NCBI GenBank assembly: GCA_904420615.1
Contig: CAJFVY010000038.1
Coordinates: 1-43,356 of the forward strand
DNA length: 43,356 nucleotides
DNA from: an uncultured Bacilli bacterium
GTDB lineage: Bacteria > Bacillota_I > Bacilli_A > RF39 > UBA660
Direction: 5' to 3'
Positions 1 through 43,356 of the stretch are shown in pieces (the stretch's first letter is position 1; the number at the start of each line of letters is the position of its first letter). The translations under genes and the position numbers were made by a program. The notes below the pieces were generated by a model. It was not told the DNA's origin and searched no databases. It was given only the letters and a program-made list of their open reading frames with translations.

Positions 1-260
1 TACAATAGAACACACTTTATTATACTGTTTTAAACTCTTGTTTATTTTTTTAGCAAGTAATTTTAATAATTAAAAAGCAGTCAAAAACCTTATCAACAAA
101 GGATAAATTGACTATTTCAATAATATTTCATGTTTTATCCTGTTATTTTTTGGATAACTTTCCTATTAAATAAATAACTTCTAACGAAAAGAATGATAAA
201 CCAAGTAAAAATACCATAACATAAGTAAGAGAATCTTTTAATAATATCAAAGTAATTAAA

Positions 261-2867
261 CTACTCTCTCTTTCCTAAATTCCTTTTTATTAGTTTAAAT
301 ATCTCAACTATCAATATTGGTGATAAGGATAAGAATAAAACTATCAACCATTCCATACTATTTAAAGTACCTAAAGAGAAGAATTCTCTAACAGGCGTTA
401 TAAACAATACAATTCCTAAAAAGAAGATAGATCCTAACATTGCTAAATATAATACTTTATTTCTTGGAGAATCTTTACTGAATAATGATGTTGTACTAGA
501 ACTTTGATTTAAAGCATGAAATATTTGAGATAAACATAAGACGGTAAAAGACATTGTAAGAGCTATTTGATAATTATGTTTACTTCCTATTAAATAAGCA
601 ATAAGAGTAATTATAGCAATGTAAATACCATAGAAAACAATTCTAAAAATTAAACCCTTTTCAAATAAACTACCCGTTTTTACTGGTTTATGCCTCATAA
701 TATTAGGACTAGCAGGATCAATACCTAAGGCAAGTGATGGAAGTGTATCTGTCACAAGATTAATAAAGAGGATGTGTACTGCTAAAAGTGGTGTATTTAA
801 ATTAAAGAGCATTGTAATAAAAATAGTCAATACTTCAGCAATATTACCAGCCAGCAAAAATTGTATTACTTTTTGAATATTACGATATACTCTTCTTCCT
901 TCTTTTATAGCTACTTCTATTGTAGTAAAATTGTCATCTAATAAAATCATATCTGCTGCATCTTTAGCAACATCAGTTCCAGTGATTCCCATTGCAACAC
1001 CAATATCTGCTGTTTTTAAAGCTGGAGCATCATTAACTCCATCACCTGTCATTGCTACAATTTCTTTATTTTCTTTTAAGGCATTTACAATTCTTAATTT
1101 ATCTTTTGGTGTAACTCTTGCAAAAACAGAAATATTTTCCATTTTATCACGAAGTGTAGCATCACTCATCTTATCTAATTCATCCCCACTAATGACTAAG
1201 TTGCCTTCCTGATAAATTCCTAGATCTTTAGCAATCGTAGTAGCTGTTAGTTTATGATCTCCTGTTATCATAATAACTCGAATACCAGCTTCATGACATG
1301 TCTTAATTGCATCTTTTACTTCATTTCTCGGTGGATCTATCATGCCAACTATACCAATAAAAGTTAAATCTTTTTCTAAGTTAGTAGGATCATTCTTAGA
1401 CAACTTTTTCATACTCTTTTTAGCAAATCCTAACAGTCTAAGACCTTTACTAGAAAGATGAGAACAAAATTCTTTTACTTTTTTCTTATTTTCTTCTGTT
1501 AATAAAATTTCTTTTTCATCAATTATTCCTTTATCACAAATATCTATTAATTCTTCAGGTGCTCCTTTAGAATATAATAAATAATCAGAATTATTCTTAA
1601 TTACAACACTCATTCTTTTTCTAATAGAATCAAAGGGTTGCTCTAACAAAATTTTATTATCTTGTTTTATTTTTTCTATATCATATTTGTTTCTCTTAGC
1701 ATAAGAAAGAAGTGCACCTTCCGTTGGATCACCCAAAACTTTATCTTTATCTATAAAAGCATGATTACAAAGTATGCTAGCATAAATCAAATCTATCGAA
1801 ATATTATCATGATCTACTTGATTTATTATATCAGAATACAAAATGCTCTTAGTCACAGTCATTTTATTTAAAGTTAGAGTACCCGTCTTATCCGTACAAA
1901 TTACAGTAGAACTTCCTAAGGCTTCAACAGCAGGTAATTTCTTCACTAAAGCTTTCTTTTTAGCCATACGAGATACACCTAAAGCCATTACAATGGTAAC
2001 AGTAGCAGGTAGTCCTTCGGGAATTACTGAAATAGCAAGAGAAATAGCAATCATTAGTATGGATACAAAATCTCTTCCATATAAAATACCAATTATAAAA
2101 ATAAGAACAGCTATAATAATACCAACAAGACTTAAGACTTCTCCTACTTTATTCAATTTTCTTTTAAGAGGAGTATCCAAAGAATCACTATCATCTAACA
2201 TTTTGGCAATCTTACCTACTTCAGTATTATTAGCAGTTTCCGTTACAATTCCATAGGCACTACCATAAGAAATAATAGTAGAGGAAAAGACCATATTTAC
2301 TCTTTCTGCTAAAGGTGTATTAATATCTAGTACTTTTTTAGCATCTTTTAAGACGGGTACACTTTCACCAGTTAAAGAAGATTCATCTACTTTTAATTCC
2401 TGTTCTTCTATTAGTCTAATATCAGCTGGAACAATATTACCATCTTCTAAGTAAACAATATCCCCAAAAACAAGTTCTTTCGCTAATATTTGTTTTTTGT
2501 TCCCATCTCTTATCACAGTAGCAAGTGGAGCATTCATCTTCTTTAATGATTCAAGTGCATTAAGAGCCTTTTTTTCTTGAATGATACTAATCACTGCATT
2601 AATAGCAATAATAATTAAGATCACTACTCCTTCTGCTATTTCCCCTAAAACAAATGATAAAATAGCTGCCAAAAGTAAAATCAATATCATTCTATCCTTT
2701 AATTGATCAAGAATCATATTCCAAATTGTTTTTGTTTTTTTACCTTCTAATTCGTTTAAACCATATTTTTCTAATCTTTTCAATGCTTCACTAGTGGATA
2801 GTCCTTCTCTTTGTACTTCGCATTCTTTTAAAATATCTTGAATATTTTTGATATAACAATCTTTCAT
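261..2867 (-). CDS. P-type (P2, Ca2+-ATPase-like) cation-transporting ATPase
   Basis: Carries the motifs TGES, ICTDKTGTLT (phosphorylated Asp), MITGDH and MTGDGVNDAPALK. It has about 10 TM segments and an N-terminal 'GLSTSEALKRLEKYGLNEL' cation-ATPase N domain. I prefer the ATG at 2867, with AGGTGG 8 nt upstream, over the GTG at 2879. Confidence 0.9.
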   Translation of the reverse strand: MKDCYIKNIQDILKECEVQREGLSTSEALKRLEKYGLNELEGKKTKTIWNMILDQLKDRMILILLLAAILSFVLGEIAEGVVILIIIAINAVISIIQEKKALNALESLKKMNAPLATVIRDGNKKQILAKELVFGDIVYLEDGNIVPADIRLIEEQELKVDESSLTGESVPVLKDAKKVLDINTPLAERVNMVFSSTIISYGSAYGIVTETANNTEVGKIAKMLDDSDSLDTPLKRKLNKVGEVLSLVGIIIAVLIFIIGILYGRDFVSILMIAISLAISVIPEGLPATVTIVMALGVSRMAKKKALVKKLPAVEALGSSTVICTDKTGTLTLNKMTVTKSILYSDIINQVDHDNISIDLIYASILCNHAFIDKDKVLGDPTEGALLSYAKRNKYDIEKIKQDNKILLEQPFDSIRKRMSVVIKNNSDYLLYSKGAPEELIDICDKGIIDEKEILLTEENKKKVKEFCSHLSSKGLRLLGFAKKSMKKLSKNDPTNLEKDLTFIGIVGMIDPPRNEVKDAIKTCHEAGIRVIMITGDHKLTATTIAKDLGIYQEGNLVISGDELDKMSDATLRDKMENISVFARVTPKDKLRIVNALKENKEIVAMTGDGVNDAPALKTADIGVAMGITGTDVAKDAADMILLDDNFTTIEVAIKEGRRVYRNIQKVIQFLLAGNIAEVLTIFITMLFNLNTPLLAVHILFINLVTDTLPSLALGIDPASPNIMRHKPVKTGSLFEKGLIFRIVFYGIYIAIITLIAYLIGSKHNYQIALTMSFTVLCLSQIFHALNQSSSTTSLFSKDSPRNKVLYLAMLGSIFFLGIVLFITPVREFFSLGTLNSMEWLIVLFLSLSPILIVEIFKLIKRNLGKRE

Positions 2868-2927
2868 ACAAGACACCACCTATATTGTAACAATTACTAT
2901 TAGTATACCAATTCTTTATGTTTTATT

Positions 2928-4232
2928 TTATTTAAATGAAATAGAATCTAGTATACTTGTGCTATAACTCTTACAAACACTTAAAGAATTAGGTTCCGTT
3001 ACTTCAAAGTGATACATATAAACTACTCCCTCTTTTTCAGTTAAATAATATGACAAATAATCATCTCCTGCTTTATACCATTTAATCCCGTTTTTATTAA
3101 TAGTATCTATTGATTTCCTTTCATTTAATTCATAAGCTAAACTAGCTGCATTATGATAATTAGATACAGGAAGTAATGAAAAAGAACAATCAGAAAAAAG
3201 TGAATTAGGATCTGTTCCATAAGTGAATGTAATACTATTTGCCATTGTCGTGCCTTCATTCTGATCAGTTAATCCAAAAGGCATTTCAATATTAAAGATC
3301 TCATTCATGTTTACATTTGCATCAAATAAAATTATACCATCATATCCTATATCTTCATATTTGGGTGGAAGAAAATCTGAAAATAAATTTTCAAAAGTAC
3401 TAGATATCCCAGTAAAAATAAGAATTAAAGCTGCAACAATTCCAATAATAAATTGCAAGATAATACCTAAAATTATAGCACCTATACTACGACCTCCTTT
3501 AGAGGAACATAGAGTAGTTAATTCCTGCATCGTTAAATTAGGATTTCTTCTTACTATCTTTCTAACTTTACGTTTTGCAAAAGAACGATAAAGCGGATTT
3601 ACAACAAATGCTAAAATTAGACTAATAGCTAAATAAAGAATCCATATCATATTAATATCAATATTTGATAATATACCAAAAAGAATAGATACTAAGAAGC
3701 CATAAAAATACATTTTACGATAATATAAGTATAAGAAATTAAAGAAAAAGCCAGAAAAAGAAAAAGGTCTTTTAGAAATTTTATTGTAATTTACTCCAAC
3801 ATAACTAACAAGTAAAGCATCATAATCAATATTTTGTTTAGGTTGATAACTTGGCATTGGAACATTATGAGATGATGGATTATTAAAATTTACACCAATC
3901 ATTTTATCCACTTCTTGTTGATTATTACTATTAGTATTACCAACCTGGTTAGACTCATTACTATTTGTAGAAGATACAGTATCAGAGTTTGACTGATTAA
4001 TAGATGAGCCTATTTCTTGCCTATTTTCAATAGGTTGTTGTAAATTTGTTGGATTTGCACTATTAATATTGGGTGTTGGTATTACATTATGGGAATTATT
4101 ATTCATATTAGCCAAATTAATATTTGTATTACTATTTTCAGGATTATTAGTAGTATTTACAGAACTACCCCCATATAAGGAAAACAAATCATTATTACTT
4201 GTTTGATTATTATTATTATTTTGATTATTCAT
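2928..4232 (-). CDS. Membrane protein with an Asn-rich low-complexity N-terminus, a DUF2628-like TM core and a C-terminal extracytoplasmic domain
   Basis: The first ~130 aa are dominated by N/S/Q/T. The segment 'FSFSGFFFNFLYLYYRKMYFYGF' resembles the DUF2628 signature, and there are 3-4 TM helices. The C-terminal ~150 aa are unassigned. Confidence 0.5.
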   Translation of the reverse strand: MNNQNNNNNQTSNNDLFSLYGGSSVNTTNNPENSNTNINLANMNNNSHNVIPTPNINSANPTNLQQPIENRQEIGSSINQSNSDTVSSTNSNESNQVGNTNSNNQQEVDKMIGVNFNNPSSHNVPMPSYQPKQNIDYDALLVSYVGVNYNKISKRPFSFSGFFFNFLYLYYRKMYFYGFLVSILFGILSNIDINMIWILYLAISLILAFVVNPLYRSFAKRKVRKIVRRNPNLTMQELTTLCSSKGGRSIGAIILGIILQFIIGIVAALILIFTGISSTFENLFSDFLPPKYEDIGYDGIILFDANVNMNEIFNIEMPFGLTDQNEGTTMANSITFTYGTDPNSLFSDCSFSLLPVSNYHNAASLAYELNERKSIDTINKNGIKWYKAGDDYLSYYLTEKEGVVYMYHFEVTEPNSLSVCKSYSTSILDSISFK

Positions 4233-4258
4233 ATCCTCTCACCTTTCTCCTATAAATT

Positions 4259-6406
4259 TTAAAATTTTGGACTAAGTGTTAATGTTATTTCTAGATTATC
4301 TGTAATTGGGGTGTTGGGTGCTACACTTTGCGATGTCACATATCCTGTTCCATTTAATGTTACTGTAATATTAAGTAATCTTAACAAAGCTTCTGCTTGC
4401 TTACTTCCTAAGCCTGTGACATCTGGCACTGTTAAATTAGTATCATTTGTAATTAAGAATACAGTATTAGAAGAAGTAACTGTAGAAGCAGCACTAGGAT
4501 ACTGATTGATAATAGTATCTCCAGACCCAATTACCCGCACATTCATACCTTCATTTTCTAGGGTCGTTTTAACATCTGCTGTTGCTTTATTCTGATAGTT
4601 TGCCAAGGTATATGTTTGTAATGTAGTGGTTTCTTGTTGATCAGGTGATGTACCATAATATTTACTAATATTTACAACAATTTCTTTAATAGCTTTCCAA
4701 ATAACTGCCTGATTACCGCCAGAAGGACGCTTAACAGATGCATAAATGATTACTTTCGAATCTTCTTTTGGATAAACACCTGCAAATGATGAAATAATAT
4801 CACTACTTCCTGTTAAATAACCGCCACCAGTTTCATCTGCTATTTGAGCAGTACCTGTCTTACCAATTAAATCGTAACCTTCTAATCGATAACCAGTACC
4901 GGTATTGCCTGTACCGTTTACTGTTTCCCACATTAAATCTTTCATCTTATTAACCGTTGTTTCACTAGCTACGGTATCAATCTCTTTTCTTCCTCCCTCA
5001 TAAATTACTTCTCCTGTATCAGGATCTACAATCTTAGAAACAAGATAAGGTTTTAACATTACACCATTGTTAGTTAAAGCAGTTAAGGCTTGAATATTTT
5101 GAATAGGAGTAGTCGTAATACCTTGACCAAATCCAGCATTAAATATTTCTGTTTCATATTTAAAGTCTAAATCACCTGTTGCTTCATTAGGCAATTCAAT
5201 TCCTGTTTTCTTACCAAAGCCTAATTTCTTAAAATAACTTCTTAACATTCCAGCATTCATATGGCGATCGATCAAATTAATAACCCCAACATTAGAAGAT
5301 AAAGCAAAACCACGATCAAAGGAAATGTCCCCCCAACCAGCACGATTCCAGTCACCTATTACGGTACCATCAGTAGTTGTATAAGTTCCTGAATGATATA
5401 GTTCATTTCCATCATATACACCATTTTCCATAGCAGCCATATAAGTAAAGATTTTCATAGTAGAACCAGGTTCATAAGGACTAGCAACGTTGATATCCAA
5501 ATAATTTGTAATATTTCTAAAATTAGGATCAAAAGATGGTGAAGTACTGGAAGCTAAAATAGCTCCTGTATTAGCATCTGCAATTAAAATTGTAAACCAC
5601 TCATAATCATAATTTGCTTCAGCTTCATCCAAGGCTTGTTCTACAAAAAACTGAATATTATTATTAATCGTTAAATAAATATCTTTACCATCTTCAGCAT
5701 CTTTTCTATCCTCAGGTGTACCAGCTATTTGATATCCTTGTAAATCTTTTTGATAAGTAACATAGCCATCTTCTCCCCTTAAAATATCATCATATTCTTT
5801 TTCAATTCCCATTTCTCCACTGATATTAACAGTATCATCATCTTCCGTCTGTTCTTTAGCATATCCAATGGTATAAGATAAAAAATCTCCTTTAGGATAA
5901 TAGCGTTTAAAGCTTTCTTCAAAATCAATTCCTGGTAAATTTAAAGCTTCTATTTTTTCTTTTGTTAACTCTGTTAATCCTTTACCAGCATTTCCAAATT
6001 CAACTTGATATGCCCCTTCTCTATTTAAATAACGTAATATCTCTTCTTTACTAATTCCTAAAATAGGAGCAAGTGCTTCTGCTGTATAATCTTTATCTAC
6101 TACATGTTGTGGATTATCAGGATCAGTAGTTCTACTTTCTGAAAGATAAGCAATTAATTTATAAGAAGAAACATTCTGTGCTAAAACTTCTCCTTCGGCA
6201 GTATAAATAGTACCACGGTTAGCCTTAATAACTTCAGTCTTAGTTGTTCTACGACTAGCTAAAGCTTGTAGATCTGTTCCATCTACTTCTTTGCTAAGTG
6301 CTATTTGAAGAGTTCTTACTATCATAATGGCAAACAAAAAAAGAGCAATCAAAATGACAAACTTATTGATTTTAATATCATTTCTTTTACTCTTCTTTTT
6401 TTTCAC
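4259..6406 (-). CDS. pbpB: Class B penicillin-binding protein (division transpeptidase, PBP2B/FtsI type) with two C-terminal PASTA domains
   Basis: Has an N-terminal TM anchor and the transpeptidase motifs STMK (GSTMKIF), SSN (ALSSNVG) and KTGT (GKTGTAQ). Two PASTA-like repeats sit at the C-terminus. It lies directly after ftsL in the dcw cluster. Start is GTG with GTGAGG upstream. Confidence 0.9.
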   Translation of the reverse strand: MKKKKSKRNDIKINKFVILIALFLFAIMIVRTLQIALSKEVDGTDLQALASRRTTKTEVIKANRGTIYTAEGEVLAQNVSSYKLIAYLSESRTTDPDNPQHVVDKDYTAEALAPILGISKEEILRYLNREGAYQVEFGNAGKGLTELTKEKIEALNLPGIDFEESFKRYYPKGDFLSYTIGYAKEQTEDDDTVNISGEMGIEKEYDDILRGEDGYVTYQKDLQGYQIAGTPEDRKDAEDGKDIYLTINNNIQFFVEQALDEAEANYDYEWFTILIADANTGAILASSTSPSFDPNFRNITNYLDINVASPYEPGSTMKIFTYMAAMENGVYDGNELYHSGTYTTTDGTVIGDWNRAGWGDISFDRGFALSSNVGVINLIDRHMNAGMLRSYFKKLGFGKKTGIELPNEATGDLDFKYETEIFNAGFGQGITTTPIQNIQALTALTNNGVMLKPYLVSKIVDPDTGEVIYEGGRKEIDTVASETTVNKMKDLMWETVNGTGNTGTGYRLEGYDLIGKTGTAQIADETGGGYLTGSSDIISSFAGVYPKEDSKVIIYASVKRPSGGNQAVIWKAIKEIVVNISKYYGTSPDQQETTTLQTYTLANYQNKATADVKTTLENEGMNVRVIGSGDTIINQYPSAASTVTSSNTVFLITNDTNLTVPDVTGLGSKQAEALLRLLNITVTLNGTGYVTSQSVAPNTPITDNLEITLTLSPKF

Positions 6407-6423
6407 TTGTGCCTCACATCCTA

Positions 6424-6714
6424 CTATTCTACTGTTTTAATATTATCATTATTATAACTCAATCCTTGATCTTTGGCAACTTCTTGTATTTTATCAAGTG
6501 AAGCTAATTCATTAATTTTCATAGATAAACTCTGATTGGTTTTAGTTTGTTCTGAAATTTCTTTTTTTTGTTTTTCAACTTGAAAATTTATTTGCGAAAG
6601 GGTGGCTTTAGAAAAAACAATCGTAATTGGTGCACTGATCGCTAATACAATGGCAAAAGTATAAATTAAACGTTCAAATTTTCCTAATTTTACTCTCTTT
6701 TTTCCTTTTCTCAT
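6424..6714 (-). CDS. ftsL: Cell division protein FtsL
   Basis: A 96-aa bitopic protein with a basic N-terminus, one TM and a coiled-coil ectodomain. It sits between rsmH and the class B PBP. Confidence 0.8.
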   Translation of the reverse strand: MRKGKKRVKLGKFERLIYTFAIVLAISAPITIVFSKATLSQINFQVEKQKKEISEQTKTNQSLSMKINELASLDKIQEVAKDQGLSYNNDNIKTVE

Positions 6715-6731
6715 TTTAAACCATATCCCTT

Positions 6732-7658
6732 CTATCTTATTCTTTCGATTACTCTAAGTTTAGCACTATGTGCCCTATTATTATTTTTTAATTCTTCTTC
6801 ACTTGGAAGAATGGCTTTTTTCGTTACTAAAGCAAACCTTGGTAATTTTTCAACTGGTACATTAGGCATTCCTTTTGATAAAGGATCTATTTCCGTTAAT
6901 TTACGAAAATATTGTTTTACAATTCTATCTTCTAAAGAATGAAACGTAATAACAGCTATTCTACCACCTACATCCAGTAATTCTTGAGAATCAGCTAATG
7001 ACTTTTTCAATACTTCTAATTCATCATTAACTTCTATTCTCAAAGCCTGAAAAATTTGTTTTGCTGGGTGCTTTTTTAATCGTTCTTTCATTGGTACTGC
7101 TTCTTTAATAATTTCTACTAATTCTAGCGTAGTCTCTATTTCTTTTTCTTTGCGATGTTTTACAATATTTTTTGCTATACTAGATGAAAATTTACTTTCA
7201 CCGTATTCTTTAAAAATGCGTTTCAAGTCTTCTTCTTGATAAGTATTGACAATCATCTTAGCAGTTACCTCATTATCATGATCCATTCTCATATCAAGGG
7301 GAGCATCATTATGATAGCTAAAGCCCCGATAATCGCGATCAAGCTGTGGACTTGATACTCCTAAATCGTATAAAATAGCATTCACTTTAGTAATTCCTAA
7401 TTCTTCTAATTTTTTCTTAGCTTCAACAAAGTTGGAATCAATTACGCGGAAGTTATTCCCTATTGTAGCTAACTTTTTAGTACTATAGAGAATAGCTTCC
7501 TCGTCTTGATCAAAGGCGAATAGATAACCCTTTTTTATCTTTTTTAAAATTTGACTACTATGTCCTGCAAAGCCAAGTGTCATATCAACAACACGAGAAT
7601 CTTCTTTTAAATTTAAATTTTCAATTGCTTCCTTTAGTAAAACACTCTCATGCATCAT
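6732..7658 (-). CDS. rsmH: 16S rRNA (cytosine1402-N4)-methyltransferase RsmH (MraW)
   Basis: HESVLLKEAIENL at the N-terminus, a DMTLGFAGHS SAM-binding motif and a FHSLEDR motif. It follows mraZ. Confidence 0.93.
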   Translation of the reverse strand: MMHESVLLKEAIENLNLKEDSRVVDMTLGFAGHSSQILKKIKKGYLFAFDQDEEAILYSTKKLATIGNNFRVIDSNFVEAKKKLEELGITKVNAILYDLGVSSPQLDRDYRGFSYHNDAPLDMRMDHDNEVTAKMIVNTYQEEDLKRIFKEYGESKFSSSIAKNIVKHRKEKEIETTLELVEIIKEAVPMKERLKKHPAKQIFQALRIEVNDELEVLKKSLADSQELLDVGGRIAVITFHSLEDRIVKQYFRKLTEIDPLSKGMPNVPVEKLPRFALVTKKAILPSEEELKNNNRAHSAKLRVIERIR

Positions 7659-8089
7659 TAAATCCCCTCATTAAACAAACCATCAGCTATTAGAGACATT
7701 TCATCATTCGCAGAGTTCATAAATTCAGTCCAGGCATTCAAATCCCAAATTTCAAATCGTTCCCCCACTCCTACAATTACACAATCTTTTTCTAAAGAAG
7801 CATAGTTACTAAGTGGTGAAGGAAGTAAGATACGGCCTTGTTTATCAAGCTCTGTGGCAGTAGCTCCTGACATAAAAAATCTAGTGAATCGTCTTGCATC
7901 TTTTTTGGTGAATGGTAGGCTTTCTAGTTTTGCAACAATTTTTTCAAATGTTTCTTTAGGATAAGCATAAATACATGGCTCTATACCACGAGTAATAATA
8001 AATTCATTTCCTAATAGCTCACGGTATTTAGCCGGTATAATAATTCTACCCTTATTATCAAGAGTATGATGATACTCACCCATGAACAT
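7658..8089 (-). CDS. mraZ: Transcriptional regulator MraZ
   Basis: MFMGEYHHTLDNKGRIIIPAKYR and the second DKQGRILLP half-domain give the duplicated SpoVT/AbrB-like motif. I chose the ATG at 8089, with GGGGGA 5 nt upstream. The 53-codon extension to 8248 in the ORF track runs through the promoter and operator. Confidence 0.9.
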   Translation of the reverse strand: MFMGEYHHTLDNKGRIIIPAKYRELLGNEFIITRGIEPCIYAYPKETFEKIVAKLESLPFTKKDARRFTRFFMSGATATELDKQGRILLPSPLSNYASLEKDCVIVGVGERFEIWDLNAWTEFMNSANDEMSLIADGLFNEGI

Positions 8090-8098
8090 AAAAATCCC

Positions 8099-8122
8099 CC
8101 ACTTTTCACCACAATCTTCCAC
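8099..8122 (-). promoter_or_regulatory. Putative MraZ operator: three (A/T)GTGG boxes spaced exactly 10 bp apart
   Basis: The minus strand reads cAGTGGaagatTGTGGtgaaaAGTGGggga. On the plus strand, CCAC occurs at 8099, 8109 and 8119. The boxes lie between the predicted -10 and the mraZ RBS. Confidence 0.6.
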
Positions 8123-8133
8123 TGCTTGATTAT

Positions 8134-8162
8134 ATTTTACACATTTATTGGTATTTTGTAAA
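8134..8162 (-). promoter_or_regulatory. Sigma-A-type promoter of the dcw operon (TTTACA-17-TAAAAT)
   Basis: -35 TTTACA (8157-8162), a 17-nt spacer and -10 TAAAAT (8134-8139), about 45 nt upstream of the mraZ ATG. Chance matches are common in AT-rich DNA. Confidence 0.5.
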
Positions 8163-8213
8163 CTTATTAGACCATATTTCAAAAGACATTTTTTGCACTT
8201 TACATATAATGTG

Positions 8214-8243
8214 TAAAACAAAAAAAGAATATCAAATACTCTT
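8214..8243 (-). terminator. Rho-independent terminator after the small membrane protein gene
   Basis: RNA AAGAGUAU-UUG-AUAUUCUU (8 bp including one G-U pair) followed by UUUUUGUUUU. Confidence 0.5.
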
Positions 8244-8271
8244 GACATCCTCTCATCTTTTTATTATTATG

Positions 8272-8592
8272 CTATTTTTTTCTTATTAATTTTCTTACAG
8301 CAAGATAACTGTACCCAGCTAATCCAATTAAAATTAGATTTAAAAGCAAAACTAAATATGCAATCACTTGTCCACTACTAAGACCATTTATTAATAATTC
8401 TAATTCTGTTTCTAACTTTGGTCCTCGAGTAAAAAAATAAATAATAGTAATCACAAAAGCCGTTAGTGAATAAATAAGTAAAAATATAGCAGGCTTTGTT
8501 TTCTTTCTACGAAATAACTGATATACACTAACAAAAGCAATCGCATAAAACAAAAATATAACTACTAAAAATATAAAATTTCCTATATTCAT
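8272..8592 (-). CDS. Small integral membrane protein (3 TM), function unknown
   Basis: A 106-aa hydrophobic ORF with three predicted helices. No recognisable motif. Confidence 0.5.
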   Translation of the reverse strand: MNIGNFIFLVVIFLFYAIAFVSVYQLFRRKKTKPAIFLLIYSLTAFVITIIYFFTRGPKLETELELLINGLSSGQVIAYLVLLLNLILIGLAGYSYLAVRKLIRKK

Positions 8593-8606
8593 AATATCCC
8601 TACCTC

Positions 8607-9527
8607 TTAATATAATTCATCAGGCAATACTTTTTCAATTGCCTCTTTAATAATTGCTGCTGAGTGATGTAGTTTTTTTTCTTCTTCACTCGTTAATTTA
8701 ATATGAATCTTTTTTTCTATTCCATTCTTTCCTATTACTACTGGTGTAGAAAGATAAACATCATAATCTTCTTGATAATTAGAAACTGGAAAAATACATT
8801 TTTCGTCATAAAGAATGGCTTTTGTTAATTTAACTAAACAACTGGCAACTCCATGGCTTGTAAATCCTTTACTAGAAACGATTTCGTTTCCCATTTCTCT
8901 TACTCTATTTTCTATTTTTTCTTTTTCTTCTTGACCAATAAAACTATTGATGTTCTGTAAGCCAATATTCGCATTATTCCATACGACAAATTGACTAGAT
9001 CCATGTTCCCCTAATACATAAACTGATATGTCTTGACTGTTTATAGATAGTTTTTTAGATAATAATGTTTTTAAACGATAAGTATCAAGCATGGTACCAG
9101 TACCAATTACTCTATCAAATGGTAAATCACTATAGGTTGCTACTAATTGAGTTGCGACATCTAAGGGATTAGAGGCTACTAAAAAAATACCTTTAAACTG
9201 ATACTCCATTACTTTTGTGATAATAGGATAAATCATATCATTTATAGGCAATGTATCTAAAAGTCGATCTTTCAATTCTTGTTTTACCCCTGCTGTAAGA
9301 CAAATAATATCAGCATCTCTACAATCTTCATAGCTACCTATCTTGAAGGAAATATAGCTATTTTTATTACATAAACTTTGTTCAAGATCTAATACTTCCC
9401 CATATAATTTATCATTTTTCTCATCAATTAAAACGATTGTTGCCTTTAGGTTTGGTTCTAATGATAATTTTTCAATATATTCACATCCGACATTTCCACA
9501 GCCAATTACTACAATCTTATATGACAT
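8607..9527 (-). CDS. ldh: L-lactate dehydrogenase (LDH/MDH family)
   Basis: A VVIGCGNVGCEY Rossmann motif, LGEHGSSQ carrying the catalytic His, and 306 aa. RBS is AGGAGG. LDH versus another 2-hydroxyacid dehydrogenase cannot be resolved by eye. Confidence 0.8.
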   Translation of the reverse strand: MSYKIVVIGCGNVGCEYIEKLSLEPNLKATIVLIDEKNDKLYGEVLDLEQSLCNKNSYISFKIGSYEDCRDADIICLTAGVKQELKDRLLDTLPINDMIYPIITKVMEYQFKGIFLVASNPLDVATQLVATYSDLPFDRVIGTGTMLDTYRLKTLLSKKLSINSQDISVYVLGEHGSSQFVVWNNANIGLQNINSFIGQEEKEKIENRVREMGNEIVSSKGFTSHGVASCLVKLTKAILYDEKCIFPVSNYQEDYDVYLSTPVVIGKNGIEKKIHIKLTSEEEKKLHHSAAIIKEAIEKVLPDELY

Positions 9528-9540
9528 CTTTCTTTCCTCC

Positions 9541-9569
9541 TAGAAAAAAGGAAAAATTGCTTTTCCTTT
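9541..9569 (-). terminator. Rho-independent terminator after the P-loop ATPase gene
   Basis: RNA AAAGGAAAA-GCAAU-UUUUCCUUU followed by UUUCU. The stem overlaps the stop codon at 9569-9571 and is followed directly by the ldh RBS. Confidence 0.55.
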
Positions 9570-10540
9570 TATAAGTGTAATTCTGTATTTCGTGGCATCA
9601 TTTTATCTTGAAACTTTTTAGCAAAAACAAAGGAAGCAGAAACTTGTTTATCTGGTATTTTATCAATTCCTTTTGTTAGCCAAAAAACAGATTCATAGCT
9701 ATTTTTCAATGCAGCGAATAATAGATTAAAGTTTCCATTACATTTTTGAATTAGTTCATGATATGCATTCTCACTAAGCATATTTTCTGGCAATAAAAGA
9801 CGTGGATATTTTTCTTGTTGCCAGTAACGAAAATCTCGATCTACTATTTCTTTTGCAACTTGTTCATCTTGACCATAATTAACAACTACAGCTGAAACAT
9901 TATTTTGTTCTAACATATCTTTTTTATCGTTAAGTAGATTATTATCATCACTAGTAATAATAAAGCGATCTGCTTTTTCTAGTTGTTCATGCATCAATTT
10001 TTGAGCACGATAACTAGAGTCACCTAACCAATCAAAACGATCTACAAATAATGTTACTCTTTTAACATTTAAATGTTCTTTAATAGCATCTATATAAGAT
10101 GTTAAAAAATCATTGACAAGAATATTATTAGTAGCATCTAATCTTATATACTTACAGTGCATAGCCATTACTAATTGTTCTTTTGCTTCTTCTAAGGCTT
10201 GATTTAATCTTTTAAACTTAATCTGTTGATTCCAGCCATAATTAGCACTCACATAACTACGTAATGCCTCAGTTAGTAATAATTCATAATGTTTTGATAA
10301 CTTATCATCACTAAGATTTTCATGTGTTGATAAGTCAGCTCTTACACCAACTGCAATCTCATCTTCTCCTTTTTGTTGTTTTTCATAAGAATGCAAGACT
10401 ACACTCTTACCTCCTCCTCTTGGTCCAGTAAGAACAATGTTATGATCTTGAGCTAAAGATAGTAGCACTTTCTCTACTGGAGCTGGATAAAATGTCATAT
10501 TTCGAATGACTTCATTCGATCTCATTGAATCAAAACTCAT
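9569..10540 (-). CDS. Orphan P-loop NTPase (AAA+/Arch_ATPase-like), function unknown
   Basis: Walker A LTGPRGGGKS, a Walker B-like VTLFVDRFDW and a sensor-like FIITSDD. I chose the ATG at 10540, with AGGAGGG 7 nt upstream, rather than 10600. Confidence 0.6.
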   Translation of the reverse strand: MSFDSMRSNEVIRNMTFYPAPVEKVLLSLAQDHNIVLTGPRGGGKSVVLHSYEKQQKGEDEIAVGVRADLSTHENLSDDKLSKHYELLLTEALRSYVSANYGWNQQIKFKRLNQALEEAKEQLVMAMHCKYIRLDATNNILVNDFLTSYIDAIKEHLNVKRVTLFVDRFDWLGDSSYRAQKLMHEQLEKADRFIITSDDNNLLNDKKDMLEQNNVSAVVVNYGQDEQVAKEIVDRDFRYWQQEKYPRLLLPENMLSENAYHELIQKCNGNFNLLFAALKNSYESVFWLTKGIDKIPDKQVSASFVFAKKFQDKMMPRNTELHL

Positions 10541-10579
10541 TATAACCCTCCTAATAGTTTGTAAGATAACTATAACATA

Positions 10580-10608
10580 ATTATAAGAATTATGGAACAC
10601 ATAAACAA
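10580..10608 (-). promoter_or_regulatory. Sigma-A-type promoter of the P-loop ATPase gene (TTGTTT-17-TATAAT)
   Basis: -35 TTGTTT (10603-10608), a 17-nt spacer and -10 TATAAT (10580-10585), about 40 nt upstream of the ATG at 10540. Confidence 0.5.
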
Positions 10609-10638
10609 AATTTCTTTTTTTCTTTAAATAAAAAAATA

Positions 10639-11094
10639 TTACTCTAAGAAAATCTTTCGAGTAATAAAATTAAATACCATTACTATCACAGTCGCAATAA
10701 TCTTCATCAACATAGCATTAATATGGAATATATCAACGCCAATACTCATAATTATCAGAGTTAAAATAAGACCTATAATACTAAAAACAATAAATAATAT
10801 AAAATTACGTTTAGGATCTTTCTTTTTATTAACATCAAATACCCAACGAACACTTGCTATATAATTATAAATGACAGAAATAGTAAAGGATAAAATAGCA
10901 CTGATGGCATAATGAATATGTAAAATGTCATTAGCTAAATAAAAGACAGCCCAATCAATGATAGTAGCAATTACCCCTACTATACCAAATTTAAAAATCT
11001 GAACAAATAATTTTTCAGTTTTAGGCTTTACTTTAATATGAAAAATAGCTAATACTTTTTTTACAAACTTTGTAGTTTTATCTTCTTTATTCAT
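10639..11094 (-). CDS. GtrA-family membrane protein (putative polyprenyl-phosphate-sugar flippase)
   Basis: 151 aa with 4 TM, 'FKFGIVGVIATIIDWAVFYL' GtrA-like helices and a C-terminal 'NFITRKIF'. It overlaps the upstream GT2 gene by 8 nt (ATGAATAA). Confidence 0.8.
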   Translation of the reverse strand: MNKEDKTTKFVKKVLAIFHIKVKPKTEKLFVQIFKFGIVGVIATIIDWAVFYLANDILHIHYAISAILSFTISVIYNYIASVRWVFDVNKKKDPKRNFILFIVFSIIGLILTLIIMSIGVDIFHINAMLMKIIATVIVMVFNFITRKIFLE

Positions 11095-12046
11095 CTTTAC
11101 CTCGTTTTGTATTAATTAATACAAGTTCAAATAATTGACGATGTTTTTTTACTACAACTTCTAATATTAAGCCACAAACAAACATCAATATTGCAATCAT
11201 CAACATAAATCCAGAAAAGATTAACGTTGGATATCTTGGAACAAGACCTGTTCTAAAGTATTCTACAAATACTGGTACTCCAAATATTAGAGCAATGATT
11301 AAAAATATTAAACTAACAAAGCTAAAGAAAAGAGTTGGTTTATATTCTTTAAATAGACGAGCAATTGTCTTTAAAACCCTAAGCCCATCACTATAAGTAT
11401 TTAACTTAGAAACACTACCAGCTGGACGATCACGGTATCCTACTGCAACTTCTTTTAATAAGAAATTCTTATCAAGAGCATGAATTGTCATTTCTGTTTC
11501 AATTTCAAATCCCTTAGATAGTACTGGAAAAGTTTTAACGAAATCATAACTAAATGCCCGATATCCCGTCATAATATCTCTCACATTACTCTTAAATAAT
11601 TTGTTAATTAAGCCCCTTACTAATTTATTACCAAAATTATGAAATGGTCTTTTATTTTCTGTAAAATAGGTAGAAGATAAACGATCTCCTATCACCATAT
11701 CTGCTTTACCTTCAAGAATAAGATTGCACATTTCTCTTGCATTTTCAGCAGGATAAGTATCATCGCCATCAATCATTAAATAGCAATCAGCATCAATCTC
11801 TTTAAACATACTACGAATAACATTCCCTTTACCCTGCTTATATTCATATTTTACAATAGCCCCTGCTTTTCTTGCAATCTCATCTGTACCATCAGTTGAG
11901 TTATTATCATATACATAAATATCAGCTTCTGGTAACACTTTCTTATAATCTTTTACAACCTTTTCTACTGTTTTACTCTCATTATAACATGGAATTAATA
12001 CAACTATTTTTTTGTCTTTAAATAAATCATTTTTGTTTTTTTTCAT
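11087..12046 (-). CDS. GT2 polyprenyl-phosphate glycosyltransferase (GtrB/CsbB/DPM1-like) with two C-terminal TM helices
   Basis: VLIPCYNES, a DNNSTDGT motif, a DGDDTYP (DxD) motif and two C-terminal TM segments typical of GtrB-like enzymes. Confidence 0.85.
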   Translation of the reverse strand: MKKNKNDLFKDKKIVVLIPCYNESKTVEKVVKDYKKVLPEADIYVYDNNSTDGTDEIARKAGAIVKYEYKQGKGNVIRSMFKEIDADCYLMIDGDDTYPAENAREMCNLILEGKADMVIGDRLSSTYFTENKRPFHNFGNKLVRGLINKLFKSNVRDIMTGYRAFSYDFVKTFPVLSKGFEIETEMTIHALDKNFLLKEVAVGYRDRPAGSVSKLNTYSDGLRVLKTIARLFKEYKPTLFFSFVSLIFLIIALIFGVPVFVEYFRTGLVPRYPTLIFSGFMLMIAILMFVCGLILEVVVKKHRQLFELVLINTKRGKDE

Positions 12047-12117
12047 TTTACTTTACCTCTTCATGATATATATTTCTCTTTCTTTCATAATAACATAACC
12101 AAAACTAACCTGCAATA

Positions 12118-13722
12118 TTAAATTGCAAAACAAACAATCATTTGTAATAGTACAAAAATATGAAGTAAAAGACTACCTTCTAGTAAATAATTATTATCTT
12201 GTAACTTCAATTTTAATTTTGACTTATTACCTATTAGAATCACACATAATACAAAAGCTAAATAATACCGTCCTTGTAAACCAACGATTTGTGGATTATC
12301 AACCGCAATAAAATTACTAGTGCATTGAATATAAATAGCAGTAGACAGTAATGCTAATACTCCTAATAATAATATACCAGTGAATACTTGATTTTTAACA
12401 GATAATTGTGTATTTTCGTACTTCTTATCTTTTTCTTTAATAAAGAACGAAATAATAACAATAATGATATAAGCAATAGAAATAAAACTATATACTGGCA
12501 ATTGAGAATGATACATATTAGTTCCAGCAAAAACATTTAATAATAAATTATTAAATTGTGACATATAAGTTCTAAATACAACTACAAAATAATCTAATAT
12601 GTTACCTAAAATATGTTCCTTTTGAACCGCTGTATTAACATAATAAGCATCAAAATATCTATTAGTAACTTGCATCCATAATAATCCAATAACACAACTA
12701 ATAACTATACAAGATAGTGTAAAAATTAATTTTTCCTTTTTAGATTTAAAATTATTAGATGATAGTAAAAATAATAAAAAGACAAATGGCAAATAAACAA
12801 TTTTACAAGCTGCTAAGAGAATACTTAAAACAAAATAAATAATTTTTTCATGAGTCTTTAAAGGAGTATTTTTATAACGATTATAAACGATCATCGTCAA
12901 GAATCCAAAAACAATCGCATTTAGAAAAGCATCAGCAGATAAAGTCGTAGCATTGGATAAAAGAACTGGTGATAGCAAAACCAACATTGCAAAAGTCTTT
13001 AACCGAGGTAATTTTTTTAAGAAAAATGTACAAATAGCTACATATGAAATTAAATTAAATAATCTTCCAAATTCTCCCATCCAAAATGGACCTAAGTTTA
13101 ATATTTTAGCAATCATAAAACCAATCACTTGAGGCAAATACTGAATAGGACAATATAGTGCTGTATTTGAATACTCGGTTGCATATTCTGTACCATATTG
13201 CATTACATTTTCTTCTTCTAAATCAACCTTCATCATATCTATTTCATCACTATACTTAATCATCGTATTGCGATTCACAGTTTCTTGTTCATTATTGGTA
13301 AAAGTGGTAACTAATGATTCTGGCAATTGATCTCCTACTATATCATTTTCTTGAACTGGTGTAATAAAATTACCCGTAGTTATTTCATAAATTCTATAAT
13401 AATGATTATGTTCATCACTACCTGTAAAAAGAGGAGATCCGACTAAATACATACTACCAAAGGTAAGAGCAATAATTGCAAAAACTATATGATGAGATAA
13501 CTTTTTATGTTTTATAAACTTAATAATTATTAAGAAAATAATAAAAATGACAATCCCAATAATAGCAATTCCTATTAAATATTTATTAGATGTAATACCT
13601 TGATCATTCAATTTTTCTTTCAAATCAAATATTGATAATAATAACATCAATAAAAAAGCAATGATATAATAGAAATATCTATTCTTAAATATATTAGTCA
13701 ATTTTTTTAACTTTTCTTTCAT
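12118..13722 (-). CDS. Polytopic membrane protein, DUF2142-like (GT-C-type glycosyltransferase candidate)
   Basis: 534 aa with about 12 TM. The extracytoplasmic loop motif 'GSPLFTGSDEHNHYYRIYEIT' resembles the DUF2142 signature. RBS is GGAGGA. Confidence 0.65.
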   Translation of the reverse strand: MKEKLKKLTNIFKNRYFYYIIAFLLMLLLSIFDLKEKLNDQGITSNKYLIGIAIIGIVIFIIFLIIIKFIKHKKLSHHIVFAIIALTFGSMYLVGSPLFTGSDEHNHYYRIYEITTGNFITPVQENDIVGDQLPESLVTTFTNNEQETVNRNTMIKYSDEIDMMKVDLEEENVMQYGTEYATEYSNTALYCPIQYLPQVIGFMIAKILNLGPFWMGEFGRLFNLISYVAICTFFLKKLPRLKTFAMLVLLSPVLLSNATTLSADAFLNAIVFGFLTMIVYNRYKNTPLKTHEKIIYFVLSILLAACKIVYLPFVFLLFLLSSNNFKSKKEKLIFTLSCIVISCVIGLLWMQVTNRYFDAYYVNTAVQKEHILGNILDYFVVVFRTYMSQFNNLLLNVFAGTNMYHSQLPVYSFISIAYIIIVIISFFIKEKDKKYENTQLSVKNQVFTGILLLGVLALLSTAIYIQCTSNFIAVDNPQIVGLQGRYYLAFVLCVILIGNKSKLKLKLQDNNYLLEGSLLLHIFVLLQMIVCFAI

Positions 13723-15064
13723 TTTTATCCTCCATCTTTTTCCAAATTACTACCAGTAAAAAATAAAAAATTAAAATATTAGCATATAAATAACGCACAT
13801 CATGAATAGGATTAGAAACTGCAACTATTAAAATATTTAATAAATTAGGTAAAACGATAAGTAAAGTTCTATAACAGAATTTATTAAATAAGAGCAACAT
13901 TATTATAATACTTAAATAAAAGTAAAAGGCAGGACTATAAAGAACCGTTTTCATAAATGAGTTATTTAATGTCTTATTTATTTGTGAATTAATTGTTTGA
14001 TATAAATTACTATTAAGATGATATGGTTTTAAATTATCATAGTTATTAGTACTACTAATATCAGTACTAAAAATCAATCCATAACCATCATCAGGAAATA
14101 TTGGATTCCAAATAAATGCTGTAGATGCTCCTGCAAATCTTATAAACATATCAGGATATTTAAGACTATATTTAAAGCATAATTTAATCATTTCCCATTC
14201 ATTTTCTTGATATTTCTCATGATCAATTGTACGATATGTATTATCAGAGAAAGTTGCATTATATTCTTGCTTTAATTCATCTATATCTGCTATTTCAGAA
14301 ATACTTTTCATATCCTCGGAAGTAATTTTATCTTTTGTTAAAAAATAAGATAAATATTGCATCACTTTAGGCTCTATTGCGTCTTTTTCATTATCTTCAA
14401 CATGATAAATTACATCTAAAGAAGAAATCAATAAAATAGCACCTATGGTTATGAATGGAACTTTAATAAACATATAACTAGTTTTATTTTTTTTATAAAA
14501 ATATACAATTAAAACAACTAATAAAATCATTACTACAAAAATACCATTAGATCTAATTTTAGCTAAAAAAGCTAAAGATAATCCTATAATAAATGCAAAA
14601 GAAGTAGTCCATTTAATTTTATTTTCTAAAATAAGTTGTATTAAAAAACATACTAATAATAAACTATAACTAAATAAAATATCCTTCCAAAGTGTTATAG
14701 AATATAAGAAATTAATAGGATTTACACAAATTATTACTGTTAATATAATTTGAAATATAAAATTTCTAGTACTTTGTTTCCCTCTATTATATTTACATAT
14801 CACGGTCCATAAAAAAGAAAAAAATAGTATTTGAAAAATGCCAATTATCATTGGATTATTCCATATTTTCAATAACAGCATCTCAATAAAGGTATGAAAA
14901 AAAGGATGCCAGTTGGTAAACTGTAACGACGATATTTGGTGTAATTGGTTATATGAATCATATGTTAATATCCCGGGTGCAAAAATATAAAGAAAAAATA
15001 GTAATATTCCGCAACTAATAAGAAAAATAATTATGTCTTCTTTTTTGATACTCTTAATTTTCAT
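13694..15064 (-). CDS. Second polytopic membrane protein, GT-C/DUF6020-like candidate
   Basis: About 12 TM, with a first-loop motif 'PGILTYDSYNQLHQISSLQFTNWHPFFHT'. The start is ambiguous: ATG at 15064 or GTG at 15109. It overlaps neighbours at both ends. Confidence 0.5.
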   Translation of the reverse strand: MKIKSIKKEDIIIFLISCGILLFFLYIFAPGILTYDSYNQLHQISSLQFTNWHPFFHTFIEMLLLKIWNNPMIIGIFQILFFSFLWTVICKYNRGKQSTRNFIFQIILTVIICVNPINFLYSITLWKDILFSYSLLLVCFLIQLILENKIKWTTSFAFIIGLSLAFLAKIRSNGIFVVMILLVVLIVYFYKKNKTSYMFIKVPFITIGAILLISSLDVIYHVEDNEKDAIEPKVMQYLSYFLTKDKITSEDMKSISEIADIDELKQEYNATFSDNTYRTIDHEKYQENEWEMIKLCFKYSLKYPDMFIRFAGASTAFIWNPIFPDDGYGLIFSTDISSTNNYDNLKPYHLNSNLYQTINSQINKTLNNSFMKTVLYSPAFYFYLSIIIMLLLFNKFCYRTLLIVLPNLLNILIVAVSNPIHDVRYLYANILIFYFLLVVIWKKMEDKNERKVKKID

Positions 15065-15905
15065 ATGGATAAGGGCCTTTCTTTCCTTTTTTAAAATCTC
15101 GATATCCACGATACATATTTCTTACTTTGCGATATTTATCTTTTTCGAATAATATAATATTCATAAGTTGACCACGTAATCCTCTTTTTAAGAAAGAACA
15201 GTAGTCTGGAAAATATTCTTTATATAAACTACAAACATAAAATGTATTTCTAACCATATAATATCTTCTAATATAATTATGATTGCTACAAACAAAATCT
15301 CTATGAAAATGATGTTTAACACATATATCTCCTAAATGATGTAATAATTCTATTTCGTTTAAGCGAGCTATATCGTAGTTATGAACATGAAGATTCATAC
15401 AATATTCTATATCAATACAATCAATAAATAACCACTCTTTAAAGCCACCTACTACTTTAAAAGCAGAAAGATTAATAATATTACCAGAAGTCATAACTTC
15501 TAACGGATGATCAATCTTTTCTTTTGGCTTTTTTACACCTGTATTTATAATATGCCAAGGACAAATTAATCCTAATTTGTCAGTGTTGTTTTTTTCTAGA
15601 TACTCTAGCATCTTTTTAATCTTAGTATTTACAAATTTGCTATCCTGGTCCATAGTAAGTAACCACTCAAAATCATCAGCTATAGCTCTTTTAGCTGCAT
15701 CATTTAATGCATAAGCTACTCCTTTATTTTCACCATATGATATGTATACTAATTTCTTACTGTTGGGTAATTTTTTTTTATTATCACTATGAGGAGAATT
15801 ATCAATAACGTATAGTTTTTTCAAACTCGATAAATATGACTCAATATTTTCTTTTATACCATCATCTGGTTGATATAAAACAACAACACCAGCCAGCTTA
15901 ATCAT
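15054..15905 (-). CDS. GT2 glycosyltransferase (rhamnosyl/glycosyl transferase-like)
   Basis: VVVLYQPD, VIDNSP and a LLTMDQDS (DxD-like) motif in 283 aa. RBS is AGGAGGGG. Confidence 0.8.
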   Translation of the reverse strand: MIKLAGVVVLYQPDDGIKENIESYLSSLKKLYVIDNSPHSDNKKKLPNSKKLVYISYGENKGVAYALNDAAKRAIADDFEWLLTMDQDSKFVNTKIKKMLEYLEKNNTDKLGLICPWHIINTGVKKPKEKIDHPLEVMTSGNIINLSAFKVVGGFKEWLFIDCIDIEYCMNLHVHNYDIARLNEIELLHHLGDICVKHHFHRDFVCSNHNYIRRYYMVRNTFYVCSLYKEYFPDYCSFLKRGLRGQLMNIILFEKDKYRKVRNMYRGYRDFKKGKKGPYPYEN

Positions 15906-18117
15906 TTTTACCCCTCCTAAATATTTTTTTAATTCGTGTTGGTATTTTTATTTTAGAAATCAATCTCCATTTTAAAGTATCAAACACCCAAGAATAATCA
16001 GCGTAAGAAACATAACTAACATAGGAGTCGTTCTTTCTAATCGCTTTACTAATCCAATCCCCATTTATTACTCTTTTAGATTTTTCTATCTCATTATAAA
16101 GTTTATCATAATCTTTACACATTTCTGATACAGTACGAATCTTATATTTAGCAATACTTTCTATTTTTTCTTCATAATCTTTAGGATTACTTAGTATTTC
16201 ATTGATCTTATCTAACACCGCCTGTGCTCTATCTGTTTGATTTAAATCAACAACCCATCCCAAGTTATCTTTTTCAACTCTTTCTTTTAGAGCACCACCT
16301 ACATTACTGACTAAAACAGGAATGCCACAAGCAATAGCCTCTGTTAAAGTATAAGAGTATGTCTCAGGACAAATAGATAATAAACAAATTAATTTAATAT
16401 TATTTTCTCGCAATAAAGAAGGCAGTTCTTCTCTTTTATATTGACCATGATCCGTAATTTTTTTTAACATTTTTTTAGTAAAAATACGATCAAATTTACC
16501 AAATAAATGCAATTTAAAATTAGTTACTCTTTTTTCAGTTAAAATATCATATAAAATATCACTACCTTTTATAACTCCTATTGCACCTAGAAAAGCAACT
16601 TGAAACTGTTCATTTTGATCATTAATATTTAATTTTCCGTTTACTTTTTTTATATCTATCCCATGCTCGATAATTTGTATTTTTAAATCTTTAAACGTCT
16701 TCTTTATTTCTTCTTTACAACTTTCTGTAGGAGCTATAATATGATTGCTTACATTGAATAAATCTTGCCACATACCACGCCAATCTTGTATCATATTTTG
16801 TTTGAAATTCAAGGTACGAGCTAAGCATTCTCGACATTGTTCGATCGTTCCTTCCCCGCAATAAGACTTATGACAATACATTTTATTTGTTAATGGACAA
16901 ACACTATAAAAATCATGTAATGAAACAGTCGTCCATAAATGATACTTTTTTATTATCTCTACCAAATCAAAATAGTGATACATCATATGATGAACATGAA
17001 TTCCATCAATAGCAAAATTCTTAACAATTTCTTCTACTATATTATAATAGTCATTATTGTATGACTGATAACTTCTACTATCATAAAAATGAGGAAAAGT
17101 TAAATGACTTACCGAATTAGTCCAATAAGAAGTCAAATGATATGTATTATCAACAGGAGCTAATACATGAAAGTTATATTTATGACGTAATTTTTTTATA
17201 ATATCATAAACATGCAATGTCGTACCACCTAAATGATTTTCAACATCATGAAAATCATGAATGATAATTAAAATATTTCGCTTTAGATTTTTTTTGTCCC
17301 TCATCGCAAAGGCTATATTATCACCTATATACTTTAATGGAAAAGCTCTACACCAAGCATTTAATCTTTCAGTATAAACAGGATATCTTTTTTTTAAAGC
17401 TTCTTCACCTGAGTGCATTAATGCTATTTTACTATCCGAAAAAGACTGTGATTCTTTATGAAAAACATAAGCATTATCACATAAAAGATGGCGATAACCA
17501 CAATCAAGGCATCTAAAACAAAAATCATTTTCTTCACCATAACCTTTGCCAAAGGTTACTTCATCAAAATATCCTAATTTATTTAAAACGTCTCTTTTTA
17601 TATATAGACAGAATCCATGACCAGTTGGTAAATCAGGATAAGAAAAATAGGAACATTCATCTACAATTTTGGCCATATCGTTAATAGTTAGACTATTTGG
17701 TAACTCATTTTTTTTAAAAGGAACAGGAACACTAGCCATAGTAGCATTATTAGATAATGGAGTTACTGTAGCAATTTTAGGGCCACTATAAGCACACTTT
17801 TTTATATAATCTAACCAATTAGGGGTAACAACTGTATCAGAATTCAATAATAATACATCATTCTTATCCGATAATTGCATCCCAACATTCACAGTACCTA
17901 CAAAACCCTTATTTTCAGTATTTTCAAGCACAATTAAATCTTTATATTTTTTCTTATATTTATTTAATAATGGCATAATTCTATCATCAGTGCTTTTATC
18001 ATTAATTAAAATCAGCCTATTTTCTTTTAAATCAGTATATTTCAATACAGATTCAACACATTCAATTACACATTCATATGCATTATAAATGGGAACGATT
18101 ACATCACATTTTGTCAT
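15898..18117 (-). CDS. Two-domain glycosyltransferase: N-terminal GT2 plus C-terminal GT4/GT-B-like (polymerase candidate)
   Basis: The N-terminus has DVIVPIYNAYE, INDKSTD, LLNSDT and a YGEENDF motif (GT2). The C-terminal half has 'ETYSYTLTEAIACGIPVLVSNVGG' (GT4 E-x7-E region). I chose the ATG at 18117 with GAAGAGGTG upstream. Confidence 0.8.
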   Translation of the reverse strand: MTKCDVIVPIYNAYECVIECVESVLKYTDLKENRLILINDKSTDDRIMPLLNKYKKKYKDLIVLENTENKGFVGTVNVGMQLSDKNDVLLLNSDTVVTPNWLDYIKKCAYSGPKIATVTPLSNNATMASVPVPFKKNELPNSLTINDMAKIVDECSYFSYPDLPTGHGFCLYIKRDVLNKLGYFDEVTFGKGYGEENDFCFRCLDCGYRHLLCDNAYVFHKESQSFSDSKIALMHSGEEALKKRYPVYTERLNAWCRAFPLKYIGDNIAFAMRDKKNLKRNILIIIHDFHDVENHLGGTTLHVYDIIKKLRHKYNFHVLAPVDNTYHLTSYWTNSVSHLTFPHFYDSRSYQSYNNDYYNIVEEIVKNFAIDGIHVHHMMYHYFDLVEIIKKYHLWTTVSLHDFYSVCPLTNKMYCHKSYCGEGTIEQCRECLARTLNFKQNMIQDWRGMWQDLFNVSNHIIAPTESCKEEIKKTFKDLKIQIIEHGIDIKKVNGKLNINDQNEQFQVAFLGAIGVIKGSDILYDILTEKRVTNFKLHLFGKFDRIFTKKMLKKITDHGQYKREELPSLLRENNIKLICLLSICPETYSYTLTEAIACGIPVLVSNVGGALKERVEKDNLGWVVDLNQTDRAQAVLDKINEILSNPKDYEEKIESIAKYKIRTVSEMCKDYDKLYNEIEKSKRVINGDWISKAIRKNDSYVSYVSYADYSWVFDTLKWRLISKIKIPTRIKKIFRRGKND

Positions 18118-18118
18118 T

Positions 18119-18886
18119 TTACACCTCTTCTGCAAATCCTTTTTCTAATTTCTTAAATATTTTAATTCCTATAAATAATAAAATAATACTAAAAGCTAAG
18201 ACACCAAATAATTGAACAAAATTTGGTAATTGGTGATAATATAGAATATCCCTATAACTGTTAATAATAACAGCTAATGGATTTAGGTTTAGTACCCAAG
18301 CAATACTCCGCGGGAATAAGTCTGCTGAATATATAATAGGTGTTGCATAAAAAAGCATATTTACAATAAAGTTAATAATATATTCTGCATCACGTACATA
18401 GACATTAATAGCACTAGTAATAAATACTAACCCCAAAGTAAATATATACTGAGCCAAAATAACTAGAGGAAAAACAATTAATGTTAAGCTAAATCCAATT
18501 CCTGAAAAAATCAAAAATATAGCAATAATTAAACAACCAATTACAAAATTAACTAATGCACTAGTTACCACAGAAATTGGTAAAATCTCACGTGGAAAAT
18601 AAACTTTTTTAATAATACCTCCATTAGCAATAACGGTAGTCGTACCTTGAGATATTGCAGTCGTAAAAAAAGTCCACGGTATGATACCAATAATCAAAAA
18701 TGTTACATAATGTGGTTGTGTACTCTTTAAAATAAGTGGAAAAACAATCGCATATACTAAAACACTTAATAACGGATTCACAAAAGACCATAATATTCCA
18801 AGAAAAGAACCTTTATATTTTCCTCTTATTTCTTTTCTTATATTACTTTTTAATAATTCACGATAATGATATAATTCTTTAATCAT
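18119..18886 (-). CDS. ABC-2 type polysaccharide/teichoic-acid export permease (Wzm/TagG-like)
   Basis: 255 aa with 6 TM and an ABC-2 permease N-terminus 'YRELLKSNIRKEIRGKYKGSFLGILWSFVNPLL'. Confidence 0.85.
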   Translation of the reverse strand: MIKELYHYRELLKSNIRKEIRGKYKGSFLGILWSFVNPLLSVLVYAIVFPLILKSTQPHYVTFLIIGIIPWTFFTTAISQGTTTVIANGGIIKKVYFPREILPISVVTSALVNFVIGCLIIAIFLIFSGIGFSLTLIVFPLVILAQYIFTLGLVFITSAINVYVRDAEYIINFIVNMLFYATPIIYSADLFPRSIAWVLNLNPLAVIINSYRDILYYHQLPNFVQLFGVLAFSIILLFIGIKIFKKLEKGFAEEV

Positions 18887-18895
18887 AATACACCT

Positions 18896-19636
18896 CTACC
18901 CACATACTTTTAAGTATTCATCAACTACTTTGTTTGCTTCATCATCCATTCTGATTTTGCCATCATAAAGCCAAACAGCACGATCGCATAAATTTCTAAC
19001 GGAGTTTAAATTATGCGTAACAATAACAATAGTTCGATCACTTTTCTTTAATTGTTCTAATTTTTTAAAACATTTATCTTGAAAGTGTTGATCACCAACA
19101 GCCAAAATTTCGTCAATCAATAAGATTTCTGCATCTACATTGATAGCTATAGAAAAAGCAAGTCTCATATATTGCCCAGAAGAATAAGTTCTAACAGGAT
19201 TATCAATAAACTCTTCTAATTCAGAAAAACTTAATATTTCATTGAATCTAGCATCTATTTCTCTAGCAGAAAGGCCAAAAATGGCAGCATTGAAATATAT
19301 ATTCTCTCTACCAGTAAAATCAGGATGAAATCCAGCTCCTAATTCCAAAAGGGAAGTTAACTTACCATGAGTTTTAATACTCCCTTCCGTTGGATAAATA
19401 ATCTTAGTCATTAATTTTAATAAAGTTGACTTACCACTACCATTAGTACCAATTAAAGCTACAGTTTCCCCTTTTTTTATTTTCAAGTTAATATCATTTA
19501 ATACAACTCTTTCTTCAGTTTTAGTTTTATTCCAAAATACTAATCTTTCTTTTAAAGTAGCAGCCTTATCATAATATATCTTAAACTTTTTTACTACATG
19601 CTCTACTTCGATTGCATAATCTGTTTTTTTGACCAT
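18896..19636 (-). CDS. ABC export ATPase (Wzt/TagH-like), nucleotide-binding domain only
   Basis: Walker A GTNGSGKST, signature SSGQYMRLAF and Walker B LLIDEILAVGD. At 246 aa it has no C-terminal carbohydrate-binding extension. Confidence 0.88.
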   Translation of the reverse strand: MVKKTDYAIEVEHVVKKFKIYYDKAATLKERLVFWNKTKTEERVVLNDINLKIKKGETVALIGTNGSGKSTLLKLMTKIIYPTEGSIKTHGKLTSLLELGAGFHPDFTGRENIYFNAAIFGLSAREIDARFNEILSFSELEEFIDNPVRTYSSGQYMRLAFSIAINVDAEILLIDEILAVGDQHFQDKCFKKLEQLKKSDRTIVIVTHNLNSVRNLCDRAVWLYDGKIRMDDEANKVVDEYLKVCG

Positions 19637-19681
19637 GTTAACACCTCGTTCTTTCTGTATAAATTTAAATATTGTTCAAAA

Positions 19682-22600
19682 TTAATACTTTTTGTATGAT
19701 ATATCTAGATCTACTGTTCCATTAATCCCAGATACAGTACCACTAGATGTATATTGCCACATATGATAAGCACCAGTATAATCTGTTCCATTATTAACAG
19801 GATCAGTAGTATTATTATAATGAGCTACCCAAACATCATATTCTGAAAGTACATTCATATCTAAATTATCATATAAAAATGACTTACTGGCATAGATCAT
19901 AGGAGTATAGCCGGCATTCTTAATAGTATCTAAAAATGCTTTTGCTACTTTAGTACGCTCCTCCTTAGTTAAGTTATCAGCCCTACCATTTGGTCTTGCT
20001 TCTGTAAATTCTGTATCAAAAACAATTGGATATGTTATTTGATCTCCTATCATTGATAAACTGATATTAGAAAGCACATAATTTGCTTCTTCAATCGCTT
20101 CTTGTTCTGTAATAGCTTGGCTATAAAAATATAGCCCTAAATCAATATCATTTTGTATAACTCCCCTGATATTATTCTGATACTGCAAATCTAAATTCAG
20201 ACTGCCAGTACCATAACCTCTAAAACCTAATCTAACCACGGCAAAATCAATGCCTTCTTTTTTTACAGTAGACCAATTAATATTACCTTGATAATATGAG
20301 ACATCTACACCAAAATATACATTATTATATACCACAATCTTTTTAGTTATTTCTGTTATCTGTTCATTTAATTTAGAATATAGCCTAACAGTAAGTATAT
20401 GGTCTCCGGTACTAATATTAGATAAATCTAAATACGTACTAAATCCAGGAGTCGCATTTACAGTTTCATCACCATAACCTGTAACACTTGATATTACATC
20501 TCCCCTAGGACTTCTTTCAACTGTTAAATTCATGTCCTTACCATCAAGATAAACTTTAATATAAGAATTATCTAATTCTGACATTTCCCATCCAGATATA
20601 GTAAAGCCAGTATTAAATAGACTTCGTGTTGGTGTTTCTAAATGAATAATTCCATCATATTTTTTCAAAGTTATATTTTTCTTTGCAGTGGTAATAATAT
20701 CATTTGTCTTATTATCTACTACTCGTAATTCTAACGTATGTATTCCATCAGCATAACCACTCATATCACAAGATATAGAATATCCAGGAGTTGGATTAGT
20801 GTTTTTCCCACCATAGCCACTAATAGCATTCAAAACATCATTTCTGTTTGTTCTTTTAACTTGATAATCACTGACTTCTCCATTATCTATATATATTTTT
20901 AAACTATAATCCGTCCCGCTTGTCATCAACCAACCTGTCATGGATAAAGTAGTATCTACGGTACTAACAGAGTCTGGACTTTCTATTACTCCAATACCCT
21001 CATATTTTTTTACTGTAATTGTTTTTCTTGACTCAGCCAATATTTCACCTGTTAAATCATCAACTACTCTAACAGTGACTGTATGGGTTCCATCTTTTAT
21101 TACTGTTGTATCTATAGTAGTTTCAAATCCAGGAGTTGGATTAATATCTTTTCCACCATAACCACTAATAGCATTCAAAACATCATTTCGATTGGTTCTT
21201 TTTATATTTTCATACTCTGCATCATCAAGCAATACTTTTACGCTTGCATTAGCATCTGTGGTCATTACCCAACCAGTAACCTTTAAACTAGTAGTAATAT
21301 TGCTTGTAGATGGCTCTTCAACAGTAAGTCTAGATCTATACTTATCTAAATGAATAGTTTTACTTGTTTCAATCATTACTGAATTAGTATTAGCATCAAT
21401 CACTCTTACTTTTATCGTATGTGTACCATCCTTAATAGCACTTAAATCAATTGTTGCCTTAAAACCAGGTGTTGGATTAACAGTAGCATCACCATAATCA
21501 CTAATAGCACTCAAAACATCATTTCGTCTTGATCTAGTTACATCTACAATCTCATCATTATCTAAAAAAACTTGAATCTGAGCATCCTCATTAACACTCA
21601 TCAACCAACCACCAACCACTAAACTATTTCCAGTAACATTAGCAATCGATGGCTCCTCTACATTCAAAAGGGAGCGATATTTTTCTAACACTATATTCCG
21701 ATTAATTTCTTCTAATACTTCATTAGTAGAATTATTTATCACTTCAATTTTCAAATGATGAATCCCATCATCAAAACTACTTAAATCTACTATTTGTTCA
21801 AAACCAGGTGTCGGGTTAACAGTTGCATCGCCATAACCTGTAACAGCTTTTAAAACATCTGCTCTTTTTATTCTTGAAAATTCTTCTAACGCTATATCAT
21901 CAATAGAGGCTCTTACAGTAATAACATCACTACTAGCCATTAACCAACCGTTTACTTTTAACTCGGTTCCTCTTACCACATTACTAGAAGGACTCTCTAA
22001 ATTTACTTTATATTTATATTTTTCTAAAGTGATTTGACTCGTATATTGTTCCATAATTTCATCTGTATTTACGTCATATAATTGAACTGTAATATTATGC
22101 TTGCCATCAGAATAATTTGTGGCATCTATAGTCGTTTTAAAACCAGATTGTGGGTTAACATCAAATCCTCCATAACCCTTTACAGCATTAATCACATCTT
22201 GACGATGATAACGATTGATACCTGTTATTTCTTCATTATCAATATAAACCCTTGCAGTAGCATTCGGATTAGTACTCATTACCCAACCGCCAATTGTAAT
22301 ATTAGTTCCCACAACAGAAAGACTAGGTTCTTCTACTGTCATAATCGATTCATATTTTTTTACTTCAATTACTTTGCTTGTTTCTTCTAAAACTTGATTG
22401 TTTTCATTTACAACCTGCACAACAAGCGTATACTTACCATCTTTATAATTTGTTAAATCTAATTCTTTCTCAAAGCCAGGTGTCGGATTAACAGTAGCAT
22501 CACCATAGCCTGTGACAGCAGTTATAACATCCGCTCTACTGCTTCTTTTAATATCTGTTATCTCTTCATTGTTAAAATATATACGAACACTAGTATTCTC

Positions 22601-22768
22601 TTCTATGCTCATAGCCCAACCACCAATATTTAAAGAAGTATGAGCATAATTGGTATTTGGAAACTCCAAATTTAATAATGTTGTGCTAGATGCATTAACT
22701 GTGTTATAACCTACAATAATTAATATAGTTATCAAACAAAAAATAAATATACGCATTTTAACCTTCAT
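19682..22768 (-). CDS. Secreted GH25 muramidase (lysozyme) preceded by seven tandem ~112-aa modules
   Basis: Signal peptide (cleavage near VNA/SS). Seven repeats each carry GW-x-M, R-x-DV and GYG-x5-NP-x-PGF motifs. The C-terminal ~215 aa carry the GH25 motifs YFGVDVSYYQGNINW and VFDTEF. The start is uncertain: 22768, 22756 or TTG at 22780. Confidence 0.85.
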   Translation of the reverse strand: MKVKMRIFIFCLITILIIVGYNTVNASSTTLLNLEFPNTNYAHTSLNIGGWAMSIEENTSVRIYFNNEEITDIKRSSRADVITAVTGYGDATVNPTPGFEKELDLTNYKDGKYTLVVQVVNENNQVLEETSKVIEVKKYESIMTVEEPSLSVVGTNITIGGWVMSTNPNATARVYIDNEEITGINRYHRQDVINAVKGYGGFDVNPQSGFKTTIDATNYSDGKHNITVQLYDVNTDEIMEQYTSQITLEKYKYKVNLESPSSNVVRGTELKVNGWLMASSDVITVRASIDDIALEEFSRIKRADVLKAVTGYGDATVNPTPGFEQIVDLSSFDDGIHHLKIEVINNSTNEVLEEINRNIVLEKYRSLLNVEEPSIANVTGNSLVVGGWLMSVNEDAQIQVFLDNDEIVDVTRSRRNDVLSAISDYGDATVNPTPGFKATIDLSAIKDGTHTIKVRVIDANTNSVMIETSKTIHLDKYRSRLTVEEPSTSNITTSLKVTGWVMTTDANASVKVLLDDAEYENIKRTNRNDVLNAISGYGGKDINPTPGFETTIDTTVIKDGTHTVTVRVVDDLTGEILAESRKTITVKKYEGIGVIESPDSVSTVDTTLSMTGWLMTSGTDYSLKIYIDNGEVSDYQVKRTNRNDVLNAISGYGGKNTNPTPGYSISCDMSGYADGIHTLELRVVDNKTNDIITTAKKNITLKKYDGIIHLETPTRSLFNTGFTISGWEMSELDNSYIKVYLDGKDMNLTVERSPRGDVISSVTGYGDETVNATPGFSTYLDLSNISTGDHILTVRLYSKLNEQITEITKKIVVYNNVYFGVDVSYYQGNINWSTVKKEGIDFAVVRLGFRGYGTGSLNLDLQYQNNIRGVIQNDIDLGLYFYSQAITEQEAIEEANYVLSNISLSMIGDQITYPIVFDTEFTEARPNGRADNLTKEERTKVAKAFLDTIKNAGYTPMIYASKSFLYDNLDMNVLSEYDVWVAHYNNTTDPVNNGTDYTGAYHMWQYTSSGTVSGINGTVDLDISYKKY
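20327..22681 (-). repeat. Seven in-frame tandem coding repeats (~330-345 bp each) within the GH25 gene
   Basis: Repeat boundaries are at about aa 34, 144, 256, 369, 482, 594 and 709, ending at aa 818. YGDATVNPTPGF occurs verbatim three times (R1, R3, R4). KRTNRNDVLNAISGYGGK occurs twice (R5, R6). Near-identical DNA stretches occur near 21465-21508, 21805-21848 and 22476-22520. Confidence 0.85.
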
Positions 22769-22792
22769 TTTATCACCCAATCCTTTTTAATC

Positions 22793-22821
22793 ATTATACA
22801 ATTAAATTCATCATTACTCAA
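22793..22821 (-). promoter_or_regulatory. Sigma-A-type promoter upstream of the GH25 gene (TTGAGT-17-TATAAT)
   Basis: -35 TTGAGT (22816-22821), a 17-nt spacer and -10 TATAAT (22793-22798), about 25 nt upstream of the ATG at 22768. Confidence 0.5.
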
Positions 22822-22836
22822 GTGTCAAAAAAGAAT

Positions 22837-23958
22837 CTAGAAATTTTTAATATATCTTTTAAAGGATTCTGAAATTCTTCTTACAAAATGTAAATGAGAT
22901 ATAAAACTAAAAATTCTCTGTCTTAACCATTCAATTATAGCACAAGCAATAAAGATTAAAATTGCTAAAACAAATATTCTAATTGGCAATAAAGATGAGG
23001 TCATATTTTCAATTGTATCGAATCCTATAAAATGATAGAAGAAGGAATATACATGATGATTTTCATGAATTAAATAAACTCCCAATACTAAGGCACTAAT
23101 ACTATTAATGATTTTACTTTTAATAGTAAGTGTTCTAAAATATAAAAAATAGAAAATGCTGCTTAATATAATAAGCGGATTACTAAAAGAAGTTTGAAAA
23201 ACGCTGTACATACTGGCAAGTTCTGAAGCATATAAATTTTGAACAGTATCTAAAGAACTAGTCAAATTAAACATCAAAAAATTGATAAAACCAAAGATTA
23301 AAAATAAACTTAAAAAAATAATTTGCTTTTTATTATGAGAATAATTTTTAAAATGAATATTTTCATCTATTGGATATTTACGAAGATAAGCTCCAATAAT
23401 ATACAACATAACAAAATTAATTAATGTAGATCCATGATTACTAACTAAAGTATTACTACTTAATAAAGCAATAATAGAAAAAAGAAAGAATAAAATTAAA
23501 ATCAATTTACGGTGTTGTTTCTGATCCATATTTTTAATTAATTTATTTAAGTATGGTACTAGAAAGCATAAAATCAAATAACAATTAATAAACCAATAAT
23601 CAGTACTATAAAGTGGTAATATTTCTCTTATAAAACTTATAGAATCTATTTGTGAAAGTCCAAAAATAACAAAGATAATAACTATTAACGCTTTATAAAA
23701 CCATCTCATATTAAAAATAGATAATATTTTTTTAAAAGAAATAGTAGTTTTATTATATTGAAAGTATCCTGTTAAAAGGACAAATGAATTAACATGAACA
23801 CTAATTAAAATATATATAAATTGTATCATTAAATTCATTATTCCTGTTGTTGACTCTCTAATTCCTGAATGAATAATAATGTGCCATATAATAATAAAAA
23901 TCATAGATACAATACGCATTAACTCAAAATTAGATTGTCTTTCTTTTTTTACTGACAT
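22837..23958 (-). CDS. Acyltransferase family 3 (membrane O-acyltransferase, AT3)
   Basis: About 10 TM with an N-terminal 'RQSNFELMRIVSMIFIIIWHIIIHSG' AT3 signature including the conserved His. I chose the ATG at 23958 with GGGGGAGAG upstream. Confidence 0.8.
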   Translation of the reverse strand: MSVKKERQSNFELMRIVSMIFIIIWHIIIHSGIRESTTGIMNLMIQFIYILISVHVNSFVLLTGYFQYNKTTISFKKILSIFNMRWFYKALIVIIFVIFGLSQIDSISFIREILPLYSTDYWFINCYLILCFLVPYLNKLIKNMDQKQHRKLILILFFLFSIIALLSSNTLVSNHGSTLINFVMLYIIGAYLRKYPIDENIHFKNYSHNKKQIIFLSLFLIFGFINFLMFNLTSSLDTVQNLYASELASMYSVFQTSFSNPLIILSSIFYFLYFRTLTIKSKIINSISALVLGVYLIHENHHVYSFFYHFIGFDTIENMTSSLLPIRIFVLAILIFIACAIIEWLRQRIFSFISHLHFVRRISESFKRYIKNF

Positions 23959-23988
23959 ATGATGCTCTCCCCCTACTATATACATTAA

Positions 23989-25839
23989 TCAATAAATTGA
24001 TCTATCAACCAGTTGAATCTTTCTTCTAAATGGTCTTAAGTTAGAAAAATCTGGTACCACTAAATGTACTTTTAAAACTTTTTGTTCATAATCTTCACCA
24101 TATTTATATAATAAAATACAAGCTCGATGTTGTCCATCTAAAATGATATTTTTTTCATTAATAACCAATATATATTTTTCATTATAACCATTCTTATTAA
24201 TACTTCTGATTAACTCATTAAATCTTTCTTCTGTCATGCTTGGCAAGTTATGTTCTTCATGAAATTTTGTATATTTTTTATAACTTTCTTTATCTCCACA
24301 CAAAAATAAATATGGTTCACATTCTTTTAATGAAATAATATTTCCATAGAAGTATTGCCTTTTTATTTCTTTTAATTTTATCTTTTCGACATGATAATCC
24401 AAAACTAACGATGGTTCTAAAGTCATCCACACAAAATCATCATTAAATATAAATCTTTTATCAGCAATTATTTTTTTAGTACTAAATTGACTTAAATACT
24501 TTTCTAATCTATACCATTTTAAATGACGATATCTATCAGCCTTTATTCCATAAAATTTATAATTTTGATTAGAAACGGAAATACAAATCAATCTTTCCAT
24601 AGCATGTGCAAAAGAAAAGAAACCACGTTCTGTTTGTTCGAAATCGTTTAATGATAAATGTAATAGTTGTATATCTTTTAAAAGTGATGCTCTAAGAGCA
24701 AAACAAGATCCAGCTACAAATTTATAAGAATCGGGTATAGAATAATTTAAATGTTTTAACCTTTGTTTTACCAAAGAAACTTTATGTAATGGATCATGAA
24801 TAATTAAATTATCAGCAGCTACTAATCCATAATGATTATCATTTGATAAAATATCTATCATTTTATGAACAGAAAAACTACCTAATAAGCCATTGAATAA
24901 GTTACAAAACCAATCTCTTTTACAAAATATTTGATCATAAACATAAATTTTCTTATTAGTACCTTTTGATTGTAATTTTAATACAATATCATAATCATCT
25001 AAATTAACATCTTTTAATATCTCAAAAAATGGCCCAATATCATAACCAAAATTTTCACATTCTACTAGCCTTACATCTTTTTTATATTGTTTTAGCTCTT
25101 CAAATACTAAAGAAGCATCAGAATTTTTAATATATGTTACAGTTAAATCATAATTATAGCAATCCAAATTTTTTAAATATTCTTTAATTTCTTTAAAACT
25201 ATTTGTATAAAAAAGATGTAAAATAACTAAAATTTTCTTATTTTTATTTTTCTTTATATAAGAATGACAACAAAATCTAGCTAGCTTTCGTTTTAACCAT
25301 CTTGTTATTTTATAAGAGTGATAAGTTCCACTATTTGTAATAATAGGAGCAATCGTTCTATTTTCATATTTTCCATGTAATTCATAATGGATTAAAGGAT
25401 TCATATTTAAAGAAGCAACATCTTGATTTGCATCTAAATAAGACTTTGTATCAAATAATGGTGATGGATTATATCCTTTCTTATATCCTATCGTTAAATA
25501 ATGGAAAGCAGGATCCACATCTTTATCTTTTAAATATAATTTTGTGTAATAATCTTTATCAAAATATGTTGAAAGAGAAATAATTTCAGTAAATTCCCTT
25601 TCCAATATTTTATCTTTGTTTTCTATACTAGAGCTCATTATACTTAAAACTTCATTTCTCTTCTTTTCCTGTTTTTGAATCATTAATTTTTCTTTCATAT
25701 CTTTTAAATTCCTAACAAAAACTACAATATTAGGAAACTCCTCCCATAAATTTATAAGCAAACATAATACCCAATAAAATATCAAAAAACATGCCCATGA
25801 TAAATATATTTTAACAAAAATTACTAGACACTTCAACAT
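23989..25839 (-). CDS. RgpF-like (rhamnan synthesis protein F family) glycosyltransferase with an N-terminal TM anchor and a C-terminal DGQHR module
   Basis: The core 'ILVILHLFYTNSFKEIKEYLKNL...ENFGYDIGPFF' resembles the RgpF family. An N-terminal motif reads 'FDxxxYLxxNxDV...NPLxHYxxxG'. The C-terminus reads 'NGYNEKYILVINEKNIILDGQHRACILL'. The start is uncertain: ATG at 25839 or TTG at 25854. Confidence 0.7.
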   Translation of the reverse strand: MLKCLVIFVKIYLSWACFLIFYWVLCLLINLWEEFPNIVVFVRNLKDMKEKLMIQKQEKKRNEVLSIMSSSIENKDKILEREFTEIISLSTYFDKDYYTKLYLKDKDVDPAFHYLTIGYKKGYNPSPLFDTKSYLDANQDVASLNMNPLIHYELHGKYENRTIAPIITNSGTYHSYKITRWLKRKLARFCCHSYIKKNKNKKILVILHLFYTNSFKEIKEYLKNLDCYNYDLTVTYIKNSDASLVFEELKQYKKDVRLVECENFGYDIGPFFEILKDVNLDDYDIVLKLQSKGTNKKIYVYDQIFCKRDWFCNLFNGLLGSFSVHKMIDILSNDNHYGLVAADNLIIHDPLHKVSLVKQRLKHLNYSIPDSYKFVAGSCFALRASLLKDIQLLHLSLNDFEQTERGFFSFAHAMERLICISVSNQNYKFYGIKADRYRHLKWYRLEKYLSQFSTKKIIADKRFIFNDDFVWMTLEPSLVLDYHVEKIKLKEIKRQYFYGNIISLKECEPYLFLCGDKESYKKYTKFHEEHNLPSMTEERFNELIRSINKNGYNEKYILVINEKNIILDGQHRACILLYKYGEDYEQKVLKVHLVVPDFSNLRPFRRKIQLVDRSIY

Positions 25840-25893
25840 ATTCACTTTAATCAAATTTAAATTAATTTTATATTTATTCTAGTTTTAAACTTT

Positions 25894-26752
25894 TTATTCA
25901 TGCATAATATTTCTTAAATATCGATTATCATGAATCATATAAATACCAAGTGTTAGCTTAGAAATACGATTAATTAACTTCGACTTTATCTCAAATGTTT
26001 CAAATAGTAAGAAAAAGGAAATAGCTTGAATAATCACAATAGAATTATTATATAGGATACTTATATGAATAAAATTATTAGCAACTTCATTAATAATAGA
26101 ATTAGCAGCTAACAAGGGATGTACTTGTTCTAAATATCAAATAATTACTAATGACGCATGTTATAAGAAGAAAAATAATATCAATCTTAATAAATTCTTA
26201 GAACGATGCCTAAATAAATAACTCTTAGAAATTGATATCTTCTTAAATAAGCTCCAATAAAATATAAAAATACAAAATTATATAAAGTATAACCAGTATT
26301 ATCAAAAGCATGATTTCCAGTAAGATATCGAATAATAAAAAATAAAACAAACGATATTAACAATTCTGATACGATTTTTTCTAAAACATTAATATAGATT
26401 TATATTTAAAACAAAAAATTTTTTTAATAAATCAACTTTAGATAAGCTTATATAACCTAAAACTGTCAAAATAATTACAATTATTATTCGATAAAAATAT
26501 TAGCATTAATTAAACGCAATAATTTCAATTACCTAATTTTTATTTTAATTGAAAATAACCAATAATTAAAACAAAAGAGTTCACATGCATGATTGTAATA
26601 AATTCTAATTACATAAAAATAAGAACTAATCCTTCGCTAGTACAATGTTCAATTATCTTACCATGATAGATAAAATGATAAAGTATAATCATAAACATAC
26701 TAACAATTCTTAATAATTTAAAGTTTGACAGTTTTGCATCTTGCTCTTTCAT
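25894..26752 (-). pseudogene. Decayed paralogue of the acyltransferase-3 gene (multiple stops and frameshifts, 3'-truncated)
   Basis: The ATG at 26752 has AGGTGA upstream. The translation MKEQDAKLSNFKLLRIVSMFMIILYHFIYHG..IFM*LEFITIMHVNSFVLIIGYFQLK* aligns with the intact gene (NFELMRIVSMIFIIIWHIIIHSG / VHVNSFVLLTGYFQ). Later fragments in other frames also align: YRIIIVIILTVLGYISLSKV, NFVFLYFIGAYLRRY, and the last ORF KSKLINRISKLTLGIYMIHDN against KSKIINSISALVLGVYLIHEN. Confidence 0.85.
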
Positions 26753-26845
26753 TTTGTTCACCTATATATAATATATAACATAAAAAATCTTATTTTATTA
26801 TAGAATAATTCAACCAAAATAAATTTTTAATTTAAAATCACAAGT

Positions 26846-28033
26846 CTATTTTTTGAATTTAGCTCTAATAAATCTTAATGGCTTAGTAATTTTCCAAGAA
26901 AGGCTATTATAAATTGTTTCTATATCTACTTCTAACTGATGCATTTTTTTGTTAAGATCTAATAAGTTTGTTTCTATTTTATTTTTTTCTAAAGTAATAT
27001 TATTAATAATATTAAAAAGTTCTTTCTTATTTAAATCCTTAATATCCATAGTTATAATAATATGACTACCTTTCTTAATTTTTTTATTAATAATAACTTT
27101 AGGATCATTACTATTACTAACATAGTAATTTTTATAGAATAGAAAATCTTGCCATATTAATTCCTCCGGAGTTACTCCTTTTATATTTATTACCTTAAAA
27201 GCTACTCCAAAAGCATCTGTCAAATCAAGTCTTAATTTATTTAAATTTTCTGTTATATTAAGATCTAAAATATATAAATTTTCTTTAATTAAGTATTTAA
27301 AATTATCTCGATCTTGTTCGTTAAAATCCTTACCTCTATCATAATATACTTGATACGTTTTATCAAATTTATCTTTATTATGAGGAGTATGTTCTAAATA
27401 ATCATTACGCCATACATTCAAAGGTATTACTTTAACGGGTAATTTTGTTTTAGAAAGACAATACATAAAACTTAACTGATCTCTTTTACTATACTTTAAA
27501 ATCATCTCAAACCATAATTTCATAGTCTTTTTAACTAAAGGATGATTATGCCTTTTAATAATTAAAGTCATTTCTAATAAACCTAAATTGTCTTTAAAAT
27601 TCTCTTTTTCGTAAAACTTTAATTGTTTTTTAATTATTTCTTCTTTATCCTTTCCTTTAACTATACAAGCTTCAGCTTCTTCTTTTATCGATGATCTAAC
27701 ATTATGCTTACATGCTGCGAATAAATCTTTTTTTACATCAAAATATTTCTTTAAAAATTCCTTTACACTTTTTTTAAATATAATAGAAGCATCTATATAA
27801 ATGCTAAGTGTATAATTTTGATCTAGATATGGATCACCAATCATTTTAAGTTTTCTAGATAAATAATGATTATCTAATTTTTTATCTTCTACATAGATAA
27901 TCTTCCAAGTTTTAGAGTTAATATTTCTATTATTAGTAAAGCAAATATAATCGATTCCTTCTTCTTGTATTTTTACTTCTTTTAAATCATCATAATCACC
28001 AGTGATACAAGTATAAACACAAATTTTTTCCAT
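26846..28033 (-). CDS. DUF616-like glycosyltransferase with a C-terminal coiled-coil tail
   Basis: The N-terminal 'ICVYTCITGDYDDL' resembles the DUF616 signature. The last ~60 aa are heptad-like (LEKNKIETNLLDLNKKMHQLEVDIETIYN) and are followed by SLSWKITKPLRFI. I chose the ATG at 28033. Confidence 0.65.
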   Translation of the reverse strand: MEKICVYTCITGDYDDLKEVKIQEEGIDYICFTNNRNINSKTWKIIYVEDKKLDNHYLSRKLKMIGDPYLDQNYTLSIYIDASIIFKKSVKEFLKKYFDVKKDLFAACKHNVRSSIKEEAEACIVKGKDKEEIIKKQLKFYEKENFKDNLGLLEMTLIIKRHNHPLVKKTMKLWFEMILKYSKRDQLSFMYCLSKTKLPVKVIPLNVWRNDYLEHTPHNKDKFDKTYQVYYDRGKDFNEQDRDNFKYLIKENLYILDLNITENLNKLRLDLTDAFGVAFKVINIKGVTPEELIWQDFLFYKNYYVSNSNDPKVIINKKIKKGSHIIITMDIKDLNKKELFNIINNITLEKNKIETNLLDLNKKMHQLEVDIETIYNSLSWKITKPLRFIRAKFKK

Positions 28034-28034
28034 A

Positions 28035-29342
28035 TTAAATTTTTCTCCTACCAATTGAATAATAATGAATTTTAGCTTTTTCTACTTCCTTTAAATCATA
28101 ACAATTTCTACCATCATAAATGTATGGTGTCTTCATAAGTGTCTTATAATTTGATATTGGATATTCTTTAATTTCCTTTGCTTCTGTCATAATGAAAACC
28201 AAATCAGCATTTATTATTGCCTCATCAATAGAAGAATAATATTCTACTCGATCTTGAAATTTATTTTTGAAATTTTCAATAGCTATAGGATCATAAACAC
28301 GAACAATAGCTCCATGTTCTAATAGTAGTTCAACATTATCAATAGAAGGTGCCTCTCTTAAATCATCAGTATTTGGCTTAAAAGATAATCCTAACATGGT
28401 AACTATTTTTCCTCTTATATTTTCTTTAAAATCTGAATAAGCTTCTAAAAACAACTTAATCTTTTGATTTTTATTGACTTCAATACAAGCCTTTATAGTT
28501 TTAAGCTCACAATCAATAGATTTACTTAACCAATGAAGAGCTTTTGTATCTTTTGGAAAACAACTACCACCATAACCAATACCAGCATTTAAAAACTTAG
28601 AACCAATTCGGCTATCATAACTCATTCCTTTGGTAACTTCTGTAATATCAGCACCAATTTTCTCGCAGAAATTAGCAATCTCATTAATATAAGATATTTT
28701 TAAAGCTAAAAAATCATTGGATGCATATTTCACCATTTCAGCACTTTTACGATCCATTACTAAGTATGGTGCACAATAAGGCTCTATAGTAAGTGGATGA
28801 TATAAATCAGCCATTACTTTCTTACTATAATCATCTTCTATTCCAACCACAATACGAGAAGGATATAAAGTATCATGAACTGCCGTTCCTTGTGCTAAGA
28901 ATTCAGGATTAGAAGCAACATAAAAATGAATAGGACTATCTTGATTTAACCATTCTTCAATATCATCATTTGTGCCAATTGGGACCGTTGACTTAATCAC
29001 TACCACTTTATCATCTTTAGATACTTCTTTGATTTGCTTACAAACAGTATAGACATAATCTAAATTAGCGGAACCATCAGATCTCTCTGGTGTCCCTACT
29101 CCTACTATTATCACATCAGCTTTAGGATATGCTTCATGGTAATCCAAAGTATAAGTAAGATGCTCTTTATTTTTATGCATTAACTCTTCTAAATCAGCTT
29201 CATAAATGGGGCTTTTCCCTTTTTTTAAACATTCAATCTTGTTCTTATCTACATCAACACAAGTTACTTGATGACCAATTTCTGCTAAACAAACAGCCGT
29301 TACTAATCCTACATAACCTGTTCCTGCAACTGCTACTTTCAT
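28035..29342 (-). CDS. ugd: UDP-glucose 6-dehydrogenase
   Basis: MKVAVAGTGYVGLV Rossmann motif and GGSCFPKD carrying the catalytic Cys, in ~435 aa. I chose the ATG at 29342 with AGGAG upstream. Confidence 0.92.
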   Translation of the reverse strand: MKVAVAGTGYVGLVTAVCLAEIGHQVTCVDVDKNKIECLKKGKSPIYEADLEELMHKNKEHLTYTLDYHEAYPKADVIIVGVGTPERSDGSANLDYVYTVCKQIKEVSKDDKVVVIKSTVPIGTNDDIEEWLNQDSPIHFYVASNPEFLAQGTAVHDTLYPSRIVVGIEDDYSKKVMADLYHPLTIEPYCAPYLVMDRKSAEMVKYASNDFLALKISYINEIANFCEKIGADITEVTKGMSYDSRIGSKFLNAGIGYGGSCFPKDTKALHWLSKSIDCELKTIKACIEVNKNQKIKLFLEAYSDFKENIRGKIVTMLGLSFKPNTDDLREAPSIDNVELLLEHGAIVRVYDPIAIENFKNKFQDRVEYYSSIDEAIINADLVFIMTEAKEIKEYPISNYKTLMKTPYIYDGRNCYDLKEVEKAKIHYYSIGRRKI

Positions 29343-29354
29343 ATTTATCAACTC

Positions 29355-30329
29355 CTATTTATAGTATTCAAAATACCACTGTACAAATTTTTTCAACCCT
29401 TCGTCAAGTGAAGTCTTTGGTTTAAAGCCTGTATCTTTTATTAAATCATCAATATCAGCATAAGTTTCATACACATCACCATCTTGCATTGGTAAATATA
29501 CTTTTTCTGCTTTCATCCCAATATTTTTCTCTAAAATCTGAATGAAATCCATAATTTTAACTGGATGGTTATTTCCAATATTATAAATTTTGTATAATGT
29601 ACCATTATCATCTTTTTTTATAGTAAGAGGTAATATGTTAATAATTCCCATAACTATATCATCAATATAAGTAAAGTCACGATACATATCCCCATTATTA
29701 AAAACTTTAATAGGCTTTTTCTCTACAATATTTTTTGTAAAAGAATAATATGCCATATCTGGTCTACCATTTGGACCATAAACCGTAAAAAAGCGTAAAC
29801 CAGTAACTGGAATATGATAAAGATGACTATAAGCATAAGCCATTAACTCATCTGATTTTTTAGTAGCAGCATATAAGCTTACTGGATGATCAACTGGATC
29901 TGTTGTAGAAAAAGGAACTTTTTTATTCGCACCATAAACAGAAGATGAAGAGGCAAAAAGAAGTTTTTTAGGAGGATAATAACGACAAGCTTCCAGGATA
30001 TTATAAAAACCAACTAAGTTAGATGATATATAACTATCCGGATGATCAATACTATAACGTACGCCTGCTTGGGCTGCTAAGTTGATAACATAATCAGGCT
30101 TTTCTCCTTTAAAAATATCCATAATTTTTTGTTTATTAGCAATATCTTCTTTATAAAATTTATAATTAGAAAAAGATTCTAACTCTTTTTTCCTATGTTC
30201 CTTTAATTTAACATCATAATAATCATTCATATTATCAATGCCTACTACTAAGTTATTTTTGTTTTCTAATAACTTCTTAGCTAAATGAAAGCCAATAAAC
30301 CCACTAGAACCTGTTATTAAATATTTCAT
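29355..30329 (-). CDS. NAD-dependent sugar-nucleotide epimerase, UDP-glucuronate 4-epimerase-like
   Basis: ITGSSGFIGFHL (GxxGxxG), 'GIDNMNDYYDVKLKEHR' typical of UDP-GlcA 4-epimerases, and a YAATK (YxxxK) catalytic motif. It lies immediately upstream of ugd in the direction of transcription. Confidence 0.8.
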   Translation of the reverse strand: MKYLITGSSGFIGFHLAKKLLENKNNLVVGIDNMNDYYDVKLKEHRKKELESFSNYKFYKEDIANKQKIMDIFKGEKPDYVINLAAQAGVRYSIDHPDSYISSNLVGFYNILEACRYYPPKKLLFASSSSVYGANKKVPFSTTDPVDHPVSLYAATKKSDELMAYAYSHLYHIPVTGLRFFTVYGPNGRPDMAYYSFTKNIVEKKPIKVFNNGDMYRDFTYIDDIVMGIINILPLTIKKDDNGTLYKIYNIGNNHPVKIMDFIQILEKNIGMKAEKVYLPMQDGDVYETYADIDDLIKDTGFKPKTSLDEGLKKFVQWYFEYYK

Positions 30330-30373
30330 TTTTTAATCCTCCTGTAAAAATTTATCACTACTTAAAACTTATT

Positions 30374-31594
30374 TTATAAATATTCTTTTATTTTTTCAGT
30401 AATCACTTCGTATCCTTCATCAGAAATGTGAAGGCCTTCATTAGTGTACTCTTCTTTAAGATTATCTTCATCATCCACTAATAAATTATATAAATCAATA
30501 TAAGTTATATTTTTTTCTTTACAATAACTTTCTAATTTATCATTAATTTCTTTTATATCTTCATTCGTTCTTCTTCCTACCATATCTTGATCGATTTTTT
30601 CATTATCAGTATTATTAATAGGATAAATACTTTCAATATAAATTTGTGTTTGTGGTCTATTTTCTTCTATTCCTTCTACAATTTTCTTTATATTATCAAT
30701 AATTTCATCTACACTTTTTTCATGTTGCAAATCATTTGTACCTATTAGTATAAATACTTTTGAAGGGTTATACTGATAGATTCTTTCGTTCATATCTCCT
30801 AAAATATCATCAGTTTGATTACCATTTATACCGCTATTCACTACATGATATCCTTCATAATATTTATCTAAATCATAAAAATCAGTGATAGAATCTCCTA
30901 AAAAGACAATATTTTCTGGCACTACTTCTTCTATTTTAGTTTCTACCCTAGGTTCACTATGATCAAAAGTAACAAAATGATACGCTAAAAAACCACTCAA
31001 CAATAAAATAACAAGAATCAAAAAAATTACTATCTTTTTAGAACTCTTAGAAACTTTAACTGGTTCATAAATTTTTTCTTCTTTCTCTTCAAGACCTTCA
31101 AAATTTTCTTTCTTTGGATCTTTCATTATTTTTTCATCATTTTTCTTCTTAGATATTTTTTTAGCTTTTCTTTTACTAATAAAAGTTAAGTCCATCTCAT
31201 CATCTTTTAGTTCATCTAAGTCTAGGGAAGTATCATCAACTATTTTTTCTTCCTGCTTCTCTAGTTGTTGTTTTGCTTCTTTTATTTCATCTTCTAAATT
31301 TTTCTCTTCTGTTACTTCACTTTCCAGAACTTTTTCTTGAGATATTTCTAATTCCTCTAAGTCTTTTTTTAAAGATTCTTTCTTTTCCTCAGTATTTTTT
31401 TCAGCTTCTTGTTCCAAAGAAACATCCATCTTTTCTTCTACTTGTTGTTCTGCATCTTCATATAAATATTCATTTTTTTTTACTCTACTTGGCTTTGTAT
31501 CTTTTAGTAAAGTTTCTAAATCTTGTTTTGTAATAGTTGTTGCTTTTATAGTCTTTTGACTATTCTTTTTATGTTTTTTTTTCTTTTTTGGCAT
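30374..31594 (-). CDS. Membrane-anchored SGNH/GDSL hydrolase with a long E/K-rich N-terminal region
   Basis: About 190 aa of highly charged E/K-rich sequence, then one TM (IVIFLILVILLLSGFLAYHFV), then an SGNH domain (VFLGDSITDF block I, ILIGTNDL block III). I chose the ATG at 31594 with GGGAGTGG upstream. Confidence 0.8.
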   Translation of the reverse strand: MPKKKKKHKKNSQKTIKATTITKQDLETLLKDTKPSRVKKNEYLYEDAEQQVEEKMDVSLEQEAEKNTEEKKESLKKDLEELEISQEKVLESEVTEEKNLEDEIKEAKQQLEKQEEKIVDDTSLDLDELKDDEMDLTFISKRKAKKISKKKNDEKIMKDPKKENFEGLEEKEEKIYEPVKVSKSSKKIVIFLILVILLLSGFLAYHFVTFDHSEPRVETKIEEVVPENIVFLGDSITDFYDLDKYYEGYHVVNSGINGNQTDDILGDMNERIYQYNPSKVFILIGTNDLQHEKSVDEIIDNIKKIVEGIEENRPQTQIYIESIYPINNTDNEKIDQDMVGRRTNEDIKEINDKLESYCKEKNITYIDLYNLLVDDEDNLKEEYTNEGLHISDEGYEVITEKIKEYL

Positions 31595-31620
31595 AATACC
31601 ACTCCCAACATTCATCTTAG

Positions 31621-31648
31621 ATTATATCATCATTCTATCAATTTAGAA
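31621..31648 (-). promoter_or_regulatory. Possible extended -10 promoter for the SGNH gene (TTCTAA-16-TGaTATAAT)
   Basis: -10 TATAAT (31621-31626) preceded by TGA, with -35 TTCTAA at 31643-31648. It lies just downstream of the terminator at 31654-31686. Confidence 0.45.
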
Positions 31649-31653
31649 AATAG

Positions 31654-31686
31654 AAATAAAAATTTGACACTATTACCATGTCAAAA
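31654..31686 (-). terminator. Rho-independent terminator after the anchored extracellular protein gene
   Basis: RNA UUUGACA-UGGUAAUAG-UGUCAAA followed by UUUUUAUUU. Confidence 0.55.
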
Positions 31687-31698
31687 TTTTTATAAATA

Positions 31699-32502
31699 TT
31701 ATACTAAAGTCCTACTAACAAAGGTATACATTCCATCATCTTCTTTTTTAAAAGTATAAACAAATTGATATTCTGGTTCAATTCCAGTAACTCCTTCTTC
31801 TCTTGTTAATGTTTCATATATTCTGACTTCTTTTGTATTGTTATCTTGTTCAGCTCTAGTTACTTTAGATGTAAAAGAAGGACCACTTGTACCACCCGCA
31901 CCATCCATCATATATTCTACATACATGTCAAGGCTTTCATCATAATAATATCGTGGCTGCGAGTATTTATTAGGTGAAATATAAAGTTCTGTATCAAGAA
32001 CAGCATCTTTACCAAATAAGTCTTGATAGACTGTTTTTACATATTCCCTGCTGTATCCCATTTGTGAATTATGAGTATTCCACAAAGTGTTATTATAACA
32101 AACACTATAATATGTAATATTAGATTCAGTTTCTATCGTATTAACAGTAATATCATCACAACTTACATATTGAGCTTTATTTTCATTTAAGTTCATTCCC
32201 ACAAAATTCATTTTTTCTTCTTCTGTTGCCTCATCAACATAAAAGTCTTGATACATATCTGGATATAACCAGAAATAATTAAAAGCAGTACCACTAGTAG
32301 ATCCATCAAAATCTACCACTTTATTATATAAAGTCTTCACTAGTCTACTATTAATATCTAAAGAAACTATATCACTAGAATTATCTTCTTGCTCACTTAC
32401 TTCTTTTAAACTATCTTCTTTAAATATCTTATCATAAGTGATATAACCTGCCATTCCTACTACCCCTAAGAATAATATAATTATTATAATATTCTTTTTC
32501 AT
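31699..32502 (-). CDS. N-terminally anchored extracytoplasmic protein, function unknown
   Basis: MKKNIIIIILFLGVVGMAGYITY forms a signal anchor. The remaining ~240 aa are hydrophilic with no recognisable motif. RBS is GAGAGGAG. Confidence 0.55.
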   Translation of the reverse strand: MKKNIIIIILFLGVVGMAGYITYDKIFKEDSLKEVSEQEDNSSDIVSLDINSRLVKTLYNKVVDFDGSTSGTAFNYFWLYPDMYQDFYVDEATEEEKMNFVGMNLNENKAQYVSCDDITVNTIETESNITYYSVCYNNTLWNTHNSQMGYSREYVKTVYQDLFGKDAVLDTELYISPNKYSQPRYYYDESLDMYVEYMMDGAGGTSGPSFTSKVTRAEQDNNTKEVRIYETLTREEGVTGIEPEYQFVYTFKKEDDGMYTFVSRTLV

Positions 32503-32540
32503 TTTACTTTTACTCCTCTCTTTATTTCTTTGAAAAACAT

Positions 32541-32572
32541 GAAAAAAGAATAAAGATTTTTAGACTTTATTC
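32541..32572 (-). terminator. Weak hairpin plus U-run between the sORF and the downstream gene (terminator or attenuator candidate)
   Basis: RNA GAAUAAAG-UCUAAAAAU-CUUUAUUC followed by UUUUUUC. The sORF stop codon lies in the loop. The 8-bp stem is AT-rich and therefore weak. Confidence 0.35.
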
Positions 32573-32667
32573 TTCTTATTTTGAGACACTATAAAAACAT
32601 TATTATCTAATAGGTATTTACTTAAATCCCCCCCCCCAGGTAACTTTTGGCTAACTTTGTTTTCCAT
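32560..32667 (-). other. 35-codon sORF containing the G10 tract (MENKVSQKLPGGGDLSKYLLDNNVFIVSQNKKNKV)
   Basis: ATG at 32667 and TAA at 32560-32562. The G10 run encodes GGG-GGG-GGG-G. With G9 or G11 the frame terminates within 1-3 codons after the tract. The RBS is weak. Coding status is unproven. Confidence 0.25.
32628..32637 (-). repeat. Homopolymeric tract: C10 on the plus strand, G10 on the coding (minus) strand
   Basis: Ten consecutive C at 32628-32637 in otherwise very AT-rich intergenic DNA, 126 nt upstream of the ATG at 32502. Confidence 0.95.
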
Positions 32668-32837
32668 ATGTCTCAACCCTTGTCTTTCTATTAACATGGT
32701 ATCACAATAACACTTAGTTTACAAGAAGTTGTTTTTCTAATTTACTTATATCTTTCTTTGAAATTTATCAATTAGATAGTTGTAATTATTTTATCTAAAC
32801 TCCCTAGTGTGTTATCAAACCTTGATTATGACGACAT

Positions 32838-32868
32838 AAAGAAACTTCATCCTATGATGAAGTTCTTT
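32838..32868 (-). terminator. Hairpin terminator candidate after ppdK
   Basis: RNA AACUUCAUC-AUAG-GAUGAAGUU (9 bp, extendable with a bulge), 20 nt after the ppdK stop. The U-tail is only partial (CUUUAUGU). Confidence 0.45.
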
Positions 32869-32887
32869 CATTATTTCTAGTATACTT

Positions 32888-35518
32888 CTAAATAGACTTC
32901 TTTTCATGAATTGCTGCTTGTGCTGCGGCAAGACGAGCGACTGGTACTCGATATGGACTACAAGATACATAAGTTAGTCCTACTCGATGACAGAATTCAA
33001 TAGTAGCAGGATCCCCACCGTGTTCACCACAAATACCTAAAGAAATATCAGGTCTTGTTTGCTTACCAAGTTTCACAGCCATTTCTACTAGTTTACCAAC
33101 ACCTTTTTGATCAAGGGTTGCGAATGGATCTTGTTCAAATATTTTCTTATCATAATAATCTTTCAAGAATTTAGCAGCATCATCTCTTGAAAAGCCATAA
33201 GTCATTTGAGTTAAATCATTGGTACCGAAAGAGAAGAACTCTGCTTCCTTAGCCATCTCATCAGCAGTTAGAGCTGCTCTTGGTATTTCAATCATAGTAC
33301 CAACTTTATATTTTAAATTACTATTAGATGATTGGATGATTTCATCAGCTGTATCTGTAACAATCTTTTTTACATAAGCTAATTCTTTCTGATCTCCTGT
33401 TAATGGAATCATGATCTCAGGAGTAACATTTAATCCTTCTTTATTGACATTAAGTGCAGCCTCAATAACAGCACGTGTTTGCATTTTTGCAATCTCTGGA
33501 TATGTTACGGCTAAACGGCATCCACGATGTCCCATCATTGGATTAAACTCTTTCAAACTTTCTACTCTATTCTTTAACTCTTCAAAAGTAACACCAAGGC
33601 TCTTAGCAAGTGGTTTAATTTCTTCATCAGTATGTGGTAAGAATTCATGAAGTGGTGGATCAAGGAAACGAATGACTACTTCATAGCCTTCCATACTTCT
33701 AAATAATCCTTCAAAGTCTTCTCTTTGATATGGCAAGATTTTGTCAAGTGCTTGTTCTCTTGCTTCCTTTGTAGTAGCAATTATCATCTTTCTAAAATTA
33801 AAGATTCTCTCACTATCGAAAAACATATGTTCTGTTCTACAAAGACCAATTCCTTCTGCTCCAAAATCGCGTGCTACTTTAGCATCTTTTGGATTATCAG
33901 CATTACATCTTACTTTTAAAGTTCTAATGCTATCAGCCCAATTCATAAAGGTTTCAAAATTACCACTGATAGTTGGCGCTACGGTTTTGATTTTCTCTCC
34001 ATAAACATTACCAGTAGAGCCATCAAGACTCATATAATCTCCTTCATGGAATACTTGTCCCTCTTTCGTTGCTAAAGTTTTAGCATCTTCATCGATTACT
34101 AATTCTCCACAGCCTGAAACACAACAAGTTCCCATACCACGAGCTACCACAGCAGCATGTGATGTCATTCCTCCACGAACTGTTAAAATACCATGCGCAA
34201 TATTCATACCTTCAATATCTTCAGGAGAAGTCTCAAGTCTTACTAATAAAATATCTTTTACTCCCTCTTCATGGGCTTTCATAACATCTGTTGCTGTAAA
34301 ATAAATCTTACCTGTAGCAGCCCCAGGTGATGCAGCAAGACCTTTAGCTATTACTTTAGAACTTTGAAGTGCTTCTTTATCAAAAGCAGGATGAAGCAAT
34401 TGATCTAACTGTGTGGGCTCTACTCTTAATAGAGCTTCCTCTTTTGTAATCATACCTTCATTTACCAAATCAACCGCAATCTTTAAGGCAGCTTCAGCTG
34501 TTCTTTTACCATTTCTTGTCTGAAGCATAAATAACTTACCATCTTCAATTGTAAATTCCATATCTTGCATATCACGATAATGTTCTTCTAAAATACCACA
34601 AATCTTAACAAATTCATCATAGCACTTTGGCATAACTTCTTTTAAGGTATCGATTGTTTTTGGAGTACGAATACCTGCGACTACATCTTCTCCTTGAGCG
34701 TTCATCAAATACTCACCATATAGTTTCTTCTCACCAGTTGCTGGATTTCTTGTAAAAGCAACTCCTGTTCCTGATGTTTCACCACGATTTCCATATACCA
34801 TTTCTTGAACATTAACTGCTGTTCCCCAACTACTAGGAATATTATTTAATCTTCGATAAGTAATAGCCCTGTCATTATTCCAACTTCTAAAGACTGCTTT
34901 TACTGCTTCTAATAATTGTGTCTTAGGATCTTGTGGAAATTCTTCCCCTGCTAATTTTAAATATTCACTTTTATATCTATCGATAACCTCTTTTAAATCA
35001 TCAGCATTTAAATCAGTATCTAGCTTTACTTTCTTCTCTTCTTTTATCCTATCAAATAAGTGTTCAAATGAACTTTTAGGAAATCCCATAACGACATCAG
35101 CAAACATCTGAATAAATCTTCTATAACTATCATAGACAAAGCGTGGATTACCACTTACTTCACAAAATCCCTTTGCTACTTCATCATTCATTCCTAAATT
35201 TAATACAGTATCCATCATACCAGGCATAGAAGCGCGTGCTCCACTTCTAACGGATACTAATAATGGATTCTTAGTATCTCCTAATGTCTTACCAGTTTCT
35301 TTTTCCAGTTTCTTTAACTGTTCAAAGATCTCTTTTTCAATATCCTTGCTTAATATTTCTCCATCATCATAATACTTTAAGCAAGCTTCTGTTGTTACTG
35401 TAAATCCCTTTGGCACTGGTAATCCTAACCCAGTCATTTCAGCCAAATTGGCTCCCTTACCTCCAAGTAAATTTCGCATATCTTTATTACCTTCGGCAAA
35501 GGAATAAACATATTTCAT
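32888..35518 (-). CDS. ppdK: Pyruvate, phosphate dikinase
   Basis: 876 aa. N-terminal 'LLGGKGANLAEM' ATP-grasp, a phospho-His centre 'GGMTSHAAVVARGMG', and C-terminal PEP/pyruvate-domain motifs 'GICGEHGGDP' and 'FSFGTNDLTQ'. I prefer the ATG at 35518 over the TTG at 35521. Confidence 0.95.
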   Translation of the reverse strand: MKYVYSFAEGNKDMRNLLGGKGANLAEMTGLGLPVPKGFTVTTEACLKYYDDGEILSKDIEKEIFEQLKKLEKETGKTLGDTKNPLLVSVRSGARASMPGMMDTVLNLGMNDEVAKGFCEVSGNPRFVYDSYRRFIQMFADVVMGFPKSSFEHLFDRIKEEKKVKLDTDLNADDLKEVIDRYKSEYLKLAGEEFPQDPKTQLLEAVKAVFRSWNNDRAITYRRLNNIPSSWGTAVNVQEMVYGNRGETSGTGVAFTRNPATGEKKLYGEYLMNAQGEDVVAGIRTPKTIDTLKEVMPKCYDEFVKICGILEEHYRDMQDMEFTIEDGKLFMLQTRNGKRTAEAALKIAVDLVNEGMITKEEALLRVEPTQLDQLLHPAFDKEALQSSKVIAKGLAASPGAATGKIYFTATDVMKAHEEGVKDILLVRLETSPEDIEGMNIAHGILTVRGGMTSHAAVVARGMGTCCVSGCGELVIDEDAKTLATKEGQVFHEGDYMSLDGSTGNVYGEKIKTVAPTISGNFETFMNWADSIRTLKVRCNADNPKDAKVARDFGAEGIGLCRTEHMFFDSERIFNFRKMIIATTKEAREQALDKILPYQREDFEGLFRSMEGYEVVIRFLDPPLHEFLPHTDEEIKPLAKSLGVTFEELKNRVESLKEFNPMMGHRGCRLAVTYPEIAKMQTRAVIEAALNVNKEGLNVTPEIMIPLTGDQKELAYVKKIVTDTADEIIQSSNSNLKYKVGTMIEIPRAALTADEMAKEAEFFSFGTNDLTQMTYGFSRDDAAKFLKDYYDKKIFEQDPFATLDQKGVGKLVEMAVKLGKQTRPDISLGICGEHGGDPATIEFCHRVGLTYVSCSPYRVPVARLAAAQAAIHEKKSI

Positions 35519-35640
35519 CAAATCATCATCCTTTCATCTATCTTACAACTTAAGTATATCAAACTAAACACAAAAAAGAAACTATTTTTCTTTTTTTACC
35601 TTCCATATTATCTATATTCTAACTTCCCTTTTCTCATAAC

Positions 35641-35666
35641 AAAAAAAAGAAAGAATCTCTTCTTTC
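35641..35666 (-). terminator. Rho-independent terminator after the 96-aa ORF
   Basis: RNA GAAAGAA-GAGA-UUCUUUC followed by eight U. Confidence 0.6.
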
Positions 35667-35670
35667 CTAT

Positions 35671-35961
35671 TTATTTCATCTTCTTTAATCTTCTTGTTAT
35701 TAATAATCTAAGATCAATAGGTAATTCCATTTTATTCATTAATTCTAATGCATTCTGCAACTTTGTCTTTAAAGGTACTTCTTGTTCAATCTTATCTTTT
35801 TCAAAGTCATAATCGAAATTCTTACTAGGATTTTGTTCCATAAAATCATGAATATAATTTTCAATATCTTTTAAAGCATAGAGTTTCAAATCATATTCAT
35901 CCATCTCTTTTACACCATAATATCCGCTAATCATCACACGATATTGATCTTCTAACGTCAT
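35671..35961 (-). CDS. Small acidic hypothetical protein (96 aa)
   Basis: GGGTGG RBS, 12 nt after the stop of the pyrophosphatase gene. No recognisable motif. Confidence 0.45.
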   Translation of the reverse strand: MTLEDQYRVMISGYYGVKEMDEYDLKLYALKDIENYIHDFMEQNPSKNFDYDFEKDKIEQEVPLKTKLQNALELMNKMELPIDLRLLITRRLKKMK

Positions 35962-35973
35962 TTTACCACCCTA

Positions 35974-37599
35974 TTATTTTTCTAATACATCCATTAATAC
36001 TGGTACTACATGCTTCTTACGAGAAACACAATCTTGTAAATAAAATCCTTCTTCTAAATCATCGTCATTATAAGCTAACTTGAAAAGATCAATAGCTTTA
36101 CGATTAAATAATACATAAGAACCATTTTGAATAATATCCGTTACATATAAAGCTACTACACTATATTGATTAGCTTCTGCTACTTCATCTAACGTTGTTA
36201 AATAATCTTCTAGTTTTTCTTTAATCTCATCAAAATTAGTAGTAAAGAATTGACCAATTGCTAAGGTTTTATCTTGTACTGTATATAATTTAAAATCATT
36301 ATATAATACATCTTCAGGACTCATTCCATCAAGAGAAGTTCCTGCTTTTAAAAGATTAAGACCATATTCTTGATAATTAACTCCAGCTATACTAGCTAAT
36401 TCATGAACTGCTACTACATCTAAAGAAGTAGCGGTTGGTGATTTTAAAACTAAAGTATCAGATAAAATACCAGATAACATCATACCAGCCATATTCTTAG
36501 GAATCTCAATATTTTTTTCTTTATATAAAGTATAAACAATCGTACAAGTAGATCCTACTGCCATATTACGAAAATTAATTGGCGTACTAGTAGTAATACT
36601 ACCTAAATTATGATGATCAAAAATTTCTAAAATGCTAGCTTCTGCAAGTCCTTCAGCACTTTGTTTCATTTCATTATGATCCACTAAAATAACTTGTTTT
36701 GGATTTTTAGACTCTAAATCTGTAATTCTAAGTAATCCTAAACATTTATTATCTTTACTACGTACTACTGGATAGTTAGTATGACGTAGTTTTCTATTAA
36801 TATCTAAAATATCATCTACATAAGCAATATCATCAAAACAAACTGCATCTTTTGTAGTCCTAGTCATTGTCTTAATATAGTTAGCAAGACTAACTAATCT
36901 AGATATATGATAAGTATCATATTTACTTCTAATAATATTAACTTTATTTTTCTTAGCTAATTCAATATGTTCTTCTTTTACTACTCCATTACCAGATACA
37001 ATAATCATTTGTACTTTAGAATTAATAGCATATTCAATAACACTATGACGATCTCCTACAATTAAAATATTATCCTTAGTTAATTTTACATTATTAATAA
37101 AAGTAGTACTGCGATATGATGCTGCTAAAACAGTACCATCTATTTCATCATTAAATCTTGTTATTTCTTCCCCTTTTATTACAGTTAATAAGTTATCATA
37201 GGATGTTTTTAAATGATCAGCATTACCATTAATAAAATGATGAGCTAAATCTTTAATTGTTACAATACCAATAAATTTATCTTTATCACCAACAATTGGT
37301 ACTCCAGTTAATCCTTGATTTAACATATATAGATAACTATCATAAATAGAACGATCACCTGATAAAAAATAATGGCGATGATAATCAATATCTCTTAGTT
37401 GTAATTTTACATCATTTAAATAAGCTGGTTCTTTTACTTTAAAATAATCTAAAGCATATTTTGTCTCTTTATTTACACTTCCTAAAATGCGTGGTTCTGC
37501 ATTTACTCCTAATTGTTTTTTTAAATAAGCTAAACTAATAGCACTACAAACAGAATCCGTATCTGGTTTACGATGACCAAAAACATATACTTTTTCCAT
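35974..37599 (-). CDS. CBS-domain-containing family II inorganic pyrophosphatase (DHH/DHHA2, with CBS-DRTGG-CBS insert)
   Basis: VFGHRKPDTDSVCSAI (DHH motif I), LVDHNE, FDHHNLG, a C-terminal DHHA2 region, and an internal ~250-aa insert with CBS-like segments and a 'ILIVGDRHSV' DRTGG-like segment. Confidence 0.85.
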   Translation of the reverse strand: MEKVYVFGHRKPDTDSVCSAISLAYLKKQLGVNAEPRILGSVNKETKYALDYFKVKEPAYLNDVKLQLRDIDYHRHYFLSGDRSIYDSYLYMLNQGLTGVPIVGDKDKFIGIVTIKDLAHHFINGNADHLKTSYDNLLTVIKGEEITRFNDEIDGTVLAASYRSTTFINNVKLTKDNILIVGDRHSVIEYAINSKVQMIIVSGNGVVKEEHIELAKKNKVNIIRSKYDTYHISRLVSLANYIKTMTRTTKDAVCFDDIAYVDDILDINRKLRHTNYPVVRSKDNKCLGLLRITDLESKNPKQVILVDHNEMKQSAEGLAEASILEIFDHHNLGSITTSTPINFRNMAVGSTCTIVYTLYKEKNIEIPKNMAGMMLSGILSDTLVLKSPTATSLDVVAVHELASIAGVNYQEYGLNLLKAGTSLDGMSPEDVLYNDFKLYTVQDKTLAIGQFFTTNFDEIKEKLEDYLTTLDEVAEANQYSVVALYVTDIIQNGSYVLFNRKAIDLFKLAYNDDDLEEGFYLQDCVSRKKHVVPVLMDVLEK

Positions 37600-37623
37600 A
37601 TAACTCCCTCATTTCTGAAAGTG

Positions 37624-37652
37624 ATTATATCACAAATTATCTTTGATAGCAA
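37624..37652 (-). promoter_or_regulatory. Sigma-A promoter of the pyrophosphatase operon (TTGCTA-17-TGaTATAAT)
   Basis: -35 TTGCTA (37647-37652), a 17-nt spacer ending in TGA, and -10 TATAAT (37624-37629), 24 nt upstream of the ATG. Confidence 0.6.
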
Positions 37653-37667
37653 ACCAATTTTCTAGGA

Positions 37668-37706
37668 AGAAAAAAGTAAAGAATCTTGATTTTAAGATTC
37701 TTTACT
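37668..37706 (-). terminator. Rho-independent terminator overlapping the 3' end of the lipoprotein gene
   Basis: A 13-bp perfect stem (AGUAAAGAAUCUU / AAGAUUCUUUACU), a 6-nt loop that includes the stop codon, then UUUUCUU. Confidence 0.7.
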
Positions 37707-38138
37707 AAAAGTCAATAAATTAAAGCAAGTTTCTGCTTCTTCTTCTGAATTAGGATTGGCTAGTAAAATTCCTGTATTAGAGTCTTCTACTTTTAAAATA
37801 TAATTAAATTCTTTTCCATCATAAGAATAAAATAAATATTCTACTCCATTTTTAGTTCCGGAATCTAATACAGTCACTAAATCATCTTCTTCTACTGCAT
37901 CTGAATAATATTGATATCCTTCCATCGTTATAAATGTACCTTGACTTAATGTTTCTCCATCTTTAGAAATAACAAATGGTAAATCAGATGATATATCATA
38001 CCCTTCTGTCGTATTTAATTCTATCTTGATTCGATCACCGGTTTCTACATCATAAGTATAAGCCTTGCTAGTAGTACAACCTGTCATAATTAAGATAGTA
38101 CATAAAATTATTCCTATTACTTTAATTTTGTTTTTCAT
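37692..38138 (-). CDS. Lipoprotein, function unknown
   Basis: MKNKIKVIGIILCTILIMTGC carries the lipobox LIMTG|C. I chose the ATG at 38138 with GGGAG upstream. Confidence 0.65.
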   Translation of the reverse strand: MKNKIKVIGIILCTILIMTGCTTSKAYTYDVETGDRIKIELNTTEGYDISSDLPFVISKDGETLSQGTFITMEGYQYYSDAVEEDDLVTVLDSGTKNGVEYLFYSYDGKEFNYILKVEDSNTGILLANPNSEEEAETCFNLLTFSKES

Positions 38139-38724
38139 AATAACTCCCATCATTTCTTACTTTTTTCACTATATTTAAAACTAGTTCTGGATTTTCTATT
38201 GATTCCAAAATAATGCATGGTACGTTGTTTTGATTTGTATTCATTTTTTCAGATACAACTGTAGAATCGGAAAGTTTATTATTTAATATGTTACCAAAAT
38301 ATAAATCACCATAATTATTTTTTTTGTTATAACAATGGATATCATCATAAAGCTTTAAATAACCACTATATAATTTATTTTCTCTACTCGCATATTTCAT
38401 AATCCGTATATTAGTAATACAGAAAAATACATTTCTAATATTTTCTTTTTTTCTTCTAAAATAAAATCTAAAAATACTTATACCAACTGTTAGAAATAAT
38501 ATCGTCACAAGGAATATGACAAACAAATTAAAAAAATCAATATCAACAACTTTAATTTCAATCCATGTGACAAAAGTAAATATTATAATAGCACATAATA
38601 TTATTATAGAACAAACAATTTTAAAAAATACACTTCCTTTATTAAAACTTGATTTACCTTGATACAAAATCTGTTCTCCATCTTGTAAATACTGACTAAA
38701 ATTAAACACTTTATTCACTCTCAC
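38122..38724 (-). CDS. Two-TM membrane protein with a bacterial PH-like (YdbS/YdbT-type) architecture, function unknown
   Basis: 'GEQILYQGKSS', then two TM helices, then 'FFCITNIRIM', which resembles the bPH/DUF304 layout. There is no ATG start; candidate GTG starts are at 38724, 38718 and 38709. It overlaps the lipoprotein gene. Confidence 0.45.
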   Translation of the reverse strand: MRVNKVFNFSQYLQDGEQILYQGKSSFNKGSVFFKIVCSIIILCAIIIFTFVTWIEIKVVDIDFFNLFVIFLVTILFLTVGISIFRFYFRRKKENIRNVFFCITNIRIMKYASRENKLYSGYLKLYDDIHCYNKKNNYGDLYFGNILNNKLSDSTVVSEKMNTNQNNVPCIILESIENPELVLNIVKKVRNDGSYYEKQN

Positions 38725-38735
38725 TTATCATTAGT

Positions 38736-38764
38736 AGTATAACATAGCCATAAGAAAATATCTA
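38736..38764 (-). promoter_or_regulatory. Possible extended -10 promoter for the PH-like/lipoprotein pair (TAGATA-17-TGtTATACT)
   Basis: -10 TATACT (38736-38741) preceded by TGT, with -35 TAGATA at 38759-38764. It lies downstream of the infB terminator. Confidence 0.4.
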
Positions 38765-38804
38765 TATAATCTTTTTTATAATTAGGTAATATTAAATATG
38801 AAAC

Positions 38805-38840
38805 TTAAATAAAAAAGAAGAAAACATATATTCTTCTTGC
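38805..38840 (-). terminator. Rho-independent terminator after infB
   Basis: RNA AAGAAGAA-UAUAUGUU-UUCUUCUU followed by UUUUAUUU. Confidence 0.6.
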
Positions 38841-38864
38841 ATTTTATATTTTATATTAAATAAA

Positions 38865-40988
38865 TTAGTTTTTGATTTCAATTAATTCATAAGTTTCAAT
38901 AATATCTTTTTCTTTGTAATCTTGATAGTTATCTAAAGTAATACCACAATCCATGTCTTTTCCTACTTCTTTTACTTGATCTTTTTCATGTTGTAAAGAT
39001 TTAATTTGACCATCATATAAAACAACACCATCTCTAATTAGTCTTGCTTTACTATTAGCTTTTACTGTACCGCTTAAGACATGACAACCAGCAATTTTAC
39101 CAACTTTAGAAAATTTAAATAATTGTCTAATCTCAGCATTTCCTAATATCTTTTCTTCATATTCAGGCTCAAGCATACCACGCATTGCTTTTTCCATATC
39201 CTCAACTAATTTATAAATAATATTGTAAGGTCTGATATCAACATTATACTCTTTTGCTAAGTTAGCTACTTTATTATTAGCTCTAACATTAAAGCCAATG
39301 ATAATAGCATCTGATGCTTGTGCTAGTACGATATCACTTTCTGTAATAGCTCCCACTCCGCCACGAATCACATTAATCTTTACTCCTTCAACATTAATGC
39401 GTTCCAAAGACTTCTTGACAGCTTCTAAACTTCCATTTACATCTGTTTTTAATACAACATTAATCTCTTTTAAACCTTCATTAATTTTTCCAAATAAATC
39501 ATCTAGAGTCATACCAGTTCTATTACTATCTGCTTCTTTGTTACGTAAGGCTCTTTCTTCTGCAACACTCTTAGCTTGCTTTTCTGTTTCAAAAGCCATG
39601 AATTTATCGCCAGCATTAGGCACATGTGACAAGCCAGTTATCTCTACTGGTGTAGAAGGTAGCGCTTCTACAATATTTTGACCTAAATCATTCTTCATGG
39701 TTCTAACTTTACCAAAAGTTGTTCCTACTACAATAGGATCTCCTAGTCTTAAGGTTCCATTTTGAATTAACAAAGTAGCAATACTACCAACATGTTTATC
39801 CATTTTACTTTCTAAGACAGCTCCTGTCGCATAACGTTTTGGATTAGCCTTTAATTCAGACATTTCCGCTACTAAAAGAATGGTTTCTAATAATTCTTCA
39901 ACGCCTTCACCTGTTACAGCAGAAATCTTATTAACTAAGGTATCTCCACCCCACTCTTCAGGTGTTAAACCAGCTTCGCTTAGGCCCGTTAATACACGTT
40001 CTACATTCGCATCTTTCTTATCTATTTTATTAATAGCTACAATAATAGGAACTTTAGCAGCCTTAGCATGATCAATTGCTTCTCTTGTTTGTGGCATTAC
40101 TCCATCATCTGCTGCTACTATTATGATAACAATATCTGTAACAGAAGCACCACGCGCTCTCATTTCAGTAAATGCCTCATGCCCAGGTGTATCAATAAAA
40201 GTAATACTCTTTCCCTTGCATGTTACTTGATAAGCTCCAATAGCTTGCGTAATACCACCTGCTTCTCCACTAGCAACACTACTTTTTCTAATATAATCTA
40301 ATAAAGTAGTTTTACCGTGATCAACATGACCCATAATTGTAACAACAGGAGGTCTTTCTACTAAGTCTTCGGCTTTATCTTCTATTTCATAATTTTCAAA
40401 GTTAGTAATATCAACTGTTTCTTCTTTCTTTAATGTTTTATTATAATCTAAAGCAATAAGTTCTACATCATCATAAGTAAGTACATTATTGACAGTTGCC
40501 ATGATACCAAGACCCATTAATTTTTTGATAATTTCACTAGTACTTACTTGTAAAAGAGAAGCTAAATCACTAACTGTCATTCCTTCTTTATACACTAAAA
40601 TATTTTCATCTTGAGTGTGTTCATTACTCTTTAATTTTTCTTTATTTTTATACATTTTTTTACGAGCTTCTTTAAAGTTAGCCTTATCCACATTCTTAGG
40701 TCTACTCTTTACTTTCGTTACTCTAACGCTATCATCATGTGCTAAATTAGAATCATACGCTATCTTTTCTGCTTTCTCGTCTAATTCAAAATCATTTTCT
40801 AATTCTTCAAACGTATCACTATCCACTACATAGTCTTCTTCATCTTGAATAGAATTATCGAGTAATGTAATCTCATCATCACTTAAAACTCGGTCTAAAT
40901 CATCTGTTGAAAAGCCAAGTCTTTCCATATGTTTCAGAATTTCTTCTACACTCTTATTTACATCTTCTGCATACTCTTTGATGGTCAT
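38865..40988 (-). CDS. infB: Translation initiation factor IF-2
   Basis: G domain with [20 protein letters not shown] and NKID motifs, followed by C-terminal IF-2 domains. 707 aa. RBS is AGAGGTGAGAG. Confidence 0.95.
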
Positions 40989-41004
40989 ACTCTCACCTCT
41001 TTCT

Positions 41005-41271
41005 TTAATTTTTTATAACTTGTTCTATTTTTTCATAAACTTCATCTGGAATATTACATTCCAACTTTCTTTCTAATACTTTTTTCTTCTTAGCTATTTC
41101 TAATATTGCTAAGTCTTTTTTAATATATGCACCACGACCATTTAATTTTCCTGTTTCATCTACTTGTACAGTTCCATCTTTACTACGAACAATTCTAAGT
41201 AAATCACGTTTATCTAATTTTTCACCACTGACAACACAAGTTCTAATAGGAATTTTTCTTGGTTTCATCAT
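41005..41271 (-). CDS. ylxR: YlxR/RnpM family RNA-binding protein (DUF448)
   Basis: 'RTCVVSGEKLDKRDLLRIV...DETGKLNGRGAYI' is the DUF448 signature. It sits between nusA and infB. Confidence 0.85.
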   Translation of the reverse strand: MMKPRKIPIRTCVVSGEKLDKRDLLRIVRSKDGTVQVDETGKLNGRGAYIKKDLAILEIAKKKKVLERKLECNIPDEVYEKIEQVIKN

Positions 41272-42477
41272 CTATTCCGCCTTTATATTGATTCCTGCTG
41301 CTTCTGCTTGTTCTTTCGTTTTAATGTCAATCTTATAATGTGTTAAACGACTAGCTAAACGAGCATTTTGACCTTTTTTACCAATAGCTAATGAGAAGTT
41401 ATCACCACTAGCAATTACTAGGGCTTCTTGTTTCTTAGGATCAGTGATGGCAACAGTTAAATCTTTCGCAGGACTTAGGGCATTAGCAATGAAAACAGCT
41501 GGATCACTATCATATCTAACTACATCAATTTTTTCACCATGTAATTCTTCAATAATTCTAGCAATACGACTTCCTTTTTCACCAATACAAGCTCCAATTG
41601 GATCTACATTCATTCTTTCTGAATATACAGCTACTTTACTTCTATGTCCTGGATCTCTTGCTACACTATACATTAAGATAGAACCATCACTAAATTCTGG
41701 TATTTCAAGTTCAAATAGTCTTTTAACAAAACCATAATGTGTTCTACTTAATAAAATTAATAAGTTACGACCACTATTATCTACTTTTGTAACATAAACT
41801 TTAATTTGACTACCCATTACAATTTTCTCACCAGGAATAATATCTTTTTTAGGTAAAATACCATTGGTGCGACCTAAATCAATAAAATAGTTATCAGTAT
41901 CTTCTAAAGCTACAGTACCAACTAATAATTCATCTTGTTTATCTCCAAATTCTTCCATGATACTATTTCTTTCAGCCTCTCTAATTTTTTGTACTACTAC
42001 TTGTTTAGCAGTTGATGCTGCAACTCGTCCAAAATCACCTGGCGTAATTTCAGTATCGATTGTATCACCAATATTTAAAGACTTATCAATTTTTCTAGCA
42101 TCAGATAGTTTAATTTCAAAATCTGGATTAAAGAAACTAGGTTTTTCTTTTTCTGCTTGTCCCTCAGCTTCTCCTTCATCATCATCACCATCATTTTTGG
42201 TATCTAACTCATCATCTAAACTATATTGTTCAAATACATAGTCATCATATTCAGCTTTCGTCATCTTATCATCAGGCACTACTGTCAAATATGAATAAAC
42301 TTTAATAGCACCTGTCTTTTCATCAATTAATACTTTGACATTATTATTTTTAGTATTGTAATTCTTTTTATAAGCACTAGTTAATGCTTGCTGCATAGCA
42401 TCATAAACAACTTGTTTATCAATGTTTTTTTCTGCAACAATATTATCTACTGCTCGTAAGAATTCTTTATTATTCAT
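41272..42477 (-). CDS. nusA: Transcription termination/antitermination factor NusA (with an acidic insertion in the N-terminal region)
   Basis: An N-terminal domain, an S1 region (GDFGRVAASTAKQVVVQKIREAER...LVGTV) and two KH domains (GACIGEKGSRIARI, LAIGKKGQNARLAS). I chose the ATG at 42477 with AAGGAGATG upstream, not 42531. Confidence 0.93.
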   Translation of the reverse strand: MNNKEFLRAVDNIVAEKNIDKQVVYDAMQQALTSAYKKNYNTKNNNVKVLIDEKTGAIKVYSYLTVVPDDKMTKAEYDDYVFEQYSLDDELDTKNDGDDDEGEAEGQAEKEKPSFFNPDFEIKLSDARKIDKSLNIGDTIDTEITPGDFGRVAASTAKQVVVQKIREAERNSIMEEFGDKQDELLVGTVALEDTDNYFIDLGRTNGILPKKDIIPGEKIVMGSQIKVYVTKVDNSGRNLLILLSRTHYGFVKRLFELEIPEFSDGSILMYSVARDPGHRSKVAVYSERMNVDPIGACIGEKGSRIARIIEELHGEKIDVVRYDSDPAVFIANALSPAKDLTVAITDPKKQEALVIASGDNFSLAIGKKGQNARLASRLTHYKIDIKTKEQAEAAGINIKAE

Positions 42478-42727
42478 CTTTATCATCTCCTTTACTCTTA
42501 GAATGAATATCCAAAACATCAACGTCACCAATTAAGTTAGATGCATCCATGATTGGATTAATGATCTTAGTAGCTTCTGTAACTTTATTTAGATCAATAA
42601 CATCTTCACTATCTAGTTCAATATTTAATGTTTTTATACCTTCTTCCTCGCTATAATACACATCACTAACATATAAATTTAAAGATGCTATTTTTTTATC
42701 TACTAATGAAGCAACTTTCTCTTTCAT
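42470..42727 (-). CDS. rimP: Short RimP-like ribosome maturation factor (N-terminal domain only, 85 aa)
   Basis: It is first in the nusA operon. 'IASLNLYVSDVYYSEEEGIKTLNIELDSEDVIDLNKVTEATKII..LDIHS' aligns by eye with the RimP N-domain (B. subtilis YlxS '[48 protein letters not shown]'). It overlaps the nusA start by 8 nt. RBS is AAAGGAGG. Confidence 0.65.
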   Translation of the reverse strand: MKEKVASLVDKKIASLNLYVSDVYYSEEEGIKTLNIELDSEDVIDLNKVTEATKIINPIMDASNLIGDVDVLDIHSKSKGDDKDE

Positions 42728-42740
42728 AATACCTCCTTTT

Positions 42741-42778
42741 AATAGAAATGAAAGAGTGGGTATTATTTTCCCACTCCT
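42741..42778 (-). promoter_or_regulatory. 5'-leader hairpin of the rimP-nusA operon (attenuator or 5' stabiliser candidate)
   Basis: RNA AGGAGUGGG-AAAAUAAUA-CCCACUCUU (9 bp including one G-U pair) followed by UCAUUUCUAUU. It begins about 6 nt after the predicted transcription start and ends just before the rimP RBS. Confidence 0.5.
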
Positions 42779-42790
42779 TTCTTGCTTTTA

Positions 42791-42820
42791 ATTATACAAT
42801 ATACTTTATAGTTTTGTCAA
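42791..42820 (-). promoter_or_regulatory. Strong sigma-A promoter of the rimP-nusA-ylxR-infB operon (TTGACA-18-TATAAT)
   Basis: Consensus -35 TTGACA (42815-42820), an 18-nt spacer, and consensus -10 TATAAT (42791-42796). Confidence 0.65.
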
Positions 42821-43111
42821 AAAATATTTCATTGAAGCATATACAGATTAAAACTGGTTCCATTTCTTATCAAATTCTAAATATACAACTAAACAAATAT
42901 TCTTTTACTTAAGATAGAAAGACATTTAGTTAACTCTTTCAAGATACTAATTTACCATTTGTACTAACTTATTTACTTCCTTTCTACTTAATCCTTGGTG
43001 TTAGAATAGATTTATAGACACAAAAGTATGGACAATGTATTATAATAATAAACATTGAAAGGAGTGTCTAAAAACTTGACATAAGTCCACTTATTAGTAT
43101 TTCTTCATCTT

Positions 43112-43356
43112 TTAATAAAGTGTTTCTTTTAAATTATTGATTATCTCTTCTAAATTGTTTATATTTTCTTTTTCTTCATACTTTTCTTTCATTGTATTAA
43201 GTAATTTGTCCCCCATACTAGTACTAAAGCCACTAAACGATTCATCGCCTATAATATAATAAGGAACAGAACTTCCTACATTATCACCAAAAAAGTCACT
43301 AAAAGCAGCCATAATAGTAGCATTCTCTTCATTCTTCCAAACCTCAAAAGCATAAA
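43112..43356 (-). CDS. Partial CDS (5' end outside the window), possibly the C-terminus of a thioredoxin-fold protein
   Basis: The frame stays open upstream of the Met at 43312, reading ..YAFEVWKNEENATIMAAF.. to the window edge. 'SVPYYIIGDESFSGF' resembles the cis-Pro/beta-strand region of thioredoxin-like proteins. This is a weak call. Confidence 0.3.
   Translation of the reverse strand, partial: YAFEVWKNEENATIMAAFSDFFGDNVGSSVPYYIIGDESFSGFSTSMGDKLLNTMKEKYEEKENINNLEEIINNLKETLY

Follow-up and report, generated by a model that had tools for sequence, protein, structure and literature searches.

A secreted GH25 muramidase with seven Ig-like modules as a candidate reader of the wall glycopolymer encoded around it in an uncultured gut member of the Bacillota

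Why should a gene cluster for a wall glycopolymer also encode a muramidase, and what would the seven repeat modules of that enzyme bind? The question is raised by a minus-strand gene in a 43,356-nt stretch of DNA from a low-G+C gut bacterium of the Bacillota that has not been cultured; the whole stretch is called the window here. The surrounding cluster is encoded on the same strand. Its downstream part (10639–19636) holds an ABC ATPase, an ABC-2 permease, a GT2-GT4 fusion, GT2, DUF6020, DUF2142, a further GT2, and GtrA, and its upstream part (22837–31615) holds an AT3 acyltransferase, an RgpF-like protein, a degraded AT3 copy, a TOD1-like GT, a UDP-glucose dehydrogenase, an epimerase, and a GDSL/SGNH protein. 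In agreement with the preliminary description, which had placed the gene between the ABC exporter and the AT3 acyltransferase of a glycopolymer locus, the immediate neighbors are the ABC ATPase gene (18896–19636) and the AT3 gene (22837–23985). The gene had also been credited with its own promoter. The 68-nt gap that follows the AT3 gene does contain TTGAGT-17-TATAAT (22793–22821, minus strand), but the match is no better than chance in this region of 28% G+C, where 143 promoter-like sites were found against 159 expected from shuffles, and it therefore does not argue for a private promoter. No Rfam family and no tRNA was detected in scans of the window.

The coding sequence likely starts at the ATG at 22768 and ends with the stop codon at 19682–19684 (19682–22768, minus strand), giving 1028 aa. 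The protein P0001 is also 1028 aa long and is 100% identical to the window protein. If the open reading frame is read from the TTG at 22780 (19682–22780, minus strand) the product has 1032 aa, and the module numbering used here follows this longer version. A Shine-Dalgarno-like sequence, AAAGGATTGGGTGA, can be read just 5' of the ATG (22773–22786, minus strand), and the translation opens with a predicted Sec-type signal peptide (22688–22768, minus strand), MKVKMRIFIFCLITILIIVGYNTVNA, with SS directly after the predicted cut. From the N- to the C-terminus the protein consists of the signal peptide, seven modules of ~112 aa, and a GH25 muramidase domain, so that the earlier account of a 1028-aa secreted protein with this layout stands. 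Neither the translation nor the Pfam search of the window protein reveals a lipobox, an LPXTG signal, or a transmembrane segment, and the Pfam search finds no wall-binding domain of another established type.

The catalytic domain (19685–20314, minus strand; aa 823–1032) matches PF01183 over profile positions 1–180 of 180 with E 7.9e-35 and 121 bits against a cutoff of 27, and it also matches the endolysin family phrog_291 (E 3.7e-50). Its best match in both sequence and fold is LytC of Streptococcus pneumoniae (PDB 2ww5), to which it aligns over its full length, with VDVS and FDTEF opposite the IDIS and YDVEN of LytC. Residues D826 and D922-x-E924 align with the LytC catalytic residues, and the Glu is the one changed to Gln in the LytC mutant entry 2wwc. 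The DVSYYQG and FDTEF motifs pointed out earlier are thus both present and stand opposite the catalytic D and E. In an alignment of 26 sequences D116, D212, and E214 are invariant. An AlphaFold2 model of the last module together with the GH25 domain (pLDDT 95, pTM 0.89) contains the GH25 barrel, and Foldseek ranks LytC, Psm, SleM, cellosyl, Ply40, and Cpl-1 highest for this model (E 1e-17 to 1e-8). On this sequence and model evidence the catalytic residues are intact and the window protein is, as had been proposed, a secreted GH25 muramidase, with predicted activity.

The seven modules are consecutive, measure 111–114 aa each, fill aa 35–822, and share 31–51% pairwise identity. On the minus strand they are M1 (22346–22678, aa 35–145), M2 (22007–22345, aa 146–258), M3 (21668–22006, aa 259–371), M4 (21332–21667, aa 372–483), M5 (20993–21331, aa 484–596), M6 (20651–20992, aa 597–710), and M7 (20315–20650, aa 711–822), the last of which forms a subtype of its own and runs into the GH25 barrel with no linker. 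Searched as a DNA pattern, the module motif DV..A...YG....N..PG[FY] gives six matches in the window, every one within the gene, and none in shuffles. Tandem Repeats Finder reports no DNA-level array in the gene because the copies are too diverged. The identical peptide blocks noted before are found, YGDATVNPTPGF three times and KRTNRNDVLNAISGYGGK twice. Of the near-identical DNA stretches noted with them, one has been recovered, a 76-nt block shared by M5 and M6 at 89% identity, whereas the remaining blocks between modules reach 61–74%. The idea that M5 and M6 underwent recent gene conversion was considered and set aside as the signal is weak, with 13 of 18 identical codons in this block against 9.6 expected from codon usage. 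The suggestion of ongoing recombination or copy-number change is not supported because both the copy number and the order of the modules are conserved. A comparison of copy number across relatives gives seven modules in all 16 full-length homologues tested, M7 keeps its position in 14 of these 16, and a homologue of 69% identity has all seven modules in the same positional order.

To which family the modules belong was addressed by searching Pfam with the whole protein and with each module singly, listing matches at E ≤ 1. None of the seven single modules reaches the Pfam threshold. Neither the whole protein nor any single module gives a match at E ≤ 1 to LysM, SH3_3/SH3_5, CW_binding_1, CW_binding_2, SPOR, PG_binding_1, or ChW, to SLH, CW_7, or GBS_Bsp-like, or to GW (PF13457) and DUF5776 (PF19087). 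This bears out the judgment, first made by eye, that the modules are not LysM, SH3b, CW_binding_1, CWB2, SPOR, or PG_binding repeats. Whole-protein matches to DUF6941 (56 bits) and DUF7668 were rejected as sums of weak, out-of-register partial matches, with single modules scoring at most 16 bits in both cases. Big_7 (PF17957) scores 11.5 bits with the whole protein and 14.4–14.5 with the best single modules, below its cutoff of 24.1. A profile made from the window's modules matches the proteins P0188, P0138, and P0170 with E 1e-55 to 1e-88, and the repeats matched there score 150–240 bits as Big_7; in P0170, for example, the profile match at 1240–1323 overlaps a Big_7 match at 1240–1320. Because the module profile matches repeats that score strongly as Big_7 in these distant members, the modules are best regarded as remote relatives of Big_7. 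They had been called unassigned, which holds at the Pfam threshold but not when such intermediate sequences are followed. The window modules and Big_7 have in common the Ig-like sandwich and the skeleton P..GW...D......R.DV....Y....G[FY]..D....G.H, and differ in the GYGxxxxNPxPGF loop, which is longer in the window modules. Big_7 is a family with no assigned wall-binding function. The module family itself comprises more than 1,000 clusters at 50% identity, for which automated annotation is blank or gives faint Ig-domain matches.

The fold is consistent with this kinship. An AlphaFold2 model of M5 (pLDDT 94) is an Ig-like beta-sandwich that carries the conserved motif on a helix/loop insert, and Foldseek of this model against PDB and BFVD returns only generic Ig-like/E-set matches (TM about 0.6) and no specific structural relative, which agrees with the earlier impression of a beta-sandwich or Ig-like unit. 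Searching PDB sequences with the module profile yielded nothing significant, the only matches being insignificant ones to the OspA beta-sheet. So generic a fold, in a family related to the Big_7 domains of fibrillar adhesins and chitinases, would also suit a passive stalk, in which the seven domains form a (semi-)rigid spacer through a thick polysaccharide layer with no ligand specificity, and a conserved copy number of seven would fit a length requirement. We consider this quite unlikely. A stalk leaves the enzyme with no retention mechanism, since LPXTG, lipobox, transmembrane segment, and other wall-binding domains are all absent, and the arrays of the family occur almost only on wall hydrolases. 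Moreover, among 716 modules 14 positions reach at least 80% conservation, and eight of them fall in the helix/loop insert at 47–67 and not in core strands; the strongest conservation (Arg, Asp, Tyr, Asn) is on this insert and not in the core of the sandwich.

If the insert is a contact surface, the next point is what it contacts. Homologues were retrieved as a set of 222 family members, and additional carriers were sought with a degenerate DNA pattern of the module motif; a word-index search with the module alignment gave one fragment only. The carriers of the close subfamily found so far are all uncultured MAGs. Tandem arrays of 2–9 modules are joined to GH25, which accounts for 116 of 239 non-module regions, and to Amidase_3, Peptidase_M14, GH73 glucosaminidase, C39-like (Peptidase_C39_2), and VanW domains. 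The modules also co-occur with ChW and SH3_3 repeats. The idea that a ChW array can replace M1–M6 ahead of an M7-GH25 unit was dropped, because in most ChW/GH25 proteins a single module sits interspersed among the ChW repeats. Fusion to such varied domains is the usual signature of a wall-targeting repeat. The same module type is also present on hydrolases encoded outside polysaccharide loci, such as the M14 peptidase P0058, so that the ligand could be a generic wall component. On that alternative, which we hold to be unlikely, the modules bind peptidoglycan or another ubiquitous wall component and the position in the cluster reflects co-regulation of wall synthesis and remodeling. It draws on the spread of the family over many different peptidoglycan hydrolases, some in housekeeping contexts, and on the conservation of the motif residues across the 716 modules, which come from genomes whose loci differ in content. 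It is also favored by the lack of genome-specific homogenization: modules of different proteins in one genome are no closer to each other than modules of different genomes (best identity 0.48 against 0.54), and therefore show no sign of genome-specific co-adaptation. This last observation, the presence of the module type outside polysaccharide loci, and the fact that Big_7 relatives elsewhere are described as no more than auxiliary Ig domains in chitinases and adhesins all count against binding of the array to the locus polymer.

On the other hand, the genomic position of the GH25 version argues against a generic anchor. This version lies within a wall-polysaccharide cluster in seven of seven independent homologous loci examined (those of P0002, P0006, P0008, P0011, P0013, and P0021 and the GH25 gene in locus L128), and none of the seven has the gene at an unrelated genomic position. 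All are ABC-type clusters with AT3, TOD1, or ABC genes adjoining the GH25 gene, and their glycosyltransferase and sugar-nucleotide gene content varies. In species-representative genomes, 39 of 59 GH25+module ORFs have a cluster-gene homologue within an 8-kb slice. Between homologues the module array changes faster than the catalytic domain: in six comparisons identities are 35–67% for the array and 47–82% for GH25, and those for the ABC ATPase are 67–90%. Much faster divergence of the array likewise counts against a ubiquitous ligand, while relaxed constraint alone would also let repeats diverge faster than catalytic domains. The conservation of the gene within the organism's own wall-polysaccharide cluster also speaks against the proposal that the enzyme is an antagonistic lysin, secreted to lyse competing gut bacteria, whose array recognizes foreign wall polymers. 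Secretion with no anchor and the closeness of the GH25 domain to endolysin-type families (phrog_291, E about 4e-50) would fit that role. We nevertheless judge it very improbable, as no immunity gene or toxin-delivery context is seen around the gene, no PHROG family matches the module array, and the pattern search finds no modules in viral contigs, with 55 pattern matches in IMG/VR of which none was confirmed by tblastn.

The logic of a polymer and a hydrolase encoded together has already been demonstrated (2025–2026) in Enterococcus faecalis, where the gene of the GH25 autolysin EpaU/AtlE (EF2174) belongs to the epa variable locus (PMC12208459; PMC13343894). The repeat domain of this enzyme is variable, binds decorations made by the locus, and is required for efficient lysis (PMC12208459; PMC13343894), and it does not bind naked peptidoglycan sacculi (PMC13343894), a result that again speaks against a generic anchor. 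EpaU/AtlE and the window protein are alike in several respects: both are GH25 N-acetylmuramidases encoded within, and systematically present in, a cluster for an ABC-exported wall polysaccharide, both are secreted with no covalent attachment, and in both the repeat domain varies far more than the catalytic domain does. They differ in domain order, with the window's repeats N-terminal and its GH25 domain C-terminal, and in repeat family, GW (PF13457) / DUF5776 (PF19087) in EpaU/AtlE as opposed to Big_7-like Ig sandwiches, so that the window protein is an analogue and not an orthologue. EpaU/AtlE also has a Ser/Thr-rich disordered N-terminal region that is absent from the window protein, and the window's host belongs to an uncultured low-G+C gut lineage. 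Polymer binding has been shown by experiment for EpaU/AtlE, whereas for the window's array we infer it. The co-encoded ligand/hydrolase pair put forward in the preliminary description therefore has a proven precedent, and the pairing in the window itself is proposed by analogy.

We regard it as probable that the window encodes such an enzyme, a GH25 autolysin whose array binds the polymer of the surrounding cluster. The product would be a secreted peptidoglycan N-acetylmuramidase with a presumed role in wall remodeling or autolysis. After Sec export it would have neither a covalent nor a membrane anchor, and the N-terminal Ig-like array may retain it and position it in the wall. M1–M6 would together give multivalent binding to the secondary wall polysaccharide that the ABC-transporter-dependent cluster produces, with the conserved R-x-DV...GYG....NPxPGF helix/loop insert as the likely contact surface, and M7 appears to be rigidly docked on the GH25 barrel. 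By analogy with EpaU/AtlE, the ligand would be the locus polymer. We propose that the placement of the enzyme gene in the polymer locus causes binder and ligand to be inherited and to diversify together.

Other autolysins share parts of this design. In LytC an N-terminal repeat array also precedes a C-terminal GH25 domain, and in this choline teichoic acid system (LytC/LytA) the LytC repeats recognize a decoration carried by a secondary wall polymer. They differ from the window modules in being ~20-aa choline-binding hairpins (CW_binding_1), a type undetected in the window protein; their ligand is phosphocholine, and the LytC gene lies outside the polymer locus. Staphylococcal Atl has wall-targeting repeats between its catalytic domains, and an Atl-like layout of the same kind is found in distant relatives within the module family such as WP_051933985.1 of the cultured species Carnobacterium gallinarum, with seven related repeats between GH73 and Amidase_3. 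Atl-type autolysins (amidase, repeats, glucosaminidase) differ from the window protein in the GW/SH3-like fold of the repeats, and the window protein has a single catalytic domain. The repeats of Streptococcus mutans AtlA are Bsp-like, a family other than that of the window modules, and to our knowledge the gene lies outside the polysaccharide cluster. AtlA is likewise a modular autolysin. Where it is positioned on the cell varies with the state of a wall polysaccharide, the serotype c rhamnopolysaccharide (bioRxiv 10.1101/2020.06.26.173716).

Relative to EpaU/AtlE, what is new is the repeat family, which by its sequence is a barely catalogued Ig-like type. If the array reads the locus polymer, the principle of a wall-polysaccharide locus carrying its own polymer-matched muramidase would extend from enterococci to an abundant uncultured gut lineage, here covering MAGs labelled Bacilli, Clostridia, or Tenericutes, including Candidatus Onthousia and Clostridium sp. 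CAG bins. More tentatively, the GYG....NPxPGF Big_7-like module may be an unrecognized wall-polysaccharide lectin family that serves as a general wall anchor of this lineage, with the seven-module GH25 protein, encoded in the locus, as the reader of the polymer particular to each species. Should the array read the locus polymer, a repeat family of more than 1,000 50%-identity clusters would gain a functional label, and the arrays could be used as species- or serotype-specific wall probes or could direct engineered lysins, as their targeting domains, to organisms not yet cultivable. The EpaU/AtlE principle would then have arisen independently with an unrelated fold; an unrelated Ig-like repeat in the same role would point to convergent evolution, and wall polysaccharide loci of Gram-positive bacteria may follow this arrangement as a general rule of design.

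The muramidase is encoded on the minus strand by a single ORF at 19682-22780, which gives 1032 aa (the numbering used here) from a TTG start. AAAGGATTGGGTGA lies just 5' of an ATG at 22768, and a start there gives a 1028-aa product identical to the database protein P0001. As read from the sequence, the N-terminus is a typical Sec signal peptide (MKVKMRIFIFCLITILIIVGYNTVNA/SS), and neither a lipobox nor an LPXTG signal nor another hydrophobic segment is present. The module array is the sole candidate for wall retention. The preliminary description, a 1028-aa protein with a signal peptide, seven modules and a C-terminal GH25 domain, is borne out by the ORF, the alignment and the PF01183 match; its observation on this gene is real and mostly accurate.

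The GH25 domain occupies the C-terminal 210 aa (PF01183, E = 8e-35). It aligns over its full length with pneumococcal LytC, whose catalytic Asp and D-x-E glutamate correspond to VDVS and FDTEF. The AlphaFold2 model covering the domain has a pLDDT of 95 and its Foldseek matches are LytC, Psm, SleM, and cellosyl. LytC resembles the window protein in domain order and catalytic domain, but its repeats are choline-binding. The last module, M7, is a separate subtype that passes without a linker into the first GH25 strand, and its position is conserved in 14 of 16 tested homologues. The AlphaFold2 model of M7 together with GH25 has a pTM of 0.89, suggesting that M7 is held rigidly against the catalytic barrel.

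With the GWxM motif as anchor, seven consecutive modules (M1-M7) of 111-114 aa are delimited at aa 35-822, with pairwise identities of 31-51%. The identical peptide blocks quoted previously were found in them. The DV..A...YG....N..PG[FY] core, searched as a degenerate DNA pattern, has six matches in the window, all within the muramidase gene, and none in shuffles. In the Pfam scan of the whole protein and of single modules, no module reached any family cutoff, and LysM, SH3, CW_binding_1/2, SPOR, PG_binding, ChW, SLH, GW, and DUF5776 were absent, in agreement with the earlier judgement by eye that the modules are not LysM, SH3b, CW_binding_1, SPOR or PG_binding repeats. DUF6941, DUF7668, and every Ig-like family gave at most 16 bits for each single module; DUF6941 and DUF7668 were rejected, since their whole-protein scores add up weak partial matches that are out of register. 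Searching PDB sequences with a module profile also gave no significant match.

The family itself is large. An exhaustive profile search recovered 1473 clusters at 50% identity with E ≤ 1e-3 and 250 with E ≤ 1e-30, and each of the 150 matches listed has at least two matched stretches. The more distant members, P0188, P0138, and P0170 among them, score strongly with Pfam Big_7 on exactly the repeats matched by the window-derived profile, and these repeats share the motif skeleton of the window modules. On this basis the modules form a divergent subfamily of Big_7-like domains, marked by a longer GYGxxxxNPxPGF loop and missed by current Pfam thresholds. The label "unassigned" thus holds at those thresholds but not once distant relatives are considered.

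M5, modelled with AlphaFold2 on a 75-sequence alignment, is a beta-sandwich (pLDDT 94, pTM 0.83) whose Foldseek neighbours are only generic Ig-like/E-set folds (TM ~0.6), which agrees with the Ig-like fold proposed earlier. The sandwich carries an insert between strands (residues ~47-67), made up of two short helices and a loop. Counted over 716 modules of 222 proteins, conservation reaches at least 80% of copies at 14 positions: P6, G19, W20, D35, R47, D49, V50, Y57, G58, N63, P66, G67, G80, and H82. Since eight of these fall in the insert, it is a putative ligand site; such conservation is expected of a ligand site rather than of the sandwich core. That the modules serve as a passive stalk is considered improbable.

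In the 222 retrieved proteins, GH25 accounts for 116 of 239 non-module regions. The other partners include Amidase_3, Peptidase_M14, GH73 glucosaminidase, Peptidase_C39_2, VanW, GDSL, and subtilase, sometimes accompanied by ChW and SH3_3 repeats, and 135 module-bearing ORFs of species-representative genomes give the same picture. Combinatorial fusion to peptidoglycan hydrolases is a classic signature of a wall-targeting repeat, which we predict these modules to be. One eight-module M14 peptidase is encoded in a housekeeping context. The reading of the modules as a generic wall anchor is rather unlikely, though less so than that of a stalk.

Several relatives have other layouts. P0188, identical to RefSeq WP_051933985.1 of Carnobacterium gallinarum, is Atl-like, with a GH73 glucosaminidase, seven Big_7-type repeats, and Amidase_3; among the carriers seen, this species alone is cultured, and it offers a practical entry point for binding work. 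GH25 or GH73-like hydrolases at seven loci (L051, L069, L017, L092, L111, L071, and L080) carry just one or two modules, interspersed among ChW (clostridial hydrophobic W) repeats and not beside the catalytic domain. In the giant protein P0215 (6040 aa, encoded on a 1.14-Mb contig), the C-terminal half of the module profile matches partially 36 times; this protein may be an adhesin-like relative of the repeat.

The proposal that the array is still recombining or changing in copy number finds no support in the comparison of homologues. All 16 full-length homologues tested have seven modules, and positional order is kept for all seven in a 69%-identical homologue and for six in a 56%-identical one. 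The near-identical DNA stretches reduce to one notable repeat, a 76-nt block at 89% identity between M5 and M6, with codon identity of 13/18 against 9.6 expected from codon usage. Modules of different proteins within one genome are no more alike than between genomes. The constant copy number, kept order and single DNA block argue that the array is old and stable in this orthologue group.

From ~6.7 kb to 32.5 kb all genes lie on the same strand. The wall-glycopolymer cluster has mraZ-mraW-PBP genes at one border and PPDK, IF-2, and NusA at the other. It holds, downstream of the muramidase gene, an ABC ATPase, an ABC-2 permease, a GT2-GT4 fusion, a GT2, DUF6020 and DUF2142 membrane proteins, a second GT2, and GtrA; upstream are the AT3 acyltransferase, an RgpF-like protein, a TOD1-like glycosyltransferase, UDP-glucose dehydrogenase, an epimerase, and a GDSL/SGNH protein. 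Annotation of the neighbours confirms the placement between the ABC genes and AT3, and the predicted functions are those of an ABC-transporter-dependent wall-glycopolymer locus with side-chain glycosylation and O-acylation. The hexamers of the claimed own promoter, TTGAGT-17-TATAAT, are present at 22821..22793 (minus strand), but promoter-like matches are not enriched in this 28% G+C region (143 against 159 expected from shuffled sequence) and the gene is not flanked by any terminator-like site. The gene may have a promoter of its own, but this finds no support.

Two minus-strand features lie nearby. The ~1-kb gap at 25855-26845, between the RgpF-like and TOD1-like genes, holds three short ORFs in different frames whose translations (LLRIVSMFMIILYHFIYHG, FVFLYFIGAYLRRY, and LTLGIYMIHDNRY) resemble AT3 pieces; the gap probably contains a second copy of the AT3 gene (22837-23985, minus strand), now frameshifted and degraded, and the region's best promoter-like match (TTGATA-17-TATAAT, 26305..26277) sits inside it. 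At 9569-10600, between a lactate/malate dehydrogenase-like gene and GtrA, a 343-aa P-loop ATPase has only weak matches (AAA_16; the NCBIfam Sll1717-family ATPase and an anti-phage DS41_1 model, at ~25 bits and far under cutoff).

Occurrence of orthologues at unrelated genomic positions had been named as evidence against polymer targeting. Instead, seven independent homologous loci (P0002, P0006, P0008, P0011, P0013, P0021, and the GH25 gene of L128; 38-69% identity where measured) all have the gene within a wall-polysaccharide cluster of the ABC type, where it adjoins AT3, TOD1 or ABC genes. In 8-kb slices of species-representative genomes, 39 of 59 ORFs combining GH25 and modules have a recognisable cluster-gene homologue nearby. 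At L128:5498-11267, a 798-aa GH25 protein lies beside a 1088-aa VanW protein bearing the same modules, among rhamnose, GLF, and glycosyltransferase genes of a metagenomic polysaccharide cluster.

Syntenic clusters (L001-L005, L126, and L128, compared with 10639-31615 of the window) all share the ABC transporter and muramidase, and most share AT3. Because their sugar-nucleotide genes differ (dTDP-rhamnose RmlABCD in some; UDP-galactopyranose mutase, in some loci together with a DegT aminotransferase with an ATP-grasp protein; UDP-glucose dehydrogenase instead in the window), serotype-like diversification of the polymer is suggested for this lineage. Pairwise identity, measured in six comparisons, is 35-67% for the array, 47-82% for the GH25 domain, and 67-90% for the ABC ATPase. 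L004 is nearer to the window than L001-L003 in its ABC ATPase and permease genes, yet its muramidase is the most divergent and its sugar chemistry differs, a hint that the enzyme may track polymer type.

Carriers in the pattern scan of species-representative genomes are uncultured gut MAGs from human, rabbit, sheep, goat, chicken, mouse, and roe deer, labelled Bacilli, Clostridia, Tenericutes, Clostridium sp. CAG:389/451/575, and Candidatus Onthousia, one apparent chance match aside; the nearest representative is only 55% identical. That match (L006, Terrimonas), the only one of 119 without a module ORF, is probably due to chance, and short contigs with the gene binned in Muribaculaceae (L103) and Lachnospiraceae (L120) MAGs are probably binning errors. 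A pattern search of IMG/VR found no relative, and none of the PHROG families matches the array. That the enzyme is an antagonistic lysin is very improbable.

In E. faecalis, the variable part of the epa cluster systematically includes the gene of a GH25 muramidase, AtlE/EpaU (EF2174); the enzyme's C-terminal repeats, of GW or DUF5776 type and differing from strain to strain, bind locus-made teichoic-acid-like decorations and are required for efficient, strain-specific lysis (PMC12208459; PMC13343894). This system takes the principle of a co-encoded ligand/hydrolase pair beyond hypothesis. The window protein is like AtlE/EpaU in catalytic family and in locus placement, and likewise combines variable repeats with a conserved catalytic domain, but its domains come in the opposite order, its repeats are of an unrelated family and fold, and it belongs to another host lineage; it is an analogue, not an orthologue. 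With comparative support and this precedent, targeting of the array to the locus polymer is plausible, and we favour, with some reserve, a polymer-guided autolysin with putative polymer binding. Within an uncultured gut lineage, the modules would constitute an unannotated family of Ig-like repeats with a predicted wall-targeting role, and the window protein an apparently convergent second instance of the EpaU/AtlE design.
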